A stretch of DNA of 64,000 bases, taken from NCBI GenBank assembly GCA_902500125.1, contig GCA_902500125.1_4132.1. One strand, written 5' to 3'. The notes beneath the pieces are model-generated. The model had not been told where the DNA came from. It did no database searches and saw only the letters and a program-made list of their open reading frames with translations. This document shows positions 1 through 64,000 of the stretch, piece after piece. The stretch is from Escherichia coli. GTDB lineage: Bacteria > Pseudomonadota > Gammaproteobacteria > Enterobacterales > Enterobacteriaceae. The position numbers were made by a program, and so were the translations under genes. Each line of letters begins with the position of its first letter. Positions within the stretch are counted from its first letter, which is position 1.

Positions 1-168
1 GGTTATAAGAAAGAAGTACAGAAGATTGATGTATTTGTTCGTGCATTAAGTCCAACACATGCACTATTTAAATTGTTTGATGAAGTAACTAAGTACAACA
101 CACCAAAAACACAACGCTATATTGAAACAGTACATAGTGTAATACTCACTGAATATGATGGAGAATGA
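1..168 (+). CDS. hypothetical protein, C-terminal fragment (gene begins left of window)
   Basis: Frame 1 open from base 1 to TGA 166-168; same strand and packing as following genes. Confidence 0.5.
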   Translation, partial: GYKKEVQKIDVFVRALSPTHALFKLFDEVTKYNTPKTQRYIETVHSVILTEYDGE

Positions 169-171
169 CAA

Positions 172-390
172 ATGAATTTATATCTAGTTGAAGGGTCAGT
201 ACAAGTATCCAAGCAAGACGGAGAAGGGTATCGTTTTTCACATGTAGAATATTTTAAGTACGTAGTAAAGGCCGATGGTCAGTACGACGCAGAAATTCAG
301 GTTGAAGAATCATTCCGTAAGAAGAATGATATTGGTAAATTTGAATACCAAGACTTACAATTCACTGTATGGCCTAGCATTAATGACTAA
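172..390 (+). CDS. hypothetical protein (72 aa)
   Basis: ORF track; GGAG at 160-163 upstream of ATG. Confidence 0.6.
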   Translation: MNLYLVEGSVQVSKQDGEGYRFSHVEYFKYVVKADGQYDAEIQVEESFRKKNDIGKFEYQDLQFTVWPSIND

Positions 391-595
391 GATGTGGTGG
401 TGTCATGGTGTCTACAATGTCTATGAATATGGTAGATTCAAAATGAGCAGCACCTATGCCAGACGTGTTAATGCGAAAAACCAAGTTGATGCTGCTTGTG
501 AGATTGTAGAGTGGTATGCAGAGTTCAATGCAATTGATTTTATGTACGAAATAGTTACAATAAATGTTGTACAAATTGACACGTCTTTGATATAA
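383..595 (+). CDS. hypothetical protein (70 aa)
   Basis: ORF 275..595 trimmed to ATG 383 (MTKMWW...); 8-nt overlap with previous stop; upstream part lies inside 172..390. Confidence 0.45.
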   Translation: MTKMWWCHGVYNVYEYGRFKMSSTYARRVNAKNQVDAACEIVEWYAEFNAIDFMYEIVTINVVQIDTSLI

Positions 596-629
596 TAACT
601 GTATCAAAACAACCGCAACTGAGGATACT

Positions 630-1292
630 ATGTTAGTTAATCTTAATTTCATCACTTCTCCTGATTGGGCATTGCGTGGTGTTTCTTTGAACTTTAAAGA
701 AACTAATTTCGACTACATTGGTGATTGTACTTTAGTTAATGCTACATTTGATCCTCATCATCCTTTTTGGGCTGAAATTCATGATCCTAATGTAAACAAT
801 AGTACATCTGTTATGACTATTGTACAGACGAAACATACAGGTATCCTCGCAGGTTACAGACCAGGACATGCGATTGAACACTTCACTGATTATGATGTAG
901 TAGATGAGTATCCAATGATCCATGAAGATGGAAGTTTATACACGTCAGAAGACTTCCGTGCTATCTTTAATAGTACTGATGACATTCTACCAAGTGGTCG
1001 TCCACGCCCTGAGTCTTATCTTATGCACTCGTCTTATGGTGTAGCAGATACGCTTGAACAGATTTTGACGAAGTACAAGAACCTTATTGAAGGTCCTGAA
1101 GAAATTGTCATGTGCTATCATCCAGTACTGAAGTCTGACCAACCAGAGAGTGGTGGGTGGCGTTGGCATAAGAATGGTGAGTACATCGGTACTAAGCGTA
1201 GTAAAGAACGCTTTGAGTACTTGTATGATGAGCCAGATGTTGAGGTTGTTTTATGTTATAATTTTCTTAAGGTGAAAAAGAAATGTATCTAG
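630..1292 (+). CDS. hypothetical protein (220 aa)
   Basis: ORF track; GAGGA 621-625 before ATG. Confidence 0.7.
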   Translation: MLVNLNFITSPDWALRGVSLNFKETNFDYIGDCTLVNATFDPHHPFWAEIHDPNVNNSTSVMTIVQTKHTGILAGYRPGHAIEHFTDYDVVDEYPMIHEDGSLYTSEDFRAIFNSTDDILPSGRPRPESYLMHSSYGVADTLEQILTKYKNLIEGPEEIVMCYHPVLKSDQPESGGWRWHKNGEYIGTKRSKERFEYLYDEPDVEVVLCYNFLKVKKKCI

Positions 1293-1525
1293 TATTGAGT
1301 TTTGTAGTTGCATTATTGTTTATGTTCTACCCTACACTAGTAGCAGTAGCCACTAAACGAAAGCTGGTGGATATCACTACTGTATTCTTGCTAAACGTGG
1401 CACTCGTTCTAGTGTCTATTATCATTCCCGTGAGCTTTACGGTTATTGATATTATTTCGGTATTACTCTTCGTGTTAAGTTATCTTATGCTTATTGAAGA
1501 AACAAATGTTGACAAACGTTCGTAG
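1283..1525 (+). CDS. small membrane protein (80 aa)
   Basis: ORF track; almost entirely hydrophobic (2-3 TM); AAGGTG upstream. Confidence 0.6.
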   Translation: MYLVLSFVVALLFMFYPTLVAVATKRKLVDITTVFLLNVALVLVSIIIPVSFTVIDIISVLLFVLSYLMLIEETNVDKRS

Positions 1526-1536
1526 TACTGTATAAT
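1509..1536 (+). promoter_or_regulatory. sigma70-like promoter
   Basis: TTGACA 1509-1514, 16-nt spacer containing AGTACTG, TATAAT 1531-1536; feeds 1583. Confidence 0.55.
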
Positions 1537-1582
1537 GGTTCCTGTAGTCTGAAACTTAACACTTAAACTTGAGGTAAAAAAT

Positions 1583-1909
1583 ATGCTATCAGTACTAATT
1601 TCAATTCCGTCTTTAATTCTGATTTGGCTTCTGGTTTACGAATGCTTTATTACTGATGATAATGATAAAAAAGAGTTCTCTGAGTTGTTTATGCTTGATT
1701 CACCGATTGTGCGTATTTTCTATACAGTCGTTGTGGTTTCAGTAATTGTATGGGTTTTGAGTTTTATCTTCCCACTCGGTGCAGTAGTTAAAACTTTGGA
1801 TTTAGTTGAGAACTTTGTTGCAATTATGTGGCTAATCAAAGCACTATTTGCAGGAAATGTTAAAATTTGGATTGATATTATCAAATTCAAGTTCACGAAT
1901 AAGATGTAA
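1583..1909 (+). CDS. membrane protein (108 aa)
   Basis: ORF track; GAGGT upstream; hydrophobic segments. Confidence 0.65.
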   Translation: MLSVLISIPSLILIWLLVYECFITDDNDKKEFSELFMLDSPIVRIFYTVVVVSVIVWVLSFIFPLGAVVKTLDLVENFVAIMWLIKALFAGNVKIWIDIIKFKFTNKM

Positions 1910-1933
1910 CAGTGAAAATATCTCTATAGTATT

Positions 1934-1970
1934 AAATACTTCTGTACATATATATAGTACAGAAGTATTT
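1934..1970 (+). terminator. 14-bp perfect hairpin, probable terminator
   Basis: AAATACTTCTGTAC / loop atatatata / GTACAGAAGTATTT directly after stop of 1583..1909; weak T tract. Confidence 0.5.
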
Positions 1971-1987
1971 CTCGTTAGAGGTTTGTT

Positions 1988-2347
1988 ATGAAGAGTTATA
2001 TAAAATTAATAGCACTTGTGTGTGCATTATTTTCATGTTTTAGTTATGGTGCAGCAGCAGAAACATATTGTCGTAGTACTAAGGGAACGTGGCATGTATT
2101 GACTAACGACCCTAGAAATGGTAAAAATATAGTTGTTGATGGTGTGATTTATCGTTTTAAAGTAGCAAGTATTATCGGTAATAAAAAAATCTCGACTTAT
2201 AGAGATGATTCTGGTACATTAGCAAACGTAATATTAATTGTAGACCCAAGAACTGGTAATGGTGATATCTATATAGTAATTTACTTGGACTCATCGGTAC
2301 GCCGTGACCTAGATATAGATAAATTGAACTTACACTGTGAAATATAG
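1988..2347 (+). CDS. small secreted protein, signal-peptide/Cys-pair family
   Basis: N-terminal signal peptide MKSYIKLIALVCALFSCFSYGAAA; Cys near mature N-terminus (ETYC) and C-terminus (LHCEI). Confidence 0.7.
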   Translation: MKSYIKLIALVCALFSCFSYGAAAETYCRSTKGTWHVLTNDPRNGKNIVVDGVIYRFKVASIIGNKKISTYRDDSGTLANVILIVDPRTGNGDIYIVIYLDSSVRRDLDIDKLNLHCEI

Positions 2348-2358
2348 GACTTAAAAAA

Positions 2359-2736
2359 ATGGTAAACACTATTTTACTTTTGTTGTTGAATATTCCAATT
2401 ATTCTGTCTTTTTTAATTTCTATTTTTATGGCAGGATATTGTTTAGTTGCAGTAATTCATTTCATTTTAACAAACAAATATGTCCTAATTTCTAAGCTTG
2501 ATTCTATTTTTGCTTGCGATTCGATTGCTTATAACTTGTGGTTAATTTGTTCTTGCATTATGGGAGTAACTTTCCTTCTGTATGTATTTGATGTCCTTGA
2601 CCAAAAGTTCGTATATATCAGTACTGGATTGGCTCTTTATCCTGCTACGTGGTACTTGATTTACGTTGGTGATATATGGTATAGTACTTATAAAGAATAT
2701 CAGTACAAGAAATCACTTAACGTTGGAGGAAAATAA
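2359..2736 (+). CDS. membrane protein (125 aa)
   Basis: ORF track; 3-4 hydrophobic segments. Confidence 0.65.
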   Translation: MVNTILLLLLNIPIILSFLISIFMAGYCLVAVIHFILTNKYVLISKLDSIFACDSIAYNLWLICSCIMGVTFLLYVFDVLDQKFVYISTGLALYPATWYLIYVGDIWYSTYKEYQYKKSLNVGGK

Positions 2737-2738
2737 TC

Positions 2739-3089
2739 ATGAAAATTATTTTATTTTTTGTATGTATGTTAATGTGTGGATTGTCATATGCTGAACCATT
2801 GGAAGGTTTAGTTTGTACAGATGGTAATATTAAACATATCTATCAAGGTGATAGTGACGATCGAGATATTGTATATATTGATGGACAATCATATACGTTT
2901 GTTAAAGAGCATACAGTAGGCGACATTAGCTTCACTGAGTTTTCTAACGACACAGACCCTAACTTCTTAGCGTTTATTGAAGTAGATGTATATGAAGATA
3001 GTAATGGTACACAATATGCTAAATTAGTTATGATGCGTCGTGGTGCTAAAGAAACTAGTTTTGGTGGCTTGTGTAAATATAAGGATTGA
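2739..3089 (+). CDS. small secreted protein, signal-peptide/Cys-pair family
   Basis: Signal peptide MKIILFFVCMLMCGLSYA; Cys pair LVCTDG ... GLCKYKD; paralog of 1988, 6964. Confidence 0.7.
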   Translation: MKIILFFVCMLMCGLSYAEPLEGLVCTDGNIKHIYQGDSDDRDIVYIDGQSYTFVKEHTVGDISFTEFSNDTDPNFLAFIEVDVYEDSNGTQYAKLVMMRRGAKETSFGGLCKYKD

Positions 3090-3093
3090 TATT

Positions 3094-3285
3094 ATGTTGA
3101 TTTATCAAAGTGATAATATTCGTGTTATGCAGCATCCCTACTTACAAATCTTTGATGTGCAGCAGTATATGGAAGGTGATGACCCAAGAACCTATGGTCG
3201 TAAGTATGATTACTTCACTGTAAAGCAGTGTAATAATATTAACGAAGTACGACAATTAGTTCAAGAACTTCAAAACAAAGGTTGA
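3094..3285 (+). CDS. hypothetical protein (63 aa)
   Basis: ORF 3040..3285 trimmed to ATG 3094 just after previous stop (3089); AAGGA upstream. Confidence 0.55.
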   Translation: MLIYQSDNIRVMQHPYLQIFDVQQYMEGDDPRTYGRKYDYFTVKQCNNINEVRQLVQELQNKG

Positions 3286-3311
3286 CTTCGGTCAGCCTTT
3301 TTTGTTATAAT
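3280..3311 (+). terminator. TTCG-loop terminator hairpin whose stem carries a -35 (terminator/promoter cassette)
   Basis: GGTTGAC-ttcg-GTCAGCC + T6; TTGACT 3282-3287 and TATAAT 3306-3311; stop TGA 3283-3285 lies inside the stem. Confidence 0.6.
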
Positions 3312-3339
3312 TCTCTTAATAAATTAGAGGATTTTAATT

Positions 3340-3780
3340 ATGTATGTATATCGTTTTGAACTTAAATTTAGTTACATTGAACCTAACTTAGATCCTGCAC
3401 GAACTGTAGGTCCGTTTGCACGGTATTCAACCAGATACAGTACTAAAAATGGATTTGACCGTTTGCTTATGACTACACCTTCTCAATTCCAACCTGAACC
3501 AACTGAGGATGGGATCTATTCAATCAAAAGTGGATGGGTATTTGGCTGTCAAAGTTTGAAAGATTTGTTCAGATTCTTCACTATGGACTTAGGTAAATTG
3601 CATCGTGCTGGGTTTGCTATATCTGTATATGAAGTTCCAGACCACCATGTAGACATTGGTCGTAATCAGGTTCAGTACTATTGCGGTAGTGCTAAATTAG
3701 TTCGTATCATGTCAGTTAAGGAAGCAAAGGATGAGTTCCGACAAAGTAAAAGAGAAACACATGAGGTAATATATGGATAA
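3340..3780 (+). CDS. hypothetical protein (146 aa)
   Basis: ORF track; GAGGA upstream. Confidence 0.65.
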   Translation: MYVYRFELKFSYIEPNLDPARTVGPFARYSTRYSTKNGFDRLLMTTPSQFQPEPTEDGIYSIKSGWVFGCQSLKDLFRFFTMDLGKLHRAGFAISVYEVPDHHVDIGRNQVQYYCGSAKLVRIMSVKEAKDEFRQSKRETHEVIYG

Positions 3781-4117
3781 AACTCAAATAGAATTAAAGA
3801 AATTTGTTTCATTCTATCTTCCTGATGACCCACGTAATTCACAAAAAGATATTGAATATTATAATATCCTATCTAAACAGTTAATGAGAAAGTTTCAACA
3901 GTGTTTAACTATATTCAATACAGATGGAAGACGTAGATACCGAATCGTTTCAATGAATGATGAAAACGCAAATTTCTTTGATTACGATGTAGTTTTTAGA
4001 GCATATAATGATGATCGTATAAAATTAAATTATGATCAAATTATACTTGACCTGAATGTTATATGTGTTATAATCACTCACGTAGCCGAACTTAATGGTT
4101 TTAAAGAATGGTATTGA
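3773..4117 (+). CDS. hypothetical protein (114 aa)
   Basis: ORF track; 8-nt overlap with previous gene. Confidence 0.6.
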   Translation: MDKTQIELKKFVSFYLPDDPRNSQKDIEYYNILSKQLMRKFQQCLTIFNTDGRRRYRIVSMNDENANFFDYDVVFRAYNDDRIKLNYDQIILDLNVICVIITHVAELNGFKEWY

Positions 4118-4131
4118 ATAGAGGATAACAT

Positions 4132-4398
4132 ATGAAGCTTAAATTACAATATAATGGATTTACTTTACGTAATGATACTGAATTTATTAATCGTTCTCCT
4201 GGTGCTGAACTGTTTTTACGAGAGATGAACATTCCTTTCATCATTACTACAGTGGGCGACCGTGAAGTTCTACAATATGCAGAGCATCCGATTATTGATG
4301 TTCCTTGGTACTCTGAGCATATGTACATGGATATGGCACGTCGCTACAACTGTAAGTTCGTAGTTGAAGGTGATAAAATTACAGTCGAATTTAAATAA
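4132..4398 (+). CDS. hypothetical protein (88 aa)
   Basis: ORF track; GAGGA upstream. Confidence 0.6.
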   Translation: MKLKLQYNGFTLRNDTEFINRSPGAELFLREMNIPFIITTVGDREVLQYAEHPIIDVPWYSEHMYMDMARRYNCKFVVEGDKITVEFK

Positions 4399-4409
4399 GG
4401 TAAATTAAA

Positions 4410-4703
4410 ATGATCAGTACTTCAGTTAATGAAAGCATCGTCGCTGACGTAGAAATGGTTAAAGAATGTGCAGATGAAACTCTTCGTGATATGTACATTA
4501 ATGATTTAATTACTGAATACGGTAGTCGTGGTGTACACGAATTTATTCGTTTAAGTGGAGAGTTGATGAAAAATCGAATTCGTATGAAGCTTAACGTACA
4601 TCCAAAAGCATGGGCATTTACATTAAAATACGCAGAAGATATTGTGAATTTGCGTCGAACTGAAGTATATGAACGTTTACACAATGGTATGTTAGATAAA
4701 TGA
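4410..4703 (+). CDS. hypothetical protein (97 aa)
   Basis: ORF track; close packing. Confidence 0.6.
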   Translation: MISTSVNESIVADVEMVKECADETLRDMYINDLITEYGSRGVHEFIRLSGELMKNRIRMKLNVHPKAWAFTLKYAEDIVNLRRTEVYERLHNGMLDK

Positions 4704-4712
4704 TTGTAAAAT

Positions 4713-4739
4713 AGGAATTCTTAAATGAATTCCTTTTTG
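4713..4739 (+). terminator. rho-independent terminator
   Basis: AGGAATTC-ttaaat-GAATTCCT followed by TTTT. Confidence 0.65.
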
Positions 4740-4755
4740 TTTATAAGGTATAGTA

Positions 4756-4977
4756 ATGAAATATATAGTACTTGTACTGATATTATTCAGTACTGTTGTA
4801 AGTGCTAAACAAAAAGAATATATTAAATGTATAAATTATGAAGAGAAATATGTTGAAACATATAAAAAAAGTATAATTAAAAACGTTTCGATTACTAACA
4901 GAGCAACAATCATTGTACTTAAAAATGGGTTAATTATGCTATATAAACCACACGTTAAATGTGAAATTATTAATTGA
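4756..4977 (+). CDS. small secreted protein, signal-peptide/Cys-pair family
   Basis: Signal peptide MKYIVLVLILFSTVVSA; Cys pair IKCINY ... VKCEIIN. Confidence 0.6.
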   Translation: MKYIVLVLILFSTVVSAKQKEYIKCINYEEKYVETYKKSIIKNVSITNRATIIVLKNGLIMLYKPHVKCEIIN

Positions 4978-4984
4978 GGAAATT

Positions 4985-5557
4985 ATGAATCGTAAAGGTC
5001 GTTTTAAAGTATCAAAAAAGAACAAAAGTTCTAGGTTTAAACCTATTGTTTTAACAGTTAAATCTAACAAAGATTTAACTGCACTTAGTAAAAAGATAAT
5101 TTCATCTAAGATTGAAGTATCATACGTAAATTCATTAAAATATATGAATGTCAAACCACTGGACCAACTCATTTCACTTATATTTGAACGTAATGATTTT
5201 GAGATATCAGTAGATGATTATAGAGCCTATAATGCTGGTTTCATTAATGTTACTTGTAATAAAAAACTAACTGAGTTGGAAAATTTGTCATGTATAATAA
5301 ATCTAGATAAAGGTGTTGTGAAGTACCATTTTGTACATTTCACTAATATCAATAATGGAATGGGTGTACAATCCAGACCTATAGTGCCTACGTGTGATGT
5401 TACTAAATTAGCAAAGCTCAATGATGAAGAATATTTTCAAGAAAGCATTGTAACTGAGCATTTAGATGATATAATAGCTACTTACAAAGAATGCATATGG
5501 GTGTTGAATGCTATAAAACCTAAATTGTGTTTAATGAATATTGTTCGTGATTTATGA
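4985..5557 (+). CDS. family C protein, long form with basic N-terminus (190 aa)
   Basis: ORF 4961 trimmed to ATG 4985 (GAGGA upstream); motif NDEEYFQESIVTEH shared with 59065-63737 genes. Confidence 0.65.
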   Translation: MNRKGRFKVSKKNKSSRFKPIVLTVKSNKDLTALSKKIISSKIEVSYVNSLKYMNVKPLDQLISLIFERNDFEISVDDYRAYNAGFINVTCNKKLTELENLSCIINLDKGVVKYHFVHFTNINNGMGVQSRPIVPTCDVTKLAKLNDEEYFQESIVTEHLDDIIATYKECIWVLNAIKPKLCLMNIVRDL

Positions 5558-5570
5558 ATGGGGAATCGTA

Positions 5571-6014
5571 ATGAGTTGGGTAAATGTTAATAGTATTGAA
5601 CTTAACGAACAAGATATTTTTGCATTTGTAAATTTAACTAATAACACAGTACTAAAAGGGCGTTTGTTCAGTGCGAGTGATGGATATAAATGGATCTCTT
5701 TGATGGATGATAGTGGTGTGATTTATAATGTAATGCAATTACCCCAATGGGTATATAGTAACACTGCCGACGATGTTCTTGCCGCAGTTATGCGTGAGTT
5801 TGAAAAACTCCCAGGTGGTGATATCAAAAACAAAGTTTTTAATGCAGAACGGAAAAATTATACAGCACAGCAGTTGGAATCCCTTGCCATTGCTGCTTAT
5901 CAAGCTGCTATTAAGAAGCCAGAGTGCGTTATTCTTAAGTATGTACCAGACTTAAAACTTACGTTGGAAGACATGGATGCATTCATTTTTACATCTGAAC
6001 TTGATCAGTACTAA
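5571..6014 (+). CDS. hypothetical protein (147 aa)
   Basis: ORF 5541 trimmed to ATG 5571 after previous stop; GGGGA upstream. Confidence 0.6.
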   Translation: MSWVNVNSIELNEQDIFAFVNLTNNTVLKGRLFSASDGYKWISLMDDSGVIYNVMQLPQWVYSNTADDVLAAVMREFEKLPGGDIKNKVFNAERKNYTAQQLESLAIAAYQAAIKKPECVILKYVPDLKLTLEDMDAFIFTSELDQY

Positions 6015-6021
6015 TTTAACT

Positions 6022-6051
6022 TTGGGACAACCATTCTTATTATGATATAAT
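6022..6051 (+). promoter_or_regulatory. sigma70-like promoter (weak -35)
   Basis: TTGGGA 6022-6027, 18-nt spacer, TATAAT 6046-6051 followed by GTTTTATGTC, the downstream box seen in the 34-52 kb promoters. Confidence 0.45.
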
Positions 6052-6129
6052 GTTTTATGTCATTCGATATAAATGACAACGGAACTATAAATATTATAGT
6101 AAAATTTATCTCTTATAGGAGTTATAAAA

Positions 6130-6513
6130 ATGGTTGGTAAATGGAATAAGAAAGATCCATCACATGATGTTGATATTTCTGGTCTAGACAATGCACATAA
6201 GCACAAGTATCTAGATTCACTAGGTCTTCTAAAACCAGACCAAAGTCTTGCACATGATCGTCCATCCCGTGAAAAAGCATTTAGCCTAGAATCACTAGGC
6301 CATGAGCTTAATCGTGTGTTTGAGGATCACCCAATCTATGTACGTGATATTATCGAGAAACTTAAAGTAACTCCTAAAGAGCACTTTAAAGCAACTGTAC
6401 ACTCTGCATTCCGTGCATTACATGAATCTCTAAAGAAAACTCACAATCTTCGTAAAATTCATGATGAAATCGTGAATGCAATCGAAAGTGAAAAACATAA
6501 GTTCAAGAAGTAA
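6130..6513 (+). CDS. hypothetical protein (127 aa)
   Basis: ORF track; AGGAG upstream; module YLDSLGLL...EKLKVTPKEHFKA resembles part of 7859..9118. Confidence 0.65.
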   Translation: MVGKWNKKDPSHDVDISGLDNAHKHKYLDSLGLLKPDQSLAHDRPSREKAFSLESLGHELNRVFEDHPIYVRDIIEKLKVTPKEHFKATVHSAFRALHESLKKTHNLRKIHDEIVNAIESEKHKFKK

Positions 6514-6520
6514 TAAAAAT

Positions 6521-6552
6521 GGTTGACTAAGGTCAGCCCTTTGTTGTATCAT
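6521..6552 (+). terminator. terminator/promoter cassette (variant)
   Basis: GGTTGAC-taag-GTCAGCC then CTTTG; TTGACT 6523-6528, TATCAT 6547-6552. Confidence 0.5.
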
Positions 6553-6581
6553 AACTTCTCAATATAACTGAGGTATCATAT

Positions 6582-6695
6582 ATGCAAGGTTTGAAATTTG
6601 TAGTTGCTGCCCTAATCGCTGCTGTTGTAGTGGGTACAGTATGTTATTCAATTGACACCTATATCAATACACCTAGTGTTGAACAAACCAAATAA
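6582..6695 (+). CDS. small membrane peptide (37 aa)
   Basis: Not in ORF track (<60 aa); ATG 6582 after GAGGT; MQGLKFVVAALIAAVVVGTVCY hydrophobic; fills the gap. Confidence 0.4.
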   Translation: MQGLKFVVAALIAAVVVGTVCYSIDTYINTPSVEQTK

Positions 6696-6703
6696 GGGAT
6701 ATC

Positions 6704-6967
6704 ATGGCTGAAACATTATCACTATATGCGTTAGTACTGTTATTTGTCGGATTTCTTCCCGCACTCATTACAGCCATTCGTGTTGTTAAACATGAAGCTG
6801 CATTGATTGTATGTAGTATTGGGTCGAACATTCTATTGTATTTCTTTTTGACAAATACTATTGTACTGTTTGCTTTCTTTATCATGATTCTGTGGGTACT
6901 TGTAATTCTCGGATTCTTCATTTGGTCATTGGTTGATCCTAAGAAAAAATCAGGAGAAGTGAAATGA
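6704..6967 (+). CDS. membrane protein (87 aa)
   Basis: ORF track; 2-3 TM segments. Confidence 0.6.
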   Translation: MAETLSLYALVLLFVGFLPALITAIRVVKHEAALIVCSIGSNILLYFFLTNTIVLFAFFIMILWVLVILGFFIWSLVDPKKKSGEVK

Positions 6968-7260
6968 AATTAATTATAGCAATGATAATGTGTTTGGCTT
7001 TCCCTGTACTGGCTACTCCTAATCTGGACTGCACACTGTTGCGTTCAGATGGTGACACACTTGAAATCAACACATATGAACTCTTTGGTCCAAGTGTAGT
7101 GGAGAATGAAACCACCTACAATTTCAAAGCTATTGACTTTGAAGGTAATGTTCCAGTACTAACTACAATGACTATTGACAAAACTACTTTACTCGGACGA
7201 ATCACCACACAACGCGGAGAAAGTAAAACATTCACAGCGAAAGCTGACTGTAACTACTAA
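6964..7260 (+). CDS. small secreted protein, signal-peptide/Cys-pair family
   Basis: ATGA overlap with previous gene; signal peptide MKLIIAMIMCLAFPVLA; Cys pair LDCTLL ... KADCNY. Confidence 0.65.
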   Translation: MKLIIAMIMCLAFPVLATPNLDCTLLRSDGDTLEINTYELFGPSVVENETTYNFKAIDFEGNVPVLTTMTIDKTTLLGRITTQRGESKTFTAKADCNY

Positions 7261-7282
7261 TGGTATAGTACAGTGAAAATAG

Positions 7283-7312
7283 GGTTGACTTCGGTCAACC
7301 TTTATATATAAT
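7283..7312 (+). terminator. terminator/promoter cassette
   Basis: GGTTGAC-ttcg-GTCAACC + TTT; TTGACT 7285-7290; TATAAT 7307-7312 overlaps ATG 7311. Confidence 0.5.
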
Positions 7313-7883
7313 GGAAGAAATAAACATGGAACGTTGGAAATTAATTCCTGATTATGACTATTCAATTTCTGATCATGGAAGAGTAAGAAACGAACAAACT
7401 GGATATATAAGTTGTGGATTTAAAAATAAAGATGGGTATGTGAAGGTCGATTTGTATCGCAATTCTGTGAAAAATAGAAAGGCGATTCATCGACTAGTAG
7501 CTGAAGCATTTTTACCACCACCCACACAGAAACAGTTACAGTGGGCGAGTAGAACAAAGAAAAAAGTTGTTCACATAAACCATAAAGATTGTAATAGAAG
7601 TAACAATCACTATTTGAATTTGGAATGGAACACAGCATCTGAAAACGTACTATATTCTTATTCACATGGTAACGCAACAACTAATCGTGGTGCTGCTGTG
7701 TTGACATGGGAAATTGTAAGAGAAATAAGAAAAGATTATAATGATAATTATAATGATGTGATAGAATATGCACGAGAAAATTGTAATAAATACCGTGTAT
7801 GTAAAAAAAACAATACGTCGTATTTTATACAATCAAACATGGATAGAGGATTAAAAATATGCCACAAGATAATGGGGATATGA
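7311..7883 (+). CDS. HNH homing endonuclease (NUMOD4 + HNH_3 type)
   Basis: ERWKLIPDYDYSISDHGRVRN (NUMOD4-like) and HINHKDCNRSNNHYLNLEWNTASEN (HNH); start could be ATG 7326. Confidence 0.85.
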   Translation: MEEINMERWKLIPDYDYSISDHGRVRNEQTGYISCGFKNKDGYVKVDLYRNSVKNRKAIHRLVAEAFLPPPTQKQLQWASRTKKKVVHINHKDCNRSNNHYLNLEWNTASENVLYSYSHGNATTNRGAAVLTWEIVREIRKDYNDNYNDVIEYARENCNKYRVCKKNNTSYFIQSNMDRGLKICHKIMGI

Positions 7884-9118
7884 AACATCGTAATGGTGGA
7901 CTAGTACAACACTCGGATAAATGGGCCGACCGAAATCGTCGCAAAAATAGTTATCAAGCAGGACAAGGTTCACGTGGTTCCAGAAACCAAGGAACGGGAC
8001 TTGCTGGTAAGGCAAACGCAGAAGCAGGTGAAGTTAAGAGTACTGAGAACATGACTGAGCTAGAAAAGCTACGTTATGTTAATTCATTGGGACTTCTTAA
8101 TGCTACACAAAAACAACGTCTAGCTGATATGGAACGTGAAGAAAAAGAAAAGTCTGCTCCTGCGAAAGAAGAACCAAAACAAGAAGCACCAAAGGCGGTT
8201 AACCCTGTCAAAGAACTGTCTGATAAGTTAGGTAAGATTTTTGCTAATAAACCACAACTTATCCAAGGTATTGTGAAAGAATTGCAATCTGTACCTAAAG
8301 AAGAATTAAAAGTCAAAGCACAAGCTGTACTTGATGCAATGAGTGGAAATACCAGTACTGAACCAACTGAAGTATTCAGTACTATAATGCGTGCACTTGA
8401 AGGTACGCAACAAGGTGATGTGCCTGCACAAGAGGAAGTAAGTCTTGAAAGCGTACTTAAAACATTTGATAGTATTGGTAAAGAAGACCGTGCTAATGCT
8501 CAACAAGTTAAGAATGTACTAGCTAAGTTAGAAAACCGTCTGGAAGGTAAAGACGATAAGATTAAATTAGTATCTGATGCAGTTAACGATGCACTTAAAT
8601 CTTATGTACAAGGTGAAAAGAGTCGTTTTGTAACTGCAATGGATGCTGCATTCAATACTATGAAAAAGTATGAAGCTGATCATGGTGAGAAGGTTACACG
8701 AGATGGTTATCTGATGCGTGATGATGAAGAAGGTGCAGTAGAACAGAATGATGTTCATTCAGACGAAGAAATTGATGACATGGAAGCTGAACTGTCACAA
8801 GACCGCCAAATGACTGAAAAATCCCATAACGAACTACAGAAATTAATGCAATGGGTTGCAGATGTTGGTGAAAAAGCTGGTGCTGATAAGAAGAGTATAA
8901 ACCGAAATCTTAGTTGGATTAAAGATAAAGTTGGTAACAACGCTCGTAAACTACAAAAAGCGTGGACTGATGTAGTGAATGGTGCTGTTGACATTGATGT
9001 TGAATCCGGTGAGGCATATGATTATGCATTGACTACACTTGATGACTCTTTCCGTGATTACGAAAATGGAAATGTAACTCCTTGGGAAAAGGATATCATG
9101 AGCAAATACGGTAAATGA
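7859..9118 (+). CDS. hypothetical protein (419 aa), basic Gly-rich N-terminus and acidic helical body
   Basis: ORF track; AGAGGA 8 nt upstream; overlaps end of HNH gene by 25 nt (alternative ATG 7880). Confidence 0.7.
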   Translation: MPQDNGDMKHRNGGLVQHSDKWADRNRRKNSYQAGQGSRGSRNQGTGLAGKANAEAGEVKSTENMTELEKLRYVNSLGLLNATQKQRLADMEREEKEKSAPAKEEPKQEAPKAVNPVKELSDKLGKIFANKPQLIQGIVKELQSVPKEELKVKAQAVLDAMSGNTSTEPTEVFSTIMRALEGTQQGDVPAQEEVSLESVLKTFDSIGKEDRANAQQVKNVLAKLENRLEGKDDKIKLVSDAVNDALKSYVQGEKSRFVTAMDAAFNTMKKYEADHGEKVTRDGYLMRDDEEGAVEQNDVHSDEEIDDMEAELSQDRQMTEKSHNELQKLMQWVADVGEKAGADKKSINRNLSWIKDKVGNNARKLQKAWTDVVNGAVDIDVESGEAYDYALTTLDDSFRDYENGNVTPWEKDIMSKYGK

Positions 9119-9128
9119 TAAAACAAAA

Positions 9129-9160
9129 GGTTGACTTCGGTCAGCCTTTTTTGTTATGAT
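9129..9160 (+). terminator. terminator/promoter cassette
   Basis: GGTTGAC-ttcg-GTCAGCC + T6; TTGACT 9131-9136, TATGAT 9155-9160. Confidence 0.6.
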
Positions 9161-9188
9161 GTTGGTATTAACTACAGAGGATAAAGTA

Positions 9189-9830
9189 ATGACTAAGCAA
9201 GACATATTCAAAACTTTAATTGACATTTTGCGTCCATCAAAAACTCGTTGTGCGATGGAGTTTGATATTCCTTATGCTGAACGCGTAATCTTTCCACAAG
9301 TTAAAGCTGCTGGACTTACTTTGCTTGGAATGGGGATGTACTCTGTAGTAGTTGAACATAAAAACTATCCTGGACGTGCATTTAAAGTAACCACTTCACG
9401 CTGGGATGGTTTTCGTGCTTATGCAAAGTACTGCATTGAAAACGCAGGAACCAAGTTTCTTCCAGTGATCTACAGTGCCAACGAACAAGGAAACTTTGGA
9501 TGGTATGAGATGGACAAGTACTATCCTATAATTAAACAAAAAAATAATTATGATGACTTTGTTAGTACTAAAATTGGAGATTTATATTCTTATGCACATG
9601 CTGGTCAGTACGCTACTTCAGTGAATGATATGCGTGGAAATTCTGAAGAGATTGCTATTGCAACGGTCGCTGCTAACATCATGAAAGAGTTTCACGGGCG
9701 TTTTGTACCAGACATTCATTCAAGTAATGTGATGATGGATAAAGATGGCAATGTATTCATTACTGATCCTCTTTCGTGTGATGTACGTAGAGAAATACCA
9801 GTTACTGAAGAAGATCCAGTTTTTTATTGA
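9189..9830 (+). CDS. protein kinase-like fold protein (213 aa)
   Basis: ORF 9156 trimmed to ATG 9189 (GAGGA); G-loop-like LLGMGMYSVV, RAFKV lysine, catalytic-loop-like DIHSSNVMM, then ITDP. Confidence 0.55.
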   Translation: MTKQDIFKTLIDILRPSKTRCAMEFDIPYAERVIFPQVKAAGLTLLGMGMYSVVVEHKNYPGRAFKVTTSRWDGFRAYAKYCIENAGTKFLPVIYSANEQGNFGWYEMDKYYPIIKQKNNYDDFVSTKIGDLYSYAHAGQYATSVNDMRGNSEEIAIATVAANIMKEFHGRFVPDIHSSNVMMDKDGNVFITDPLSCDVRREIPVTEEDPVFY

Positions 9831-9891
9831 CAGAACTGATGTTCTGGTGTATTCTTAATAAACCATAAAAATTGCGGTAAAGGATAAAATC

Positions 9892-10173
9892 ATGCGTTCA
9901 TTTGAAAACTTAATAGGTAAGCATCTTTTATCTGAAATTGATGCAGACGTTAAAGAATTATCCAAATCAAAAAGTTACATTCATTTGGATGAACTGTTTA
10001 TTAAGTACGGTGAGATTGGTTTTAAGTCATTATTTGTTTTTACTATGAAAGTACATAGTTTAAAGTACTTCGATTTGAGTTCTAAAGATGGTGAACCGAA
10101 TCTATATTACATGTATTACCTTAAGAACAAAGATGAAGCTAATACATTACTCTCTGAATATATATTGGGGTAA
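9892..10173 (+). CDS. hypothetical protein (93 aa)
   Basis: ORF track; AAGGA upstream. Confidence 0.6.
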   Translation: MRSFENLIGKHLLSEIDADVKELSKSKSYIHLDELFIKYGEIGFKSLFVFTMKVHSLKYFDLSSKDGEPNLYYMYYLKNKDEANTLLSEYILG

Positions 10174-10175
10174 AA

Positions 10176-10514
10176 ATGGAACAATATTTTGAATTAATAA
10201 ACAAAGTATCATTTTATGTAGTATCTTTGGTTTGGGTGTATTATATGTTTTGCTATATTATTGCATTCTTCCGATATACTACTTTATATGAACGTATCTA
10301 CTATGATGCCCCAATTTCATTCTTGATGTTTTGTGCATGTACGTGGGGAATATTAGAAGTACTGATATGTGGGTATAGTACTGATGAATTAAATCTGGTA
10401 TCGGTGTTGACTGGGTTTTCATTTGTTGTTATGATAGCTGCCGTTCCAGTATGGTTGTTCTTTGGACTAGTTCATCGCATTGATATATGGCGTTCTAATA
10501 TCCCTGAAAAGTAA
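10176..10514 (+). CDS. multi-TM family protein (112 aa)
   Basis: 3-4 hydrophobic segments; C-terminal tail RSNIPEK shared by the family. Confidence 0.65.
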   Translation: MEQYFELINKVSFYVVSLVWVYYMFCYIIAFFRYTTLYERIYYDAPISFLMFCACTWGILEVLICGYSTDELNLVSVLTGFSFVVMIAAVPVWLFFGLVHRIDIWRSNIPEK

Positions 10515-10523
10515 GGATTGGAA

Positions 10524-10865
10524 ATGATTTATTACACTAACATGTTTGCCTATGCTGTTGCTTGCATTTACATTGTTTACTTCTTATTCGGTGGAGTACT
10601 GTGCTTCTTTAAGTACAAAACGTTGTTCAACCGAATGTACCCAAATCATCCAATTGTAGTTGTACTTTTGATTCTTTCAGTTTCTCAAATAATCGTTGAA
10701 ACTACAATGGGTATCAGTAGTGTACATTATAGTTTTGGCACTATAGTAATTATTACTATGCTTATTGCATACATTTTAGTACTTGGATATGGTATCTTTG
10801 GTAATATTGGTATGAAAATGTATCATCGAATTAAAACATTACGTGATAATCTACCGGAGCGTTGA
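10524..10865 (+). CDS. multi-TM family protein (113 aa)
   Basis: ORF-track TTG 10518 trimmed to ATG 10524 (AAGGA 6 nt upstream); tail RDNLPER. Confidence 0.65.
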   Translation: MIYYTNMFAYAVACIYIVYFLFGGVLCFFKYKTLFNRMYPNHPIVVVLLILSVSQIIVETTMGISSVHYSFGTIVIITMLIAYILVLGYGIFGNIGMKMYHRIKTLRDNLPER

Positions 10866-10866
10866 T

Positions 10867-11211
10867 ATGTATAATTTGAACCTAATCTCATATATTATAA
10901 CAACACTGTTTACATTCTATGCCTTTGTTGGTATAATCCTACTGTACTTTAAATTTTATAAAGTGTTTAACCGTTTCTATCCTTCAATGGAGAATGAGTT
11001 TTTCTTTGTGTTGTACGTAGGTTACACATTAATGGCTACATGTTTCACTGTAGCCGATGGTGTCATCGGCATTAAAACTGATTCCCCAAATGGTAGTACG
11101 CTGGTTGCATTTATTCTTACTGGATTCCTTGCAACTTATATTGCCTTCATTACAACATGGTCAGTGGTTGAATTTCTCTTGCGACTACGAAAGAATATGC
11201 CGAATCGATAG
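10867..11211 (+). CDS. multi-TM family protein (114 aa)
   Basis: ORF 10843 trimmed to ATG 10867 right after previous stop; tail RKNMPNR. Confidence 0.65.
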   Translation: MYNLNLISYIITTLFTFYAFVGIILLYFKFYKVFNRFYPSMENEFFFVLYVGYTLMATCFTVADGVIGIKTDSPNGSTLVAFILTGFLATYIAFITTWSVVEFLLRLRKNMPNR

Positions 11212-11220
11212 GAGACATAT

Positions 11221-11475
11221 ATGTTTGCGTTGCGTAATAAAAACACTAAAGAATTATTATGTATTGATACCGTATGGGATTGTGCGGGATCAACTACAGT
11301 TCTTGAAGAAGGAACTGGATATTGCGTGTTTGTTGTTCATGATAGGAATGAACTCGAATTATTACTTGCTGAGTTCAATGCTGGTGGTAATCCTAACAGT
11401 ACTGAATACCCTGAGATTATCAATCCAGCACCACCAGGCTCTTATGAAATTCTACAACTGTGGGAGTTGAAGTAA
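11221..11475 (+). CDS. hypothetical protein (84 aa)
   Basis: ORF track; AGGAG upstream. Confidence 0.6.
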   Translation: MFALRNKNTKELLCIDTVWDCAGSTTVLEEGTGYCVFVVHDRNELELLLAEFNAGGNPNSTEYPEIINPAPPGSYEILQLWELK

Positions 11476-11855
11476 TGCGTCAAATGCACAAAGTAACCGA
11501 GCTAAACAAGCGTCTGGTTAAACAATCAATGTTCGAGGATAAAGAGTCTTATTATAACTTTAAACGTGCTGTAGAGGCTGCTATCCACATTCAGAAGCTT
11601 AAAGAACGTGGTTGTATTATTCTGGAAAATGGGTCGGAAGTTGTAACGGATGACTTTAGTGTAGCGTTTGATGTTTCACCTGACGGGACGCTATCAATGC
11701 CCCGCTTAGGAACTGGAAACATGACTGTTTGGGTTGGCTTCACTATGGGGAATGTACCTGGTACTGTGTACGTAGATGATGCGGAATTGAAAGACAGTTT
11801 CAAAAACTTATCTTATCTTGAACCACAATACGCACATGAAATGAATTTATTTTGA
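11475..11855 (+). CDS. hypothetical protein (126 aa)
   Basis: ORF 11460 trimmed to ATG 11475 (TAATG overlap with previous stop). Confidence 0.6.
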   Translation: MRQMHKVTELNKRLVKQSMFEDKESYYNFKRAVEAAIHIQKLKERGCIILENGSEVVTDDFSVAFDVSPDGTLSMPRLGTGNMTVWVGFTMGNVPGTVYVDDAELKDSFKNLSYLEPQYAHEMNLF

Positions 11856-11856
11856 G

Positions 11857-11913
11857 TTGACAAACACATTCAGTACTGTATAATGCTTATCAAGGGGATG
11901 AACTTCTCATCCC
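11857..11913 (+). promoter_or_regulatory. promoter + 5' stem-loop cassette (PeSL-like)
   Basis: TTGACA 11857, TATAAT 11879, hairpin GGGATGA-acttc-TCATCCC 11895-11913, SD GAGGA, ATG 11932. Confidence 0.6.
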
Positions 11914-11931
11914 TACAATCGAGGAACTACC

Positions 11932-12486
11932 ATGATTACTTTTAAGAAAACTGCTAACCACATCCATGAAATCTACATTAACGGTCACAAAGCTGGCCTT
12001 CTTCGTTTACTCGCCCATCATCCTGATGTTACCGTATCTGATAATGAACCTAAAGATTGGCGTGTATTTTTCTTTGGAAAGTACAGTGATTTTCAAGTAT
12101 CAAACCTGAAGAACATTCGTTCAGTATGCACGTTAACTGAAATTAAAGAAAAGTTAGAAAAAGCATTGAAAACTAATCCAGATGGTGTTCTTCCACCTGA
12201 TAACTTTGTAGAGAAAGGTTATGCATTAGCTCATTTCAAAGATGGTACTATTCAATCTATCAGTACTGAATATGAATATCAATGGACTGAGTACTTCACT
12301 TATGGATCGCGTAATACATTGATGGCTTCACGTAGTAAATTGGAAGAAGTACTGACTCGTATGAATGAACGCGAACGTCAATTTTATGACAAACCAGAAA
12401 TGTGGAGTTCAACTTACATTGACCGTATTGACTATGTTATTATGACTCCAATCTTTGACACTGCTTACTATGATTCTTTGAAATAA
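11932..12486 (+). CDS. hypothetical protein (184 aa)
   Basis: ORF track; own promoter/hairpin/SD. Confidence 0.7.
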   Translation: MITFKKTANHIHEIYINGHKAGLLRLLAHHPDVTVSDNEPKDWRVFFFGKYSDFQVSNLKNIRSVCTLTEIKEKLEKALKTNPDGVLPPDNFVEKGYALAHFKDGTIQSISTEYEYQWTEYFTYGSRNTLMASRSKLEEVLTRMNERERQFYDKPEMWSSTYIDRIDYVIMTPIFDTAYYDSLK

Positions 12487-12497
12487 GGATAACTTAT

Positions 12498-12674
12498 ATG
12501 AAACTACGTACTCGTAATCGACTGATGGATGCACTGTACCATGAACAGCTTTCACTGAATGAAGTGAAGCGACAGTTAATGTACACATATCTGTTACCCG
12601 ATCGCATTGCAAAACAACGTGCTAAAGAATTGCTGAAAGAAGCAATCGAGTACTGGGAATCTGATTCGTACTAA
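12498..12674 (+). CDS. hypothetical protein (58 aa)
   Basis: Not in ORF track; ATG 12498 after AAGGA; MKLRTRNRLMDALYHEQ...; fills gap. Confidence 0.45.
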   Translation: MKLRTRNRLMDALYHEQLSLNEVKRQLMYTYLLPDRIAKQRAKELLKEAIEYWESDSY

Positions 12675-12702
12675 TTGTCACGTTAATTAAGTGAGGCGAT
12701 AA

Positions 12703-12954
12703 ATGAAAATTTTATTAGTTCTAATACTACTAATTGTTTTACCATTTACGTTAGTATCCCCTGAACTTGCATGGAATGTGTTTGTGTACTTAGTATGTAC
12801 TATTGTAGTAAATGGTATCTTGTTCTTAGTTCTATTCATAAATGGAATAGGACACGGTGGAGGATGGACCAGTACTGCTGATATTGTACATAAAACCACT
12901 ATGTCTTTATTTGTAATGTGGAATTTATTCTGGACTTGGTTTGTGTTCTTCTAA
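12703..12954 (+). CDS. membrane protein (83 aa)
   Basis: ORF track; GAGG upstream; hydrophobic. Confidence 0.6.
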   Translation: MKILLVLILLIVLPFTLVSPELAWNVFVYLVCTIVVNGILFLVLFINGIGHGGGWTSTADIVHKTTMSLFVMWNLFWTWFVFF

Positions 12955-12962
12955 TTAAAAAT

Positions 12963-13334
12963 ATGAATATAGATTTGAAAGGTGCAACCCGAACTGTCAT
13001 ACTCATTGGGGAATATGCTATCAAGATTCCAACCTTTAAAAGTTGGAAGCTATTCTTAACAGGGATGATAGCTAACCTCAATGAACGTTCGTGGATGCAG
13101 TACTCCAATCGTAGTGATAGTAGTATCTGTCCTACGTTGTGGTCATCATGTACTGGACTAGTAACTGTACAGAAACGTTGTAAGCCAGTGCAACATAGGG
13201 GTTTATTTTGGGTGGAGTTGTGTGCTTTAGCATTGAATTCAGAGTTAAGTACTGACTTCTTCTATTCAGATGCGAAGCCAGAAAACTTTGGGTATCTGTG
13301 TGGTAAGTTGGTTAAACTTGATTATGGAGATTAA
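12963..13334 (+). CDS. minimal protein kinase-like protein (123 aa)
   Basis: ORF 12918 trimmed to ATG 12963; GEYAIKIP (VAIK-like), DAKPENF (DxKPxN catalytic loop), KLDYGD (DFG-like); very short for a kinase. Confidence 0.5.
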   Translation: MNIDLKGATRTVILIGEYAIKIPTFKSWKLFLTGMIANLNERSWMQYSNRSDSSICPTLWSSCTGLVTVQKRCKPVQHRGLFWVELCALALNSELSTDFFYSDAKPENFGYLCGKLVKLDYGD

Positions 13335-13335
13335 T

Positions 13336-13605
13336 ATGTACGCATTGTATAATAAAGAAAAGAAACGATTTGCTAAGGTTGAAATTTCGATTGATACATT
13401 TGACATGTTGGAGTACTGTATTGTAACGGACTTATATGCTAACTTGTATTACGTTCTTGATGACGTATCAGTACTGCAACGATTGCTTGAGAATTCCAAA
13501 AGTCAATGCCAGGACATCCATGATGGTTCATCTTATGAAACACCTGAGTGTCCCCACGGGCAACTCGATGGGTATGAGATTGTTAAGTTGGGAATTGTTG
13601 AGTAA
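13336..13605 (+). CDS. hypothetical protein (89 aa)
   Basis: ORF 13270 trimmed to ATG 13336 (GGAG upstream), 1 nt after previous stop. Confidence 0.55.
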   Translation: MYALYNKEKKRFAKVEISIDTFDMLEYCIVTDLYANLYYVLDDVSVLQRLLENSKSQCQDIHDGSSYETPECPHGQLDGYEIVKLGIVE

Positions 13606-13611
13606 AAGGTA

Positions 13612-13640
13612 TTGACACCGTACTCATTTAACTGTATTAT
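13612..13640 (+). promoter_or_regulatory. sigma70-like promoter
   Basis: TTGACA 13612-13617, 17-nt spacer, TATTAT 13635-13640. Confidence 0.55.
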
Positions 13641-13670
13641 GTATGTACACCAACTAATGAGGAATCGGAA

Positions 13671-14030
13671 ATGGCATCTTTATCTGAAATCACTGAACTG
13701 AATCCACTGGTAATTAGTACTGTTCAACGCACCAAGACGTTTTACTTCCGTCCTGCTGATGGATGGAAACGTGGAATGAATGGTGACTATCGAGTACTGG
13801 AAGATTCGCTCATCGAGCGTATCAACTCTGAACTACAGAAGTATGAAGGTGTTAAAGTTGTCCGTTCAACTTCTCGTTATTTTGAGTACTACATTGAGTC
13901 TTCAACTGTAAATGAAAACTCATCATTCTCGGTGGATAACACTGATATTCTTCGCAATGCAGTTGGTTTGCTATGCAACATTGCAGAAGAAATGGGATTA
14001 ACTATCACCACAATGAGTGAGTTAGAATAG
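13671..14030 (+). CDS. hypothetical protein (119 aa)
   Basis: ORF track; GAGGA upstream. Confidence 0.65.
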   Translation: MASLSEITELNPLVISTVQRTKTFYFRPADGWKRGMNGDYRVLEDSLIERINSELQKYEGVKVVRSTSRYFEYYIESSTVNENSSFSVDNTDILRNAVGLLCNIAEEMGLTITTMSELE

Positions 14031-14040
14031 AATAAAAAAA

Positions 14041-14072
14041 GGGTTGACTTAGGTCGGCCCTTTTGCTATTAT
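14041..14072 (+). terminator. terminator/promoter cassette
   Basis: GGGTTGAC-ttag-GTCGGCCC + TTTT; TTGACT 14044-14049, 17 nt, TATTAT 14067-14072. Confidence 0.6.
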
Positions 14073-14100
14073 ATCTATATCGAAACGAAGGAGACAAACC

Positions 14101-14874
14101 ATGACCCGTCAAGAGAAAGCAATCCAAATCGAAAAAAACTTCAATAGCATGATGGCTGCACTGGAATGCCTTCTTGATACACAAGCTAACTCTATCAACT
14201 CTCTGATCGTATCAGGTAAAGGTGGTGTTGGTAAAACTTATAACGTTGACCAACGGTTGCAGAAAGCTGATGATAACTTTGAAATCGACTACAAGAAAAT
14301 CAGTGGTAAAGTAACTACTTTGGGTCTGTACGAAGCACTGTATCGTTCACGTCATGCCGCATCAGTACTGTTACTTGATGACGTTGATATCTTCTCTGAC
14401 GAGACTAATATTGATTTGCTTAAAGCTGTGTTGGATACGTCAGAGAAGCGTGTAGTTTCTTACGCGACTTCTGCTAAGTACCTGGAACAGCAGGGTATCC
14501 CTAAGCAGTTTGAATTCCGTGGTAAAGTAATCTTTCTGACTAACAAAAACCTGTCACAGATTGCTAAAGGTAAAAGCAGCTTAGCACCACACATCGATGC
14601 ACTGATCACTCGTAGTATCTTTGTTGACCTGCAACTGTTCACCAACGAAGAAGTGATGATTCACATTGAGAACATCATGAACAAAACTAACATCCTTGAA
14701 AACAATGGTGTTAACAAAAATGGTTGTAAAGCAATCCTGAATTGGATGCTGAACAACGAAGAACGTTTGCGTAGTCCATCACTGCGTATGCCAGTACTGA
14801 TCGCTGGTTTGTATAATAAATTCCCATACGATTGGGAATCAATGGCAGAGAATATGTTCCTTGAGAAAATTTAA
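14101..14874 (+). CDS. P-loop NTPase, AAA-type ATPase (257 aa)
   Basis: Walker A SGKGGVGKT; Walker B VLLLDDVD; AGGAG upstream. Confidence 0.8.
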   Translation: MTRQEKAIQIEKNFNSMMAALECLLDTQANSINSLIVSGKGGVGKTYNVDQRLQKADDNFEIDYKKISGKVTTLGLYEALYRSRHAASVLLLDDVDIFSDETNIDLLKAVLDTSEKRVVSYATSAKYLEQQGIPKQFEFRGKVIFLTNKNLSQIAKGKSSLAPHIDALITRSIFVDLQLFTNEEVMIHIENIMNKTNILENNGVNKNGCKAILNWMLNNEERLRSPSLRMPVLIAGLYNKFPYDWESMAENMFLEKI

Positions 14875-14882
14875 TTACATGT

Positions 14883-14911
14883 ATTGACAGTACTACACTA
14901 TGGTAGTACTA
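14883..14911 (+). promoter_or_regulatory. sigma70-like promoter
   Basis: TTGACA 14883-14888, 17 nt, TACTAT 14906-14911. Confidence 0.5.
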
Positions 14912-14941
14912 TAACTTAATATTCACCACCGGAGATACGAT

Positions 14942-15280
14942 ATGCTTGAGTTTTTTAATTCAGATACAATGATTAGTATTACTTTGATTTATCTGTTTGG
15001 TTTTTTCTTTTATCATGCACTGGTTGTAGTACTGTGGTATTTTAAAAAGAAAATTGTTTTTAAACTGTATCCAGTAAGGAATTCATCACTAGTTCTTTAC
15101 ACACTAGTTCAAGGTTTGTTTGCAATTGTTGGTCTTATGGCACACTTAATTTATTGTGCCAATCCTCACTTGAACTCAATCTCACAATATATTGTATTCT
15201 TTGGGTTGTTCATTTGGTTAGTTGTATACTTAATCCATCTCATTATTCATGGTAGAGATAAAATTCGCGGAGACTTCTAA
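14942..15280 (+). CDS. multi-TM family protein (112 aa)
   Basis: Hydrophobic segments; tail RDKIRGDF; first of 7 tandem coupled paralogs. Confidence 0.65.
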   Translation: MLEFFNSDTMISITLIYLFGFFFYHALVVVLWYFKKKIVFKLYPVRNSSLVLYTLVQGLFAIVGLMAHLIYCANPHLNSISQYIVFFGLFIWLVVYLIHLIIHGRDKIRGDF

Positions 15281-15627
15281 TGTTTGAAGCTTATCTTGAG
15301 TTTTTAAGGAGTAGTTCAGTTGCACATTCACTTGCAGGGATTATTCTAACAACTTATGTATCATTTTGGGTAGTTATGTTTCTAGGATGGTATTTTAAAC
15401 GACAATTCTATAAACGTAATGGTGAAGATTTTATGAATTCTGCCATTAATCAATCGTTGTTTGCATCAACATTGATTGCATGTATTGTAGCAACACTCAC
15501 AGGAAAGGTACTACCAGCTTTTTCCGCAGTTTACGGCACACTTGGGATGATATGTTTAACTTTTATATTGACCATTAAAATTTGTTGTGTTATGATTGAA
15601 CTTCGAAATAAGATACCGGAGGAATGA
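15280..15627 (+). CDS. multi-TM family protein (115 aa)
   Basis: TAATG overlap; tail RNKIPEE. Confidence 0.65.
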   Translation: MFEAYLEFLRSSSVAHSLAGIILTTYVSFWVVMFLGWYFKRQFYKRNGEDFMNSAINQSLFASTLIACIVATLTGKVLPAFSAVYGTLGMICLTFILTIKICCVMIELRNKIPEE

Positions 15628-15962
15628 TGGAGTACTTTATTGATTTACTGCCGTGGTATATGAAAGTTAGTACCATGTACTATATTATTAGTGCTGGATT
15701 CTACTTTCTGATGTGGTTCTTTAAACGACCAATTTCAGTATTCATCGCTGATAACATGCTGCAATTAAAATTACACGCATGGTTTGGTATGGCGATGATT
15801 ATGCCTATTATTCACTACTCAATGATTAGTAGAGGTTTCCGTTCTAATGGTGAACCAATTGTATTAGTATTCTATTGGGGTTCAACTATTGCATATGTAA
15901 GTTTGTTGTTGTTCCCAGTCGTTCATAAGTTACGTGCTAAAGTTCCTGATGCGAGGTACTAA
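15624..15962 (+). CDS. multi-TM family protein (112 aa)
   Basis: ATGA overlap; tail RAKVPDARY. Confidence 0.65.
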   Translation: MMEYFIDLLPWYMKVSTMYYIISAGFYFLMWFFKRPISVFIADNMLQLKLHAWFGMAMIMPIIHYSMISRGFRSNGEPIVLVFYWGSTIAYVSLLLFPVVHKLRAKVPDARY

Positions 15963-16276
15963 TGGATATAGTAACATTGATTTACACGTTGTATTCATTC
16001 TATTTCATTATGTGTTGGGTTGGATTTTTATTTGTACTCAAGATGTTTGATTATGTTGAAAAACAGATAAAAGAATTTTGTATTCCTTTTATCGGTTCAA
16101 CCATTATTAGTGTTTCTTGTGTGTATTTTTTGGTTTTTGATCCACCAGATAACACTGCAATGATTGACTTGATGTTACTACCAACAACTGTTACTTTTTT
16201 ATGTAGTCTGATGCCGCCGATTAGCCGTGGACTAACAGAATTTAGACGCAATCAAAAGCGTAAACGAGGGATGTAA
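15962..16276 (+). CDS. multi-TM family protein (104 aa)
   Basis: TAATG overlap; basic tail RRNQKRKRGM. Confidence 0.65.
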   Translation: MDIVTLIYTLYSFYFIMCWVGFLFVLKMFDYVEKQIKEFCIPFIGSTIISVSCVYFLVFDPPDNTAMIDLMLLPTTVTFLCSLMPPISRGLTEFRRNQKRKRGM

Positions 16277-16644
16277 TGGAAATTGCTCTTATTATCTTAA
16301 CTGCTATGCTGTTTATTAGTACTGTGGTTATAATTGGTAAATTCTTTTGTGTATCATTTTTAGAAACGGTATACGATGAAATTGCTGATGATTATGAATT
16401 ACAAGCCGGATTTTTCATTACGTATTGGCTTAGTTTATTTTGTCTAGTCATTGCTTGGATTTTACATATCTTTAAATGGGGTATGGTAGACGGTGATCCT
16501 ATTATGGCAATTATTGTTCTAGTGTTTGGTATCCTTGGTGGTGCAGTGCATAATCTAATGGTTATCTGGCAAACTGTTCAATATGTTTTGGTTCCCTATT
16601 TCGAAAAGATGCACAGTACAATTAAAAAACGTAAACGAGGTTAG
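16276..16644 (+). CDS. multi-TM family protein (122 aa)
   Basis: TAATG overlap; basic tail IKKRKRG. Confidence 0.65.
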   Translation: MEIALIILTAMLFISTVVIIGKFFCVSFLETVYDEIADDYELQAGFFITYWLSLFCLVIAWILHIFKWGMVDGDPIMAIIVLVFGILGGAVHNLMVIWQTVQYVLVPYFEKMHSTIKKRKRG

Positions 16645-16645
16645 T

Positions 16646-17008
16646 ATGAACGGGATAGAATTATCTTTCGTTGGTCAATTACTAGTAATGGCGTATACAT
16701 TTATCTTCTCACTGAATGCATTCGTGTGCATTGGGAAGTACTTCCATAAGCGACCATTATCAAATATATATGATGTAATCCAAAAGAGATATAGTCCAGC
16801 ATATACTGTGTTGGGTACAGTATTCAATTTTGGTTTTATTGTATTAATAATTGGACTGTTCACATCCTCTTTGAATACAATAACCTTCGGTCTTATGATA
16901 TGTTCATTGGTATTAGCCGTAATTATATGTTGTTTAGTACTGCACCTTGTGGTACTATTGTATATAAAGATCTCTGAAATCCACCAACGTTTGGGTATGA
17001 GGAAATAA
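16646..17008 (+). CDS. multi-TM family protein (120 aa)
   Basis: ORF 16583 trimmed to ATG 16646, 1 nt after previous stop; tail HQRLGMRK. Confidence 0.65.
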   Translation: MNGIELSFVGQLLVMAYTFIFSLNAFVCIGKYFHKRPLSNIYDVIQKRYSPAYTVLGTVFNFGFIVLIIGLFTSSLNTITFGLMICSLVLAVIICCLVLHLVVLLYIKISEIHQRLGMRK

Positions 17009-17009
17009 T

Positions 17010-17381
17010 ATGAGTTACCGTGAGATATTTTCCATTATTTCAATTATTATGTTCAGTACTGGAACACTGGTATGGTTATTATACTTCTTCTGTATTAATC
17101 CAGTGTATAATATGTTATGTAATATTAAATCAAGTGCCGGATATATCACTTTTATGGTCTTTATGGGATATTATTGTCTAAGCATTTTAGGTGTTGTTTT
17201 GGTTGTTATATTTGATGTGGGACCAAATAGTGATGGTATGGAAATACATGAATTAATAACCATGTTTGGATGTATGATACCAACAGCACTACTGTTTGTA
17301 GCTACTGGTAGTGGATTGATAAAATTATATAATTATTTAAAATCCATTCATAATTCCATTCATAATAAGCGTATGTCATAA
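17010..17381 (+). CDS. multi-TM family protein (123 aa)
   Basis: 1 nt after previous stop; tail HNSIHNKRMS. Confidence 0.65.
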   Translation: MSYREIFSIISIIMFSTGTLVWLLYFFCINPVYNMLCNIKSSAGYITFMVFMGYYCLSILGVVLVVIFDVGPNSDGMEIHELITMFGCMIPTALLFVATGSGLIKLYNYLKSIHNSIHNKRMS

Positions 17382-17388
17382 TAAAAAA

Positions 17389-17410
17389 TCCAGTACTATT
17401 AAGTACTGGA
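17389..17410 (+). terminator. hairpin built from AGTACT half-sites (weak terminator)
   Basis: TCCAGTACT-atta-AGTACTGGA; A-run before, no T-run after. Confidence 0.35.
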
Positions 17411-17423
17411 TGTATAAGGAGTT

Positions 17424-18086
17424 ATGATGAAATCAAAATTAGGTTTGTTTTATAAAAACTATTTTGTTAAACAACGTAAATTTATAAAAAAATATTTCTC
17501 TGGCGAGAAGTCTAGTCCTATAATCTTTAAAAGACCAAGTTATAATACTTACTTAGCTGGTGCTAAACAGTCTAAGAAATTTATTACTCTTTTACATAAA
17601 AACAAAATTAAAGCTTCTTATGTTGAAACGAGAAGAAACTCATCAATAACTCCTGGTGATTTTATTGAGTACGGATGTTTCAATATTAAGTACAATGATA
17701 ATACATACTTTATGGATATTGATTGTAATACATCCAATCTTTTTAACATTGTAGTAAATCCATTAAAACAATATAATGTTTATGGTGATTCTATTATCAA
17801 ATTAATCAAAAACAAAGATAGCTTTGATTTTGAAATAAATGTTTTAGATGATAATTTTGACGAAGTACCAGTAAACCCTGAAATCTGTGATATTTTAAAC
17901 AGTTTAAAAGGTAGTACCTACACTATATCATCTGATTTAATGTTTCAGTACTCATTAATCCATAAAGATATTGAAAAGTATATTGAATGCTCCAAAATTT
18001 TGAATTATCTTTACGATGAATTTAAAAAGAGTTCTAAAATAACCGCATACACTTTGTACAATATTCCTAAAATGGTGAATCTTTGA
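17424..18086 (+). CDS. family C protein, long form with basic N-terminus (220 aa)
   Basis: AAGGAG upstream; motif SDLMFQYSLIHKD; 3' end overlaps convergent minus-strand ORF by 20 nt. Confidence 0.65.
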   Translation: MMKSKLGLFYKNYFVKQRKFIKKYFSGEKSSPIIFKRPSYNTYLAGAKQSKKFITLLHKNKIKASYVETRRNSSITPGDFIEYGCFNIKYNDNTYFMDIDCNTSNLFNIVVNPLKQYNVYGDSIIKLIKNKDSFDFEINVLDDNFDEVPVNPEICDILNSLKGSTYTISSDLMFQYSLIHKDIEKYIECSKILNYLYDEFKKSSKITAYTLYNIPKMVNL

Positions 18087-18490
18087 CAAATACAGTACTG
18101 GCAACTCCACCGTCTGTAACATATTGTCCAGTACTGTAAATTTGTATACCATCGGTTAAGTAAGTTCTGTATAAAGTTGCTGTAACATATACGTTATTCA
18201 TATTCATCTCTATTGGTAGTACACATTTGGTATAGGCTGAGACATCTGTTTGTGTACCTATACCTAATTGACCTGCGTTATCGCCTGTGTTATAACCAGT
18301 TGCGTAAACACCTAATGAAGTTATAATATGATTAGAAAAATATGAATAACCCAAACTCTTGAGATTCTCTACTGTACAACGTACCATCTGACATAAGGGC
18401 AAAAACTGTTGTATCAGATGAAGCTATTTTTGTTACAGAAGGTTGTATGTTCTGTTTTGATGATGTGATAATTCTTCGAAAGGGTAGCAT
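18067..18490 (-). pseudogene. decayed/frameshifted mini-member of the MLPF-propeller family
   Basis: ATG 18490 after GGAGG gives MLPFRRIITSS...DGTLYS, then stops. ORF 18402..18067 in another frame matches the C-terminus of 26650..27816 (GQLGIGTQTDVS...TDG..YSTG). Total about 140 aa versus 370-410. Confidence 0.55.
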
Positions 18491-18555
18491 TGTATCCTCC
18501 AAATGTAAATCGTTATTATATTTAGGACAAAAAAATGCCAGTACAAAATACTGGC
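18491..18555 (-). promoter_or_regulatory. terminator + late-type promoter/SD cassette (variant)
   Basis: Minus strand: GCCAGTAttttGTACTGGC + T7, then AAATATAATAA...GGAGG before ATG 18490. Confidence 0.5.
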
Positions 18556-18561
18556 TTTATT

Positions 18562-19767
18562 TTATATACCACGACTGGGTATTTTATATAATTGAAATTT
18601 AGTGTAATAATCAGAAACTGTTGTACCTGTCGCTTGTGGGATATAGCCACTCAAATACACATCCCCTTGATTATCCATATACACATTTGTACATTCACTT
18701 GGACAGAATAACTCGATGCTGCCAACTTTAGGTGCATCAACTGGAACTACAAATGTAGTACTTGATGTTGTATTACCGCGACCGAGCCTACCATATGTGT
18801 TTATACCACACATATAAAGTGAATTGTTAGTTTTAACCGTAAGACCACCATATGTTAATGAATTTGATTTCATTATCATATCATCTGATATTGGTAGAGT
18901 GGAGATTGTAGATAATACTGTCCCTGATGAAGCGGCTGAACCATTACCCAAGTTACCTTCCGATTGAATCCCACTTGCACGAACTGTATATGTATTATTC
19001 GTGTTGTGTTTAGATACAACCCATGATGCACTCCCACCAAGTTCATAATGTATAACAGTATTGTTGGCTAATGCACCCATTTGTGTCCATACTCTAATGT
19101 TAGTTTCACCATTACTTATACCAAGTGAACCCCATGTGTTTTGACCAGTTACCCAAAGTGTTTTATCAATTTTCTGCACAATCACTGCACTTGAACCTGT
19201 TTTTACACTATCCACATTCGTATTAATTGAAGTAAATGTTGATAATCTTGTGGTTGTGTTATTACCAAAATATCCCTGTGTATTTGCCCCCATTCCATAT
19301 AGCGTACCATTTTGAAGTAAAACAAAAATACCCTCCCCTACAATTTGAATGTCCTTAATTTGCGACAATTGTGTTGCATTGAATACTGATGTAAAATATG
19401 AAGTACAATCAGTATAAGTACTGACAGTACTTAATCCTGCACCAATAGCTCTACCTACGCCACTGTAATAAAATTTATTATCTTCGGTTTGGATTAAATT
19501 AAAAGAACCTTGGGCTGTTCTAAAACGTTTTACATTTTGGTATATTAAAGTCCACTCTTTTACTTTCGCATTAGGTACACCATTTCCGAATCCATAGTTT
19601 TGTGAACTAGTTCCACCTATACCCATTAAGTCTCCATTTTTATATAATAGTAAGAGTGCTGTTGCTGGAATAACTGACGCACTATAACCATTGTAAATAA
19701 AGATTTCTTTCACTTCAGGAACTTTCATTTTATTTGCGTATTTTATCATCCTTGGAAAAGGTAACAT
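18562..19767 (-). CDS. MLPF-tagged RCC1-like beta-propeller repeat protein (401 aa)
   Basis: Starts MLPFPRMIKYAN; repeats such as GANTQGYFGNNTTT, GQNTWGSLGISNGE, GINTYGRLGRGNTT. Confidence 0.75.
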   Translation of the reverse strand: MLPFPRMIKYANKMKVPEVKEIFIYNGYSASVIPATALLLLYKNGDLMGIGGTSSQNYGFGNGVPNAKVKEWTLIYQNVKRFRTAQGSFNLIQTEDNKFYYSGVGRAIGAGLSTVSTYTDCTSYFTSVFNATQLSQIKDIQIVGEGIFVLLQNGTLYGMGANTQGYFGNNTTTRLSTFTSINTNVDSVKTGSSAVIVQKIDKTLWVTGQNTWGSLGISNGETNIRVWTQMGALANNTVIHYELGGSASWVVSKHNTNNTYTVRASGIQSEGNLGNGSAASSGTVLSTISTLPISDDMIMKSNSLTYGGLTVKTNNSLYMCGINTYGRLGRGNTTSSTTFVVPVDAPKVGSIELFCPSECTNVYMDNQGDVYLSGYIPQATGTTVSDYYTKFQLYKIPSRGI

Positions 19768-19831
19768 AAAATCCTCCTTTATTCATTATACTATATTTAA
19801 TCAAAAAGAAAAGCCAGTGTTAAGTACTGGC
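19768..19831 (-). promoter_or_regulatory. terminator + late-type promoter/SD cassette
   Basis: Minus strand: hairpin 19831-19813 + T-run, TTAAATATAGTATAATGAATAAAGGAGG, ATG 19767. Confidence 0.6.
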
Positions 19832-19838
19832 ATAAAAT

Positions 19839-21008
19839 CTAAGCAGAAGGCATATTCTTCATCTTAATAAATGAAAATTGTGTACCAGTATTTGTGGTTT
19901 GATCAGTAAAATATGAATTACTCCCAGCCCAGTACAATTCATTATTGACTATACAATATATAACAGAACTCGAACTCTGTGAATACACACGACTTATATT
20001 TGATTGTTCTACTCCAGTACTGAACTGAACTACCCCCAACTGTGAACTTGGTATTACATTAGTTGGTCTACCTAAACCGTTAACACCCGCTCCACCACCA
20101 CATGTATATACTCCAGTACTATCAGTTGATATATTAACATAACCATTTCCGGCATTTTCAAATAGTATTTCACTGGGAACAACACCAAATCCTGTAAGAT
20201 CTATTTTCCTGAATGTAGTGTAAACAGTAGAACCACCAACACCTCTTCCACCATAATCATTAGAACCAGCCATATAGATACTATATCCAGAACTTCCTAA
20301 ACATAATAACTGTACGTTGTCATATAAAATTTGCATAGATATAACGTTATCAGGAATACTCAATACCGTAAAAGTAGTTAAAGAAGAACTTCCAATATTA
20401 CTACCAACCGATGTTCCACATCTGTAGTACTTACCGCCTTTTATATAATGGAACGATGAACCGCCTAACTTATGTGCTCCTATTTCACTTACCCCAGTAT
20501 CTATAAGAATGGGAGATACAACTTTGTTATTAACACCTAACTCAGATCTACTGTTCATACCGAACCCATATAAACGACCATCTAACATCAATATTAGTGT
20601 ACTACCTGACGTACCTGCTGACGTAAATTCTATATTCTTTATTTGCGACACGTCAATACCTACAAATAATGAAGTTACTTCAGTCCAGTTAACATATGAA
20701 CCACTAGCCCCAAAATATCCACCCATGTATAGTCCGGCACAATATAACTTATTATCAACCGTCTTTATTAATGTACCGGATACACACGCCCAAAAATCAT
20801 CAACTTCATAGGGTACATGTACCCAACCACCTAATACATCACTATCATTCCCTGTTCCTAATTTGTAGTTCGATCCAGAACCACGCATATACATATTCCC
20901 TGTACTATAAAGTAATCCGACATGTAATTGACTACCATCCAATTTCTTTATTTCGGGAAGAGTTGGTTTAATATTTCCGTACTTTAACATTCTTCCAAAA
21001 GGTAACAT
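19839..21008 (-). CDS. MLPF-tagged RCC1-like beta-propeller repeat protein (389 aa)
   Basis: ORF 21074 trimmed to ATG 21008 (MLPFGRMLKYGNI) after AAAGGAGG; GMNSRSELGVNNKV, GAGVNGLGRPTN. Confidence 0.75.
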   Translation of the reverse strand: MLPFGRMLKYGNIKPTLPEIKKLDGSQLHVGLLYSTGNMYMRGSGSNYKLGTGNDSDVLGGWVHVPYEVDDFWACVSGTLIKTVDNKLYCAGLYMGGYFGASGSYVNWTEVTSLFVGIDVSQIKNIEFTSAGTSGSTLILMLDGRLYGFGMNSRSELGVNNKVVSPILIDTGVSEIGAHKLGGSSFHYIKGGKYYRCGTSVGSNIGSSSLTTFTVLSIPDNVISMQILYDNVQLLCLGSSGYSIYMAGSNDYGGRGVGGSTVYTTFRKIDLTGFGVVPSEILFENAGNGYVNISTDSTGVYTCGGGAGVNGLGRPTNVIPSSQLGVVQFSTGVEQSNISRVYSQSSSSVIYCIVNNELYWAGSNSYFTDQTTNTGTQFSFIKMKNMPSA

Positions 21009-21072
21009 AATTCCTCCTTTATTCATTATACTATATTTAATACAAATAAGAAAGCCAGTACAAAGTACTGGC
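21009..21072 (-). promoter_or_regulatory. terminator + late-type promoter/SD cassette
   Basis: Hairpin GCCAGTACtttGTACTGGC (21072-21054) + T-run, TTAAATATAGTATAATGAATAAAGGAGG. Confidence 0.6.
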
Positions 21073-21086
21073 ATAGTTTTATAGTA

Positions 21087-22196
21087 TTATTTCGGCATTG
21101 TAATTGCAGACCATGAGTTCGTGGTAATAGGACCTGGCACATACAAAAAAGAACCACAAGCATAAATTTGATTATTACCATCAAATACTATACTAAAATG
21201 TGCACATGTGTATAATGCTGATTTTTCTGGGTTGTAATTATCTAAAGTTAGTGTATTGGTGAATCTACTCAAACCACCACCAGAACCATTTCTACCAAAT
21301 TCACCAGTACTGTATATCTTTCCTTCGGTTGTTGCGTACATATTAACATATGAAGTCGCACTTGATTTTGATATTTTATGTATCTTACTATCAATAGTAG
21401 TGGAGTTAAATGCAAATGGATATACTTGTGTGTTCGTTGTAATACCGTTACCAAGTTGACCAATATACTGCCAACCTGCGTTGTATATATTGCTGGCTGA
21501 ATAAGCAAGAGTACCAGTACTGTTACCACCAAATAGTTTAACACTTGTTAACCTGCTTACTAGTGTAGTATACTGTCCGGGACTTACGCCAAGTGAACCA
21601 TATCCACTGCTCCCGCAACCGAGAAGTTCATTATTTGATGTTAATATTAATGTGTTATTCTGTGTACCCAATATATCAAGGACTGTATTAGCTCCGGTAT
21701 TAACAACTGAAACAAAAGTACTCTGAACCGTGGAATACCCACCACCGAGTGAATAGTTACCATTCATGCCTCTACCATAAACAATCGAACCACTAGCATC
21801 AACGTAGTGCATTGTATCTGCACCAATTGATATCATTTTAATATTAGATATATGTGGAAATGAAGAAGTAACATTCAAACCACCCAACGGAATCATAGTA
21901 TTTCCTGTGCCTAATTGTGTGGTAACTCCATGCATTATGAATTCTTCACCCTTGAGATAAAGAATATTGTACGCACCAGCCCATGCATCAGTAACACCTT
22001 CTGAAATTAATATCCAAGTATTTCTTGTTGCTGTATTTTCAACGTTTAACTGCAAATACGTATTAACCCCACAACCATAAAGTGAGCCATCGCCATAGAG
22101 GACGTACAAATTATCAAGACCGCACAGAACTTTCTTTATCTTTGGAGCTTCAGGTGCAATATTTCCGTACTTAACCATTCTAGCAAAAGGTAACAT
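21087..22196 (-). CDS. MLPF-tagged RCC1-like beta-propeller repeat protein (369 aa)
   Basis: MLPFARMVKYGNI; GWQYIGQLGNGITTNTQ, GSSGYGSLGVSPG, GMNGNYSLGGGYS; SD overlaps stop of upstream gene. Confidence 0.75.
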   Translation of the reverse strand: MLPFARMVKYGNIAPEAPKIKKVLCGLDNLYVLYGDGSLYGCGVNTYLQLNVENTATRNTWILISEGVTDAWAGAYNILYLKGEEFIMHGVTTQLGTGNTMIPLGGLNVTSSFPHISNIKMISIGADTMHYVDASGSIVYGRGMNGNYSLGGGYSTVQSTFVSVVNTGANTVLDILGTQNNTLILTSNNELLGCGSSGYGSLGVSPGQYTTLVSRLTSVKLFGGNSTGTLAYSASNIYNAGWQYIGQLGNGITTNTQVYPFAFNSTTIDSKIHKISKSSATSYVNMYATTEGKIYSTGEFGRNGSGGGLSRFTNTLTLDNYNPEKSALYTCAHFSIVFDGNNQIYACGSFLYVPGPITTNSWSAITMPK

Positions 22197-22206
22197 AAAT
22201 TCCTCC

Positions 22207-23386
22207 TTAAATTTGTGGCAATTGGTATTCAGTTAAAGTCCATGTACCAACAACTGTCCCTACTGGAGACATACCAGTGTAGTATAATTTCCCACTCACA
22301 TATGCAAATAATGCATTGTCATTCGCAGCAACCAACGATGTTGACGGATCATAAACTACAGAATTTGGAAATTGTGCTTGGACGAAAATTGAAGCATTAT
22401 TAGATGAATTGTTACCAAGCTGTCCATAATTATTATACCCTGTTCCAAAAATACGACTTCCATTTCTATATAATAATCCCCTAGGGTTTTGTGAATATGT
22501 TTGTATAAATTCAAAATCGGAAACATTAGTTAATTGTAAATAAGTACTTTGTGGCGTTAAAGATATCTTATTAGTATTAGATAGAACACCATTTCCTAAT
22601 TGTCCGTGAATTTTGTGACCCTACACCATATAGCGGATAAGTATTATCTACATTAAGAACTATACCCAACATATTGTTATATGAAATTATATCAACTGGG
22701 TACTGGCCTGTAGGAAAACTATACTTTGTCCAACTCGTCAAAGTATCAGTAGCAGAACCAGTTAACAATGTACCAGTACTAGTTTTACCACATCTCCATG
22801 CTGAATTATCATTTTTAATTATCCAAGTTGGACTATTGAAAAATGAACTAACCTTTTTAACATTAATATTAACCTGTGTAAATGATGTAAGTGTAGATGA
22901 ACTACTACCCAACTCATAGGTTGAATTATCACCTATTGCGTAAAGAACACTATCATTTGTTAGTAAAAACATATTACGAACATTTGGATATATCTCCTTG
23001 ATATTATCCACATTAAAACCTAAAAAATAAGACGTACAATCAACAAATGTAGTACTTTGAACTGCCCTAGATGTACCAGTCCAAAAGTTCCAACCTGCAT
23101 AATAAAATTTATTATCATTGGTCTGAACTAAGCTATATGAAGCATTCCTTGTGCACCAAAAATTTTTCACATTTTGCATTAAGCGAACCCATTTGGTCTG
23201 TGTCGTTGTATTTCCAAGACCGAATATACCAGCATTGTTACCGCCAATACCCCACAAATCACCGTTCTTATACAGAATCATCAATGTGTTGTTGGTAAAA
23301 GCCGATGGTGCTTGCATTTTAATTACATTAGATTCATATACAGGTGCTATATTCCCGTACTTTAACATTCTCCCAAAAGGTAACAT
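22207..23386 (-). pseudogene. MLPF-tagged propeller paralog interrupted by a frameshift near 22620-22632
   Basis: ORF 23386..22577 (MLPFGRMLKYGNI, 269 aa) hits TAA. Shifted frame continues ..GHKIHGQLGNGVLSNTN..NYGQLGNNSS.. to TAA 22207-22209. Summed length about 392 aa equals the paralogs. Confidence 0.6.
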
Positions 23387-23394
23387 ATTCCCTC

Positions 23395-24570
23395 CTATTC
23401 CGGTAAAATCATTTTCTTCATTTTAACTTGTTGTGTACCTGGACTCTGTTCCTGAAACATAGACCCGTTACCACACCAGTACACCTCATTAGTACCCACT
23501 AACGCGTATAACACACCAGAACCACCTTGTACTGAAAATGCATTAACATCTGGTGCAACATCCATATCCTCATATTGTACCTGGTGGTAATAAGATCTTT
23601 CTGATGCAGTAGTAACAGGCCAACCAAGAGGAACACCACTACCACATGTATAAAGTTTACCATTCTGTGTCATTGCCATTATAAAATAATTCAAACTGTG
23701 ATTGTTCATCGACCCAGCATCTGGTATAATACCACTAATTGCAGGAGTGGTACTAAATGGACTCATGATAATAGTAGTGTCGCCATACCCTATTCCTAAA
23801 CAATAATCAGTGTTTTTTCCAGCAGTATATACATTAATCTTATTTCTATTGGATGTAAGTACTGAAGTGGTTTCAGGAGTACATGAAATACCAATAACTG
23901 TTCCAGATATATCAGTACTTACTGTAAATGTGGATAGTTTAGATGAACTTGAACCTAGGTTATAACTTGCATTATTACCACATCTGTAATATTGTCCATT
24001 TTTTACAAAATGGAAAGCACCACCCGACTGTGTTCCTGCGATTAAAGTAACACCCGTGTTAATCAAAATAGGTGTTGATTTTATTCCAGTAACACCCAAT
24101 TCACCCCCAGCATTACGGCCTATCCCATATAAGTTACCATCACTTAACAGAATTAACAAAGAACCATTGGATGCGGTAGTTTCGGTAGAAGCTATATCTT
24201 GAACTGTAGTAAGGCTTGGAATTGTAGACAATATAGATGTAATATTAGTCCATCCGGGAACAGGTGATGCAGATACACCGACATAGTTCATTTGCCCTGC
24301 TAAGTAAAATTCTCCGTCAGTCGTAAGTATAATTGTCCCTGCGAATAAACACCAAACATTAGAAACTTTATATGGACACTGTACCCACCCATTTTGTACA
24401 TACTCCGTACTATTATTTCCTAGCCTATAATGTGCACCACTTCCACGTAGATATAAGTTACCACTATCAAATAACATACCCATATGTGATGACGATGTAC
24501 TAATCTTTAATACACCAGAAGGTGCAGGTTTAATATTTCCATACTTAACCATTCTTGCAAAAGGTAACAT
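23395..24570 (-). CDS. MLPF-tagged RCC1-like beta-propeller repeat protein (391 aa)
   Basis: ORF 24588 trimmed to ATG 24570 (MLPFARMVKYGNI); GRNAGGELGVTGIKS; stop TAG overlaps SD of next gene. Confidence 0.75.
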   Translation of the reverse strand: MLPFARMVKYGNIKPAPSGVLKISTSSSHMGMLFDSGNLYLRGSGAHYRLGNNSTEYVQNGWVQCPYKVSNVWCLFAGTIILTTDGEFYLAGQMNYVGVSASPVPGWTNITSILSTIPSLTTVQDIASTETTASNGSLLILLSDGNLYGIGRNAGGELGVTGIKSTPILINTGVTLIAGTQSGGAFHFVKNGQYYRCGNNASYNLGSSSSKLSTFTVSTDISGTVIGISCTPETTSVLTSNRNKINVYTAGKNTDYCLGIGYGDTTIIMSPFSTTPAISGIIPDAGSMNNHSLNYFIMAMTQNGKLYTCGSGVPLGWPVTTASERSYYHQVQYEDMDVAPDVNAFSVQGGSGVLYALVGTNEVYWCGNGSMFQEQSPGTQQVKMKKMILPE

Positions 24571-24634
24571 ATTTCCTCCTTTATTCATTATACTATATTT
24601 AATACAAAAAGAAAAGCCAGTACTCTGTACTGGC
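24571..24634 (-). promoter_or_regulatory. terminator + late-type promoter/SD cassette
   Basis: Hairpin 24634-24616 + T-run, TTAAATATAGTATAATGAATAAAGGAGG. Confidence 0.6.
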
Positions 24635-24641
24635 CTATATT

Positions 24642-25379
24642 TTAGACTGAATTGTTAGGATAATATCTCCCACGTCCCCATATTATTCGCACAGCACCAC
24701 CACCAGCAGCCGTATAAGAAAAATTATCCCATATACTACCACCACCACCATACATCTTACCAGCACCACCACTACCAGCACCACCATTATATGAACCATC
24801 GTATCTACCGCCAATACCATTAGCACCTTGAACAATGATACCAGTACCACCACCCGTACCAATGAACGAGGTATTATAGAATGCACCACCACCACCGCCG
24901 CCGCCAGCACCATTTTCACCAGTGATTGCATCTCCGTTACCACCTTTACCAGTGTAGCCACCAGCACCACCACCAATGACTGCACCACCACTTACACCAG
25001 CGTTGCCCCCATTACCACCACCATCATTAATAGCGTTAGCAGCTTTCCCACCTAGTCCACCAACCCTATATTCACCAGTGAAGCTAACACATAGTTTTTC
25101 AGTTCCACGATATAAACCGTTTTCAACTGCTGTAGTAGTGTTGGGATGTGTAAGAGAAACACTTAAGTACTCACCACTAGTAACCGGAATATTATTACGC
25201 CACGATAAGCCGCCGCCAGCACCACGTTGACCACCCGGCGAAATAACACATACTGATATTTCGGTAACGCTAGCAGGAACTGTAAATTGTGTTGTTCCTA
25301 TTGTCGTGATTAATTGTTCACCATGTGGCTTATATTCAATTTCATTCCCGTACTTAATCATTCTTCCAAAAGGTAACAT
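24642..25379 (-). CDS. MLPF-tagged glycine-rich protein (245 aa), tail-fibre-like Gly-rich domain
   Basis: MLPFGRMIKYGNE, then QFTVPASVTEISVCVISPGGQ and long GGxGG runs (GAGGGGGGGAFYNTSFIGTGGGTG); no propeller repeats. Confidence 0.7.
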   Translation of the reverse strand: MLPFGRMIKYGNEIEYKPHGEQLITTIGTTQFTVPASVTEISVCVISPGGQRGAGGGLSWRNNIPVTSGEYLSVSLTHPNTTTAVENGLYRGTEKLCVSFTGEYRVGGLGGKAANAINDGGGNGGNAGVSGGAVIGGGAGGYTGKGGNGDAITGENGAGGGGGGGAFYNTSFIGTGGGTGIIVQGANGIGGRYDGSYNGGAGSGGAGKMYGGGGSIWDNFSYTAAGGGAVRIIWGRGRYYPNNSV

Positions 25380-25445
25380 AATTCCCTCCTTTATTCATTA
25401 TAATATATTTAATACAAAAAAGAAAAGCCAGTACAAAGTACTGGC
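25380..25445 (-). promoter_or_regulatory. terminator + late-type promoter/SD cassette
   Basis: Hairpin 25445-25427 + T-run, TTAAATATATTATAATGAATAAAGGAGGG. Confidence 0.6.
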
Positions 25446-25452
25446 ATAGTAT

Positions 25453-26580
25453 TCAAAAAGGTAAATCAATTTGCTTAGTAATAATAGTATCTAACGGTAT
25501 TGAACACAATGAGAAATTCTTTCCACCCGTATTTTTAGGATTATATCCATTCATCCATACATTATTACCTTCGTAAAATGTATTCCAGTATAAAGACCCA
25601 CTATATCGTGTATTCGAATTGAACGATGTAAAATTGAATTCTTGAAATGCTGTAAAATATGGAAGGGAACTTGAACTACTTCCCGTAAATGGGGTATGCC
25701 CAGTTGCTATTAGTTTGTTTGTATCTGCATTAATTAAAAATACAACACTAGTCGAATAGTCCAACGAATCAGGATGATATATATTACTCATATCACCTAT
25801 AGTAAAACCAACATCAAAAACTTTACTATGTGCACCACTACCAGCAAAAGTAGTTCCAGTTGCATATATTTTATTATCAGATGTTATCATTACAAAACCA
25901 ACACCAGAAACAAAACTGCATTTTATATCATAAGATATATCATCAAACAACGGAACAAATGTGGTTGCATCACCCGATGTTGCTTTAACTTGAAAGCTGT
26001 TATTTGAACCTGAACCATATACAGTTCCATCGTTTTTAATCTTAAACAATGTATCGCCAAGGTAACCGCCAAATATATTATCCACATTAGTGTCAAGTAC
26101 AGTCCACGCTGAAACATAATTTTTATGTCCTAAACCTAATGAACCACTTCGATTCCATCCTCTTCCATAAAGTGTTCCGTCTTTCATTAATATAAATGCT
26201 GTATAACCACATAACATTTTTTTAATTTGGGTAACATCTATACCAGTGAAATACACAGCCCAGTCAGTATATCCTTGTTGGAAAGTATTAGAATTCGTGA
26301 ATGCATATGTTGAACCTGAACCATATATTTTATCACCTTTAATAACAACGGAAAACGATCCTAACCATAAGTCATCAACTTCAGTTGTGATTTGTTGAAC
26401 TGCTCCTAACGATACAAACTGTGTACTTAAACCCGCATTATAGTTTGAATCTTCACCGTGTGCATATACAGTGCCATCTTGCATTAGAAACATTTCAAGA
26501 GTGTAACTAACAACACTTTTCTTTATATTATTAACTTCGATTATATTCCCATAATCAAACATTCTAACAAAAGGTAACAT
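25453..26580 (-). CDS. MLPF-tagged RCC1-like beta-propeller repeat protein (375 aa)
   Basis: MLPFVRMFDYGNI; GWNRSGSLGLGHKNYVS, GSGSNNSFQV. Confidence 0.7.
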   Translation of the reverse strand: MLPFVRMFDYGNIIEVNNIKKSVVSYTLEMFLMQDGTVYAHGEDSNYNAGLSTQFVSLGAVQQITTEVDDLWLGSFSVVIKGDKIYGSGSTYAFTNSNTFQQGYTDWAVYFTGIDVTQIKKMLCGYTAFILMKDGTLYGRGWNRSGSLGLGHKNYVSAWTVLDTNVDNIFGGYLGDTLFKIKNDGTVYGSGSNNSFQVKATSGDATTFVPLFDDISYDIKCSFVSGVGFVMITSDNKIYATGTTFAGSGAHSKVFDVGFTIGDMSNIYHPDSLDYSTSVVFLINADTNKLIATGHTPFTGSSSSSLPYFTAFQEFNFTSFNSNTRYSGSLYWNTFYEGNNVWMNGYNPKNTGGKNFSLCSIPLDTIITKQIDLPF

Positions 26581-26642
26581 ATTTCCCTCCTTTATTCAAT
26601 ATACTATATTTAATCAAAAAAAGCCAGTACTCAAGTACTGGC
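26581..26642 (-). promoter_or_regulatory. terminator + late-type promoter/SD cassette
   Basis: Hairpin 26642-26623 + T7, TTAAATATAGTATATTGAATAAAGGAGGG. Confidence 0.6.
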
Positions 26643-26649
26643 ATATCAA

Positions 26650-27816
26650 TTACGAAAAACGTGGATCATCAAGAACAAACACGGTACTACTTGGACCACC
26701 TTGTGTGGTGACAGCACTAGTACTGTAAAGAAAGTTACCATCTGTCATATAAGTTCTACGATTCGTACAAATAACTCTTACTTTATTCATATCGATATCA
26801 GGATTAGGTAATGGACATGAAGTATACACTGATACATCAGTACTTGTTCCTATTCCCAGCGTACCTTCATTTGTGGTTGAACCGCTATTCAACCCACTAG
26901 CATATATACCACTGCTTGTAATAACAAAAGTGGCGTAGAATGGAGAACCTTCACCTATATTTAATTTAGTTCCAGGTGGTTGTCTTGCCGCAGCAACCGC
27001 ACCATATGCTTTCCCACCAGATGTGGCAAGATTACCAAGAGCACCATACTGTTGTTGTCCACCATTATACACTGTGTTAGTGCCATCACTGTTAGTGTGG
27101 ATACCAATAGAATTATAGTTACTGTTGCTATATACTAAAGCGGCATTAGAAGTAACTGTATTTCGTGTATATACTTTATATTGTTGGGTAAAATTACCAC
27201 TAGTGGACGTACCCTGTACAGTTCCAGTGTAGTATATATATCCGTCTGTACCAATGAATGAGTGCATAACACTACCTGCAAAAATTTTTTCTGGAGTAAC
27301 ACCTGACGGTATTGTTGATTGTACAAATCTACCCACTACATTTGTTGTTGTATTATTTCCCAATTGACCGGAGTCACCATAACCACTTGACCATATGGTA
27401 TTGTTCTCAAGAAGAACACTAATTGATAATCTTGATAAAGCTATTTCTTTAACATCACTTTCTAATGTATCAAAAAATGAAGTACAATTTGTCCAAGTGT
27501 TCACTACGCTAGAACTAACACCAATTTGTTTATTATCACCAGAACTATAATAATTCCCATCATATGTTTGTATAAGTATAACAGAACCACCAACCCATAC
27601 TTTATCAACTGAACCAAACGTTCTTGTCCATGTGGTAACTATATCCCCGCTATTATTACCCAATCCAAAGCAACCACTACTATCTACGCCTCGTACATAT
27701 AAATCTCCTGAAGTCATCAGAACTGCACAGAATGATTGTGCACCTTTAACATCTTTAATTGGCTCTGGTTCAGGTGCAACATTTCCATAATCAAACATTC
27801 TTACAAAAGGTAACAT
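26650..27816 (-). CDS. MLPF-tagged RCC1-like beta-propeller repeat protein (388 aa)
   Basis: MLPFVRMFDYGNV; GYGDSGQLGNNTTTNV, NEGTLGIGTSTDVS, QQYGALGNLATSG. Confidence 0.75.
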   Translation of the reverse strand: MLPFVRMFDYGNVAPEPEPIKDVKGAQSFCAVLMTSGDLYVRGVDSSGCFGLGNNSGDIVTTWTRTFGSVDKVWVGGSVILIQTYDGNYYSSGDNKQIGVSSSVVNTWTNCTSFFDTLESDVKEIALSRLSISVLLENNTIWSSGYGDSGQLGNNTTTNVVGRFVQSTIPSGVTPEKIFAGSVMHSFIGTDGYIYYTGTVQGTSTSGNFTQQYKVYTRNTVTSNAALVYSNSNYNSIGIHTNSDGTNTVYNGGQQQYGALGNLATSGGKAYGAVAAARQPPGTKLNIGEGSPFYATFVITSSGIYASGLNSGSTTNEGTLGIGTSTDVSVYTSCPLPNPDIDMNKVRVICTNRRTYMTDGNFLYSTSAVTTQGGPSSTVFVLDDPRFS

Positions 27817-27850
27817 AAATCCCTCCTTTATTCATTATATCATATTTACC
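27817..27850 (-). promoter_or_regulatory. late-type promoter/SD (first cassette of the minus-strand block)
   Basis: Minus strand AAATATGATATAATGAATAAAGGAGGG before ATG 27816. Confidence 0.5.
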
Positions 27851-27865
27851 CCATAAACAAAACCC

Positions 27866-27894
27866 TTGACATCCTTTCAGTACTGATGTACTAT
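27866..27894 (+). promoter_or_regulatory. sigma70-like promoter for the family A array
   Basis: TTGACA 27866-27871, 17 nt (contains CAGTACTG), TACTAT 27889-27894; divergent from the minus-strand block. Confidence 0.55.
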
Positions 27895-27919
27895 AGAATG
27901 AATATAAGGAGAACTGCAC

Positions 27920-28147
27920 ATGACAAATACTTTTAAGTACTACCTCAATACTCTAAATGAACTAGAGTACGCGAAGTTTCTCGCGGATTGTTCGTGGCTA
28001 ATTGAGCTAAAAAAATATAACAGTACTGGATGTAACCTTATGCTGAACAATGCACTTGATACCCTTGTAGTGAGCATTTTACACAACAACATCTGCGGGG
28101 ATAGAAACAAACAATTATCAAAAATCTTAGTACTGCTATCTATATGA
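27920..28147 (+). CDS. family A small protein (75 aa, divergent first member)
   Basis: AAGGAG upstream; MTNTFKYYLNTL... Confidence 0.6.
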   Translation: MTNTFKYYLNTLNELEYAKFLADCSWLIELKKYNSTGCNLMLNNALDTLVVSILHNNICGDRNKQLSKILVLLSI

Positions 28148-28347
28148 ATATCGAACAGTACTACATCGATGCACTACCAACAAAAGGTCTACGTGAAAGC
28201 CTACTGCATACACAAACTAATTTCAAACACCTCAAACGTAGCCCTAAACTCCTGAACTCGTACAGGAATAATAACATAAGAAATGCTTTACAAGGGGTAG
28301 AATGTATGCAATACTATTACATCCTTACCCTATTAATCGAGTACTAA
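28144..28347 (+). CDS. family A small protein (67 aa)
   Basis: ATGA overlap; MNIEQYYIDALP...LTLLIEY. Confidence 0.65.
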   Translation: MNIEQYYIDALPTKGLRESLLHTQTNFKHLKRSPKLLNSYRNNNIRNALQGVECMQYYYILTLLIEY

Positions 28348-28348
28348 T

Positions 28349-28558
28349 ATGAATACTGAACATAAAGAATTCTACACCAAATACCTTAGCAACGAAGAAC
28401 AATTGTTTCTAAGGAGTGTATCACCTGTAAGTACCAATACTCAATTCGGTAGAGATTGCTTTAATAATTGTATACGTAGTACTCTAGAAGCAATCGAATG
28501 CAATAACAAAAATATTATGTACTCAGGTTTAATAGGACTAATATATTTCTATGAATAA
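28349..28558 (+). CDS. family A small protein (69 aa)
   Basis: TAAtATG junction; MNTEHKEFYTKYLS...IGLIYFYE; close paralog of 31333. Confidence 0.65.
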   Translation: MNTEHKEFYTKYLSNEEQLFLRSVSPVSTNTQFGRDCFNNCIRSTLEAIECNNKNIMYSGLIGLIYFYE

Positions 28559-28745
28559 TCATAAAGATTTCTATTGTAGTAAACTACCCAAACAAGAACA
28601 GCTATCATTCTCTTTAGCACCACCTATGAGAAAGGATAATCTGTATTATAATTACGATTTCAGGATGGTGACACGTTATGCAATAGAACATCAATTTCCT
28701 GAAACTAAGTACTTATCTATCATGAACATCATCTTTAAGTTCTAA
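28551..28745 (+). CDS. family A small protein (64 aa)
   Basis: 8-nt overlap; MNNHKDFYCSKLP...; close paralog of 31535. Confidence 0.65.
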   Translation: MNNHKDFYCSKLPKQEQLSFSLAPPMRKDNLYYNYDFRMVTRYAIEHQFPETKYLSIMNIIFKF

Positions 28746-28756
28746 AAGAGTACTAT

Positions 28757-28969
28757 ATGAAAACTATGAACATTCATCAGTACTACTTGGATATTCTCCC
28801 TAAAGATGTACAGTTCATCCTTAAACAAGAATACAGTACTTTAAAAAACCTTAAAAGAACCGCACCGAATGTATTAATCCTGCACCAAGAAAATGTAGTT
28901 GATAATATTCTACAAGGTGTACCAGGAACCGAGTACTTTAACATAATAAGGCTAATTACATTACCATGA
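28757..28969 (+). CDS. family A small protein (70 aa)
   Basis: M(KTM)NIHQYYLDILP...; family alignment would favour ATG 28766. Confidence 0.6.
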   Translation: MKTMNIHQYYLDILPKDVQFILKQEYSTLKNLKRTAPNVLILHQENVVDNILQGVPGTEYFNIIRLITLP

Positions 28970-29151
28970 ATCATATATTATACTATTACCAAAATCTATC
29001 CGACAGGGACAAGTACACCCACAACTCCCATGTATGGTACTACAAACGCGGTAGTATAAGGGACAAACAACATTACTTCAGTACTGCTATAAAAGAAACA
29101 CTAACAACTAAGTACACGTACAGAGCAGTACTGAAACTTATTGATATGTAA
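28966..29151 (+). CDS. family A small protein (61 aa)
   Basis: ATGA overlap; MNHILYYYQNLS...AVLKLIDM. Confidence 0.6.
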   Translation: MNHILYYYQNLSDRDKYTHNSHVWYYKRGSIRDKQHYFSTAIKETLTTKYTYRAVLKLIDM

Positions 29152-29161
29152 AGAGAATACT

Positions 29162-29347
29162 ATGAATACATTTGAGTACTATACAAATAAACTATCTATG
29201 CCAGAAAGATCTCATCTCTATGTGTGGAGAAATGCGTATAAAAGCGGCAATAAACTTATACAAAGAAATTCCCTTACAGTGTGTACAAATTTAATTAAAG
29301 CAGAGTACCGCACATATATTGAAGTACTGAAACTAATCTCTATCTAA
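29162..29347 (+). CDS. family A small protein (61 aa)
   Basis: ORF-track TTG 29141 trimmed to ATG 29162 (AAGAGA upstream); MNTFEYYTNKLS...EVLKLISI. Confidence 0.6.
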   Translation: MNTFEYYTNKLSMPERSHLYVWRNAYKSGNKLIQRNSLTVCTNLIKAEYRTYIEVLKLISI

Positions 29348-29355
29348 GGTACTCT

Positions 29356-29535
29356 ATGCAAGAATTCTATATCTATAAACTTCAGCACAAAGATAGATAC
29401 AACTATAATAAATTCCAAAGGTACTACACAGTCGGGAACAAAAGAGATAAAAAACGATACTTTCTATCATGTACAGTAGAAGCACAAAACGAAAAGTACA
29501 CGTACAGAGAAGTACTGAAACTCATCTCTATGTAA
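29356..29535 (+). CDS. family A small protein (59 aa)
   Basis: Not in ORF track (<60 aa); MQEFYIYKLQ...EVLKLISM. Confidence 0.55.
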   Translation: MQEFYIYKLQHKDRYNYNKFQRYYTVGNKRDKKRYFLSCTVEAQNEKYTYREVLKLISM

Positions 29536-29543
29536 GGAATAAT

Positions 29544-29723
29544 ATGCAAGAATACTATATAGAACACATAAACATTAAAGACCGTTTCATGTACGACACC
29601 TTCGTGAAGTACTACAACCTGGCAACTAACAGTACTAAAAATATTAATCTCAATAGCTGCATTCATCACGCACTAACAAAAGATAATCCCTTCAGGGAAA
29701 TCCTCGCACTAGCATCTGTATAA
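29544..29723 (+). CDS. family A small protein (59 aa)
   Basis: ORF 29469 trimmed to ATG 29544 (AAGGA upstream); MQEYYIEHIN...EILALASV. Confidence 0.55.
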   Translation: MQEYYIEHINIKDRFMYDTFVKYYNLATNSTKNINLNSCIHHALTKDNPFREILALASV

Positions 29724-29733
29724 AGGAAACCAA

Positions 29734-30393
29734 ATGAAACTTAATGCACACAGCAAACAATACCTTAAGCACTTTAAGTACCTCAACAGTATTCAAGCAG
29801 AATCTATTACATCTGCATATACGTATCACCCTAATGTACTAAAGAAACGAAATAAAAAGAAAAAATCCAGAAATGTTCTCGTATCTAAGAACCTCAAATC
29901 GTACTTGAAGAAAAATAATATAGCTCTTGCTTTTATTAATATCTATCATACTGATTTAAAAGTATTGAGTACTAATACCAGCACAAAAGCACTAAAGAAT
30001 GCATCTATCTATATACACATGGATAATATCCCGTGCACTATAATTCTATCTTTCGGGAATGTATACTTCTTCGGGAATTGTAATAGCACCCATGATATCA
30101 GTACTGCACAATTCCAAATCGGCGATATGTACTGCATGGGTTCAGAAAAAATACACGATAACATGCACTTCTTCCAAAAGCAACGTACTAACGAAACTGA
30201 TACAGTACTGCAATTCCTCAAAGAACTACAAAACAAAGAATTAACACCAGAAGAAGAATTCATGTACAGTACTGTAATCGATAATCCAGAACTCTATAAA
30301 AACGCGTACAAACTAACAAAACATGTACAGGAACTTATCAGTACTGATAAGAAATTTCATAACCTCATTACGTATATTACAAACTATGTATAA
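29734..30393 (+). CDS. family C-related protein, long form with basic N-terminus (219 aa)
   Basis: AAGGA upstream; KKRNKKKKSRN N-region; TPEEEFMYSTVID resembles the EEYFQxSL motif; interrupts the family A array. Confidence 0.6.
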   Translation: MKLNAHSKQYLKHFKYLNSIQAESITSAYTYHPNVLKKRNKKKKSRNVLVSKNLKSYLKKNNIALAFINIYHTDLKVLSTNTSTKALKNASIYIHMDNIPCTIILSFGNVYFFGNCNSTHDISTAQFQIGDMYCMGSEKIHDNMHFFQKQRTNETDTVLQFLKELQNKELTPEEEFMYSTVIDNPELYKNAYKLTKHVQELISTDKKFHNLITYITNYV

Positions 30394-30571
30394 AGAATAC
30401 TACATAGAGAAACTCCCAATGTATCTCCAACACCTTCTACCAACAGAACCATTGGGTATAGAAAAAAACTACGAAAAAGACTACTTCATTCAGTGCACTA
30501 AATCCTCGATATATATTGAAGACTATAATCGAGTACTGTATCACATCCTTTTACTAATATATAGGTACTAA
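30386..30571 (+). CDS. family A small protein (61 aa)
   Basis: ORF 30323 trimmed to ATG 30386; MYKEYYIEKLP...ILLLIYRY. Confidence 0.6.
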   Translation: MYKEYYIEKLPMYLQHLLPTEPLGIEKNYEKDYFIQCTKSSIYIEDYNRVLYHILLLIYRY

Positions 30572-30572
30572 T

Positions 30573-30755
30573 ATGCACAAAGAATACTACACACAATTTC
30601 TCCCCAGCATTTTTGAACACTACGCCAGATACAAAGTCCCTATGGATAACGATTTGGCAGTACTGGGATTCAATAACTGCATAGAACGAAGTATAGAAAA
30701 TAGTAGTAGTTATGACCAGCTATATAACACTATCCTACTTATATTCAGGTACTAA
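30573..30755 (+). CDS. family A small protein (60 aa)
   Basis: TAAtATG junction; MHKEYYTQFLP...TILLIFRY. Confidence 0.65.
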   Translation: MHKEYYTQFLPSIFEHYARYKVPMDNDLAVLGFNNCIERSIENSSSYDQLYNTILLIFRY

Positions 30756-30756
30756 T

Positions 30757-30945
30757 ATGCATAAAGAATACTACACAAAATATTTCCCAATGTACCTCAG
30801 TACTAATCTATTAGATAAACCTCGCGGTATCAATGCACAAAACGATAAAGTGTACTTTACTATGTGCACTAAAGCATGTATACTAGATTTTGACAGCTAT
30901 CATCGAGTACTGTATCATACCCTGTACCTAGCTTTCGTATTCTAA
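30757..30945 (+). CDS. family A small protein (62 aa)
   Basis: ORF 30712 trimmed to ATG 30757 (TAAtATG); MHKEYYTKYFP... Confidence 0.65.
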   Translation: MHKEYYTKYFPMYLSTNLLDKPRGINAQNDKVYFTMCTKACILDFDSYHRVLYHTLYLAFVF

Positions 30946-30954
30946 AAGAACAAT

Positions 30955-31140
30955 ATGCATAAAGAATTCTACTTAAGCCATCTCGATCTAAACTCCCAAA
31001 TGCTTATACCACTAATCCCAATAGATATCAAGGATAAGAAAAATACCGAACAATTCATTTACCATACACAGTGTGCGATCACCCCAAATTACATTCCATA
31101 TGAATTGTACTACATTATCGCCCTAATATATAGGTACTAA
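30955..31140 (+). CDS. family A small protein (61 aa)
   Basis: MHKEFYLSHLD...IIALIYRY. Confidence 0.65.
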   Translation: MHKEFYLSHLDLNSQMLIPLIPIDIKDKKNTEQFIYHTQCAITPNYIPYELYYIIALIYRY

Positions 31141-31141
31141 T

Positions 31142-31327
31142 ATGCATAGAGAATACTACACACAATTTGTTAAAGGGAACTACAAACATGCCGTACCCAG
31201 AACCCCTTTAAATTCTCATGACCCAAGTACTATATTCTTGTTTAATGACGCAATACGTACAGTACTCAATACTAAAGATGAACAAGTGCAGTACGTATTC
31301 TTACTATTACTTATATACAGACACTAA
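31142..31327 (+). CDS. family A small protein (61 aa)
   Basis: TAAtATG; MHREYYTQFVK...LLLLIYRH. Confidence 0.65.
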   Translation: MHREYYTQFVKGNYKHAVPRTPLNSHDPSTIFLFNDAIRTVLNTKDEQVQYVFLLLLIYRH

Positions 31328-31332
31328 CTAAT

Positions 31333-31542
31333 ATGAATAAAGAACATAAAGAATACTACTCCAAACACCTCAGCCCCTCAGAACAAATGTTTCTAAGGAC
31401 TACTCCACCTTTAAGTACTAATACATTTTTCGGCAGAGTATGCTACAATAATTGTATTCAAATGACTTTAAACGCAAACGAAGATGGTAACAGTACTAAC
31501 CTGTACTCAGGTATCATAGGTATACTATTCCTGTATGAATAA
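31333..31542 (+). CDS. family A small protein (69 aa)
   Basis: MNKEHKEYYSKHLS...IGILFLYE. Confidence 0.65.
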   Translation: MNKEHKEYYSKHLSPSEQMFLRTTPPLSTNTFFGRVCYNNCIQMTLNANEDGNSTNLYSGIIGILFLYE

Positions 31543-31723
31543 TTACAAAGACTTCTATTTGAATACACTACCTACTGTACTTTCTCTAAGTGCTCAATGT
31601 AAAATCCCGCTGGATAATGCTTACGCCAGATATAGCTATTCCATAACTGTTAATCGATGTATAGAGAATCATTGCAGTACTAACCAGTACTATAACATAA
31701 TCCTACTTATATTCAGGTACTAA
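31535..31723 (+). CDS. family A small protein (62 aa)
   Basis: 8-nt overlap; MNNYKDFYLNTLP...IILLIFRY. Confidence 0.65.
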   Translation: MNNYKDFYLNTLPTVLSLSAQCKIPLDNAYARYSYSITVNRCIENHCSTNQYYNIILLIFRY

Positions 31724-31724
31724 T

Positions 31725-31907
31725 ATGAATAAAGAACATAAAGAATTCTATATACGAAAACTAACATTCGTCCCCGTAAGAATATATAAAGAATGCGACC
31801 CAAGATTATACCTATGGCACTTCAATGAGTGCATAAAAGATTCTATATACCATAAGAACTATAAAGAACAATTGTGCTCAGTACTAACACTAGTACTATC
31901 ATATTAA
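31725..31907 (+). CDS. family A small protein (60 aa)
   Basis: TAAtATG; MNKEHKEFYIRKLT...VLTLVLSY. Confidence 0.65.
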   Translation: MNKEHKEFYIRKLTFVPVRIYKECDPRLYLWHFNECIKDSIYHKNYKEQLCSVLTLVLSY

Positions 31908-31922
31908 TTAATAGAGAATACT

Positions 31923-32114
31923 ATGTATAAAAACTTCTATATAAGTAAACTAAAAGAAAATGAACAAGTATGGATTAGATCTATAATTCCACTGGCATTT
32001 AATAGATATGCATTTAACAGATGTACCGAGATTGCTATAGACCCTTATAATATTAAAGAGAATGTACAGTATAATCAGTACTACTATATCTTAATGCTTA
32101 TATATAGAAAGTAA
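31923..32114 (+). CDS. family A small protein (63 aa)
   Basis: AGAGAA upstream; MYKNFYISKLK...ILMLIYRK; last member. Confidence 0.65.
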   Translation: MYKNFYISKLKENEQVWIRSIIPLAFNRYAFNRCTEIAIDPYNIKENVQYNQYYYILMLIYRK

Positions 32115-32130
32115 TTAAACACATAGAGAC

Positions 32131-32222
32131 AGGGGAAGCTCCTAGTGAACAACCTTTATGTACAGGCGAATTGTTAAAATTCAGCCTGGACAAATGCGAT
32201 CACTAGGATTCTCCCCAGGCTA
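32131..32222. repeat. interleaved inverted repeats (A-B-A'-B')
   Basis: A GGGGAAGCTCCTAGTGA 32132-32148 / A' TCACTAGGATTCTCCCC 32200-32216; B AGCCTGG 32183-32189 / B' CCAGGCT 32215-32221. Confidence 0.45.
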
Positions 32223-32290
32223 AACCCCGTAATCATAGGTAGTCATAAGTAATCATATATAAACATTTATATGAGCACCGTAGAATCACA

Positions 32291-32388
32291 GAATGATTAT
32301 ATATGATTCAGTACTGATTAGTATAGACAAGATTGCTCAAGAATGCACGGAAATGTGTGTGAATGATTATATATGATTCAGTACTGAT
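32291..32388. repeat. 28-bp direct repeat pair
   Basis: GAATGATTATATATGATTCAGTACTGAT at 32291-32318 and 32361-32388. Confidence 0.8.
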
Positions 32389-32674
32389 ATGCCACTAAGT
32401 AGGCAGAGGAAGTCTGCCGTACTTTGTAGTTTCCAAGCTCCTTTTCCATTTTGCAAATTACATCAAATGTAATCAAAAGTAATCACACAATGATTAGTAC
32501 TGAATTATTACTTTCACCTTAATTACAATTACCCTTTTACCCTTCGGGGTAAAATTCCATTACCCCTTGAGGCTCCAGCAAAAAGTTGGTTAGTACTCCA
32601 TCCTAAATCTCGATCCTAAAAATTTTGGAGTACCTATGAAATAAAAGTTGGATCTTCGAAAGTTGAAATTTACG

Positions 32675-32704
32675 TTGGGACGTTTATGATTTGTGGGATA
32701 TAAT
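32675..32704 (+). promoter_or_regulatory. possible promoter (weak -35)
   Basis: TTGGGA 32675, 18 nt, TATAAT 32699; same layout as 6022-6051. Confidence 0.35.
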
Positions 32705-32762
32705 GATGTTTGTAGTCGGGTAGTTCTCAAGAATATCAGTACTGAATAATGAAAGAAAGCTA

Positions 32763-32790
32763 TTGACATTATGATTCAGTACTGTATAAT
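32763..32790 (+). promoter_or_regulatory. sigma70-like promoter with no downstream ORF
   Basis: TTGACA 32763-32768, 16 nt (CAGTACTG), TATAAT 32785-32790, GTTCTACATAGAGAG start region; no SD or ORF follows. Confidence 0.55.
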
Positions 32791-32976
32791 GTTCTACATA
32801 GAGAGATGAGTTGCCGCAAACAATTCATTCACTCTACCTCCTGTCGTGAGACAGTACTGAAAGGATAGTTCCTCCTATGGGTGGTACATCTTTTTATAAC
32901 CTCTTTTTTCGTAATATAAACAGTACTGATATTAACAGAATGGTGTCAGTACTGATTTTAATCTAAAGCATTATGC

Positions 32977-32995
32977 CACCAGCTTGTGCTGGTGG
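32977..32995. other. hairpin made of Chi and its complement
   Basis: CCACCAGC-ttgt-GCTGGTGG; + strand Chi at 32988-32995. Confidence 0.8.
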
Positions 32996-33192
32996 ATTCC
33001 CTCTAACAGTATTCAGTACTACATGATGGTCTTCATCCTCCTAGGGTAACATAGTGAGGGCTATGATGGCAGTACTGAATACTCCCTTTCAAAAGATAGA
33101 TCTATGGTATAGTACTGACGGATTTTGGGTGTAGTTACCCTGGGTGGATTTTGGACGTAGATATGTCTAGCCCTCCAGAAGTCTGGAAGTAA

Positions 33193-33328
33193 AGATGGCT
33201 ATCCATCTAGACGGCTAAACGGCTAGATTTCTGGATGGCTGGATGGCTAGATTTCTGGATGGCTGGATGGCTAGACGTTTGGACGGCTAAACGGCTAGAT
33301 GGTTACACGTCTGGAAGTATAGACGGCT
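33193..33328. repeat. iteron-like array of the octamer RRAYGGCT (10-11 copies), with 24-bp tandem unit x2
   Basis: AGATGGCT 33193, AGACGGCT 33209, AAACGGCT 33217, GGATGGCT 33233/33241/33257/33265, GGACGGCT 33281, AAACGGCT 33289, AGACGGCT 33321; flanked by GTCTGGAAGTA 33181 and 33309. Confidence 0.8.
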
Positions 33329-33489
33329 AAATCAAAATTTTATTTTGTTTTTTCCAATAGTTCCCCTACCGCGTGGGGATAGTTTCCCCGCAGTATCTGG
33401 AGTTAGATTTTTCTGAATCTGGAATCATTATCTTATAAACTGGGGGCAATGTCAACGGCCTGGACGGATATTTTTAAAAATTTTTTCAG

Positions 33490-33580
33490 TACTGAATTTT
33501 GGGCGTAACTATGCACCCGGTGGGCTTGAGTCTTTCTCGACTTGATGGAACTATTATACAGTACTGAAAAAATAAAGCAA
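33490..33580 (-). promoter_or_regulatory. U element: promoter + conserved transcribed core
   Basis: Minus strand TTGCTT (33580-33575), 16 nt, TATAAT (33558-33553), then ...ATCAAGTCGAGAAAGACTCAAGCCCACCGGGTGC (core 33525-33513). Confidence 0.45.
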
Positions 33581-33639
33581 TACCCTGGAAGCAAAAAAAT
33601 TTTAATTAATTTGCTTGCTATCCTGGGCCGGACTATGGT

Positions 33640-33702
33640 ACTATATTTCAGTACTGAGAAAGTGCGTTTGCCTGCTAGGGTGCGGGAGTGTATCCTTTTT
33701 TT
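33640..33702 (+). promoter_or_regulatory. U element, degenerate copy (core + T7)
   Basis: CTAGGGTGCGGGAGTGTATCC 33675-33695 followed by T7; no good promoter; converges on next element. Confidence 0.3.
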
Positions 33703-33711
33703 ATATCTTGA

Positions 33712-33796
33712 ATTTTGGGCGTAATTCCGCACCCCCTGGGGTTTCCGCTTTCTCGCGTCTATGTAGTAATTATACGCTTTTTCAGGATCAAGTCAA
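33712..33796 (-). promoter_or_regulatory. U element: promoter + conserved transcribed core
   Basis: Minus strand TTGACT (33796-33791), 16 nt, TATAAT (33774-33769), TACTACATAGACGCGAGAAAGCGGAAACCCCAGGGGGTGC. Confidence 0.45.
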
Positions 33797-33949
33797 TACC
33801 TAAAAACAAAATAATTGAAAATAATTTAACGCGTTTAAACGGCCCGTAAAGCCCTGGAATGATTAGAATGGTGCAAATGTATAGCTTAGGTGTATTAATG
33901 CGTTAGAATGCGTCTGAGGCCGTTTTACGGGGTATAGGGATGATTTAGT

Positions 33950-34115
33950 GGATTGATTCAGTACTGAATAATAGTACTCCTATATAGAAAGATAGTTCCC
34001 CTGGATTGATTCAGTACTGAATAATAGTACTCCTATATAGAAAGATAGTTCCCCTGGATGGTTGCAGTACTGAATGATAGTACTGAATAATAGTTCCCCT
34101 ATATAGAAAGAAAAC
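33950..34115. repeat. 53-bp tandem repeat, 2 exact copies + 1 diverged
   Basis: GGATTGATTCAGTACTGAATAATAGTACTCCTATATAGAAAGATAGTTCCCCT at 33950-34002 and 34003-34055; variant 34056-34115. Confidence 0.85.
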
Positions 34116-34142
34116 TATTTTAAAAGTATTTGTAGAAAGTAC

Positions 34143-34202
34143 TTGCAAACTAAGTTTAACGGCGTATAATGTTTTACATCGAGAGCGGGAACACTTCCCG
34201 CT
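34143..34202 (+). promoter_or_regulatory. PeSL-like cassette (early-type promoter + stem-loop)
   Basis: -35 TTGCAA 34143; -10 TATAAT 34165 + GTTTTACATC; hairpin 34184-34202; ATG 34226. Confidence 0.7.
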
Positions 34203-34225
34203 ACATATTACGAGAGATTAAAACG

Positions 34226-34588
34226 ATGGCGACTCAAATCACTAAAATTATTGCTAACCTGGTTAACTTTCGCGACGAGATGAAAGATCTTCCGGCAGAA
34301 ACGGTAAAAATTCACATTTCAGCTTATCGGGAACTTATTGCAATGTTACCGCTTAAGCGTGAACAATACGCCGCGACCGTGATGCTTGATGCGATGATCC
34401 ATAAGATGATCGCCAGTGATTTAACGATGGTTTATCAGTATATGGGCGAAAATTTCGCGGTGTATAGTAAACCAGTACCAGGAATGGAAAGTACAGAAGT
34501 ATTACACGGTTTAAATTTAAAACAAGATGCATGGGATAATATGCCTCGTTTCCTGGTATGGGCTGACAGTGGCAAGATTTACGAATAA
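34226..34588 (+). CDS. hypothetical protein (120 aa)
   Basis: ORF 34169 trimmed: its first 19 codons read through the -10 and hairpin; ATG 34226 follows GAGAGA. Confidence 0.65.
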   Translation: MATQITKIIANLVNFRDEMKDLPAETVKIHISAYRELIAMLPLKREQYAATVMLDAMIHKMIASDLTMVYQYMGENFAVYSKPVPGMESTEVLHGLNLKQDAWDNMPRFLVWADSGKIYE

Positions 34589-34602
34589 GTTTTAGAAAGT
34601 AC

Positions 34603-34661
34603 TTGCAAACTAAGTTTAAAAGCGTATAATGTTTTACATCAGGTGGGGAATAGTTCCCCAC
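34603..34661 (+). promoter_or_regulatory. PeSL-like cassette
   Basis: TTGCAA 34603; TATAAT 34625; hairpin GTGGGGAA-tag-TTCCCCAC 34643-34661; ATG 34682. Confidence 0.7.
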
Positions 34662-34681
34662 TATATAAGAGGATTAAAAAA

Positions 34682-34921
34682 ATGGCTAAATCAAAAATGT
34701 TCTTAGGTCACAAAAACAAAACTCATTGGAATGTAAGCCTTTGGATTAATAACGATGAGTCATTGTACCGGTTGGCCCAGGACTTTATTAACGATAGCAC
34801 TAATCGCAATGATGCGGCCCGTCATATGATGTTATTTTTAGAACAGACTGGACAAGATAAAACACCGGACGGATTCAAATATAGCACTACTGCGATCCGT
34901 GCGGCTATGGTTGGAATGTAA
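34682..34921 (+). CDS. hypothetical protein (79 aa), paralog of 36724..36963
   Basis: Trimmed from 34643; shared GHKNKTHWNVSLWINN..ESLYRLAQ...TPDGFKYSTTAIRAAMVGM. Confidence 0.7.
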   Translation: MAKSKMFLGHKNKTHWNVSLWINNDESLYRLAQDFINDSTNRNDAARHMMLFLEQTGQDKTPDGFKYSTTAIRAAMVGM

Positions 34922-35009
34922 TAGAATAGAATTTATTTAAAGTACTATTGCACGGGGATAGTACTTTATAATAGTGTTTTATTCATACACCAACGATAAG
35001 GGCAACAGC

Positions 35010-35276
35010 ATGAATATTAAGTATTTTGCGACGCGTGAACAAGCTCGGATCGCCGCTCGCCAGGACGGGGCAACGTTTAAAGATATGGGCGTACAATCGG
35101 AACGTGGTAAACGTTGGGCCATTGTAAAGCGTAGTACAGCCAGATCATTACAGTACTGGTTAGCGGCGTTAAAAAGTCCCGATAGTGTATCGCGTCGAGT
35201 GGTAGAAATAAAGCTCGACCGAAAGGGCAACCGCGTGACCGTGTACCGTACTAAAAAGATTGCAGTACTTGAATAA
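35010..35276 (+). CDS. hypothetical protein (88 aa), paralog of 46942..47337
   Basis: Trimmed from 34974; KYFATREQARIAARQDGATFKDMG...DRKGNRVTVY shared with 46942. Confidence 0.65.
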   Translation: MNIKYFATREQARIAARQDGATFKDMGVQSERGKRWAIVKRSTARSLQYWLAALKSPDSVSRRVVEIKLDRKGNRVTVYRTKKIAVLE

Positions 35277-35283
35277 AAAGTAC

Positions 35284-35342
35284 TTGCACCGTACTGATAA
35301 AAGCGTATAATGTTTTACATCGAGAGCGGGAACTCTTCCCGC
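35284..35342 (+). promoter_or_regulatory. PeSL-like cassette
   Basis: TTGCAC 35284; TATAAT 35306; hairpin 35326-35342; SD GGAG. Confidence 0.7.
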
Positions 35343-35363
35343 CTATAACCTGGAGTAATGAAA

Positions 35364-35594
35364 ATGACTAATATGTATATGACTGAAGTTAAAACCGTAA
35401 AAGATACTACCACGAATAAAACTACTTACTTACAGCGGATCTGTGGTGTATGGCAACGTATCAGCAAATCAAAGTACTTTAAATTAACATCATATGCAAA
35501 CCGTTCGGATTCATTCAGTACTGAAATAAAAGGTAATAAAGTACACCAATACGGCACTTATTATTATTACAGCCTGGACGCGATTGCAGTATAA
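35364..35594 (+). CDS. hypothetical protein (76 aa)
   Basis: ATG 35364 is 8 nt after GGAG (ATG 35358 is too close to the SD). Confidence 0.6.
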   Translation: MTNMYMTEVKTVKDTTTNKTTYLQRICGVWQRISKSKYFKLTSYANRSDSFSTEIKGNKVHQYGTYYYYSLDAIAV

Positions 35595-35624
35595 GCAGTT
35601 TACAAATCTTTACAATTGCCGGTA

Positions 35625-35704
35625 TTGACTTATTTTGTCAGTACTGGCATAATGTATTCATTGGCAGATAAGCCGTAGCCCATAGGGTGCGGGAGTGTAT
35701 CTAT
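35625..35704 (+). promoter_or_regulatory. U element: promoter + conserved transcribed core
   Basis: TTGACT 35625, 17 nt, CATAAT 35648; core GCCCATAGGGTGC 35678-35690; TGTATCTAT 35696-35704. Confidence 0.5.
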
Positions 35705-35734
35705 AGAAAAATTAGTTTAGTATAGTTACAATTG

Positions 35735-35797
35735 TGCACCCGGTGGGTTAGCTGTTGTCATGGGGTATATTATGCCAGTACTTGATAATGCTGTCAA
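35735..35797 (-). promoter_or_regulatory. U element, convergent partner of 35625-35704
   Basis: Minus strand TTGACA (35797-35792), 17 nt, CATAAT (35774-35769), core AACCCACCGGGTGC (35759-35746). Confidence 0.5.
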
Positions 35798-35843
35798 TAC
35801 TTTTTTTTAATATTCAGTACTGAAAACTATTTTTAAAAAGTAC

Positions 35844-35871
35844 TTGTAAACTATGTTTAAAGGCGTATAAT
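35844..35871 (+). promoter_or_regulatory. early-type promoter (upstream of tandem pair)
   Basis: AGTACTTGTAA: TTGTAA 35844; TATAAT 35866 + GTTTTACATC. Confidence 0.6.
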
Positions 35872-35876
35872 GTTTT

Positions 35877-35953
35877 ACATCAGGACGGGGAACGAAATAA
35901 GTAACTTCCCGTTAAGTAGCCCAGGAGTAAGGCACACGAAAAACTCCCCTGAT
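35877..35953 (+). ncRNA. conserved structured leader RNA (copy 1 of 3)
   Basis: Closing helix ATCAGG/CCTGAT; inner hairpin ACGGGGAA..TTCCCGT; motifs TAAGTAG, AGTAAG, ACGAAAAACT; near-identical at 46016-46090. Confidence 0.4.
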
Positions 35954-35961
35954 AAAATAGT

Positions 35962-35989
35962 TTGACAATAGAAAGTAAAAGCGTATAAT
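35962..35989 (+). promoter_or_regulatory. sigma70-like promoter (downstream of tandem pair)
   Basis: TTGACA 35962, 16 nt, TATAAT 35984; ATG 36022. Confidence 0.6.
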
Positions 35990-36021
35990 ACTTACATCAA
36001 CTACTGAATGAGGGTTACAAA

Positions 36022-36633
36022 ATGAAAACTATCACTACTACTACTTTTGTTATGGCTTTTTCTGAACTGAACGCAGAACAAAAAACGGCGGCTATCGAAC
36101 TGGTTCGGGATCGTGAGCGTTCATGTGAGGATAATTTCTTTGCTGAGGGCGTTATCGAGTACTATAAAGAAACAGTACTACCAGAATACGGCATAGATGA
36201 AGCTGAATTGCAATACAGTGGTTTTTGGTCGCAAGGTGACGGTGCATCAATCAGTACTAACCACGTTGACGCTGAGAAGTTTTTACGCAAGGTTAAGGCG
36301 TTAACGAAATATCGTTCAATCCGTCACCTGTTGAACGAGGATGATTTAGAAATGAGTGTAGAACGTTTCCAATCACGCTACGCACACGAAAACACGGTAG
36401 GCGGTTGCGTTGATACTCGCTACACTGATTTAACTGTAAAACAGGCGGCATTGGCTGAGGATCTGGAAAACTTACTGACTGATGCGATCCGTGAATTATC
36501 TCGTAAGTTGTACCGTGATTTAGAGAATGCATATGAGGATCAATTCACTACTGAAAACATTACTGCACTGATTGAGGGTAACGAATATCAATTCAATGTT
36601 ATTGATGGCGTAGTGGAATCAATCGAATATTAA
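36022..36633 (+). CDS. hypothetical protein (203 aa)
   Basis: ORF track; GAGGG upstream; acidic; motif GFWSQGDGAS; function not recognised. Confidence 0.7.
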   Translation: MKTITTTTFVMAFSELNAEQKTAAIELVRDRERSCEDNFFAEGVIEYYKETVLPEYGIDEAELQYSGFWSQGDGASISTNHVDAEKFLRKVKALTKYRSIRHLLNEDDLEMSVERFQSRYAHENTVGGCVDTRYTDLTVKQAALAEDLENLLTDAIRELSRKLYRDLENAYEDQFTTENITALIEGNEYQFNVIDGVVESIEY

Positions 36634-36644
36634 TTTAAAAAGTA

Positions 36645-36705
36645 CTTGTAAACTAAGTTTAAAAGCGTATAATACTTTACATCAAGGCGGGGAGTGGTTC
36701 CCCGC
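36645..36705 (+). promoter_or_regulatory. PeSL-like cassette
   Basis: TTGTAA 36645; TATAAT 36668; hairpin GCGGGGA-gtggt-TCCCCGC 36687-36705. Confidence 0.7.
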
Positions 36706-36723
36706 TCAAACGAGGATTTAAAA

Positions 36724-36963
36724 ATGGCTAGTACTAAAACTTACAACGGACACAAAAACAAAACTCATTGGAATGTAAGCCTTTGGATTAATAACGGTGA
36801 GTCATTGTATCGGCTTGCTCAAAGTTGCATCGCACAAAGTAGAACTAAAGATATTGCTGCGGAATGTATGTACCGCAGATTAAAAGCCAACGGTACTACT
36901 ACAACGCCGGACGGCTTTAAGTATAGCACTACTGCGATCCGTGCTGCAATGGTTGGAATGTAA
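36724..36963 (+). CDS. hypothetical protein (79 aa), paralog of 34682..34921
   Basis: Trimmed from 36694 to ATG 36724 after GAGGA. Confidence 0.7.
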   Translation: MASTKTYNGHKNKTHWNVSLWINNGESLYRLAQSCIAQSRTKDIAAECMYRRLKANGTTTTPDGFKYSTTAIRAAMVGM

Positions 36964-37020
36964 TATTCAGTACTGAGATAATGGCGGGTAATAGTTCCCG
37001 CCTTTACTGAGGGTTATCTA

Positions 37021-37281
37021 ATGAGTAAAGTAATTAGCTATACAGCACTAAGCAAGTCATTATCTATTAGCCAGTGCACCGATGGTTATTGGCTTTATGA
37101 TGAAACGCGTGGAATGAATTTAGCTATGCGTGCAAAAACTGCTGAGGCGGCGTATCTTGAGGCACTGGAATACTACCAGGAACGTTTAACGGAAGTAGAA
37201 GAAGATTATAAAAGCCTCAAAGCGAAAGTAGATCATTTCGTCGGTCAATTCATCGAGGAAGACGACGATAAACAATACTGA
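37021..37281 (+). CDS. hypothetical protein (86 aa)
   Basis: ORF track; GAGGG upstream; preceded by hairpin GGCGGG-taatagtt-CCCGCC. Confidence 0.6.
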   Translation: MSKVISYTALSKSLSISQCTDGYWLYDETRGMNLAMRAKTAEAAYLEALEYYQERLTEVEEDYKSLKAKVDHFVGQFIEEDDDKQY

Positions 37282-37291
37282 AAAAAAGTAC

Positions 37292-37350
37292 TTGCAATTA
37301 GTTTTCAGTACTGTATAATGGTTTACATCAAAGGGAGAAATGGTTCTCCC
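37292..37350 (+). promoter_or_regulatory. PeSL-like cassette
   Basis: TTGCAA 37292; TATAAT 37314; hairpin GGGAGAA-atgg-TTCTCCC 37333-37350. Confidence 0.7.
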
Positions 37351-37369
37351 TGGTAATGAGGAAAATAAA

Positions 37370-37591
37370 ATGGCTAATATCACTACTCTTTCCCAACTGG
37401 AAGCACTGGTGAAATCTATGCGGGAACATGCCGACAAAATCGGCGTACAAGATCCAGCCGTTTGCTTCTGCGACGAATTGAATGATGATACCCTGGTAAT
37501 AGCAGAAGTCCAGGACGTTTCTAACTATTCATCGCGTTACACTGGCGGCGTAGCAAATAAAGGCGACTTCTGTTTATACCTTACAAAATAA
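37370..37591 (+). CDS. hypothetical protein (73 aa)
   Basis: Trimmed from 37340 to ATG 37370 after GAGGAA. Confidence 0.65.
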   Translation: MANITTLSQLEALVKSMREHADKIGVQDPAVCFCDELNDDTLVIAEVQDVSNYSSRYTGGVANKGDFCLYLTK

Positions 37592-37595
37592 CAAC

Positions 37596-37626
37596 GCGGG
37601 GAGATAATAACTCCCCGTTACTTTTT
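37596..37626 (+). terminator. rho-independent terminator
   Basis: CGGGGAG-ataataa-CTCCCCG then TTACTTTTT. Confidence 0.6.
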
Positions 37627-37639
37627 CAGTACTGAATCA

Positions 37640-37726
37640 TTTAATAGACGGATCTCGGCACCCGGTGGGTTAGTGACTGTTTCGTCTTGATGTAGTAATT
37701 ATGCCAGTACTGGATGCACTTGTCAA
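37640..37726 (-). promoter_or_regulatory. U element: promoter + conserved transcribed core
   Basis: Minus strand TTGACA (37726-37721), 17 nt, CATAAT (37703-37698), TACTACATCAAGACGAAACAGTCACTAACCCACCGGGTGC (core 37671-37658). Confidence 0.5.
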
Positions 37727-37759
37727 CAACTATTTTTCAAATACTTTTTATTAAAATAC

Positions 37760-37814
37760 TTGCAATTAGTTTTTAAACGCGTATAATGTTTTGCATAGGG
37801 GGAGCGGTTCCCCC
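37760..37814 (+). promoter_or_regulatory. PeSL-like cassette
   Basis: TTGCAA 37760; TATAAT 37782; hairpin GGGGGA-gcggt-TCCCCC 37798-37814. Confidence 0.7.
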
Positions 37815-37835
37815 TGGTAACTAAGGAATAATAAA

Positions 37836-38072
37836 ATGCTTGAACAAATCAAATCAACGACTTCGAATGTAACGGGAACGGTAGCACACTTTACTAGTGA
37901 TGAATCGCGGGGCGTACCCTATTGTGCTGTACATGTAAACACTGATGGCAACTACTGGTTTACTGTTTACGGATCATATTCCTTTGGACGACCAGGGCAT
38001 CAAAAAATTCTGGATAAAGTACAGCCAACGGGTAAAAATATCACTGCTGAAATGTTTTATAAAAAATCATAA
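37836..38072 (+). CDS. hypothetical protein (78 aa)
   Basis: ORF track; TAAGGAA SD. Confidence 0.65.
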   Translation: MLEQIKSTTSNVTGTVAHFTSDESRGVPYCAVHVNTDGNYWFTVYGSYSFGRPGHQKILDKVQPTGKNITAEMFYKKS

Positions 38073-38077
38073 AGTAC

Positions 38078-38136
38078 TTGATAATAGTTTTTAGTACTGT
38101 ATAATATTTTACATCGCAAGGGGGAGCGGTTCCCCC
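38078..38136 (+). promoter_or_regulatory. PeSL-like cassette
   Basis: TTGATA 38078; TATAAT 38100; hairpin 38120-38136 identical to the one at 37798. Confidence 0.65.
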
Positions 38137-38156
38137 TGGTAACTAAGGATAATCAA

Positions 38157-38456
38157 ATGAAAATTGCAATCATCGCCCTGGCTTTATCTGTTTCCTCTTT
38201 CGCTGTTAATGCGTCATTAGATGTAAGTAGTGAAAAATTCATTCAGTGCACTGTTGCAATGACCGATGAAAGTACTGGCGAGATTGTATTAAAGGATCTG
38301 GAGATTCAGCCGGAAGCATTTAAAAACGGCCCGTTCCATGAAGAAGACGAAAACGGTAGCACGACAATTTATTATGATGCCAGTACTAAACGCGGTTCGG
38401 TCACTGTAATGGATACTGAGAAAGTAACGCATACCGGCGTTATTAATTGCCGTTGA
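38157..38456 (+). CDS. small secreted protein, signal-peptide/Cys-pair family
   Basis: Signal peptide MKIAIIALALSVSSFAVNA; Cys pair IQCTVA ... VINCR. Confidence 0.7.
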   Translation: MKIAIIALALSVSSFAVNASLDVSSEKFIQCTVAMTDESTGEIVLKDLEIQPEAFKNGPFHEEDENGSTTIYYDASTKRGSVTVMDTEKVTHTGVINCR

Positions 38457-38477
38457 TAGATACTACGGGGTAACATC

Positions 38478-38708
38478 ATGACTAAGCGAATTGTTTTACT
38501 TAACGAAAGCAGTACTACACAACTACTTAACGCCGTGCATTATGATATTGAAACGAGCGTTAATCTTATCAGTACTGTAGTACTGTTGGACACTGGAAAG
38601 GTCGCCAATGATAAAGCGATTGCAGGTATATTAACGGATCTTGAGCCTGGTAGCAGTGCACCAATAACGTTAAATGGTAAAGTGTTTAATATTTTACTCA
38701 CTGATTAA
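38478..38708 (+). CDS. hypothetical protein (76 aa)
   Basis: ORF track; GGGG upstream. Confidence 0.6.
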   Translation: MTKRIVLLNESSTTQLLNAVHYDIETSVNLISTVVLLDTGKVANDKAIAGILTDLEPGSSAPITLNGKVFNILLTD

Positions 38709-38714
38709 GTACAT

Positions 38715-38737
38715 AGCCCACCTGGTGGGCTTTTTTG
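38715..38737 (+). terminator. rho-independent terminator
   Basis: AGCCCACCTGGTGGGCT + T6. Confidence 0.75.
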
Positions 38738-38790
38738 TTTTTGTAGTATCGTAGTACTGAGATACTTTGAAAATAGTTTTAAGAAAGTAG

Positions 38791-38818
38791 TTGACATTAC
38801 CGCAGAAAAGCGTAGAAT
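38791..38818 (+). promoter_or_regulatory. sigma70-like promoter
   Basis: TTGACA 38791, 16 nt, TAGAAT 38813. Confidence 0.55.
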
Positions 38819-38823
38819 GTATT

Positions 38824-38898
38824 ACATCAAGACGGGGAGCACTAAGTAGACCGCCAGTAAGTCGAACGAAAAACTGGACACGTCGAGAAAACTTTGAT
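38824..38898 (+). ncRNA. structured leader RNA (diverged copy 3)
   Basis: ACATCAAGACGGGGAG...; closing helix ATCAAG/CTTTGAT; shares TAAGTAG, AGTAAG, ACGAAAAACT with 35877 and 46016. Confidence 0.3.
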
Positions 38899-38941
38899 AC
38901 ACTAATAAACGTAAACTAAACTTTAATTGAGGATTTATAAA

Positions 38942-39424
38942 ATGGCTAATGTAAAATCATTCATCAAAGCACTGGTAGCAAATGAAACTAACGTCGCGGC
39001 TGAGATCCTGGCTGAACTGGATAACGATACCATGAAAGCGGTACGCAATAATTTTAACATCGCGTACAGTACTGCGAAAGAACTACAAGCAAATAAAGCG
39101 GCAGAGATTGAAGCAGCGAAGGCGGCCCGTGAAGCAGAACTACAAGCAACAATTGAAAGTATCCAGGCGGCAGTAGTTGGGCTGGATCTGGAAGTAGTTA
39201 CCGAGATGGCACAAAAAGCCCTGGCGGTTAAGTACGGGGAAGATAAGCCGGAATCTAAGCCTAAAAAATGGATTCAAGAACGTGTAGCGGTAGTACTTGA
39301 TAACGGGGAAGAATATCTGATTCCGGTGCGTGGTAACTGCATTGCGGTAGTACTGGATGCTATCAAAGAAAGCGGATTGACTCGCGAGGAATGGATCGAA
39401 GCTCATCGCAAAGTTGAAGCATAA
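38942..39424 (+). CDS. hypothetical protein (160 aa), Ala/Glu-rich helical centre
   Basis: Trimmed from 38927 to ATG 38942 after GAGGA. Confidence 0.65.
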   Translation: MANVKSFIKALVANETNVAAEILAELDNDTMKAVRNNFNIAYSTAKELQANKAAEIEAAKAAREAELQATIESIQAAVVGLDLEVVTEMAQKALAVKYGEDKPESKPKKWIQERVAVVLDNGEEYLIPVRGNCIAVVLDAIKESGLTREEWIEAHRKVEA

Positions 39425-39445
39425 CAATTAAAGTACTGAATCATT

Positions 39446-39472
39446 AGCCCACTTATACAGTGGGCTTTTTTG
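39446..39472 (+). terminator. rho-independent terminator
   Basis: AGCCCACT-tatac-AGTGGGCT + T6. Confidence 0.75.
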
Positions 39473-39552
39473 TGTTTATCGTTTACCAGGCCACCAGCAC
39501 CGCCTAGAAACGATTCTAACGTATTAAACTGTTTATCTGATGCATTGCCCTA

Positions 39553-39560
39553 GCTGGTGG
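39553..39560 (+). other. intergenic Chi octamer
   Basis: GCTGGTGG; its complement CCACCAGC lies at 39491-39498. Confidence 0.8.
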
Positions 39561-39625
39561 CGTTAAAGTCGTTAGAATGCGATTGAGTGCGTTTAAAGTA
39601 TTTTGCAAAAAGTAATAAAAAGTAC

Positions 39626-39687
39626 TTGCACGATTAAGAGATTAGCGTATAATGTTTTACATCGAGAGGGGGAAACGGTTCTCCTTC
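39626..39687 (+). promoter_or_regulatory. PeSL-like cassette
   Basis: TTGCAC 39626; TATAAT 39648; imperfect hairpin 39666-39687. Confidence 0.65.
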
Positions 39688-39708
39688 CAAATCAAAGGAA
39701 TCAAAACA

Positions 39709-39936
39709 ATGGCTATCGTAATCGCTTATGTAACTGGTACTACTGGCACTTCTTCTACTGTTGCTGTAATTACCAACAAGAAAGGTGCGGAATTACATTC
39801 TGCAATGGATACCTGGGCGGTAAATGAGTTCGGTCAGTGGGCAAGTGTAGCATATGTTGAAACCTATCAAGTGCCAACCATTAGCTTAACGGATCTCGGT
39901 GTAGATCGTATCCTTTGCCTGGATGAATTAAATTAA
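39709..39936 (+). CDS. hypothetical protein (75 aa)
   Basis: Trimmed from 39652 to ATG 39709 after AAGGAA. Confidence 0.65.
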   Translation: MAIVIAYVTGTTGTSSTVAVITNKKGAELHSAMDTWAVNEFGQWASVAYVETYQVPTISLTDLGVDRILCLDELN

Positions 39937-39944
39937 AAAAGTAC

Positions 39945-40005
39945 TTGCAAAGTAAGTTGGATAAAGTATAATACATTACATCAAGGGGAGAAAATGGTTC
40001 TCCCC
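39945..40005 (+). promoter_or_regulatory. PeSL-like cassette
   Basis: TTGCAA 39945; TATAAT 39967; hairpin GGGGAGAA..TTCTCCCC 39985-40005. Confidence 0.7.
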
Positions 40006-40023
40006 ACTAAGAGGAAACTAAAA

Positions 40024-40167
40024 ATGAAAACTTGTCAATGTGGTAAAAAATCTATTACTGGTTTGAAACGGGGCGTTGCTCTTTGTCAGTATCACTATAA
40101 CGCTCAGGTATGGGGTAAAGAGTGGGCCGACCAGGTGGAAGCAGTAAAGAAAGCAAAAAGTAAGTAA
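40024..40167 (+). CDS. small Cys-containing protein (47 aa)
   Basis: Not in ORF track; own cassette + AGAGGAAA SD; MKTCQCGKK...ALCQYHYNAQ (CxC...CxxH). Confidence 0.55.
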   Translation: MKTCQCGKKSITGLKRGVALCQYHYNAQVWGKEWADQVEAVKKAKSK

Positions 40168-40186
40168 AATTATTATCACAGTACTA

Positions 40187-40215
40187 TTGACATAGATTGA
40201 TAGTACTGGCATAAT
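40187..40215 (+). promoter_or_regulatory. class-2 promoter (AGTACT-flanked)
   Basis: AGTACTATTGACA: TTGACA 40187, 17 nt, CATAAT 40210; about 85-bp unit repeated at 40445-40542. Confidence 0.65.
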
Positions 40216-40248
40216 AGATTTTATCAAGACAACTAAGAGGAAACAATA

Positions 40249-40461
40249 ATGGCTATCATCACAAAAATCAAAGTAAACAAATCACTGGTTAAGCTGGAAG
40301 AAGTGAAAGAAGGTTATAAAGTATCGTGGTGCGGCATGTATCGGATTTTTACAGATGTTGACGATGCAATCAATTACTACACTGACACGGTAAAAAACTT
40401 TGTTCGTGCTGATGTGGTTATGGCAGTGGCAACACACAAAGCATCGAAAGAAAGTAAGTAA
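40249..40461 (+). CDS. hypothetical protein (70 aa)
   Basis: ORF track; AGAGGAAA SD. Confidence 0.65.
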   Translation: MAIITKIKVNKSLVKLEEVKEGYKVSWCGMYRIFTDVDDAINYYTDTVKNFVRADVVMAVATHKASKESK

Positions 40462-40480
40462 AAATATTATCACAGTACTA

Positions 40481-40509
40481 TTGACATAGTTTGATAGTAC
40501 TGGCATAAT
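40481..40509 (+). promoter_or_regulatory. class-2 promoter (repeat of 40187)
   Basis: TTGACA 40481, CATAAT 40504. Confidence 0.65.
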
Positions 40510-40542
40510 AGATTTTATCAAGACAACTAAGAGGAAATTAAA

Positions 40543-40887
40543 ATGGCTAATATCAACACTATCGCAAAACAAAATATCAACCTGTCTTCTGTTGAAGTTG
40601 TACATATTGCCGCTCGGCGTTGGTTCCAGGCTTCATATGGTAACACTTATTTCTCTTTAAGTGTAGACGTAGAAATTGATGGTAATTTTATTGAAGTAGT
40701 AAACGTGCCGTTCCAATATGGATACGGGGATCACTTTGACACTGTAGCAATGGAAGAATTTAGCAAGGTTATTAATATGGAAGATAAAGAGTTTTTACGC
40801 GGTTCTTATCTTTCCCGTTTTTGCCGTGACAATAATATCACTGTTTACAGTTCGGTAACTGATGTTAAACGCAAAAAAGATCTTTAA
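40543..40887 (+). CDS. hypothetical protein (114 aa), paralog of 46523..46846
   Basis: Shared NTY..S, F.YGYG and C-terminal DVKRKKD(L/M). Confidence 0.7.
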   Translation: MANINTIAKQNINLSSVEVVHIAARRWFQASYGNTYFSLSVDVEIDGNFIEVVNVPFQYGYGDHFDTVAMEEFSKVINMEDKEFLRGSYLSRFCRDNNITVYSSVTDVKRKKDL

Positions 40888-40967
40888 TTAGCTTTACTTT
40901 ATGCAGATACTTTGATATAGTGTCTGCATAGGGGAAAGAAATTAAATTAACTTAAGAGGATCGTATA

Positions 40968-41237
40968 ATGAAAAATATCAGTACTTTAATCGATGCAGGT
41001 ACACATGTTCGGCGGTCTATGGTTGCAACCAGTACTACAAAACAAGTAGCGAGCGGTTATCTTGTATTTGTGCACGATGGTAAACTCCTGGAACGTTCAA
41101 TCAATTTTGATGTTAAAAACAATTGCCGTTTTATTATCTTTCGCCGTGAACAATATAAGATCGACATTCCAGCGAAGCCCATTAGCGGTGCGTACAATGT
41201 GCAATCATTGTTTGAGCGTCAACCATACACCTATTAA
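40968..41237 (+). CDS. hypothetical protein (89 aa)
   Basis: ORF track; AAGAGGA SD. Confidence 0.6.
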   Translation: MKNISTLIDAGTHVRRSMVATSTTKQVASGYLVFVHDGKLLERSINFDVKNNCRFIIFRREQYKIDIPAKPISGAYNVQSLFERQPYTY

Positions 41238-41288
41238 TCAAAACATCGTTAGCGGTCGATTCAGGCCGCTTATATTGGGGATTATACC

Positions 41289-41561
41289 ATGAACGTTAAT
41301 CAAGTACTGAATGAGATCGAAAGCATCATTAAACCGATGAAGCGTACTGATGCTATGTTAACACCGGAAGAATGCCGCCTTTATGAGCGTTACAGCGTCG
41401 AACAAGTCCAGGCAATGGCTATGGCTACCCCAGCCGTTAAACCGCCTGAGAATGCGTTACAGGACGTTACAGGGGATTATATCATCAATCCAGTACTAGG
41501 GAAGATGGCTGCAATCACCGAAGATCAACAAGACTACTTAAGCCAGTACTTAAAAGGTTAA
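41289..41561 (+). CDS. hypothetical protein (90 aa)
   Basis: ORF track; GGGGA upstream. Confidence 0.6.
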   Translation: MNVNQVLNEIESIIKPMKRTDAMLTPEECRLYERYSVEQVQAMAMATPAVKPPENALQDVTGDYIINPVLGKMAAITEDQQDYLSQYLKG

Positions 41562-41566
41562 TTAAT

Positions 41567-41776
41567 ATGCTTACTGTACAGGATAAGATCGACATCTTAA
41601 AGGTTAATATGTATGTGATTGATGCCGTACCTGGTAAAGTATTTGCATACGATGACACTACTGTAAGCGATTTCTACTATAGCCAGGCCGTGGGGGATCT
41701 TTCTGTACAGTCGGTTATTGAAAACGTAGTTAATGCAGCGTATGAGCATTTACTTTCAAATAGTACTTGCAATTAG
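41567..41776 (+). CDS. hypothetical protein (69 aa)
   Basis: ORF track; last codons ..NSTCN* are encoded by the next cassette's AATAGTACTTGCAATTAG. Confidence 0.6.
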   Translation: MLTVQDKIDILKVNMYVIDAVPGKVFAYDDTTVSDFYYSQAVGDLSVQSVIENVVNAAYEHLLSNSTCN

Positions 41777-41826
41777 TTTTTAAACGCGTATAATGTTTTA
41801 CATGAAGGGGAGAAATGATTCTCCCC
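41767..41826 (+). promoter_or_regulatory. PeSL-like cassette
   Basis: TTGCAA 41767; TATAAT 41789; hairpin GGGGAGAA-atga-TTCTCCCC 41807-41826. Confidence 0.7.
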
Positions 41827-41845
41827 ACTAATTAAGGAATATGAA

Positions 41846-41992
41846 ATGAAAGCATCAAAAAAGAGTAATACTAAGAAAGCACGTTCACCTTTCGCTGGGG
41901 TATTCCCTTTACGTTTCGTTGATGAAGTAGTTTCCTACCCGCCGGGCCTTACTCCTGAGATGGTAGAAAGTTTGCGTAAATCTAAAAAATAG
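41846..41992 (+). CDS. small basic protein (48 aa)
   Basis: Not in ORF track; own cassette + AAGGAA SD; MKASKKSNTKKARSPFAG...; stop TAG lies in next cassette. Confidence 0.5.
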   Translation: MKASKKSNTKKARSPFAGVFPLRFVDEVVSYPPGLTPEMVESLRKSKK

Positions 41993-41995
41993 TAC

Positions 41996-42055
41996 TTGCA
42001 ATTAGTTTTTAGTACTGTATAATAGTTTACATGAAGGGGAGAAATGATTCTCCCC
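41996..42055 (+). promoter_or_regulatory. PeSL-like cassette
   Basis: TTGCAA 41996; TATAAT 42018; hairpin 42036-42055. Confidence 0.7.
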
Positions 42056-42073
42056 AATAACAGGAGAAACAAA

Positions 42074-42226
42074 ATGAAACAATACAACGCTCGGTTTGAT
42101 GTTACTATCGGTAACGGCAAAGGTCAATTCTCTTTCAGTACTCGCAAAAGTTATACAGAAAACTTCCTGCGTAATTGTGCACTGACCGCCGCTCAAATTA
42201 AACATTATTTTCAGGCTAAAAAATGA
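42074..42226 (+). CDS. small protein (50 aa)
   Basis: Trimmed from 42044 to ATG 42074 after AGGAGAAA. Confidence 0.55.
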   Translation: MKQYNARFDVTIGNGKGQFSFSTRKSYTENFLRNCALTAAQIKHYFQAKK

Positions 42227-42312
42227 AATCATTAGCTTATTACAGTTCAGCGGTGATCGGTGCATTGATCGCGGCATTGTTAGTAACCTATCTATTCTTT
42301 ATGGTGATTTAA
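42223..42312 (+). CDS. hydrophobic micro-protein (29 aa)
   Basis: ATGA-coupled to previous gene; MKSLAYYSSAVIGALIAALLVTYLFFMVI (one TM). Confidence 0.4.
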   Translation: MKSLAYYSSAVIGALIAALLVTYLFFMVI

Positions 42313-42453
42313 ATGAATCCTAACGGTTTAATTTACAGTACTCCTAAAACGAAAGCAGATAAAGCGAAAGCACGTAAAGCGAAAGTAAAGGAGTACATTA
42401 AGCAAGGCATGACGCGAAAGGCCGCACTACTCAGAGTAAAGGCTGAAAAATAA
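42313..42453 (+). CDS. small basic protein (46 aa)
   Basis: ATG directly after previous TAA; Lys-rich KADKAKARKAKVKEY. Confidence 0.4.
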   Translation: MNPNGLIYSTPKTKADKAKARKAKVKEYIKQGMTRKAALLRVKAEK

Positions 42454-42460
42454 TTGAAAA

Positions 42461-42548
42461 AAGGGTTGACTCCGGTCAGTCCCTTTGCTATTATATATAC
42501 ATACCAGCGATACACTGGCGGCCCATAGGGTGCACAAATGTATCTATT
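42461..42548 (+). promoter_or_regulatory. composite cassette: terminator hairpin carrying -35, plus U element core
   Basis: GGGTTGAC-tccg-GTCAGTCCC; TTGACT 42466, 17 nt, TATTAT 42489; core GCCCATAGGGTGC 42521-42533; TGTATCTATT 42539-42548. Confidence 0.55.
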
Positions 42549-42588
42549 ATATAAGTATTGAGTACTGAAAACTATTTTTAAAAAGTAC

Positions 42589-42648
42589 TTGCAAACTATC
42601 TCAATAAGCGTATAATGTTTTACATCGAAAGGGGAAACGGTTTCCCCT
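42589..42648 (+). promoter_or_regulatory. PeSL-like cassette
   Basis: TTGCAA 42589; TATAAT 42611; hairpin AGGGGAAA-cgg-TTTCCCCT 42630-42648. Confidence 0.7.
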
Positions 42649-42667
42649 GGTAATAAGGAAACAAATC

Positions 42668-43009
42668 ATGACTATCTCAATTGCTCAATCTAACTTTGAA
42701 AATGAAATCATCGCCCAGGCACTGCGTTTAAATGATGGTCGGGCCGAAATTAATTACGGTTTCAATTCAGGCGGTTGTGAAAAATATCAGTACTTTGTAA
42801 CGGCTGATGGCGGTGTCCTGGGTATCAATACAGTTATTGTAAACATCCAAAAAATTAATTTCAATGATCCAGACGATAGCCAGTTTTACATCACGGGCGT
42901 AGACGTGAACTATGAGGATGACTCACTAACTGATGACTACACTGGTGAAACGTTAGAAAGTGCATACTGTGAAGATGATTATCAGTCCGGTCCAGAAGAT
43001 TTCGAATAA
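42668..43009 (+). CDS. hypothetical acidic protein (113 aa)
   Basis: ORF track; TAAGGAAA SD. Confidence 0.65.
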   Translation: MTISIAQSNFENEIIAQALRLNDGRAEINYGFNSGGCEKYQYFVTADGGVLGINTVIVNIQKINFNDPDDSQFYITGVDVNYEDDSLTDDYTGETLESAYCEDDYQSGPEDFE

Positions 43010-43023
43010 TATAAAAAAATAGT

Positions 43024-43083
43024 TTGACAATAGATTATAGTACTGTATAATAGTTTACATCAAGGGGAGAAAAACTTCTCCCC
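43024..43083 (+). promoter_or_regulatory. PeSL-like cassette
   Basis: TTGACA 43024; TATAAT 43046; hairpin 43064-43083. Confidence 0.7.
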
Positions 43084-43105
43084 ACTAACAGAGAGAGAAA
43101 ACAAA

Positions 43106-43318
43106 ATGGCTAATATCTGCACTGTACTGAAAAATGCAAAACAAGTTTTATTTTCTGATCACGATCATTTAAACAAGGATATTACTGGCGTTCGGAATAT
43201 CAAAGATGTAAAAAGTGTTATGGGTATCTATTGCAATATGAAACGTGTTGGAACGTTCGGCGACAAAGTACTATACCAGGCAGGGGATTACAATTTTACA
43301 CTGACTATCATTAACTAA
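43106..43318 (+). CDS. hypothetical protein (70 aa)
   Basis: ORF track; GAGAGAGAAA SD region. Confidence 0.65.
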   Translation: MANICTVLKNAKQVLFSDHDHLNKDITGVRNIKDVKSVMGIYCNMKRVGTFGDKVLYQAGDYNFTLTIIN

Positions 43319-43337
43319 AAATATATTACCAGTACTA

Positions 43338-43365
43338 TTGACATAGTTTGATAGTACTGTATAAT
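43338..43365 (+). promoter_or_regulatory. class-2 promoter
   Basis: AGTACTATTGACA: TTGACA 43338, 16 nt, TATAAT 43360. Confidence 0.65.
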
Positions 43366-43409
43366 AAGTTTTATAAACAGTAGTTAACTTAACCTAAGAG
43401 AGAAATAAA

Positions 43410-43553
43410 ATGATCGCACTGGATTCATTCATCGACGCAGTACTGGCAAAAACTGGCGAGGATCTGACCGCAGAACAATACGCGATGATCGAGCAATGTC
43501 AGCAAGACGGTAAATCGGTGAAAGATACTGTTAAGATTATCCGCAAGATGTAA
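43410..43553 (+). CDS. small protein (47 aa)
   Basis: Not in ORF track; AAGAGAGAAA SD; MIALDSFIDAVLAKTGEDL... Confidence 0.5.
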   Translation: MIALDSFIDAVLAKTGEDLTAEQYAMIEQCQQDGKSVKDTVKIIRKM

Positions 43554-43560
43554 TATTATA

Positions 43561-43587
43561 GCCCACTGGTCAACGCTGGTGGGCTTT
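43561..43587 (+). terminator. terminator hairpin containing Chi
   Basis: GCCCAC...GTGGGC + TTT; 3' arm includes GCTGGTGG 43575-43582. Confidence 0.5.
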
Positions 43588-43658
43588 AATCCTTTACCCT
43601 ATACAATGCCAGTACTAAACCGTTTATCTCGTTAGAATGCGTTACAGGACGTTTGACA

Positions 43659-43856
43659 ATGATTAGCATGAAATCAGTACAAAAACAAATAGAAACATTA
43701 TCAAAAATTAAACGTAAACAGTACTCGTTAGAATATACAATCAATGGTAACTATCATCTAATGAAAGAGAATAATTTTATTGTCATTGATGAATCATTGC
43801 AAATCATTAGTATAGTACTGAAAGCATTAATCAATGACAGAAAAAAATTAAAATAA
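43659..43856 (+). CDS. hypothetical protein (65 aa)
   Basis: ORF-track TTG 43653 trimmed to ATG 43659; AT-richer than neighbours; weak SD. Confidence 0.45.
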   Translation: MISMKSVQKQIETLSKIKRKQYSLEYTINGNYHLMKENNFIVIDESLQIISIVLKALINDRKKLK

Positions 43857-43860
43857 TCTA

Positions 43861-43944
43861 TTGACAATATCATCCAGTACTGGCATAATACTTACATCAA
43901 GACGAGAACGTCACTAACCCATAGGGTGCACAAATGTAACTATA
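43861..43944 (+). promoter_or_regulatory. U element: promoter + conserved transcribed core
   Basis: TTGACA 43861, 17 nt, CATAAT 43884; ACTTACATCAAGACGAGAACGTCACTAACCCATAGGGTGC (core to 43930). Confidence 0.5.
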
Positions 43945-43951
43945 TAATATC

Positions 43952-44022
43952 GATCAATAAATGATCAAAAAAGTACTGGATCAATTTAACATAAGGAGTA
44001 TAATTCTGATCAATTCTTGATC
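43952..44022. repeat. cluster of five GATCAA(A/T) motifs
   Basis: GATC at 43952, 43963, 43979, 44008, 44019, each followed by AA; non-coding. Confidence 0.8.
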
Positions 44023-44084
44023 AAAGGCAATATACGCAGTTGAATTTATATAGACATTACAAAGGCGTTACTATCCGTGGTAAT

Positions 44085-44092
44085 GCTGGTGG
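44085..44092 (+). other. intergenic Chi octamer
   Basis: GCTGGTGG. Confidence 0.8.
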
Positions 44093-44185
44093 ATATGTAG
44101 TATCATATGGTTTGAATAAGATTAGCACTAGTAGTATTATTGTAGCATTACAGTACTATAGTATTTTTATAATGAGGTTAAAATA

Positions 44186-44443
44186 ATGGCAGTAGGATAC
44201 GCGAAAGACGGGGCCGAACAAGACGAGATTCACGCAGTGATTCAGGCCGCCGTTAACCACGCTAGAAAGCAAATTAACGCACAAAGAGAATCACTGGTAC
44301 ATTGCCTCGACTGCGGCGATAAAATCCCTGAGAATCGACGCCAGGCCGTTATAGGGTGCATGTATTGTATTACTTGCCAGGAGGATCATGATAGTACTTT
44401 TAAAAGAGATCCGCGTAATTGTTGGCATAGATCTATGAGATAA
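44186..44443 (+). CDS. TraR/DksA-family C4 zinc-finger protein (85 aa)
   Basis: CLDCGDKIPENRRQAVIGCMYCITCQ = CxxC-x17-CxxC with the IP..RR signature; GAGG SD. Confidence 0.8.
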   Translation: MAVGYAKDGAEQDEIHAVIQAAVNHARKQINAQRESLVHCLDCGDKIPENRRQAVIGCMYCITCQEDHDSTFKRDPRNCWHRSMR

Positions 44444-44450
44444 AAAGTAA

Positions 44451-44478
44451 TTGACAGTACTGAAAGATAGTGTATAAT
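44451..44478 (+). promoter_or_regulatory. sigma70-like promoter
   Basis: TTGACA 44451, 16 nt, TATAAT 44473 + GTTTTATATC. Confidence 0.65.
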
Positions 44479-44507
44479 GTTTTATATCTTAACTGAGGAT
44501 AGTAATC

Positions 44508-44864
44508 ATGGGAATACAACATATCACGCGTACTACTGACAATGGAGAGATCACTGGTTATCAGGTACAGGGCAAAGTAGCACAATTGCAGTACTGGTTT
44601 GTTAAACGTGGAATCATTGCACCGGATCTTGATTATGACCGTGTAGCGTTTATTGATTCTCTTTATGTTGATCCTGATAGTCGGGGCAATGGTGAAGGTA
44701 ACGAATTAATGAATGCCTTTATCGATGCCGCCGATGATTCAGATTGTATCATCTTAGAATGCGATACGGGAGAAGATAACGCCTTTAATCTTAAAGAATG
44801 GTACGAAGGTTTCGGATTCGAGGTATTGATAGATAGTGAATATCCTATCATGATTTTATCATAG
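44508..44864 (+). CDS. GNAT-family N-acetyltransferase (118 aa)
   Basis: LYVDPDSRGNGEGNELMNAF (motif A-like R-x-x-G-x-G) and WYEGFGFE tail; short for a GNAT. Confidence 0.55.
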   Translation: MGIQHITRTTDNGEITGYQVQGKVAQLQYWFVKRGIIAPDLDYDRVAFIDSLYVDPDSRGNGEGNELMNAFIDAADDSDCIILECDTGEDNAFNLKEWYEGFGFEVLIDSEYPIMILS

Positions 44865-44867
44865 TAC

Positions 44868-44924
44868 TTGCATTTAGTTTTCAGTACTGTTATAGTACTT
44901 GCATCAAGGGGAAACATCTTCCCC
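44868..44924 (+). promoter_or_regulatory. PeSL-like cassette, degenerate -10
   Basis: TTGCAT 44868; TTATAG 44890; hairpin GGGGAA-acatc-TTCCCC 44908-44924. Confidence 0.45.
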
Positions 44925-44942
44925 TACTAAGAGGAAATAAAA

Positions 44943-45131
44943 ATGGAAAACTTATCAAGTATTTTAGTACAAGATGATTTCGGTAATCCTGGAAGTGCTA
45001 TCATTGTTCGGGGCAATAAAGCAACGTTTGTTATTGCTGGTGGACCCGTACAGCGTAGCATTAAAAATAATGCTGTTACCATTAATAATGTACGCTATCG
45101 CTTAGATAAAGAATTAATTCATAAACTGTAA
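44943..45131 (+). CDS. hypothetical protein (62 aa)
   Basis: ORF track; AGAGGAAA SD. Confidence 0.6.
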   Translation: MENLSSILVQDDFGNPGSAIIVRGNKATFVIAGGPVQRSIKNNAVTINNVRYRLDKELIHKL

Positions 45132-45139
45132 AAAAGTAC

Positions 45140-45199
45140 TGGATAATAGATTATAGTACTGTATAATAGTTTACATGAAGGGGAGAAATGATTCTCCCC
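45140..45199 (+). promoter_or_regulatory. PeSL-like cassette (degenerate -35)
   Basis: TGGATA 45140; TATAAT 45162; hairpin 45180-45199. Confidence 0.55.
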
Positions 45200-45216
45200 A
45201 CTAAGAGGAAAGAAAA

Positions 45217-45429
45217 ATGCAAGGTCAACTAATCGTTCGTAAATGGTCTGATACTAACGAAAAACCGTGGGATGTACAATACATCGCCCCCAATGGTGAA
45301 TCCAGATATCAACCAGGTGTAACGCATAGTACTGAGCAATTCGCCGCCGCTCATCGCGAACGTCTGTTACAATCAATGCAGCAAGGTTTCGGTGAAAAAT
45401 TCATTCAGGATCATTGGCTGAAAGATTAA
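45217..45429 (+). CDS. hypothetical protein (70 aa)
   Basis: ORF track; AGAGGAAA SD. Confidence 0.65.
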   Translation: MQGQLIVRKWSDTNEKPWDVQYIAPNGESRYQPGVTHSTEQFAAAHRERLLQSMQQGFGEKFIQDHWLKD

Positions 45430-45436
45430 AAAGTAC

Positions 45437-45494
45437 TTGCACTGTACTGAATAAAGTGTATAATGTTTTATATCGGAAGGGGAATAGTTCCCCT
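45437..45494 (+). promoter_or_regulatory. PeSL-like cassette
   Basis: TTGCAC 45437; TATAAT 45459; hairpin AGGGGAA-tag-TTCCCCT 45478-45494. Confidence 0.7.
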
Positions 45495-45515
45495 CCTAAC
45501 AAAGAGGAAAGTATA

Positions 45516-45689
45516 ATGGTCCAGGTAGAATTAACAGTACTGAAAGATCTGTTTTATCGGATTGGTACTACTGGCGAATATCCGAAGGGTGATAATGCAA
45601 AACTTTACGTATCACTCGACTTATGGCAACGCGAACAATTAGCAACGGCCTGGCGTAAAGGCAAAGCAGATAGCGAGGTGAAAGCATGA
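45516..45689 (+). CDS. small protein (57 aa)
   Basis: Trimmed from 45414 to ATG 45516 after AGAGGAAA. Confidence 0.55.
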   Translation: MVQVELTVLKDLFYRIGTTGEYPKGDNAKLYVSLDLWQREQLATAWRKGKADSEVKA

Positions 45690-45835
45690 AAGAATTCTTA
45701 TTTGAAGTAGTGTTTCAAGGTGTCGGTAGTAACCAACTGATTCGCTCAAGTGGTTATAATGTTAACCAGGCATGGAATAACATTAAACAAATGTACCCGA
45801 ACGCTATCACCTATCGCAACCCGAAAGAAGTTTAA
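45686..45835 (+). CDS. small protein (49 aa)
   Basis: Not in ORF track; ATGA-coupled; MKEFLFEVVFQGVGSNQ... Confidence 0.45.
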   Translation: MKEFLFEVVFQGVGSNQLIRSSGYNVNQAWNNIKQMYPNAITYRNPKEV

Positions 45836-45848
45836 AAATAATTGAAAA

Positions 45849-45930
45849 AGGGATTGACTCCGGTCAGTCCCTTTGCTATTATATACGCATAGAAACAAAT
45901 TAGCCCACCGGGTGCATAAATGTATCTATT
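45849..45930 (+). promoter_or_regulatory. composite cassette: terminator hairpin carrying -35, plus U element core
   Basis: AGGGATTGAC-tccg-GTCAGTCCCT; TTGACT 45854, TATTAT 45877; core GCCCACCGGGTGC 45903-45915; TGTATCTATT 45921-45930; Chi 45935-45942 follows. Confidence 0.55.
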
Positions 45931-45982
45931 GTTTGCTGGTGGCTAGTACTATCAAGTACTGAAAACTATTTTTAAAAAGTAC

Positions 45983-46010
45983 TTGCATTGTAATTAGAAT
46001 CAAGTATAAT
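45983..46010 (+). promoter_or_regulatory. early-type promoter (upstream of tandem pair)
   Basis: TTGCAT 45983; TATAAT 46005. Confidence 0.6.
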
Positions 46011-46015
46011 GTTTT

Positions 46016-46090
46016 ACATCAGGACGGGGAACGAAACAAGTAACCCCGTTAAGTAGTCCAGGAGTAAGACATACGAAAAACTCCCCTGAT
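46016..46090 (+). ncRNA. conserved structured leader RNA (copy 2 of 3)
   Basis: Near-identical to 35877-35953; inner stem ACGGGG/CCCCGT. Confidence 0.4.
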
Positions 46091-46098
46091 AAAATAGT

Positions 46099-46126
46099 TT
46101 GACAATAGAAAGTAAACGAGTATAAT
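46099..46126 (+). promoter_or_regulatory. sigma70-like promoter (downstream of tandem pair)
   Basis: TTGACA 46099, 16 nt, TATAAT 46121. Confidence 0.6.
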
Positions 46127-46159
46127 ACTTACATCAACCACTGATAAGGAAACATTAAA

Positions 46160-46435
46160 ATGCGGATTCTACTGACAGCTAACGAAATCGAACAAGTACT
46201 GACTACTAACCTGGAACAATGGAAACGTGATGCAGATATCCAGGCGGTTCAATGGCTTAACGATAAGTTAACGCCGGATGACTTAAGCAAGATTGTAGAT
46301 CCTCAATTCTACGAAGATATTCACGACACGGCTTTAAGCGTCGAGGATGTACTTGATAAGCATTACATTAATACCGATTTACAGGTTTACGGGCGTAAAA
46401 ACTTTATCACTATTCACGACATTTACAATACTTAA
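46160..46435 (+). CDS. hypothetical protein (91 aa)
   Basis: ORF track; AAGGAAA SD. Confidence 0.65.
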   Translation: MRILLTANEIEQVLTTNLEQWKRDADIQAVQWLNDKLTPDDLSKIVDPQFYEDIHDTALSVEDVLDKHYINTDLQVYGRKNFITIHDIYNT

Positions 46436-46438
46436 GTA

Positions 46439-46500
46439 TTGACAAAGTATCTTAGTACTGTATAATAGTTTACATCAAGGCGGGGAAATGGTTCCCCTCC
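46439..46500 (+). promoter_or_regulatory. PeSL-like cassette
   Basis: TTGACA 46439; TATAAT 46461; hairpin 46479-46500. Confidence 0.7.
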
Positions 46501-46522
46501 TAACAAAGAGAGAGAAATAAAA

Positions 46523-46846
46523 ATGGCTATGATCCTTACCCAGAAAGTGGAATTGAAAATTGTAACCTCCTTTGACATTAAAGTTAATCGCTGGACTGAT
46601 CGGAACGGCAATACTTACCACTCTTGCTACGTGTCTGCGTTAATTGGCGACCGCTGGGAAGACCTGGGACACGAAACCTTTACATACGGTTACGGTACGC
46701 AAGGCGAATACACTGGTTTGGAGATCATTAAAGAAACCGTTATAGGTTTCAACCCGAAAGAAAAAGTTATGCACCGCATCGAAAAAGAGATTAACAAAGA
46801 AATAACAGTTCGCTACTACGATGTAAAACGTAAGAAAGACATGTAA
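46523..46846 (+). CDS. hypothetical protein (107 aa), paralog of 40543..40887
   Basis: ORF track; shared motifs (see 40543). Confidence 0.7.
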   Translation: MAMILTQKVELKIVTSFDIKVNRWTDRNGNTYHSCYVSALIGDRWEDLGHETFTYGYGTQGEYTGLEIIKETVIGFNPKEKVMHRIEKEINKEITVRYYDVKRKKDM

Positions 46847-46868
46847 TAGAATCCATTTAAAGTACTAT

Positions 46869-46897
46869 TTGACATTGCCCAGATAGTACTTTATAAT
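46869..46897 (+). promoter_or_regulatory. sigma70-like promoter
   Basis: TTGACA 46869, 17 nt, TATAAT 46892; a decayed copy lies upstream of 35010. Confidence 0.6.
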
Positions 46898-46941
46898 AGA
46901 CTCTAACTTGTAGTACTAACTCAACTAATAGGATGTATACC

Positions 46942-47337
46942 ATGATTACTAAATTCTACGCTACCCGTGAAGCTGCCCGTATTGTTGCACGCGAGGAAGG
47001 AGCAGCATTTAAAGACATGGGAACGACAGCACCGAAAGGTCAACGCTGGGCCGTACAGTTCAAAGAAATCTCTGATATTGTGAATTCACCTGAGCCAGTA
47101 CTAACAGCAGCAGAACTAAAACGAGCGGATATGCTGGCGGCAATACTTGACGCACAAGATGAGTTTATCGCTGATTCTGATATCAAAGTACAGGTAAACC
47201 ACACCGCATGGACTCACGCGGATCACCTGGCAAACCTTAAGCGTCCAAGTGAACTGATTCGCAACCAGAAAGAGATCCGACATGATCGTAAGGGTAATCG
47301 TGTAACAGTATACAGTAAACGCCGCCAGGTTATCTAA
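46942..47337 (+). CDS. hypothetical protein (131 aa), paralog of 35010..35276
   Basis: ATG 46942 is 9 nt after AGGA (ATG 46933 overlaps the SD). Confidence 0.65.
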   Translation: MITKFYATREAARIVAREEGAAFKDMGTTAPKGQRWAVQFKEISDIVNSPEPVLTAAELKRADMLAAILDAQDEFIADSDIKVQVNHTAWTHADHLANLKRPSELIRNQKEIRHDRKGNRVTVYSKRRQVI

Positions 47338-47359
47338 TAACTTGCAGTACTAACAACAC

Positions 47360-47384
47360 GGCGGGATCAGTTCCCGCCTTTTTT
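47360..47384 (+). terminator. rho-independent terminator
   Basis: GGCGGGA-tcagt-TCCCGCC + T6. Confidence 0.75.
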
Positions 47385-47398
47385 ATAGGACAAACAAA

Positions 47399-47653
47399 AT
47401 GATTAAGGTTCAACTATATAAAGATAACATCTTACGGGTACACTATAAAGCACCGAAGAGAATCATCACAAAGGCCGTACAGCTTGCTAATGAGTTTATT
47501 AATGGTAACCTATTACCAAGGAAGTTAAGCAACGGGAAACTGCGTGTAATCGACGTGGACACTAACAACAGGATAGTAATCGAGAACACAGGAAAAATAA
47601 ACCTTTATGAGCATCAACAATACAATAAGAAAATAAAACTAATATCACGTTGA
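47399..47653 (+). CDS. hypothetical protein (84 aa)
   Basis: ORF track; AGGA upstream. Confidence 0.6.
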   Translation: MIKVQLYKDNILRVHYKAPKRIITKAVQLANEFINGNLLPRKLSNGKLRVIDVDTNNRIVIENTGKINLYEHQQYNKKIKLISR

Positions 47654-47678
47654 CAGTACTCAAATGTTTTAGTATTAT
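47650..47678 (+). promoter_or_regulatory. sigma70-like promoter (about 60-bp unit repeated at 47924)
   Basis: TTGACA 47650, 17 nt, TATTAT 47673. Confidence 0.6.
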
Positions 47679-47706
47679 GTACACATACCAACACGGGAGA
47701 AACAAA

Positions 47707-47925
47707 ATGAAATTATCTAAAATCGAAAAGAAAACTATTGATGAAGCAGTTAAGCACGGTTATACCTTTCGTAATGATTCACATTTTACCAATTTTCAAC
47801 AGGGGTATCGTACTATTAAAAAACTAATTGACAAAGGTTTATTAGTTGAAGTCAATAATGGGAACGGTATCGAGTATCAGCCAACCCAAGACGCATTATC
47901 TTTAAAGAAATATAATATTATCTAA
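47707..47925 (+). CDS. hypothetical protein (72 aa)
   Basis: ORF-track TTG 47650 trimmed to ATG 47707 after GGGAGAAA. Confidence 0.6.
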   Translation: MKLSKIEKKTIDEAVKHGYTFRNDSHFTNFQQGYRTIKKLIDKGLLVEVNNGNGIEYQPTQDALSLKKYNII

Positions 47926-47954
47926 TTGACAGTACTCAAATGTTTTAGTACTAT
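47926..47954 (+). promoter_or_regulatory. sigma70-like promoter (repeat of 47650)
   Basis: TTGACA 47926, 17 nt, TACTAT 47949. Confidence 0.55.
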
Positions 47955-47983
47955 ATGTACATACCAACACGGGGAAAAACAAA

Positions 47984-48226
47984 ATGATTACTTTAGAAAA
48001 ACGTATCAAAGAAACTACATCGCTGGTGGAATTGTTAACAGTACTCAAATGTAAAACAACACCATTCAGCACGCCGGACTTTATTAATATGGTTGATGTT
48101 AATGGTCGCTATCGTATCACGGTCGAACAAGGAGCGGCGAAAGTATTCAGTACTAAAAACACGAAGGAAGTGATCCACGCCGTTAATGTTAAAAAAGTAG
48201 TTGCCATTGATAGTAAAGTACTGTAA
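47984..48226 (+). CDS. hypothetical protein (80 aa)
   Basis: ORF track; GGGGAAAA upstream; contains Chi at 48022. Confidence 0.6.
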   Translation: MITLEKRIKETTSLVELLTVLKCKTTPFSTPDFINMVDVNGRYRITVEQGAAKVFSTKNTKEVIHAVNVKKVVAIDSKVL

Positions 48227-48257
48227 TATAGTTTCATTAACTCAAGGAGAACATGCA

Positions 48258-48842
48258 ATGCGTAATTATACTAAATTCATCCGTACACTGTCAGAAATGG
48301 AAACCAACAAAGAGATCCTTTCAGCTTGTCGGTTAGCTGGCCTGGAGATCATCGGTGCTGGTTCTTCCCGTATAGTTTTCGCTTTAAATGATCGGTTAGT
48401 GATTAAGGTCGCGAATTGTGATGCGGGTGTAGAACAAAATGAAACTGAATGTAAGGTATGGAATTTTTTAGACTATGACCGCCCTCAGTTGAAACAGTAC
48501 TTTGCAAAGGTGCATATGCATTTATGCGATCCTGATAATATGTTTATCGTTATGGATCGGTTGAGTACTGCAAGCAAAGGTAGTGTGAAGCACGTAAACG
48601 CGTGCAATGAATTAAAGTACAATATTAAACGTAATGCAATCGAACGCCAGCACCGCTTTGCTGATGCACTACAACACGTCGATGATACATTATCAACACT
48701 AACGATAAGAGATATCAGAAAACAGAATATCGGCCAGGATCGTAATGGCCTTATTAAAGTACTTGATTACGGTTTAACCTGCAATATCTGGAATCAGTAC
48801 TATAAAAAGCGTGATGTGGCAGCAAGTAAGGTAACACGATAA
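48258..48842 (+). CDS. protein kinase-like fold protein (194 aa)
   Basis: Trimmed to ATG 48258 after AAGGAG; G-loop IIGAGSSRIVF, LVIKVA lysine, IRDIRKQNIG catalytic-loop-like, VLDYGL (DFG-like). Confidence 0.55.
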   Translation: MRNYTKFIRTLSEMETNKEILSACRLAGLEIIGAGSSRIVFALNDRLVIKVANCDAGVEQNETECKVWNFLDYDRPQLKQYFAKVHMHLCDPDNMFIVMDRLSTASKGSVKHVNACNELKYNIKRNAIERQHRFADALQHVDDTLSTLTIRDIRKQNIGQDRNGLIKVLDYGLTCNIWNQYYKKRDVAASKVTR

Positions 48843-48855
48843 AAAAGATTAAAAA

Positions 48856-48942
48856 AGGGATTGACTCCGGTCAGTCCCTTTGCTATTATATATCCATTGA
48901 GAGATAACTCACTGACCCATAGGGTGCGGAAGTGTATCTATT
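48856..48942 (+). promoter_or_regulatory. composite cassette: terminator hairpin carrying -35, plus U element core
   Basis: TTGACT 48861, TATTAT 48884; core CCCATAGGGTGC 48916-48927; TGTATCTATT 48933-48942. Confidence 0.55.
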
Positions 48943-48983
48943 ATATAAGTATTCAGTACTGAAAACTATTTTTTAAAAAGTAC

Positions 48984-49044
48984 TTGCATTGTACTTAGAA
49001 TCAAGTATAATGTTTTATATCGAGAGGGGGAAATGGTTCTCCCT
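48984..49044 (+). promoter_or_regulatory. PeSL-like cassette
   Basis: TTGCAT 48984; TATAAT 49006; hairpin 49025-49044. Confidence 0.7.
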
Positions 49045-49065
49045 GGTATATTAAGGAATAAAATC

Positions 49066-49287
49066 ATGACTACAATGACTTGCATTTACGCTTCCAATCG
49101 TCTGAATGATGCGGCCTTTAATGTTGATTCAGAATATCAATGTTATCGGGATGAAAATAAAAAAGTTTTTGTAGTTGATAATAATGGTTTCCATATTGAA
49201 TTACAATCCGGCTTCACTGGTGTTGATGGTAAATCAGTATGGGGCGTACAGGATGATAAAGGTACATATCATTTTAAACGTAATTAA
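49066..49287 (+). CDS. hypothetical protein (73 aa)
   Basis: Trimmed from 49033 to ATG 49066 after AAGGAA. Confidence 0.65.
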   Translation: MTTMTCIYASNRLNDAAFNVDSEYQCYRDENKKVFVVDNNGFHIELQSGFTGVDGKSVWGVQDDKGTYHFKRN

Positions 49288-49291
49288 GTAT

Positions 49292-49350
49292 TTGACAAAG
49301 TATCTTAGTACTGTATAATAGTTTACATCAAGGGGAGAATAGTTCTCCCC
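49292..49350 (+). promoter_or_regulatory. PeSL-like cassette
   Basis: TTGACA 49292; TATAAT 49314; hairpin GGGGAGAA-tag-TTCTCCCC 49332-49350. Confidence 0.7.
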
Positions 49351-49371
49351 GATACTAAAAGGAATAAAATC

Positions 49372-49776
49372 ATGACTACTACTAATCTTGCTCGGAATAT
49401 CGCCAACGATAAAAATCATGCTGCAATGGTCGCTGGTTACATTGAAGCTATGCAATTCAGTACTGTACATAATGATAACGGCGATTACCTGGAAGATTAT
49501 GAGTTATCTGATGAAGCACGTCAAGCGGCGGTGATTGCATGTTCTCGCTTCATTGAGAAACACGGTAATGATCTGGAAGTAGTTCGCGGTATGTTTATTG
49601 ATTACGGTTATGAGCAAGCTGGTCATGATCTGTTCCTTACCCGCGAAGGTCACGGAACTGGTTTTTGGGATCGTGGTTTAGGTCACTATGGCGATGTATT
49701 CACGAAGTACTGCGAAGAAATCAACGTTTGCGATCCCTATGTAGGCGATGATAACTTAATCTATATGGGCGAATAA
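49372..49776 (+). CDS. hypothetical protein (134 aa)
   Basis: ORF track; AAGGAA SD; motif GHDLFLTREGHGTGFWDRG; function not recognised. Confidence 0.7.
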   Translation: MTTTNLARNIANDKNHAAMVAGYIEAMQFSTVHNDNGDYLEDYELSDEARQAAVIACSRFIEKHGNDLEVVRGMFIDYGYEQAGHDLFLTREGHGTGFWDRGLGHYGDVFTKYCEEINVCDPYVGDDNLIYMGE

Positions 49777-49782
49777 AAGTAT

Positions 49783-49841
49783 TTGACAAAGTATATCAGT
49801 ACTGTATAATAGTTTACATCAAGGGGAGAATAGTTCTCCCC
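49783..49841 (+). promoter_or_regulatory. PeSL-like cassette
   Basis: TTGACA 49783; TATAAT 49805; hairpin 49823-49841 (same as 49332). Confidence 0.7.
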
Positions 49842-49863
49842 AATACTAAAAGGAAACAAAATT

Positions 49864-50136
49864 ATGTCCAGCTACTCCGCTACTATGATCATTAAAGATA
49901 TGAACGGTAATCCTACTTCTGCTGGTGGATCATTTGGAAATATTAACTTAGATGGGCGGTTATCCATGCAATCAGCCATCGATGCAGCGAAAGAAGTTTT
50001 TAAGAATGAATGTACTGTTAGTAAGCTGGATTATATGGGTTTCGCTATCGAGAAAACTACTCGTTTTGTGAACTACAAAAATCCACTGATGATTGATACT
50101 AACCTGAAAGCTAACGAAGTGGGGTACTTATTATGA
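49864..50136 (+). CDS. hypothetical protein (90 aa)
   Basis: ORF track; AAGGAAA SD; contains Chi at 49921. Confidence 0.65.
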   Translation: MSSYSATMIIKDMNGNPTSAGGSFGNINLDGRLSMQSAIDAAKEVFKNECTVSKLDYMGFAIEKTTRFVNYKNPLMIDTNLKANEVGYLL

Positions 50137-50324
50137 CAGTAGAAGAAGTAAAAAAAGTACTGGCAGTACTACGATATCATAATCATTGCAAGGTGAAGAA
50201 TGATCCTGATTATCTTGATTCATCCCTGGAGGAAGACACCTTGAACGCTATAAGCCATATGCAGACATTAGCAAAGCGTATGACTGAAAAGAACATGCCG
50301 GACTATATCGGAAATAAAATTTAA
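50133..50324 (+). CDS. hypothetical protein (63 aa)
   Basis: ATGA-coupled to previous gene. Confidence 0.6.
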   Translation: MTVEEVKKVLAVLRYHNHCKVKNDPDYLDSSLEEDTLNAISHMQTLAKRMTEKNMPDYIGNKI

Positions 50325-50331
50325 AAAGTAC

Positions 50332-50393
50332 TTGCATTGTAGTTAGATTAACGTATAATGTTTTATATCGAGAGGGGGAAATGGTTTCCCCTC
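50332..50393 (+). promoter_or_regulatory. PeSL-like cassette
   Basis: TTGCAT 50332; TATAAT 50354; hairpin 50372-50393. Confidence 0.7.
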
Positions 50394-50411
50394 AAGTCCA
50401 GGAGATACACA

Positions 50412-50675
50412 ATGAACACTATCGAAATCACTATCAATGCACACGTATACGACAACGTAGTACTGCAAACTACTATGACCGCTAATGATACCAGTACTTT
50501 GCGGAATACTGTTATTAGTGCCGTATGTGCTGCAATCGGTGATGTATCCCTGGAAAATGCAGAACATATCAACAACGGTTTCACTATGTGCAAGCGTGAT
50601 AACGCAAAACATATCATCGTGGAAGGTTACGGCGGTGTAGAATTTAATGTTTATATGAAAAAAGTACTTGCATAA
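50412..50675 (+). CDS. hypothetical protein (87 aa)
   Basis: Trimmed from 50358 to ATG 50412 after AGGAGA; C-terminus KKVLA* is encoded by the next cassette's AAAAAAGTACTTGCATAA. Confidence 0.65.
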   Translation: MNTIEITINAHVYDNVVLQTTMTANDTSTLRNTVISAVCAAIGDVSLENAEHINNGFTMCKRDNAKHIIVEGYGGVEFNVYMKKVLA

Positions 50676-50724
50676 TAACTAAAACAAAGTATAATGTTTT
50701 GCATAGGGGGAGATATCCTCCCCC
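50668..50724 (+). promoter_or_regulatory. PeSL-like cassette
   Basis: TTGCAT 50668; TATAAT 50690; hairpin GGGGGAG-atatc-CTCCCCC 50706-50724. Confidence 0.7.
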
Positions 50725-50742
50725 ACTAAAAGGAGTAATAAA

Positions 50743-50967
50743 ATGGCTAACTTTGATGAACTGATGCGGGAAGTAGCTAACCTGGCAGAAGAGAAGAAAT
50801 CATTCGATTCTATCTATAACACCGCTCACCGTGATTCAGTACTGGCATGTAACCAGGATCAAAAAGATGAACTAATCGCCACCTATCATGAAGCATGGAA
50901 GTACTACCGACAATGGGAGAAAGAAGAAAGTGAGTCTACCATTGACGGCCTCAATAATCTAATCTAA
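50743..50967 (+). CDS. hypothetical protein (74 aa)
   Basis: ORF track; AAGGAG SD. Confidence 0.65.
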   Translation: MANFDELMREVANLAEEKKSFDSIYNTAHRDSVLACNQDQKDELIATYHEAWKYYRQWEKEESESTIDGLNNLI

Positions 50968-50986
50968 AAGTTTTATTTCAGTACTA

Positions 50987-51015
50987 TTGACATAGCTTGA
51001 TAGTACTGATGTAAT
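50987..51015 (+). promoter_or_regulatory. class-2 promoter
   Basis: AGTACTATTGACA: TTGACA 50987, 17 nt, TGTAAT 51010. Confidence 0.55.
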
Positions 51016-51043
51016 AACTTTACTAACTACAAGGGGAAACATA

Positions 51044-51301
51044 ATGGATCAGTTCACACAATATCGGGTAAATCCTCAAGCTATGGCCTACGTAGAAGAC
51101 CATAAAACGTTACCAGTACTGCAACCAGTTAAAGGCCATATCTATCGTGCAATGTCGTGGTGTGCGGCCCAGGATGGCTATAAAACCGTAGCCGTTGGTA
51201 TGTACTGCGGTAATGGTGAATGGTTTGATCCAAATAATCCGGTATCCATTGACAGTACTGAAAAAATGAAATGGGCCGACTACATCGAAGATATTTCATA
51301 A
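51044..51301 (+). CDS. hypothetical protein (85 aa)
   Basis: ORF track; AGGGGAAA upstream. Confidence 0.65.
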   Translation: MDQFTQYRVNPQAMAYVEDHKTLPVLQPVKGHIYRAMSWCAAQDGYKTVAVGMYCGNGEWFDPNNPVSIDSTEKMKWADYIEDIS

Positions 51302-51308
51302 AAACTAT

Positions 51309-51369
51309 TTGACAGTACTAACCAGTAATGTATAATGTTTTACATAGAGCGGGGGAATAGTTCTCCCGC
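51309..51369 (+). promoter_or_regulatory. PeSL-like cassette
   Basis: TTGACA 51309; TATAAT 51331; hairpin 51349-51369. Confidence 0.7.
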
Positions 51370-51391
51370 CAATAGTTTGGAGTAAAACATT

Positions 51392-51592
51392 ATGTCTATC
51401 GCTATCGCCCTGGTTGAAGTACTGAAAGAAGCTAAAGCCAACCAGATCGACGTAAAGATCCAGGAACTACAAAACGGCTTAATCGGCTGTACTTGTACCG
51501 CTGGTGGAGCGGCAGACTATCGAGAACACGAATCACTCGAATCACTGGTTCGGTATCTTACCATGATCGTTGATGATTGGAGAATCATCTAA
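51392..51592 (+). CDS. hypothetical protein (66 aa)
   Basis: ORF track; GGAG SD; contains Chi at 51500. Confidence 0.65.
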   Translation: MSIAIALVEVLKEAKANQIDVKIQELQNGLIGCTCTAGGAADYREHESLESLVRYLTMIVDDWRII

Positions 51593-51608
51593 CAAAAAAG
51601 AATAAAAA

Positions 51609-51687
51609 AGGGATTGACTCCGGTCAGTCCCTTTGCTATTATATACGCATAGACAAAAACTAGCCCACAGGGTGCATAGGTGTATCC
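51609..51687 (+). promoter_or_regulatory. composite cassette: terminator hairpin carrying -35, plus U element core
   Basis: TTGACT 51614, TATTAT 51637; core GCCCACAGGGTGC 51663-51675; TGTATCC 51681; Chi 51722-51729 follows. Confidence 0.55.
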
Positions 51688-51754
51688 AAAATATATAGTT
51701 AATAACGGTGAGTAACTATCTGCTGGTGGAACTAAAACTATTAATAAAAAAGTA

Positions 51755-51816
51755 TTGACAAAGTATATCAGTACTGCAATAATGTATCTCGTAGGGCGGC
51801 AATGGTGCGACGGCCC
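51755..51816 (+). promoter_or_regulatory. promoter + weak stem-loop (degenerate PeSL)
   Basis: TTGACA 51755; -10 CAATAAT near 51777; GC-rich imperfect hairpin 51794-51816. Confidence 0.45.
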
Positions 51817-51836
51817 ACAAAGTTAGGAGATTCAAA

Positions 51837-52169
51837 ATGACTACTTCAATCGCTATCGTTAAAGCTTTCATCCGTACTAATGTTTCCTCTGTATTCATCG
51901 ACGGCCTCGACCGTAACGTAGAATACTCAATCATTATCGCACAAACGGCAAACGGTTCTCGGTACATCCTGAATGATAGTGAAGCAAATCACTACTACTT
52001 CACTAAAGCCACTGGCTTTAAACGCATCGATGCTGATGTAGTATACGCTAAGATGAATAAGCTGGTAGACAAGATTAACGCGAAAGGTACTATCGATTTA
52101 CAGTACTGGACCGAAACCGATCCAGAATATGGATCTCACCGCTACCTGAATCCAGGTATTAAAATGTAA
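51837..52169 (+). CDS. hypothetical protein (110 aa)
   Basis: ORF track; AGGAGA SD. Confidence 0.65.
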   Translation: MTTSIAIVKAFIRTNVSSVFIDGLDRNVEYSIIIAQTANGSRYILNDSEANHYYFTKATGFKRIDADVVYAKMNKLVDKINAKGTIDLQYWTETDPEYGSHRYLNPGIKM

Positions 52170-52176
52170 AAAGTAC

Positions 52177-52238
52177 TTGCATAGTACTTAGAATCAAGTA
52201 TAATGTTTTACATAGAGAGGGGGAAATGGTTCTCCCTC
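52177..52238 (+). promoter_or_regulatory. PeSL-like cassette
   Basis: TTGCAT 52177; TATAAT 52199; hairpin 52217-52238. Confidence 0.7.
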
Positions 52239-52258
52239 CTAAATTAAGGAGTTTTATC

Positions 52259-52660
52259 ATGACCTTCTCAATCAATTCCTTCGCTGACGTTTTAGTACTG
52301 GCCCGGACTTTTGGTAAAGCTGGCCTTGAACACGCTGTAAGTAATGGTCATATGCACCCTGAATATTGCCGCATCATTGGAAGCTGTAAACGTTGGGCCG
52401 TGTCCCGTAACATTGAGATTGAAAACTTCAATGACGGTAACAACGAATATACAGTTGATGCAGTATTCGAATCCGTTGATCTCGGCGGTATCTATAACAC
52501 TAACCTGAATGATGTGCGTATCGTTCGCACGGGGTTCGGTGCTTATGATGTATCTATCCGTGAAGCTATGGACAAGGGATACATTAGCAAGGACCAGTTA
52601 GCTTACATCATGCAGCAAACTAAGGAACGTAACGAAGCACGTACTATCTTAGGGCTGTAA
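52259..52660 (+). CDS. hypothetical protein (133 aa)
   Basis: Trimmed from 52226 to ATG 52259 after AAGGAG. Confidence 0.65.
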   Translation: MTFSINSFADVLVLARTFGKAGLEHAVSNGHMHPEYCRIIGSCKRWAVSRNIEIENFNDGNNEYTVDAVFESVDLGGIYNTNLNDVRIVRTGFGAYDVSIREAMDKGYISKDQLAYIMQQTKERNEARTILGL

Positions 52661-52684
52661 GCAATACACATCACCAAACATCAT

Positions 52685-52704
52685 AGGCCGCTCTCTAGCG
52701 GCCT
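52685..52704 (+). terminator. GC hairpin, possible terminator
   Basis: AGGCCGCT-ctct-AGCGGCCT; no T tract. Confidence 0.4.
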
Positions 52705-52728
52705 TAACTATATCAGGAGGGCATACAT

Positions 52729-52938
52729 ATGTTCTATACAGTATACAGCGTTCTAGGCACTATTGCAGGCGTACATGATAACGTCGATAGTGCTATGCGT
52801 ACAGTACTGCAACAGGTTCCACTAAAGCCTAAGACCATTAAGCAGATGACAGCACGACTAACCAGGGCGACGGCTGGCGTGGAAGTATGGCAGGACTATG
52901 GGGATACACAGATAATCGTAAGCGTAACGAAGGATTAA
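52729..52938 (+). CDS. hypothetical protein (69 aa)
   Basis: ORF track; AGGAGG SD; last gene of the GC-richer block. Confidence 0.65.
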   Translation: MFYTVYSVLGTIAGVHDNVDSAMRTVLQQVPLKPKTIKQMTARLTRATAGVEVWQDYGDTQIIVSVTKD

Positions 52939-52967
52939 TGCGTAAAAGGATTTAGTACTGAATCATA

Positions 52968-53030
52968 AAAAAGTCAAGGCATTTTTAAAAATCAGCGTTA
53001 AAAAAATGCATAGGTAATCCCTTGACTTTT
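52968..53030. repeat. 11-bp inverted repeat pair
   Basis: AAAAGTCAAGG ... CCTTGACTTTT separated by about 40 nt in a non-coding gap. Confidence 0.6.
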
Positions 53031-53129
53031 ATGAATAAAAAGGGATTGGACTATGGCAAAATGCGTAGGGGGCTTAACTGCGGGTAACCTTAGCGACTTC
53101 GATAAAGGGGTATTACTAATAAAATGTTA

Positions 53130-53157
53130 TTGACTTTTTATACGAATCGTATATTAT
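53130..53157 (+). promoter_or_regulatory. sigma70-like promoter for the family B array
   Basis: TTGACT 53130-53135, 16 nt, TATTAT 53152-53157. Confidence 0.5.
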
Positions 53158-53187
53158 AGGATTGATATTATTTTTAATGGAGTCCCT

Positions 53188-53385
53188 ATGCGTATTTTAA
53201 CTCAAGCAGAACATCACGAAAGACTTATCAATAACATGGCATATATCCTACATATGTCACATATCCGTGGTATTGCATATAAGCGTGAATTGGTTATGGC
53301 ACTATTCATTGGAACTAACTTTCAGGAAAGGTATGTCAAGGATTGGATTTCATATTTAATTGAAGATATAACGGGTAAACTATGA
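53188..53385 (+). CDS. family B small protein (65 aa)
   Basis: GGAG SD; motif FIGTNFQERYVKDWISYLIEDI. Confidence 0.65.
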   Translation: MRILTQAEHHERLINNMAYILHMSHIRGIAYKRELVMALFIGTNFQERYVKDWISYLIEDITGKL

Positions 53386-53590
53386 AAATTATCACACAAT
53401 TTCAACTATATAATCTTATGATCGAATATAGAAAGAATATATATATATACCAGATGAGTTATCTAGGGATGAAAAAAAGTTTATTCTATCGGAGTGGTGG
53501 ATGATGGCTGGACTGGGAACCAACTTCCAAGAAAGTTTTGTTAATGATTGGATTTTACATTTAATAAAAGATATAAAGAGTAAACAATGA
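53382..53590 (+). pseudogene. family B member disrupted at an (AT)7 run
   Basis: ATG 53382 (ATGA-coupled) gives MKIITQFQLYNLMIEYRKNIYIY. The conserved C-half (..SEWWMMAGLGTNFQESFVNDWILHLIKDI) is in another frame. The switch lies in ATATATATATATAT 53436-53449. Confidence 0.55.
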
Positions 53591-53796
53591 AAACTATAAC
53601 ACGAACCCAATCATTAGGTCTTATCTTGAAATACATGGACTTAATGTTGGATATCAGCAAAGACCTTCCTAAAACTGAAATCCAAGTTGCAAGAGCAGAG
53701 ATCCGCATGTTGGCTGTACTGAACACAAACCATCAGGAAGATTATGTTGAAGAATGGATTCGATTTTTAATAGAAGATATAAAGAGTAAATTATGA
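53587..53796 (+). CDS. family B small protein (69 aa)
   Basis: ATGA overlap; VLNTNHQEDYVEEWIRFLIEDI. Confidence 0.65.
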   Translation: MKTITRTQSLGLILKYMDLMLDISKDLPKTEIQVARAEIRMLAVLNTNHQEDYVEEWIRFLIEDIKSKL

Positions 53797-54008
53797 TTAT
53801 TATAGAAAACTCATATCAATATACTGAACGCATCGCTGCCAGACAACTTGAAATCCTCATAATATACGAAGAGACTTCTGATTTAAACTTAGCCGAGGTA
53901 TTGGAAAATGATATACTATTGGGTGCATTCTTAGGAACAGACTATCAGAAGTATTATGAGGAAAAGTATTTGTCATCTCTTGAGAAATATATCAGGAGCA
54001 AATTATGA
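53793..54008 (+). CDS. family B small protein (71 aa)
   Basis: ATGA overlap; FLGTDYQKYYEEKYL. Confidence 0.65.
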   Translation: MIIIENSYQYTERIAARQLEILIIYEETSDLNLAEVLENDILLGAFLGTDYQKYYEEKYLSSLEKYIRSKL

Positions 54009-54217
54009 TTTTTTTAACACCAGAAGAATATAAGAAACGTTTCAATTCCGCACAGGGTGAAATCTTACTTATATACCTTTCAAATGCAGACCTTAACTTA
54101 TCAAGGGTATTAGAAAAAGATTTACTTATGGGTGCATTCCTTGATACAGACTTTCAGGTGTATTATGTAGGGGAATACTTAATTGCACTTCAGAATTATA
54201 TCAGGAGTAAACTATGA
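54005..54217 (+). CDS. family B small protein (70 aa)
   Basis: ATGA overlap; FLDTDFQVYYVGEYL. Confidence 0.65.
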   Translation: MIFLTPEEYKKRFNSAQGEILLIYLSNADLNLSRVLEKDLLMGAFLDTDFQVYYVGEYLIALQNYIRSKL

Positions 54218-54441
54218 AACATTTAAGTAATTCCGAGAAGAATAAAATTATCATTGCTGCAATAAACAAATATTTTACACTTCCTCACAAAGAAGGTTTA
54301 TGTATAAGAGAACACAGGATAAACACCACCGATATACGCATGATGGCTGTACTGGGGACGAACTTCCAGGAAGAGTATGTTATTGCACACATAGTTGCAC
54401 TCAAGAATTACATTATGGACAAATGTAATGAACATCATTAA
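54214..54441 (+). CDS. family B small protein (75 aa)
   Basis: ATGA overlap; VLGTNFQEEYVIAHI. Confidence 0.65.
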   Translation: MKHLSNSEKNKIIIAAINKYFTLPHKEGLCIREHRINTTDIRMMAVLGTNFQEEYVIAHIVALKNYIMDKCNEHH

Positions 54442-54652
54442 TAACTTTGAATACGAGGCCCGTGCTAAGAGTGCCAGAAAAAAAGAGAACACCATTTACT
54501 TCACTATGATGTACTTACAATGGACTGAAATTGAAGAAAAGGTTGCTGAAGTATGGATGTTGGAATTCATGGGGACGCAGTATCAGAATAGGTTTGCGGG
54601 TGAGTATATCAATGTTCTTATGAAACAAATAGAAAGAAAGGAAAAGAACTAA
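54428..54652 (+). CDS. family B small protein (74 aa)
   Basis: ORF 54395 trimmed to ATG 54428; FMGTQYQNRFAGEYI. Confidence 0.6.
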   Translation: MNIINNFEYEARAKSARKKENTIYFTMMYLQWTEIEEKVAEVWMLEFMGTQYQNRFAGEYINVLMKQIERKEKN

Positions 54653-54810
54653 TGGTTTTCATTAACATATCTGACCAACTCGATACTAAACTAGAAGTCG
54701 AGCAGAGTGAGGGATGGATGTTGTACTTTCTTGGAACTTCTCATCAGAATTTTTATATCCATGAACACATAGTTGCACTCACAAATCTAATAAGGGATAA
54801 ATGTAAATGA
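54652..54810 (+). CDS. family B small protein, short (52 aa)
   Basis: Not in ORF track; TAATG junction; FLGTSHQNFYIHEHI. Confidence 0.55.
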   Translation: MVFINISDQLDTKLEVEQSEGWMLYFLGTSHQNFYIHEHIVALTNLIRDKCK

Positions 54811-55064
54811 AACACTTGACGAACGATGAATATTCACTTAGAATTCGAAAGCTCACCCCAGAAGCAAGAGTAATCTACGATGACGATGCACTTTCATGGA
54901 ACGAGATGAAAGTTAAAGTTCATGAGCTATGGTTGCTGTACTTTGTGGGAACCCAATATCAAGAGAAATATTGTACCGATTATCTTGAACAACTAATGGA
55001 TCTTATACAGATAAAACTAAATGAACGAATTGTGGAAAAATATGAAAACTTTATCAAGCACTGA
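54807..55064 (+). CDS. family B small protein (85 aa)
   Basis: ATGA overlap; FVGTQYQEKYCTDYL. Confidence 0.65.
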   Translation: MKHLTNDEYSLRIRKLTPEARVIYDDDALSWNEMKVKVHELWLLYFVGTQYQEKYCTDYLEQLMDLIQIKLNERIVEKYENFIKH

Positions 55065-55293
55065 GTATCAAACTGCCCTCTTCTCCCTTCTAAACACCCT
55101 CCGCACGAACAATAAACTTTATAATTCCCGTGAAGCTGATATCGTCAACGCTGATGTATATCTTAATAAATTCATAGGGACTAACTATCAAGAACTGTTC
55201 ACTCTACGATATATCGCTGCATTGAGAAACGAAATATCAGATAAAACCCGTCAAGCCAGAAGAGAATGGAATAAACAATGCGACAAAGACTAA
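55042..55293 (+). CDS. family B small protein (83 aa)
   Basis: ORF 55021 trimmed to ATG 55042 (either is possible); FIGTNYQELFTLRYI. Confidence 0.55.
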   Translation: MKTLSSTEYQTALFSLLNTLRTNNKLYNSREADIVNADVYLNKFIGTNYQELFTLRYIAALRNEISDKTRQARREWNKQCDKD

Positions 55294-55514
55294 ATCACAA
55301 AATGTATTGTAAACTATTGCAGACACTGGCACAGAAACACTATGACACTGTATCTGAAATATTACCCTATGATATCATGCGTTTAATTCATAGTGAGGCA
55401 GAGATGCTTGTACTGATGACAGGCACTGATAAAAAAGCAATTGCCAAATCAATAGATATGTTCATCGAAGCACAATGTCAACACATTAGAACCGAGATAT
55501 GGAGACGAGAATGA
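55278..55514 (+). CDS. family B-related small protein, divergent (78 aa)
   Basis: Position and size fit the array; motif degraded (LMTGTDKKAIAKSI). Confidence 0.55.
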   Translation: MRQRLNHKMYCKLLQTLAQKHYDTVSEILPYDIMRLIHSEAEMLVLMTGTDKKAIAKSIDMFIEAQCQHIRTEIWRRE

Positions 55515-55726
55515 TAACACTAAATGAGTTTCAGTATCATTGGAGGTTACAAACTATCAAATCAAAAGTGTATAGTATTGTGTTAAACAAATCTATTGCA
55601 CAAGAGGACAAATGTGTTATAATAGCTGAAATGAAGTTGGGTGCTTTCGTAGGGACAAACTATCAAAACATCTACACTGACGTATTGTTAAGTGCCTTAC
55701 GTAACAAGGTGGTATCCAAAATATGA
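55511..55726 (+). CDS. family B small protein (71 aa)
   Basis: ATG 55511 is 6 nt after GGAG and ATGA-coupled (ORF track 55499); FVGTNYQNIYTDVLL. Confidence 0.6.
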   Translation: MITLNEFQYHWRLQTIKSKVYSIVLNKSIAQEDKCVIIAEMKLGAFVGTNYQNIYTDVLLSALRNKVVSKI

Positions 55727-55941
55727 GAAATTTACAAGGCTTTGAATACATCAGACTCCTGAAAACATGCACCAGCAGAAGGAAAATCTTATCAAGCGAT
55801 AAGAGCATCCAAGCTAACCTTAAGCACGCACTAGTAACTGAACTCTATGTAGGTGCACTCTTAGGCACAAACTATCAACAAATGTATGTGGATCTATGGA
55901 TTGACGCTCTACAGAAAGAGGTTAAAAGTAAATGCAAATGA
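55723..55941 (+). CDS. family B small protein (72 aa)
   Basis: ATGA overlap; LLGTNYQQMYVDLWI. Confidence 0.65.
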   Translation: MRNLQGFEYIRLLKTCTSRRKILSSDKSIQANLKHALVTELYVGALLGTNYQQMYVDLWIDALQKEVKSKCK

Positions 55942-56150
55942 TTAATTTAAGTAAAGATGAATATTATGAACGTCTTGCAAAAACTTATCCAGCACGTAAG
56001 GCCGTTTATGATAGTCACATTATTGAACGCTCAAAGAAGTTGATTGTAGTAAATGAGATTAAGATGCTTTCAGTCTTAGGAACAAACTATCAAGAGAATG
56101 CTGTACTGTTGTTAATTGATGCCCTCCAGAGAGAGATACAAAGTAAATGA
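55932..56150 (+). CDS. family B small protein (72 aa)
   Basis: ATGCAAATGA junction (alternative ATG 55938); VLGTNYQENAVLLLI. Confidence 0.6.
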   Translation: MQMINLSKDEYYERLAKTYPARKAVYDSHIIERSKKLIVVNEIKMLSVLGTNYQENAVLLLIDALQREIQSK

Positions 56151-56395
56151 TTCATTTATCTTACCATGATTATCAAAAACGTTTAAATGCATCAAGGGAT
56201 ATAAGGATTCAAATCTTCAATAACAAAAAATTGAAACCTGACACCAGAAGAATCAAAATGATAGAAGCAGAGTTATGCAACTTCCTGGGGACGAACTATC
56301 AGGCAGGTAAGGTAAAAAACTATCTTAGAGAACTAATGATTTGTATCGAAAATAAATGTGAGGTTGATGAACATGCAAATGATCAATTTAAGTAA
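56147..56395 (+). CDS. family B small protein (82 aa)
   Basis: ATGA overlap; FLGTNYQAGKVKNYL. Confidence 0.65.
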   Translation: MIHLSYHDYQKRLNASRDIRIQIFNNKKLKPDTRRIKMIEAELCNFLGTNYQAGKVKNYLRELMICIENKCEVDEHANDQFK

Positions 56396-56636
56396 AGATG
56401 AATATACCGAGCGTATGACAAAAATTACGCACAAACGTAATACAATCTATCACAACCCAGAAATTCAACACAGTAAGAAAATGATTATGATGCGTGAGTT
56501 AAAGATGGGTGTATTCTTGGGAACAAACTATCAAGAGCCAGAAGTAAATCGATTAATTGCTGAGTTACTATTGGAAATCAAAGGTAAGCTGTACTTTCAT
56601 CAAATGACCCAGCCACTGAGGTGTACTGATCGATGA
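56373..56636 (+). CDS. family B small protein (87 aa)
   Basis: ORF 56358 trimmed to ATG 56373 (MQMINLSKDEY, as in 55932); FLGTNYQEPEVNRLI. Confidence 0.6.
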   Translation: MQMINLSKDEYTERMTKITHKRNTIYHNPEIQHSKKMIMMRELKMGVFLGTNYQEPEVNRLIAELLLEIKGKLYFHQMTQPLRCTDR

Positions 56637-56884
56637 ATGCGATGAATATTGTGAATAACATCAGATTAGCAGAAAGATTTGATAGAATTGGGGAAGCACT
56701 GAGAAGATACGATAAAGAATATGGTCATTTGAGCTTTTCTATAGAAAAGAGATATGAACTTGAAGCAGAGTTTAAAATGCAGAGTCTCTTAGGCACACAG
56801 TATCAAAACCAATATATTCAAACTTGGATTGATTGTTTAATCCAGACAATTTACGTAAGAAACATTAAATGCAAAATGAAATGA
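56633..56884 (+). CDS. family B small protein (83 aa)
   Basis: ATGA overlap; LLGTQYQNQYIQTWI. Confidence 0.65.
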   Translation: MNAMNIVNNIRLAERFDRIGEALRRYDKEYGHLSFSIEKRYELEAEFKMQSLLGTQYQNQYIQTWIDCLIQTIYVRNIKCKMK

Positions 56885-57129
56885 TATACTTAACCTATAA
56901 TGAATACGTCGAGAGATTAGTTCGTGCCAAGAGATATACCAATAAACGTCCAATTGACCTAAACCAAACCCCAGCAGAAAGGAGTGCAGAAGTATTATTC
57001 CAATCACTACCATATCTTCTGGGAACTGATAGACAAGAGGAATATGTTGCACGTATGATTAGATATCTTAAAATCACTATTAAGGAAAAAGTAAATGCAA
57101 ATGCAAATGAAATACTTAACAGACGATGA
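56869..57129 (+). CDS. family B small protein (86 aa)
   Basis: LLGTDRQEEYVARMI; alternative ATG 56881. Confidence 0.6.
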   Translation: MQNEMIYLTYNEYVERLVRAKRYTNKRPIDLNQTPAERSAEVLFQSLPYLLGTDRQEEYVARMIRYLKITIKEKVNANANEILNRR

Positions 57130-57352
57130 GTTAAAAGAACGACTAATTAAATCCAGAAAACTTACAAATCAACTTCCAAACGACACAAACAAGTCACATG
57201 CCGAAAGGAGTGCAGAAGTTTTATACATTCAACTCATGTACTTTCTTGGTACTGACAGACAAGAGTATTACATTGAAAGTATGCTTCGATATCTTAAATT
57301 CTCTATAAAGGAAAAGATACATGCTCAAGAATTTAAAAATCCTAACAGTTAA
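57095..57352 (+). CDS. family B small protein (85 aa)
   Basis: FLGTDRQEYYIESML; close paralog of 56869. Confidence 0.6.
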   Translation: MQMQMKYLTDDELKERLIKSRKLTNQLPNDTNKSHAERSAEVLYIQLMYFLGTDRQEYYIESMLRYLKFSIKEKIHAQEFKNPNS

Positions 57353-57563
57353 TGAATATCATAAGATTGTAATGAAAACTAATAGTGAAATTTCTAAAAA
57401 ATCAAACCCAAAGTACATACTGGAACACACATTCGAAGAACGTCAATTAGCTCTAGTTGAAGCAAAACTTCTTGCACTCCTAGGGACTAACTATCAAGAA
57501 GAATACATCAGAAAACTAATATACCTTTTAACTAAACATATAAGAAAAAGAAAAAATGCATGA
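57321..57563 (+). CDS. family B small protein (80 aa)
   Basis: AAGGA SD; LLGTNYQEEYIRKLI. Confidence 0.65.
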   Translation: MLKNLKILTVNEYHKIVMKTNSEISKKSNPKYILEHTFEERQLALVEAKLLALLGTNYQEEYIRKLIYLLTKHIRKRKNA

Positions 57564-57790
57564 AACACTTGACAGATGATGAACATGGGCTTATAGTAAT
57601 GGATGTAATCAACATCGAATACAAAAAGTTGATACGCTACCGTTGTTATGAAGATAAGCAACTCGTTCTAGCAGAACAGAAGTTGTTTCGACTCTTAAAC
57701 ACAAACTTCCAAGCACAATACGAAGAATCGTATATGTACCTTTTGGCGAGGAAAGCAAAAAGAGATTATGAAAATTTTAAGCAAAGGTGA
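57560..57790 (+). CDS. family B small protein (76 aa)
   Basis: ATGA overlap; LLNTNFQAQYEESYM. Confidence 0.65.
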   Translation: MKHLTDDEHGLIVMDVINIEYKKLIRYRCYEDKQLVLAEQKLFRLLNTNFQAQYEESYMYLLARKAKRDYENFKQR

Positions 57791-57983
57791 TTCAGTAATA
57801 TTACTTATAGAGAGTTCAAGTAAATTCTTAAACATAACACTGTCTGATATAGATGAAGATGACAAAGAAGTACTGAGAGCAGATTTAAGAGTACTGTTAC
57901 ATATCGGAACAAACCTACAAGAAGAATATGTAGAGTGCTACATCAATGAACTTAAAGAATTAGTACTGAGAAAATGCAAATGA
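57768..57983 (+). CDS. family B small protein (71 aa)
   Basis: HIGTNLQEEYVECYI. Confidence 0.6.
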   Translation: MKILSKGDSVILLIESSSKFLNITLSDIDEDDKEVLRADLRVLLHIGTNLQEEYVECYINELKELVLRKCK

Positions 57984-58201
57984 AAATCATTACCGATGCA
58001 GAATACCTAACAATCATAAATGGACTGTTTTTGAAGCTCTTCGTCATTAACACATCAGATATACCAGATATGGATAAAATTATTAAGAGAAATGAAGTCT
58101 ATGTTCTAGCTACCCTTGGAACGAACTATCAAGAACACGACATTAAAGATTATATTAATACACTTAAACGAGCGATTGAACTAAAATGCCAAAACCACTA
58201 G
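57974..58201 (+). CDS. family B small protein (75 aa)
   Basis: ATGCAAATGA junction; TLGTNYQEHDIKDYI. Confidence 0.6.
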   Translation: MQMKIITDAEYLTIINGLFLKLFVINTSDIPDMDKIIKRNEVYVLATLGTNYQEHDIKDYINTLKRAIELKCQNH

Positions 58202-58401
58202 GAACAGCAGAATACATTGAACTAATGGGATTACACTTCTCATCCTTTCAGAAACTTATGCGAGAATCAAAGAATGATTTAGAATATACCATCAGAGGTT
58301 CCGATTTAAGAATGCTTCTCACCCTAGACACAGATTCCCAAGAGCGATTTGTCAATGAGCATATTAGAGCACTTTTAATGGAAATTCAAAGTAAACTATG
58401 A
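58186..58401 (+). CDS. family B small protein (71 aa)
   Basis: TLDTDSQERFVNEHI. Confidence 0.6.
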   Translation: MPKPLGTAEYIELMGLHFSSFQKLMRESKNDLEYTIRGSDLRMLLTLDTDSQERFVNEHIRALLMEIQSKL

Positions 58402-58613
58402 AGGTAATATCAAATCAAGAGTACTTGGCACTATTCAGGAAGAATAATCACAAATATATGGCACTTGATTCAAGAACTGATATAAGTGAACTTGAAAAAA
58501 ATCTTTTGCGTTCAGATATGATAGTACTGACACTCTTAGGAACACAGCATCAAGAGAGAACTGTTAATTCACACATAGGGATTCTAATGCAGATAGTACA
58601 GGAAAAGATATGA
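58398..58613 (+). CDS. family B small protein (71 aa)
   Basis: ATGA overlap; LLGTQHQERTVNSHI. Confidence 0.65.
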   Translation: MKVISNQEYLALFRKNNHKYMALDSRTDISELEKNLLRSDMIVLTLLGTQHQERTVNSHIGILMQIVQEKI

Positions 58614-58831
58614 GAATCATAACACAACAAGATATTCTTAAGTTCACAAGGGTTCATGCATCTGAATTTGATGCTATATTATCAAAAAGTTACAACAACC
58701 CTTATACAGAAGATGTACACTACAATGAATTATGGGTGTATATACTTTTAGGTACAGATCATCAAGAGCAAGCAGTACAGAAGTATTTGTTAGCTTTACG
58801 TGATGCTACTGCTAATGGAGTACGTGTTTAA
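58610..58831 (+). CDS. family B small protein (73 aa)
   Basis: ATGA overlap; LLGTDHQEQAVQKYL. Confidence 0.65.
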   Translation: MRIITQQDILKFTRVHASEFDAILSKSYNNPYTEDVHYNELWVYILLGTDHQEQAVQKYLLALRDATANGVRV

Positions 58832-58832
58832 T

Positions 58833-59075
58833 ATGAAAGTACTGACAGAACTAGAAATGTATCATAGATTTAATAAGTACTATCATTTACTTAAGCCTAT
58901 ACAGAGGATTAAATGTCCATTTGAAGAGAAACAGGTATTAATTTATGAGCATAAGTTATTTGTATCATTAGGTACAGATCAACAAGAGTACTATTTGACG
59001 TTGTACTTGATTACATTAATAGATTTAATTTACTATAAAACCAAACAAGCTAATAAAGAGAAATATGAAAACTAA
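58833..59075 (+). CDS. family B small protein (80 aa)
   Basis: ORF 58800 trimmed to ATG 58833, 1 nt after previous stop; SLGTDQQEYYLTLYL. Confidence 0.6.
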   Translation: MKVLTELEMYHRFNKYYHLLKPIQRIKCPFEEKQVLIYEHKLFVSLGTDQQEYYLTLYLITLIDLIYYKTKQANKEKYEN

Positions 59076-59409
59076 TATACAACTCAAGGTATATAAATCA
59101 TTTGAACATACATATATCAAAAGTAGTCTATGTAGAGATGTAATGGATTACAAGGGTAAGCCATTCACAATTACTTATGATTCTTATGTTGATGATTTAT
59201 ATATATCATTTGTTAATTACGAAAATAAAATATACAAGCACGTTGATATTAAAGATTTAAGTACTTTATCACCAGAGGAATACTTCCAGGAATCATTAGT
59301 ATGGGATTTAGAGTTCCCTATGCCATTAGTACATAAGATGATAGTACTAATGAAAGAATCTAAACAGGAGCCTAATAGTGCTTATGAAGAACACATTATT
59401 GAGTATTAA
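59065..59409 (+). CDS. family C protein, short form (114 aa)
   Basis: Motif LSPEEYFQESLVWDLEFPMPLVHKM. Confidence 0.65.
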   Translation: MKTNIQLKVYKSFEHTYIKSSLCRDVMDYKGKPFTITYDSYVDDLYISFVNYENKIYKHVDIKDLSTLSPEEYFQESLVWDLEFPMPLVHKMIVLMKESKQEPNSAYEEHIIEY

Positions 59410-59779
59410 GAGTACTGATAATATTAAGAGTTATACAAGCTCAAGTACTGTGACAATCGAAGTGAATTCTATTAATGCTGGTAATGCAGTAGATAAGTTC
59501 TTTATTGCTCAAGGGTACAGGAAAGATATTCATCAATATTGTTCAGTATATGGGGAGTACAATAGTACTGAAGATATAATTTATTGGTCAACACATCAAG
59601 ATTATCTAACTAAAATTGGAGTCCCAGATGTTAGTACTTTATCTGAAGAAGAATACTTTCAGTACAGCTTAATATGTGATGTACCTATACCTTTAGGGTT
59701 AATCAAGGGTATACAGGAAGAGGTTCATAAGCTTAAATCCATGAGTAAAGGTACTTTCATTAGAACAGTGCAATACTAG
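59378..59779 (+). CDS. family C protein (133 aa)
   Basis: GTG 59378 is 9 nt after AGGAG (alternative ATG 59384); LSEEEYFQYSLICDVPIPLGLIKG. Confidence 0.6.
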   Translation: MLMKNTLLSIKSTDNIKSYTSSSTVTIEVNSINAGNAVDKFFIAQGYRKDIHQYCSVYGEYNSTEDIIYWSTHQDYLTKIGVPDVSTLSEEEYFQYSLICDVPIPLGLIKGIQEEVHKLKSMSKGTFIRTVQY

Positions 59780-59780
59780 C

Positions 59781-59809
59781 TTGACAGTACTTTTCATTAC
59801 TGATATAGT
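59781..59809 (+). promoter_or_regulatory. sigma70-like promoter
   Basis: TTGACA 59781, 17 nt, TATAGT 59804. Confidence 0.5.
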
Positions 59810-59838
59810 ACACTAACGTTAATCATAGGGTAAAAATT

Positions 59839-60084
59839 ATGTTAAATTTTTTAAATTTCCTTATCGTTTTGTGTATTGTTCTTGGGATTGCACCATTTGT
59901 ATTGTATTTCATGGATTCAGATGAAATGCAGAAGATGAATTGTACAAGGACAGGACAGAGTAGAGAAGAGACGATTCTTATGCCTGTTACGGTTATTGTT
60001 AACAACATGCCCATTACAAACATGGTCCCTACCCTAACGACAACGTACCAGTACTCTTGTGCTGACGGAGAGAGGTGGAGATGA
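59839..60084 (+). CDS. membrane protein (81 aa)
   Basis: ORF track; N-terminal TM MLNFLNFLIVLCIVLGIAPFVLYF. Confidence 0.6.
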   Translation: MLNFLNFLIVLCIVLGIAPFVLYFMDSDEMQKMNCTRTGQSREETILMPVTVIVNNMPITNMVPTLTTTYQYSCADGERWR

Positions 60085-60401
60085 AATTTAATATAGCAAA
60101 AACATCGAGTATATGTATTTTTGGTTATGCAGAAGAGTTAGGTGATATTGACATTCTTTTGTACAAAAAGGATGGTGTTATGCATTTCAAGTACCAGGAT
60201 GAAGAGGCAGACAATTATCTTTTACCTAATTTAGTACAAATGCAGGAAGAGGAATTATTCCAGTACAGCTTAGTATACGACATTGATATTTGCACGATGC
60301 CAGTACTAATTAGTATTCAAAAAGTGATGCTCGATATGTATGATAAGCTAATACAAGGTACATCAGGGAGAATCATTGAAATCGATATACAAGACAATTA
60401 A
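60075..60401 (+). CDS. family C protein, short form (108 aa)
   Basis: GGTGGAG SD; QEEELFQYSLVYDIDICTMPVLISIQK. Confidence 0.65.
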   Translation: MEMKFNIAKTSSICIFGYAEELGDIDILLYKKDGVMHFKYQDEEADNYLLPNLVQMQEEELFQYSLVYDIDICTMPVLISIQKVMLDMYDKLIQGTSGRIIEIDIQDN

Positions 60402-60594
60402 TCAAGAATGGAAGACCCAAAAGTACAGGGAATTCAACAGGAATTTTACAAAAGATGCATTGAATTTAAAAACAACAGAGTTTGATATGTTTATTTTTCT
60501 TGGAACACGTTCACAAGAACAATTTGTTCATTATTATATAAATTCGTTGCGAACGGAGATAGTATGCAAAACACAGGGTATTATAAAAAGGTAA
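60376..60594 (+). CDS. family B-like small protein (72 aa)
   Basis: TTG start 5 nt after GGGAG (no in-frame ATG until codon 46); FLGTRSQEQFVHYYINSL. Confidence 0.5.
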   Translation: MKSIYKTINQEWKTQKYREFNRNFTKDALNLKTTEFDMFIFLGTRSQEQFVHYYINSLRTEIVCKTQGIIKR

Positions 60595-60830
60595 ACCAAT
60601 ATTTGTACGCTACAAAGTACAGGGATTTTTGTTTAAAGGGTGGTGATGAAGATTTTTCTTTGCGATTATCAGAATTTAATCTGTTATTTTATCTTGGTAC
60701 AAAAGAACAAGAAGAAATGGCACAGAAATTTATCAAGCACCTTTTACAAAAAATTAATATGCAAATTTTGATGCTTAAGTTACAGAATGAGATAAATGAA
60801 TATGAATCCAGAAATAGTACAGGATCTTAA
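60564..60830 (+). CDS. family B-like small protein (88 aa)
   Basis: GGAGAT SD; YLGTKEQEEMAQKFIKHL. Confidence 0.6.
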   Translation: MQNTGYYKKVNQYLYATKYRDFCLKGGDEDFSLRLSEFNLLFYLGTKEQEEMAQKFIKHLLQKINMQILMLKLQNEINEYESRNSTGS

Positions 60831-61188
60831 ACAAGTAATATTCCTTTTGAATACCAGAAGTGAATTGTATACAGAGTTAAAAGAGATTAATGCATTTTAT
60901 CAGAATTTTGTAATCCAAGAGTTCAGTGATTTAATTACAGATGCATTATTTGAATTCTCGGAGAAATACAAAGGAACAGAGTTCAGTGTTAAGAATGTTA
61001 TTCGTCCAAGTACAAGGAAAATTATATTATCACATTTTACATTTGACAATAAAGATTTATTCAGTCATAATCCAAGTACAGCTTTATATTTTATTCCTGA
61101 TTCAGACAAAAATCATCCTATTCATTACGGATGGATTTTGTCATATATAGTACAAGGAAAGGAGTATCCTATTAAATGGAAAGATTAG
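60796..61188 (+). CDS. hypothetical protein (130 aa)
   Basis: ORF track. Confidence 0.6.
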   Translation: MNMNPEIVQDLKQVIFLLNTRSELYTELKEINAFYQNFVIQEFSDLITDALFEFSEKYKGTEFSVKNVIRPSTRKIILSHFTFDNKDLFSHNPSTALYFIPDSDKNHPIHYGWILSYIVQGKEYPIKWKD

Positions 61189-61337
61189 GGCGATTAGATT
61201 ATTACACAATTAATACAAATTATTTGTTGAGTAATATAAAATCCGATTACAAAATATGGATAAAGAACAGAGATAGCATGTGTTATGAATTTTATTTAGA
61301 TTATGCTATCAAACGATTTTTAAGAGAAGAACATTAA
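61176..61337 (+). CDS. small protein (53 aa)
   Basis: Not in ORF track; ATG 61176 after GGAG; ends TAATG into next gene; fills gap. Confidence 0.4.
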   Translation: MERLGRLDYYTINTNYLLSNIKSDYKIWIKNRDSMCYEFYLDYAIKRFLREEH

Positions 61338-61540
61338 TGCAAAAGATTAATACGATAACATTAAATGCATTACAGGATTCATTATTAGATAGTATTAAGA
61401 TGTATTACAATATACATTTGAAGGGTGGTATTGATAATTACGATTATTATTTGAGTTTAATTACATTTGAGCACCTTTCAGTACAGGACAGGATTATACA
61501 TCCTACAAATCCTAGGTATCCATCGATAGGTAAATTATGA
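61337..61540 (+). CDS. hypothetical protein (67 aa)
   Basis: ORF track; TAATG junction. Confidence 0.55.
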   Translation: MQKINTITLNALQDSLLDSIKMYYNIHLKGGIDNYDYYLSLITFEHLSVQDRIIHPTNPRYPSIGKL

Positions 61541-62085
61541 ATGAGATAGATTTATTAGCACACAAGATAAGTACAATAATGCTTATCCTCAATAACAACC
61601 ATCCTATATCGCAGATAGATGGAATCCTGAGTCAGAGGACAGGTGGTAGTTTATATTTGTCCATAAACGCAGATATCGCAAGGAAATACATTGATATTGA
61701 TGTTGAAATCGAATATGATACAACGGGGATTGTTGATGTAGGAGCATTAATCAGTTCAAATCCAGTATCAGCATCCCCATTGACCAAAGATGTTAGTACA
61801 GGATTCGAAGGATATTTGTGGTACAATACCAATGATGATTATTTTATATATCAGCATTCCAATACAAATTATGATGAAGACAAATTTCAGTTCATAGACC
61901 CTTATGATGAAGCTGAAGTATTTCAAAAATCATTAATCACAAAACCGCATGAGATGATGTATCTAATGTTATTCAGTACAATGCATTTGAATCCATTAAT
62001 TAAAGGTTTAAAATTTTATATTCAATTAAATTTAGTCCATGTAGTTTATGATTTATTAATGCAAGGATATAGTTATGAAGTATAA
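61537..62085 (+). CDS. family C protein, long form (182 aa)
   Basis: ATGA overlap; DEAEVFQKSLITKPHEMMYLMLFSTMHLNPL. Confidence 0.65.
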   Translation: MNEIDLLAHKISTIMLILNNNHPISQIDGILSQRTGGSLYLSINADIARKYIDIDVEIEYDTTGIVDVGALISSNPVSASPLTKDVSTGFEGYLWYNTNDDYFIYQHSNTNYDEDKFQFIDPYDEAEVFQKSLITKPHEMMYLMLFSTMHLNPLIKGLKFYIQLNLVHVVYDLLMQGYSYEV

Positions 62086-62386
62086 AATGATGTATACCCC
62101 AGATATGATTTATGTTGAATTAGAAGATGATGACGATGGGTGGAATTTGATTTATTCAAGAAGTTCAGGTTGGTACATGGCACATTTAAATGATTCGATA
62201 GTTACAGATTATTTTGTAGATTTCAATACATTATCCGATGAAGAATTGTTCCAACAGCAATTAGTGATTGACACGGGTGGTTATGATGTCTTATTATTAA
62301 AAAAGATACAAAAAGCTGTTATTGATTTTAAGCCCATGATATGGCAAAGGAAATATTATGACCTCGAAGTACCATACCAGCAATGA
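62075..62386 (+). CDS. family C protein, short form (103 aa)
   Basis: AAGGA SD; LSDEELFQQQLVIDTGGYDVLLLKKIQK. Confidence 0.65.
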   Translation: MKYKMMYTPDMIYVELEDDDDGWNLIYSRSSGWYMAHLNDSIVTDYFVDFNTLSDEELFQQQLVIDTGGYDVLLLKKIQKAVIDFKPMIWQRKYYDLEVPYQQ

Positions 62387-62924
62387 AATTCAGTACACCT
62401 ACGCTAATGCAATCCTTATGGGACAAAAGTTAGCTTGTATTGTTGCAGCCTTATATAATGCCCAGAAATATCACAAGCGTCATTTCCACAAATGTATTGG
62501 TATTATTCCATCGAAGTACAATACATATATTGCGTGCACGAGTCATTTTGATAAACGATTCAATACACCTGATACCCCAAATGCCAGTAGTGTTATTGGT
62601 CTTTTGGATTTCGCACCTGGTGCTGTTATTGGAAAGAATGATTTAGAGTACACATGGTATAATAAAAATGCCCCGTTAGTAATGGGAAAATATGATACAG
62701 AAACGAATAAAACAATAGAGTACAATACATATAAATCAGAGGAAGAATTTTTCCAAGGTTCATTGCTTGTACCAGTGCGTTTGTTGTTTTATAATGTCCT
62801 TATTAGTACAGTACACAATAGTCCATTACACAAGAATCACAAAATTAATTTCAATTTTTGTGCTTATGCGATTGATGGTGTGTATGAGTGTTTAATGGAG
62901 GTATTGAGTTATGAAGCTGAATAA
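62358..62924 (+). CDS. family C protein, long form (188 aa)
   Basis: AAGGA SD; SEEEFFQGSLLVPVRLLFYNVLISTVHNSPL. Confidence 0.65.
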   Translation: MTSKYHTSNEIQYTYANAILMGQKLACIVAALYNAQKYHKRHFHKCIGIIPSKYNTYIACTSHFDKRFNTPDTPNASSVIGLLDFAPGAVIGKNDLEYTWYNKNAPLVMGKYDTETNKTIEYNTYKSEEEFFQGSLLVPVRLLFYNVLISTVHNSPLHKNHKINFNFCAYAIDGVYECLMEVLSYEAE

Positions 62925-63252
62925 TACATTTGATATTAATAAGTTAAGAGAATGGTTTTATAGTATTGAAATTGAAGCCATCCCGTATCATAGATATGAA
63001 CAATATAATTTAACCAGTATTGATATCCGTGAGTTGTACGCGTATTATCAAAGTGCATTAGAGATGCATAAGTTATTTTTGAGTACAGATTTTGTTATAA
63101 ATTACAATTTTGAGGAATTTAATAATTATAATTTAGTACAGAAATATGTAGTAGCAAAGTACATGTACCTTCAAGGAATTACAAGTAATTTGGAATTCAA
63201 TACAGTCCTGGCTTTAGTTGAGGTAATTTTATGCAGTACATGTATGATTTAG
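62911..63252 (+). CDS. hypothetical protein (113 aa)
   Basis: GGAGG SD. Confidence 0.6.
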   Translation: MKLNNTFDINKLREWFYSIEIEAIPYHRYEQYNLTSIDIRELYAYYQSALEMHKLFLSTDFVINYNFEEFNNYNLVQKYVVAKYMYLQGITSNLEFNTVLALVEVILCSTCMI

Positions 63253-63737
63253 AGTTTAGTTTAGATGCTGCCTTTAAATTTGTTCACAAGATAGAAACAA
63301 TATACAGTACATTATGTGCAATACAATCAGTATCATCTGAGTTTGATGTTGGTGAAAAATATCAGGTATGGAATAATACATTTCTAAACAAAGAACGTTG
63401 CTCTACGGGGTTTAATATTTTAACATTTAATCCCAGCAATTGTTACCCAGAGAAGCATGAACGTTATCCGAATGACGACATGTGGTTTGATTACACAAAA
63501 GATGGTGATATGTCATCCCTTGTAGTTCCTGATGATTTTAATGCCGAAGATTTAACGAAAGAGTGGTGGTTTCAACAGAATTTAGTACACGATGATATTG
63601 ATTTATTTTTTTATGTAGTATTTAAAATGCTTTACCACAACAATATATTAAAAGATAGTGTGTTTTTTTCATGTCTATATATTGATGATTTGTACAATGA
63701 AATCCAAATCAACATGCCCAGAACGCCTGTATCGTAA
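63231..63737 (+). CDS. family C protein, long form (168 aa)
   Basis: GAGG SD; LTKEWWFQQNLVHDDIDLFFYVVFKMLYHNNIL. Confidence 0.65.
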   Translation: MQYMYDLEFSLDAAFKFVHKIETIYSTLCAIQSVSSEFDVGEKYQVWNNTFLNKERCSTGFNILTFNPSNCYPEKHERYPNDDMWFDYTKDGDMSSLVVPDDFNAEDLTKEWWFQQNLVHDDIDLFFYVVFKMLYHNNILKDSVFFSCLYIDDLYNEIQINMPRTPVS

Positions 63738-63762
63738 GATATGGGCTTTTTTCGTTTTGGTA

Positions 63763-63791
63763 TTGACAAAGAAGTGCAAAGCTGTTATCAT
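63763..63791 (+). promoter_or_regulatory. sigma70-like promoter
   Basis: TTGACA 63763, 17 nt, TATCAT 63786; preceded by GGGC + T6. Confidence 0.5.
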
Positions 63792-63819
63792 GTGTAATCA
63801 TTTTAAAGGAGAACATATA

Positions 63820-64000
63820 GTGAGTTTCATAATCCCAAGTACATACGAAGATGCATCAAGTGCAGTGTATAAGGTTCATTATATTTTTAATTTAATTATT
63901 AGTGCATCAAAAAATAAAATGTATGCACCTCTTGTGAAATATGATAAAAATGAGGAAATTTTTGTTAGCACAGAACAAACGATTTTTCCATATTTCAAAG
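63820..64000 (+). CDS. hypothetical protein, N-terminal fragment (runs off window)
   Basis: GTG 63820 is 7 nt after AAGGAG; frame open to the window end. Confidence 0.5.
   Translation, partial: MSFIIPSTYEDASSAVYKVHYIFNLIISASKNKMYAPLVKYDKNEEIFVSTEQTIFPYFK

Follow-up and report, generated by a model that had tools for sequence, protein, structure and literature searches.

A diversified array of small, predicted four-helix proteins beside the presumed terminal repeat of an Asteriusvirus jumbo coliphage

Introduction

Much of a jumbo phage genome consists of small early genes without an assigned function, and the reason for their accumulation is a standing question. The 64-kb stretch of DNA analyzed here (the window) belongs to a jumbo coliphage of the genus Asteriusvirus (PBECO4/121Q/G17 group) and raises this question for a single gene family: what are some 29 small paralogs, lined up one behind another, there to do? 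An earlier note on this DNA proposed that they form an undescribed accessory system. The array offers a tractable case, combining one confidently modelled fold, ~30 natural variants per genome and a defined promoter with two deeply different natural versions that lie next to near-identical flanks.

Results

The ORF list and a six-frame search with a profile of the members agree with the count of about 29 given in the earlier note, and identify 28 intact members and one split member, all on the + strand (Table 1). Twenty-seven consecutive slots, 26 of them intact and one broken, make up the main block (53188-59075), two further members lie at 60376-60830, and the profile found no other match better than E = 0.5 in the six-frame translation of the rest of the 64-kb window. 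Members are 52-88 aa long, typically about 70 aa, and together occupy 6.3 kb, or 9.9% of the window, which makes the array the largest paralog cluster there, much as had been estimated (about 10 percent). Not all members are intact, however, as had been implied: relative to the near-identical contigs L017 and L018, slot 2 has an (AT)n run that is longer by a single AT, and this addition causes a +2 frame shift in what is an intact gene of 68 aa in those contigs.

With starts set at the conserved M-x-x-L-(T/S) N-terminus, 4-nt ATGA overlaps account for only about half of the internal junctions (13/25) and not for most of them, the remaining 12 overlapping by 1-32 nt or leaving a gap of 1-5 nt; the supposedly conserved junction motif (A/G)GTAAA(C/T)TATGA is present just four times. 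A Shine-Dalgarno (SD)-like run lies ahead of 13 of the 28 starts (background 12.5%), and no convincing intrinsic terminator was found in the array interior. The main array thus has the layout by which we define an operon (same strand, stop/start overlap or gap of no more than 5 nt, no internal terminator), and from this layout it is predicted to be translationally coupled.

The promoter-like site that had been placed at 53130 does exist, and its -35 element and the SD sequence are conserved in G17, ph0011, 121Q, vB_Ec-M-J and contig L010, which carries the type II array described below. It is not the sole promoter, as had been supposed, because a second one, in the non-coding gap that precedes the last two members, is conserved in G17, PBECO4, 121Q, ph0011, vB_Ec-M-J, SD-15 and L010, which makes two transcription units probable. 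The first strong terminator-like hairpin downstream coincides with an annotated terminator of G17 and probably closes the early transcription unit(s).

Upstream, the annotated end of the direct terminal repeat (DTR) of vB_Ec-M-J lies within a 23-nt block that occurs once in the window and is also kept in L010, despite the unrelated array there. The first position of the vB_Ec-M-J record corresponds to position 32398 of the window, so the equivalent DTR would extend over ~32398-53089, a placement based on this one annotated relative and on the PhageTerm results for Sharanji; the UE-S1 study reports 8.3 kb instead (PMC12805682), and headful packaging was assumed elsewhere (PMC5646251). The array starts 99 nt beyond this homology-inferred boundary, and its promoter about 40 bp beyond. 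Early expression is probable, and fits this position and the promoter and SD signals. A literature search found no Asteriusvirus transcriptome, and the virion proteome of phAPEC6 includes no array protein and none of the members' size (~8-10 kDa, an estimate), a class of small proteins that mass spectrometry easily misses.

The (F/L)LGT(N/D/Q)(Y/F/H)Q(E) core holds across the members, with the T of LGT in 28/28, Q in 27/28, G in 24/28 and a downstream L in 27/28, and is concentrated in their C-terminal half. The earlier note did not recognize this motif, and the family could indeed be tied to no known domain, to no named relative and to no specific fold: no family in Pfam, NCBIfam or PADLOC scored above its curated cut-off, the sub-threshold matches being of the chance type (PucR, 14.6 bits versus a cut-off of 33.5), and no relative was found in the PDB. 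All seven members tested match phrog_4148 (PHROGs v4, "unknown function") with E 7e-9 to 8e-23 over profile positions ~1-72 of 74, and member 3 also matches phrog_28039; in contrast to the locus as described here, the PHROG entry is without function, structure, context, array organization, fold or DTR-boundary position. Only 94 clusters among 1.84 billion protein representatives match the family, which is restricted to one phage lineage: the array was found in 36 of 36 Asteriusvirus records matched, and also in more distant metagenomic relatives.

The structure prediction called for earlier gave, for member 13 and with the paralog alignment alone as input to AlphaFold (AF2), a predicted compact four-helix domain (pLDDT 97.6, pTM 0.82) for which structure comparison returned no specific neighbor. 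Matches to helix-turn-helix or winged-helix folds were absent, and a small DNA-binding regulator of either kind was rejected on this structural ground. Conserved columns comprise core hydrophobics, two S/T-x-x-E/Q patterns, interpreted as helix caps, together with an E/K pair, while surface positions, as assigned from helical periodicity, vary among paralogs and cysteines are not conserved; the motif looks fold-stabilizing rather than catalytic.

The array genes evolve as coding genes under purifying selection. Pooled dN/dS was 0.33-0.41 when 22-27 ortholog pairs were compared with each of five genomes (124 pairs), selection was tightest at LGT (local pN/pS 0.14-0.18), and the classic arms-race signature is absent, because no protein region showed dN/dS > 1 between orthologs. 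The ORFs remain uninterrupted in both G17 and ph0011, and the other relatives of good quality have only a few copies that are partial or fused. Array content is not stable: copy number ranges from 20 to 31 across relatives, and alleles are mosaic. There are two deeply divergent array types, with about 39% identity between them. Arrays of type I contain 25 to 31 copies whose orthologs are ~42% to 100% identical, whereas those of type II (L010, L014, L016, L019 and L022) contain 20-21 members each, whose median identity to any member in the window is 38-41%, next to upstream DNA that is 94-97% identical. Orthologs are syntenic and individually conserved across isolates. Because ph0011 and L010 also vary downstream of the array, some of this variability may belong to the region as a whole rather than to the array. 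At the DNA level the array is not a tandem repeat: TRF detects no array repeat, and amino acid identity among paralogs has a mean of 28.7% and a maximum of 52%, on which grounds a recent genomic accordion was rejected. The diversity stems from old divergence together with allele or array replacement.

Table 1. Array members and neighboring features in the window
Feature	Position	Strand	Length	HMM E	Remarks
Conserved block at DTR right boundary	53080..53102		23 nt		GCGGGTAACC/TTAGCGACTTCGA; homology-inferred
Main sigma-70-type promoter	53130..53157	+			TTGACT-16-TATTAT, 10/12 match; SD GGAG 8 nt before first ATG
Member 1	53188..53385	+	65 aa	1.1e-18	FIGTNFQ motif
Member 2, split	53382..53589	+		0.013 and 6.8e-15	two frames: N-part 53382-53504, C-part 53502-53589
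Member 3	53587..53796	+	69 aa	8.4e-23	phrog_28039 and phrog_4148
Member 4	53793..54008	+	71 aa	6.2e-19	
Member 5	54005..54217	+	70 aa	9.1e-22	
Member 6	54214..54441	+	75 aa	3.3e-26	
Member 7	54428..54652	+	74 aa	2.1e-23	refined start ATG 54428; longest ORF from TTG 54395
Member 8	54652..54810	+	52 aa	2e-17	N-terminally short
Member 9	54807..55064	+	85 aa	4.8e-27	
Member 10	55042..55293	+	83 aa	2.4e-19	from ATG 55042; longest ORF from 55021
Member 11	55278..55514	+	78 aa	5.9e-17	divergent motif MTGTDKK
Member 12	55511..55726	+	71 aa	1.7e-23	
Member 13	55723..55941	+	72 aa	7e-25	phrog_4148 E 4.6e-21; protein modelled (AF2)
Member 14	55938..56150	+	70 aa	5e-24	phrog_4148
Member 15	56147..56395	+	82 aa	1.1e-24	
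Member 16	56379..56636	+	85 aa	8.8e-26	from ATG 56379
Member 17	56642..56884	+	80 aa	1.3e-19	
Member 18	56881..57129	+	82 aa	2.6e-22	
Member 19	57107..57352	+	81 aa	2.3e-23	
Member 20	57321..57563	+	80 aa	1.8e-21	phrog_4148
Member 21	57560..57790	+	76 aa	6.1e-17	
Member 22	57768..57983	+	71 aa	6.1e-21	
Member 23	57980..58201	+	73 aa	2.6e-25	phrog_4148
Member 24	58186..58401	+	71 aa	1.5e-20	
Member 25	58398..58613	+	71 aa	1.4e-22	phrog_4148
Member 26	58610..58831	+	73 aa	3.7e-21	
Member 27	58833..59075	+	80 aa	1.4e-21	from ATG 58833
Two phrog_13866-like paralogs	59065..59779	+			59065-59409 and 59378-59779; unrelated family, interrupting array
Second promoter, intergenic	59781..59809	+			TTGACA-17-TATAGT with TG; precedes last two members
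Protein with hydrophobic N-terminal segment	59839-60084	+	81 aa		ORF list
Third phrog_13866 paralog	60075-60401	+			profile match
Member 28	60376..60594	+	72 aa	2.7e-18	TTG start, GGGAG SD; phrog_4148 E 7e-9; unannotated in G17
Member 29	60564..60830	+	88 aa	1.1e-13	
Intrinsic-terminator-like hairpin	63725..63746	+			strong, first downstream; same site annotated terminator in G17

Discussion

We lean, with a confidence that falls slightly short of even, toward the array being a polycistronic battery of soluble small proteins that bind rather than catalyze, share one compact four-helix scaffold and have variable host targets. According to this proposal, host RNA polymerase would transcribe the array from the sigma-70-type promoter ~40 bp past the terminal-repeat boundary, the array probably being one of the earliest parts of the unique DNA to enter the cell, and ribosomes would move from ORF to ORF via the overlapping stop and start codons, so that all members would be co-produced. 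The conserved residues would hold the common scaffold together, while each paralog would present a different surface to a different strain-variable host target, most likely an anti-phage defence protein or another target of host takeover, and phages with different arrays would consequently cope with different hosts. The sharp difference in arrays between otherwise near-identical phages fits, but does not prove, a role in host interaction. Known anti-defence proteins are usually unrelated singletons rather than 30 copies of one scaffold, which counts against such a battery, as does the absence of dN/dS above 1. If the members are host-directed binders, the array would serve as an existing library in which to look for new phage-host interfaces and as a host-range marker for therapeutic Asteriusvirus phages. 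A more specific version, which we regard as somewhat unlikely, would make the array a repertoire of 20-31 single-scaffold inhibitors, each against a different host defence or factor, with exchange of whole arrays (type I for type II) and slot-wise allele replacement as a major determinant of host range in these jumbo phages, whose host range is broad; it would then be the largest single-family counter-defence locus known and would add a new small binding fold.

That the paralogs instead serve the phage's own programme, as small regulators, as nucleic-acid- or protein-binding adaptors, or as subunits of a hetero-oligomer made in equal amounts, seems unlikely to us, although stoichiometric complexes typically accompany translational coupling, many members are basic (median pI 8.4), and individual conservation of orthologs is what would be expected if each had a fixed partner. 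A hetero-oligomer might set the timing of the switch from early to middle genes or organize the 350-kb genome as it enters, and Iyer et al. (2021, PMC7824862) proposed that the Zn-ribbon family with ~35 copies in phage G comprises specific transcription factors or structural DNA-binding proteins. We give distinctly little credence to the array being a largely dispensable, ancient tandem duplication that is kept by a roomy capsid under weak, generic selection. This is the expansion ratchet of Hua et al., who read the arrays of 121Q and phage G as tandem-duplication expansion (PMC5646251), and it is in keeping with the range in copy number, the frameshifted member of the window and a dN/dS that is fairly relaxed. 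Yet dN/dS is well under 1 in every protein region, paralogs at 29% identity still keep their ORF, the fold-defining residues and the conserved promoter, and the array persists in all 36 matched Asteriusvirus records and in more distant metagenomic relatives, where neutral filler would be expected to decay. Were the array dispensable, it would speak for genome expansion by a capsid-size ratchet.

Bacterial polyimmunity loci and the colicin immunity proteins, which are small four-helix Im proteins, offer a comparison, since such proteins are sometimes arranged in tandem. The array could by analogy be an immunity-like repertoire in conflicts among phages and mobile elements, acting for example in superinfection exclusion or in neutralizing polymorphic toxins with one paralog per variant, which we consider improbable. 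Both cases involve small helical binders with a conserved and a variable part, and the tandem layout of diverged single-scaffold paralogs with a C-terminally concentrated motif, the hypervariability between near-identical genomes and the presence of a ParE-like toxin-domain gene in the adjoining DTR would all suit such a role. No cognate toxin genes are interleaved in the array, however, its proteins differ from Im7 in their pattern of helix lengths, and they show no similarity to PADLOC or Pfam immunity or antitoxin families or to Im7 itself (hhalign probability 0.1%); a colicin-type immunity protein was rejected on the latter result.

The proposal of an undescribed accessory system is supported in part, by the lack of a known domain, by the evolution of the genes as coding sequence and by the unstable array content. 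The locus is not wholly undescribed, for a single sentence in Hua et al. (2017), arguing for genome expansion, refers to a tandem array in 121Q (PMC5646251), a remark echoed in one sentence for phAPEC6 (PMC7247149). The array meant there is most probably the present locus, and genes 319-346 of 121Q hold 24-25 family members; these papers concern the same genus, neither define the family nor treat its structure, expression logic or comparison, and call "very similar" what we find to be ~29% identical. Presence in all 36 matched records argues against "accessory" in the sense of presence or absence, and nothing in the layout and comparisons analyzed here points to a "system" of interacting parts.

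One parallel is phage G, also a jumbo phage, in which one small domain of unassigned role occurs dozens of times, in a lineage-specific expansion of ~35 proteins (PMC7824862). That domain is a Zn ribbon, whereas the present one is predicted to be a metal-free four-helix domain, and host and phage lineage differ. Poxvirus genomic accordions are amplified counter-defence loci. A report on phage T6 describes segmental amplification of anti-defence loci (PMC13096335). In both, small virus genes are multiplied in tandem under pressure from host immunity, but accordions are recent, near-identical and unstable, while the present array is ancient, with 29% identity, no DNA repeat and syntenic orthologs. 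In SPO1 (gp37-60) and T5 (the pre-early genes), host-takeover modules lie in or near the terminal repeats. These modules and the early region of CBB (PMC5259590) likewise place many small ORFs of unknown function, with host-type promoters, at the genome end that enters first, but they consist of unrelated genes, usually with their own promoters, and so match the DTR of the window rather than the array, which is a single paralogous family in a coupled operon just outside the repeat. In the adjoining DTR, six perfect (12/12) sigma-70 promoters precede small ORFs, and comparable regions of the related phage CBB have been read as early host-takeover genes (PMC5259590). The gene with the ParE-like toxin domain is also located in this repeat.

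Organization of the array

Small plus-strand ORFs of family B, the LGT-motif paralogs of about 70 aa, are packed without a break over the main array, with two further members downstream. A profile built from the members themselves and run against the six-frame translation of the window recovered 28 intact members and one split between two frames; no other locus in any frame scored better than E = 0.5. Because this profile was derived from the same sequences, seven members were tested independently against PHROGs, and all seven matched phrog_4148, which has no assigned function (E 7e-9 to 8e-23), bearing out the earlier note's estimate of about 29 paralogs of one family. Its 27 consecutive genes are indeed 27 consecutive slots, but slot 2 is frameshifted. 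In the near-identical contigs L017 (GCA_902500055.1, CABVOI010000005.1, 353,697 bp; flank 99.0% identical in nucleotides, 27 of 29 members at least 90% identical to the window) and L018 this slot holds an intact 68-aa gene; the sole difference is one extra AT unit in the window, which could reflect slipped-strand variation or an assembly error.

In an alignment of the 28 intact members only the T of LGT is invariant, with near-invariant columns at Q (27/28), a downstream L (27/28) and G (24/28). Identity between paralogs averages 28.7% (maximum 52%) and does not fall with distance along the array (Spearman -0.05), and Tandem Repeats Finder detected no DNA-level repeat at the array, which together indicate that the duplications are old. 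Only three adjacent or near-adjacent pairs reach about 51% identity, a hint of later local duplications.

When starts were set at the conserved M-x-x-L-(T/S) N-terminus, ATGA overlaps were found at 13 of 25 internal junctions, the remainder lying between an overlap of 32 nt and a gap of 5 nt; the earlier claim that most junctions are ATGA or similar was thus not sustained, and the junction sequence described as conserved occurs only four times. SD-like runs stand ahead of 13 of the 28 starts, compared with 12.5% in the background. The genes that interrupt family B vary in number and order among relatives.

Features of the window (nucleotide positions)
Feature	Position	Strand	Remarks
Eight paralogs	18067-27816	-	mostly ~370-410 aa
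Family A, packed small genes	28144-32114	+	60-70 aa; just left of repeat start
Putative DTR equivalent	32398-53089		20.7 kb
Perfect 12/12 sigma-70 promoters	46099, 46439, 46869, 49292, 49783, 51309		within DTR equivalent
28-nt hairpins, identical	45847-45874, 48854-48881, 51607-51634		
ParE-like gene	47399-47653	+	84 aa; Pfam PF24732, E 4.6e-11
69-aa flanking gene	52729-52938		used to choose flank-matched contigs
Boundary block	53080-53102		23 nt
Promoter-like site, main array	53130-53157		conserved in relatives
Main array	53188-59075	+	27 slots
Slot 2	53382-53589	+	frameshifted; (AT)n run 53436-53449
Three phrog_13866 paralogs	within 59065-60401	+	second uncharacterised family interrupting family B; shared EEYFQ.SL..D...P motif
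81-aa protein	within 59065-60401	+	also interrupts family B; hydrophobic N-terminal segment
Second promoter	59781-59809		in 60-nt non-coding gap; conserved in relatives
Last two members	60376-60830	+	
Terminator-like hairpin	63725-63746		first strong one 3' of array; G17 has an annotated terminator at same place

The single promoter at 53130 proposed in the earlier note is matched by a conserved site, but the conservation of a second promoter in the non-coding gap makes it probable that the last two members belong to a second transcription unit. A consensus match at 57569, inside the array, is probably incidental, since its CAC-TTG-ACA corresponds to codons of the conserved H-L-T N-terminus.

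Position relative to the terminal repeat

The window matches Asteriusvirus jumbo coliphages (G17, Sharanji, PBECO4 and CRJP21 among them) at 93-95% identity. Of the 36 records that matched, all come from Escherichia or Salmonella phages, and none of the genes under the match has an annotation other than hypothetical. One relative, vB_Ec-M-J, has an annotated direct terminal repeat (DTR) of 21,525 bp, and its first array gene lies 99 nt past the DTR end. Position 1 of that record corresponds to window 32398, and its DTR end falls within the boundary block (GCGGGTAACCTTAGCGACTTCGA), which places the equivalent repeat in the window at about 20.7 kb, close to the 20,668 bp given for Sharanji (PMC11895373). 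The unique region then opens with the array as its first operon, and the internal position of the DTR homologue implies that the window spans a collapsed genome-end junction. Accounts of where these genomes physically end differ: the repeat of UE-S1 is given as 8.3 kb (PMC12805682), and headful packaging was assumed by Hua et al. (PMC5646251). The block occurs only once in the window and is kept even in a contig with an unrelated array and diverged intergenic DNA. Its possible role is as a terminase or repeat-boundary site.

The DTR equivalent consists of small ORFs with repeated intergenic cassettes of 70-100 nt between them, and holds six perfect sigma-70 promoters. Each of the three identical hairpins (AAAGGGATTGACTCCGGTCAGTCCCTTT) is followed by GCTATTAT and looks like a joint terminator-like stem and promoter with the -35 element within the stem. 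The gene with the ParE-like toxin domain in this region is present in some relatives and missing from others. Two weak family-B-like ORFs were also seen in vB_Ec-M-J at 40529-40916, about 20 kb 3' of its array start; the homologous site lies past the window end.

Protein family and predicted fold

Family B, whose motif the earlier note did not recognise, maps to no known domain: searches of Pfam, NCBIfam and PADLOC gave no above-threshold hit for any member, and the family profile found no sequence match in the PDB. When 1.84 billion cluster representatives were searched exhaustively with the profile, only 94 proteins matched, nearly all of 50-120 aa, with an LGTxxQ-type motif in every one whose sequence was read. 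All named relatives are annotated 'hypothetical protein', and those on long contigs come from contigs of about 350 kb. Two divergent metagenomic members, P0086 and P0076, had no tblastn match among cultured phages.

An AlphaFold2 model of one member, computed from an alignment of the 28 paralogs only (pLDDT 97.6, pTM 0.82), predicts with very high confidence a compact four-helix domain (residues 6-14, 17-25, 31-45 and 52-71) with a one-residue beta-bridge from residue 2 to the invariant T49. The earlier note had proposed testing for a helical hairpin or HTH; the model matches no HTH or winged-helix fold. Foldseek against the PDB gave a best E of 2.2, and the viral structure library matched only uncharacterised Asteriusvirus proteins. 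The conserved columns comprise the hydrophobic core and polar residues, including an E40/K70 pair; from sequence pattern and secondary structure we infer two helix N-capping boxes, (T/S/N)5-x-x-E8 and T49-x-x-Q52. With this pattern of conservation, widely varying charge (pI 4.4-9.8) and unconserved Cys and His, the motif looks fold-stabilising rather than catalytic. Membrane segments are absent from all members.

Neighbouring members are joined in natural in-frame fusions or chimeras in a metagenomic protein (P0095) and in SD-15_S21 (L007, 8127-8462), showing that junction mutations are able to merge adjacent paralogs. A model of the two-member fusion P0095 (AF2 pTM 0.51, second domain poorly modelled), a weak proxy for neighbour packing, showed no confident packing. 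Another protein, P0090 (269 aa), joins a member to an unrelated C-terminal part, whose RaK2/K64-1 homologues gave no clue to function.

Variation and selection

Copy number is not stable. Near-full-length members number 20-21 in type II metagenomic contigs, in which a deeply divergent array stands beside near-identical upstream DNA, 24-25 in 121Q, 27 in SD-15_S21, 28 plus one broken in the window, 29 in vB_Ec-M-J, 30 in ph0011 and 31 in both G17 and PBECO4. Window-like (type I) arrays are syntenic, with single slots gained or lost and positional orthologs from about 42% to 100% identical within a single genome pair. Ten contexts were flank-matched by a gene identical to the 69-aa flanking gene, and five of them carried type II arrays (L014, L016, L019, L020 and L022, the same Logan contig as L011); L010, a further type II contig, came via member P0088. 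L020, cut off by the end of its contig, was left out of identity scoring. For type II members of the five scored contigs (20-21 per contig in L010, L014, L016, L019 and L022), median identity to the best-matching window member is 38-41%. About 7 kb upstream of these arrays is 94-97% identical to the window in nucleotides, and immediately beyond the flanking gene's stop codon similarity is lost, except at the boundary block, promoter and SD. Sequence on the right side of the array likewise varies a fair amount, so some of the array plasticity is regional. In a more distant metagenomic relative, L008 (flanks 30-84% identical in protein), about 16 members are packed into an array behind a series of spaced small genes.

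Pooled dN/dS was 0.33-0.41 for reciprocal-best ortholog pairs linking the window with each of five relatives. Across 124 ortholog pairs placed on the family profile, pN/pS was 0.28-0.41 by region and 0.14-0.18 around LGT, indicating purifying selection in every part of the protein; a per-column search for positive selection between orthologs found none, and no segment exceeded 1. ORFs are fully intact in G17 and ph0011, with a few partial or fused copies in the other good-quality relatives compared; the many broken members of CMSTMSU, an UNVERIFIED record, were treated as a sequence-quality artefact. Together with the co-variation signal that enabled the AlphaFold fold, dN/dS and ORF integrity provide good evolutionary evidence that the members are translated. 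No protein of their size is listed in the phAPEC6 virion proteome (PMC7247149), which fits non-structural proteins, if weakly, since small proteins are easily missed.

Discussion

The array is real and clearly non-random, and its protein family is uncharacterised and without detectable relatives; as a lineage-specific jumbo-phage expansion of small, probably early genes it is of a known kind. Host-takeover modules are known in or near terminal repeats, and amplified counter-defence loci are also known. Jumbo phages can expand small domains, as in the lineage-specific Zn ribbons of phage G (PMC7824862). Conceptually the array lies between these three, but unlike all of them it is an ancient, diverged and, by prediction, translationally coupled family on a single fold. 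The earlier note called it a strong candidate for an undescribed system, but it was not wholly undescribed: Hua et al. (PMC5646251) mentioned in passing a tandem array in 121Q, a point repeated in the phAPEC6 paper (PMC7247149) and a 2026 review. Most probably it is this locus that was meant, even though we count 24-25 members there and find them not very similar to each other. In the literature searched, no paper defines the family, its fold, its repeat-boundary position, the two array types or a function.

The best-supported reading, which we hold tentatively, is that the array encodes a battery of small binding proteins sharing a single scaffold, which would be made early and co-translated and would act on variable host targets such as defence systems or host-takeover targets. 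What the data show is the anatomy of the array, its fold, its coding status, its hypervariability and its confinement to this lineage; early timing, a binding activity and the kind of target are inferred. A simple arms-race picture is counted against by the lack of positive selection between orthologs, by the long-term preservation of each paralog and by the usual form of known anti-defence proteins, which are mostly unrelated singletons. Self-directed regulators or a hetero-oligomeric assembly would agree with the predicted translational coupling and with the large number of basic members, but are unlikely because no DNA-binding fold is seen and replacement of the whole array is tolerated.

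Mostly dispensable duplicated filler, in line with the genome-expansion argument of Hua et al. (PMC5646251), seems more doubtful still, given that the genes are under purifying selection and universally retained. A set of immunity-like proteins for use in conflicts between mobile elements is improbable, as no toxin genes were found in the array; an approximate Im7 query showed no sequence-level similarity to the family. Should the battery of binding proteins prove to be a counter-defence repertoire, the array would be considerably more notable.

Other paralog sets in the window

Family A comprises several small families with a common HKEFY...P...LI..Y pattern; remote homology to family B was ruled out (hhalign probability 1%). 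The eight larger minus-strand paralogs are, judging from size and copy number, probably counterparts of the ~41-kDa 'DNA condensation proteins' detected in phAPEC6 virions.

Follow-up and report, generated by a model that had tools for sequence, protein, structure and literature searches.

A tandem array of divergent small proteins sharing one conserved, putatively helical motif in an Asteriusvirus jumbo coliphage

The window, the 64,000-nucleotide stretch of DNA analyzed here, is part of the genome of an Asteriusvirus jumbo coliphage. It is ~98% identical to phAPEC6, G17 and Sharanji, and the genome of 121Q is nearly the same. An earlier note on this DNA had placed seven genes of one family at 59-63.7 kb and three long relatives elsewhere, and all ten open reading frames (ORFs) were confirmed (Table 1; members are named by their start positions). 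Neighboring array genes overlap tightly, and most members are acidic, with a pI of 4.1-5.5. Relatives of 59378 are annotated as 134 aa, and the orthologues of 60075 (P0025-P0042) begin at the ATG at 60081, giving 106 aa. The orthologues of the member truncated by the window end are Sharanji gp010 and phAPEC6 gp455c, with the motif GEDEYFQYSTV; the motif of the truncated member falls beyond the window.

Table 1. Family members and candidate expression signals in the window (E, E-value with the short-form HMM)
Feature	Coordinates	Strand	Length (aa)	Motif	Remarks
Dispersed long member	4985..5557	+	190	NDEEYFQESIV	Basic N-terminus; E 5e-5
Dispersed long form, probable member	17424..18086	+	220	SSDLMFQYSLI	Basic N-terminus; E 0.39
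Dispersed long form, probable member	29734..30393	+	219	TPEEEFMYSTV	Basic N-terminus; M for Q; E 0.51
Short member	59065..59409	+	114	LSPEEYFQESLV	Motif at residues 68-79; HMM seed; phrog_13866; AF2 model
Short member	59378..59779	+	133	LSEEEYFQYSLI	GTG start; HMM seed; phrog_13866
Sigma-70-like promoter	59781..59809	+			TTGACA-17-TATAGT, extended -10 TG; intergenic gap within array
Short member	60075..60401	+	108	QEEELFQYSLV	Length from GTG; HMM seed; phrog_13866 at 4e-40
Long member	61537..62085	+	182	DEAEVFQKSLI	E 3e-4; phrog_19795; AF2 model
Short member	62075..62386	+	103	SDEELFQQQLV	HMM seed; phrog_33987 and phrog_13866
Sigma-70-like promoter match, uncertain	62268..62297	+			TTGACA-18-TATTAT; inside 62075-62386, upstream of the 62358 start
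Long member	62358..62924	+	188	SEEEFFQGSLL	E 9e-5; phrog_19795
Long member	63231..63737	+	168	TKEWWFQQNLV	E 7e-3; phrog_22855, in common with 61537
Terminator-like hairpin and T-run	63725..63746	+			Covers last 13 bases of 63231-63737, including stop codon
Sigma-70-like promoter	63763..63791	+			TTGACA-17-TATCAT with TG; between terminator and next member
Next long member, start only	63820..64000	+			Cut by window end; GTG start at 63820 likely, after AAAGGAG Shine-Dalgarno

The motif (S/T)-E-E-E-(Y/L/F)-F-Q-x-(S)-(L/T)-(V/I) is shared by all ten ORFs, with F-M instead of F-Q in 29734. In its superfamily form it reads [ST]-E-E-E-[YLFM]-F-Q-x-[SQN]-[LT]-[VIL] and lies ~35-50 residues from the C-terminus. 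Every motif string quoted in the earlier note was found, and together they form a single block of alignment columns. To call the motif invariant was too strong, as only the F is invariant across aligned members. The Q is near-invariant, with F-Q in 34 of the 37 phAPEC6 members, and the one position that varies is the residue after Q (E, Y, K, Q, G, L, M, N). A regular expression for the motif, written post hoc, matches exactly the ten family ORFs among 272, where residue-shuffled ORFs would give 0.017. The codons at the invariant F are TTC (19) and TTT (15), those at Q are CAG (20) and CAA (14), and the motif Ser is encoded by both TCN and AGY. The constraint on the motif acts at the protein level, not at the DNA level.

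An HMM seeded with the four short forms only was searched against the remaining 268 window ORFs, and the other six candidates were its top six matches. BLASTP links 59378 to 59065 (E 2e-5) and 62358 to 61537 (1e-5), and the 63231 protein aligns with the long forms over its full length. PHROG cross-matches connect 59065, 59378, 60075 and 62075 (phrog_13866), 60075 and 62358 (12674), 61537 and 62358 (19795), and 61537 and 63231 (22855). Outside the motif, profile similarity is significant for the seven array genes and 4985. The claim of a paralog family with a homologous acidic-aromatic motif is supported by HMM searches, PHROG matches, alignment and hhalign, with no sign that the motif is non-homologous. 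The statistical case for homology is solid for eight ORFs, namely the seven array genes and 4985. PHROGs catalogues homologues of the ten proteins in phrog_13866, 33987, 19795, 34516, 33518, 34359 and 29152, all of "unknown function", and keeps these as separate families, whereas the evidence presented here merges them and ~30 more genes into one superfamily. Pfam gave no matches for the ten proteins except two sub-threshold chance matches for 29734, NCBIfam gave sub-threshold matches only (e.g. 16 bits against class I adenylate cyclase, cut-off 1316), and PDB sequence profiles gave nothing under E 0.24.

Membership of the three dispersed long forms, asserted in the earlier note, is solid for 4985 and only probable for 17424 and 29734. 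The phAPEC6 array profile lacks 4985 itself and matches it with an E-value of 7e-5; its hhalign probability is 92.8%. The other two align with the family profile over 20-33 columns, which cover the motif and the following helix, at probabilities of 83-86%. For 17424, HMM E-values are 0.1-0.4, and hhalign against the family gives 82.8% (P 9e-6); for 29734 it gives 85.6% (P 6e-6) over only 20 columns. The 17424 and 29734 families match each other at 91.5% over 158 columns, and 17424 is homologous to the 29734 family along its entire length. The canonical motif is restored in divergent orthologues of these two families (LSEEQLFQYSLIHD in vB_Ec-M-J and YSEDEMFQWSTII in Turkey5). The orthologues of 17424 carry SEEQLFQYSLI, and the Turkey5 orthologue of 29734 carries SEDEMFQWSTI. 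The basic N-termini proposed for the dispersed forms were found in all three (12-14 K+R versus 1-2 D+E within the first 50 aa). The proposal that each copy borders another paralog array holds in part: 17424 and 29734 flank the RCC1-like propeller block, but BLAST (E <1e-4) gave no clustering for the "TM family" beside 4985 or for "family A".

The family was initially counted as ten genes, yet the array continues past 63737. In phAPEC6, the co-directional array extends ~25 kb beyond the point where the window ends, for a total of ~40 paralogs across ~29.5 kb, roughly 8% of the genome. HMMs built from the window match 28 consecutive plus-strand ORFs of phAPEC6 at E <1e-3, and 37 after HMM iteration, plus ~3 more downstream. 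The seven window genes are the upstream, promoter-proximal end of this ~40-member tandem array. Short and long forms had been described as alternating. In the window they run S,S,S,L,S,L,L (S, short; L, long) and are interspersed with non-member ORFs, so that there is no true alternation; nor does the full array alternate regularly. A profile search of 1.84e9 representatives returned only 17 clusters at E <=1e-3, one of them a spurious repeat protein, and by this measure the family expansion appears confined to Rak2-like jumbo phages.

AF2 models, made from shallow alignments of 18 and 26 sequences, place the motif in a helix in one short form (59065; residues 70-79; pLDDT 82, pTM 0.76) and one long form (61537; residues 125-134; pLDDT 77, pTM 0.77). 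Both have the same order of elements: beta-sheet, motif helix, second helix and terminal strand. In the 59065 model, pLDDT is highest (93-95) in the blocks covering residues 61-80, which include the motif. Each member is predicted to be one small alpha/beta domain with five or six antiparallel strands, two helices and a final strand. Long forms would add an N-terminal and a C-terminal helix to this domain (residues 3-19 and 164-180 in 61537), and the three dispersed forms a basic N-terminal extension. No match to the predicted fold was found among solved structures, and fold matches in BFVD come solely from RaK2, PBECO4, slurp01 and, weakly, GAP32.

According to the models, the motif forms the first helix within a folded domain and is not a free-standing linear motif. 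It is therefore very improbable that it serves as a short linear motif, either a beta-clamp-binding peptide or a TEV/3C-type protease site. The segment Q-x-S-L-[VIL] (QESLV, QYSLI, QGSLL) does resemble the clamp-binding consensus QL[SD]LF, of which QMSLL in MutS is an example, but position 2 (L) of the pentapeptide is not conserved in the family. Similarly, E-x-Y-F-Q resembles TEV/3C sites and EEFFQG resembles 3C sites, which end in LFQ/G, but these proteases require G or S directly after Q, where the family is variable and places a Ser one position later. Among the phage genes looked at, the only proteases are a ClpP homologue and a prohead protease annotated as T4-type, with no 3C-like enzyme noted. 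In both models the segment lies mid-helix in the best-predicted part of the domain, rather than in a disordered tail or loop. Both identities are disfavored because the segment is helical and the positions concerned vary.

The conservation of the helix admits two readings. Of seven consecutive positions in the helix, six are conserved, among them the polar Gln and the acidic turn, while the rest of the protein is only ~15-25% identical. This exceeds the needs of simple core packing and leaves room for a shared functional surface. The acidic helix might then be a common docking interface of hub-adaptor type, with variable surfaces that recruit different cargo. Candidates for the shared partner are a host hub, another phage protein (e.g. 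a ClpP-like protease) and the paralogs themselves, in short-long hetero-oligomers. A phage ClpP homologue is encoded near the array, and the tight gene overlaps suggest co-translation of neighbors. On the other hand, S/T-x-x-E is a classic helix N-capping box and F, L and V are spaced as expected on a packing face, so that a structural explanation suffices; the helix is also the most confidently modeled part of the monomer in both models. The docking role is a possible but rather unlikely explanation. In the structural one, S/T would be the N-cap and E-E-E the first turn, and Y/L/F, F, S, L/T and V/I would pack into the core with the near-invariant Gln alongside. Helical periodicity suggests that F, Q and L are buried.

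The array is preceded by a direct terminal repeat. The E9.1 record contains a 20,107-bp repeat, as its final 2,001 bases match positions 18,107-20,107 with 100% identity, and this repeat (positions 1-20,107) maps to ~32.4-53.1 kb of the window; the terminal repeat of Sharanji is 20.7 kb (PMC11895373). The array thus begins ~6 kb beyond the repeat, at a distance of ~26.7 kb from the physical end, and from its start at 59,065 it reads inward from the repeat on the same strand. Matches to the consensus TTGAC[AT]-N16-18-TAnnnT number 37 on the plus strand and one on the minus strand, against ~3.6 expected per strand. Three of the plus-strand matches fall in the array, and the minus-strand block of virion (RCC1-like) genes has no minus-strand match. 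Looser criteria show no overall enrichment of promoter-like sites in 52-64 kb (59 versus 65 expected). At 63725-63820 a terminator, a promoter, a Shine-Dalgarno sequence and a start codon follow in this order. In the related Rak2-like phage CBB, the corresponding region, with its RpoD-type promoters and short ORFs beside the repeat, was read as one of early host-takeover genes (PMC5259590). From the consensus matches and this analogy, early transcription of the array by the sigma-70 RNA polymerase of the host is most likely. The literature yielded neither a transcriptome nor a functional study for any Asteriusvirus.

The particles of these phages include an inner body and numerous hair-like fibers of unknown composition (PMC7247149, PMC5646251), and these offer candidate structures for the array proteins as virion components; the neighboring RCC1-like paralogs are themselves virion proteins. 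A virion role is nonetheless extremely unlikely. Mass spectrometry of the phAPEC6 virion identified 62 proteins, and none of gp404c-gp466c, which include the array, was among them (PMC7247149 Table 1). The promoters are of the sigma-70 type, not the late type, in an early-type region adjoining the terminal repeat.

The family shows both turnover and constraint. BF17 has an additional paralog inserted after its 61537 orthologue, several strains have 5.4-6.0 kb in place of the 4.8 kb of the window, and five closely similar SEEYYFQ copies in one phAPEC6 block indicate recent duplication. The family expands and contracts through tandem duplication and loss. Tandem duplication was proposed by Hua et al. 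as the route by which jumbo genomes grew (PMC5646251), and the array could accordingly be evolutionary filler, duplicates that accrued after capsid enlargement to fill the headful and are now drifting and largely functionless. The extreme divergence of the paralogs and the strain differences in copy number fit this idea, as does the pooled dN/dS of 0.25-0.32 against phAPEC6, PBECO4 and BF17, which indicates weaker constraint than would be expected of core genes. Also, the orthologue of 62358 in Salmonella phage SD-1_S14 (P0023) lacks exactly the motif. However, dN/dS is clearly below 1, and the motif is held at the protein level despite free synonymous change and is kept in distant relatives (RaK2 and metagenomic contigs). 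The array ORFs are intact in the three relatives examined in detail (Sharanji, phAPEC6 and E9.1), the region is found in 34 phage records, and promoter, Shine-Dalgarno and terminator signals are retained. The filler explanation is improbable.

The explanation that we favor, and that we hold somewhat more likely than not, is that of a diversifying multigene family, expressed early, non-structural and directed at the host. From the evidence above we infer early timing, a cytoplasmic binding function and a host-directed role. The members would be diversified small binding proteins directed against host proteins or host defenses during takeover, with specificity residing in the variable sheet and loops and the conserved helix stabilizing the scaffold.

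No paper on the motif or the family was found in the literature. Polo-box domains, RNA polymerase beta-lobe domains, PrgH and p32/Mam33 are among the nearest known counterparts. Gene blocks at genome ends are known from the host-takeover module in the terminal redundancy of SPO1 and the pre-early genes of T5. The RpoD-promoter region of CBB beside its 22 kb terminal repeat (PMC5259590) resembles the array in that numerous short ORFs without known function lie on one strand and read inward, with sigma-70 promoters ahead of them. The blocks of CBB, SPO1 and T5 contain mostly unrelated singletons, whereas the array has ~40 genes of a single family, with a presumed early timing. Tandem arrays in which one small protein is multiplied by duplication in a jumbo myophage have been noted in 121Q (more than 30 genes; Hua et al. 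2017, PMC5646251) and phage G (a ~35-copy zinc-ribbon expansion; Iyer et al. 2021, PMC7824862). In contrast to these, the family described here has members only ~15-30% identical that are divided among many PHROGs families. Large eukaryotic DNA viruses also have multigene families near their termini, such as the MGF families of ASFV and the "genomic accordions" of poxviruses. Although these have no sequence or fold relationship to the array, whose host is bacterial, they share with it terminal-proximal tandem paralogs, a conserved scaffold with divergent surfaces, and copy-number differences among strains.

The seven clustered ORFs of family C, the paralog family built on an acidic-aromatic motif, and its three dispersed long members are all present as the earlier note described them, and the dispersed forms do have basic N-termini. 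The proposed alternation of short and long forms does not hold; the clustered genes run short, short, short, long, short, long, long, with unrelated small ORFs in between. Pairwise similarity by BLAST is weak, the best values being 2e-5 for 59065/59378 and 1e-5 for 61537/62358. When an HMM seeded with the four short forms only was scored against the remaining 268 window ORFs, the six other candidates ranked first to sixth, with E-values of 5e-5 for 4985, 9e-5 for 62358, 3e-4 for 61537, 7e-3 for 63231, 0.39 for 17424 and 0.51 for 29734. Independently of this HMM, the array genes are joined in one network by the PHROG profiles phrog_13866, 33987, 12674, 19795 and 22855. A regular expression for the motif, written post hoc, matched the ten ORFs and none of the 262 others, against a shuffled expectation of 0.017. 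A ten-sequence alignment places the motif in one block, but the claimed invariance is confined to the F, with the Q present in nine of the ten.

Divergent orthologues were gathered for the 17424 and 29734 families (32-44% and 36-74% identity, respectively). Aligned with each other, the two families show homology across 158 columns (hhalign probability 91.5%). Against the array profile, each gives a match with a probability of 83-86% (P ~1e-5 to 1e-6) that covers the motif and the helix after it. Canonical motifs are present in their orthologues (LSEEQLFQYSLIHD, TDELMFQYSLLY, SEEELFMYSTV and SEDEMFQWSTII). Because of these matches and motifs, we count 17424 and 29734 as probable members on sequence grounds, next to eight established ones. 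Five interleaved ORFs (59839-60084, 60376-60830, 60796-61188, 61337-61540 and 62911-63252) are left as non-members because the family HMM gives no match to them. The first of these lies directly downstream of an intergenic sigma-70-like promoter, has a strongly hydrophobic N-terminus (MLNFLNFLIVLCIVLGIAPFVLYFM) and probably encodes a small membrane protein outside family C. The last is flanked by two long members and includes ELYAYYQSALEM, which is loosely similar to the family motif minus one residue (HMM E >2).

Coordinates of family C members and associated features (members are named by start coordinate)
Feature	Position in window	Strand	Remarks
Member 4985	4985-5557	+	dispersed long form
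Member 17424	17424-18086	+	dispersed long form
RCC1-like beta-propeller block	18,067-27,816	-	eight paralogs
Small paralog groups	28.1-32.1 kb	+	59-84 aa; BLAST clusters of 7, 4, 3 and 2
Member 29734	29734-30393	+	dispersed long form
Direct terminal repeat	32,398-53,090		~20.1 kb
25-copy tandem family	53,188-59,075		~65-92 aa; plus 2 genes; also at 60,376-60,830
Clustered members	59065, 59378, 60075, 61537, 62075, 62358, 63231 (starts)	+	114, 133, 108, 182, 103, 188 and 168 aa, in that order
Promoter match	59,781	+	sigma-70-like, in an intergenic gap of the array
Hydrophobic ORF	59,839-60,084	+	81 aa
ORF with motif-like stretch	62,911-63,252	+	113 aa
Hairpin terminator	63,725-63,746	+	precedes the 63,763 promoter match
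Promoter match	63,763	+	sigma-70-like, intergenic, after the terminator
Eighth array member, start	last 181 bases	+	GTG at 63,820 behind an AAAGGAG Shine-Dalgarno

The family extends well beyond the ten genes noticed at first. Sharanji ORFs just beyond the point where the window ends carry DEYFQYSTV, EEYFQMQCI, AFMFQLSLV, ESYFQQSLI and AARFQYETA. In phAPEC6, window-derived HMMs match 28 consecutive + strand ORFs at E <1e-3, of which 7 are orthologues of window genes and 21 are additional paralogs. An iterated search raises the number to 37 members between locus positions 20,066 and 44,680, and about three more follow in the next 4 kb before unrelated genes begin. The phAPEC6 array thus comprises ~40 paralogs of 103-207 aa over ~29.5 kb, with lengths in no regular order, and accounts for ~8% of a 350 kb genome. 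A block of five closely similar SEEYYFQ copies in phAPEC6 looks recently duplicated. Phage BF17 carries one more paralog of the 61537 type, 168 aa long (L010 3363-3869, like the homologous proteins P0046/P0047), between its 61537 and 62075 orthologues, and UB, slurp01 and others have 0.5-1.3 kb of extra DNA in the same interval. Array copy number rises and falls between closely related strains. It is quite improbable that such copies are near-neutral duplicated filler, a reading in line with Hua et al. 2017, who put forward duplication as a way for genomes to grow (PMC5646251). Tandem duplication would, in the reading that we prefer, have produced a lineage-specific multigene family.

Conservation of the motif is a protein-level feature. 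Among 34 phAPEC6 paralogs, the invariant Phe is encoded by TTC in 19 and TTT in 15, and the Gln by CAG in 20 and CAA in 14, while the conserved Ser of the window members uses both TCA and AGC/AGT. Such free variation among synonymous codons excludes an element at the DNA level (a recombination site, for example) or in RNA as the cause. Pooled over the seven genes, dN/dS is 0.32 against phAPEC6, 0.25 against PBECO4 and 0.26 against BF17, indicating purifying selection of modest strength.

Structure prediction places the motif within a folded domain. The AlphaFold2 model of a short form (pLDDT 82, pTM 0.76; 18-sequence alignment) has strands at residues 4-11, 15-19, 34-39, 44-51, 56-62 and 108-113 and helices at 70-79 and 86-98. 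The motif, PEEYFQESLV, coincides exactly with helix 70-79, and the confidence of the model is highest in the two 10-residue blocks covering residues 61-80, motif included (block means 93 and 95). A long form is predicted to have the same core (pLDDT 77, pTM 0.77; 26-sequence alignment), with the motif as helix 125-134 and additional helices at the N-terminus (3-19) and C-terminus (164-180). The succession of S/T, E-E-E, aromatic, F, Q, x, S, L and V fits an N-capped helix, and its periodicity suggests that the F/L and Y/S/V faces pack on the sheet and the second helix. Free variation within the motif is limited to the residue following Q. The best-supported account, as far as the models go, is that the motif forms the core helix of the scaffold rather than a free linear signal. 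A clamp-binding or protease-site peptide is very improbable; we dropped both ideas because the motif sits in a helix and the residue following Q varies, which speaks against either. The main rival, which we consider fairly unlikely, is that the conserved helix forms a shared docking or oligomerisation surface; in its favor, conservation of the helix is unusually complete, with the Gln and the acidic turn included. As a separate observation, P0023, the 62358 orthologue of Salmonella phage SD-1_S14, has lost exactly the motif EEEFFQGSLLVP through a deletion of 12 residues, leaving 176 aa compared with 188 for window ORF 62358-62924; the alternatives are a natural loss-of-function allele and an assembly error.

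Database comparisons return few relatives. A Pfam search found nothing and an NCBIfam search only sub-threshold noise; a match of 59065 to class I adenylate cyclase (16 bits, E 0.002) was treated as chance because it is absent from other members and far below the cut-off. A PDB sequence-profile search gave no match below E 0.24. The BFVD fold matches are all hypothetical proteins from this phage group, encoded by PBECO4, slurp01 and RaK2 (TM-score 0.75), with a weak one from GAP32. Among solved structures the predicted fold is apparently without a match. Exhaustive HMMER searching of 1.84 billion representatives produced 17 clusters. One, represented by P0055, is a spurious low-complexity repeat protein; all genuine clusters are family-like small proteins of 102-190 aa, none of them fused to a known domain. 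Searching with a second profile of broader scope contributed nothing further. An IMG/VR scan, in which confirmation used the first sequence only, confirmed 121Q alone. Three members lie within 6 kb of one another on a metagenomic contig from a more distant relative. Since these comparisons yielded only such relatives, the family appears to be confined to Rak2-like jumbo phages. PHROGs holds its members as separate families of unknown function. A full-text literature search on EEYFQ, EELFQ and EEFFQ retrieved nothing relevant, and we found no paper defining the family, its motif, fold or extent. Family C is new; the kind of phenomenon is already known and unsurprising.

The window derives from an Asteriusvirus-type jumbo coliphage. 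It is AT-rich and has no tRNAs. Over positions 59,000-63,800, identity is 97.8% with phAPEC6, G17, Sharanji and SHEFM2K and 94-95% with PBECO4, and all genes within this match bear the annotation 'hypothetical protein' in the relatives. The linear record of E9.1 has a 20,107-bp direct terminal repeat, because its final 2,001 bases are 100% identical to positions 18,107-20,107. Position 1 of E9.1 falls at window 32,398 and the inner repeat boundary at ~53,090, a mapping consistent with the 20.7 kb repeat of Sharanji (PMC11895373) and with the shift at ~32 kb, where GC climbs to 0.38-0.40 and the sign of the GC skew reverses. Because the terminal repeat maps inside it, the window represents an assembly that has been collapsed or circularised. 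The far end of the unique region takes up 1-32.4 kb, and the genome physically ends near 32.4 kb. Inward from this end come ~65 tiny genes within the repeat, then the 25-copy tandem family (motif LGT..QE), which begins at the inner repeat boundary, and then family C from 59,065, all on one strand. The homologous pair 17424 and 29734 flanks the RCC1-like block on the opposite strand, and in vB_Ec-M-J the 17424 orthologue lies between two RCC1-like genes. The block has six full-length ORFs (369-411 aa) and two shorter ones (111 and 269 aa); annotations in relatives name these paralogs 'regulator of chromosome condensation' or 'DNA condensation protein'. Further small paralog groups surround member 29734 between the block and the terminal-repeat boundary. 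Elsewhere in phAPEC6, gp353c (L003 5745-6440), ~25 kb past the array end, is a ClpP-like protease subunit, and two Ser/Thr phosphatases, a Sir2-like protein and the RNA-repair enzymes RnlA and PseT are encoded just downstream of the small-gene region.

The stringent sigma-70 consensus TTGAC[AT]-N16-18-TAnnnT occurs 37 times on the + strand of the whole window and once on the - strand (~3.6 expected per strand). It is densest at 44-52 kb, within the terminal repeat, and is absent from the - strand of the RCC1-like block (18-28 kb), which is itself encoded on that strand. Host-type promoters would make family C expression probably early, and a comparable region of the related phage CBB was read as early host-takeover genes (PMC5259590). 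Members of the phAPEC6 array are mostly acidic (pI 4.1-5.5). That they are virion components is hardly credible, being contradicted by the phAPEC6 virion proteome, in which none of the 62 proteins is an array product (PMC7247149). Several RCC1-like orthologues were detected there by mass spectrometry.

On balance, we lean towards regarding family C as a lineage-specific multigene family whose small, acidic, non-virion products share one scaffold, are probably made early and probably serve as a diversified set of binders of host components. The evidence is good for its homology, array size, protein-level constraint and position; its early timing and host-binding function are inferred. More than 80% of the genes in such 350 kb phages have no assigned function, and one uncharacterised family contributes ~40 of them. 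Recognition of a single superfamily turns ~40 separate 'hypothetical proteins' into one tractable question: the proteins share a defined domain and a diagnostic motif, they probably belong to an early expression class, and their copy number varies by strain. Screens for deletion phenotypes, toxicity and interaction would have a clear target here. The moderate interest of the family rests on its share of the genome and its apparently unmatched fold. If its members are host-directed binders, they would supply new inhibitors acting on E. coli proteins or defence systems and be an example of accordion-like duplication adding to jumbo-phage genome size. A more ambitious and improbable reading is that the paralogs form a combinatorial repertoire for counter-defence or host manipulation on a previously unseen small fold. 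The near-invariant acidic helix would dock all members onto one common hub (a host machine, the phage ClpP-like protease or partner paralogs), and the hypervariable sheet would capture different host targets. Such a repertoire, if real, would be a bacterial-virus counterpart to the terminal multigene families of poxviruses and ASFV.
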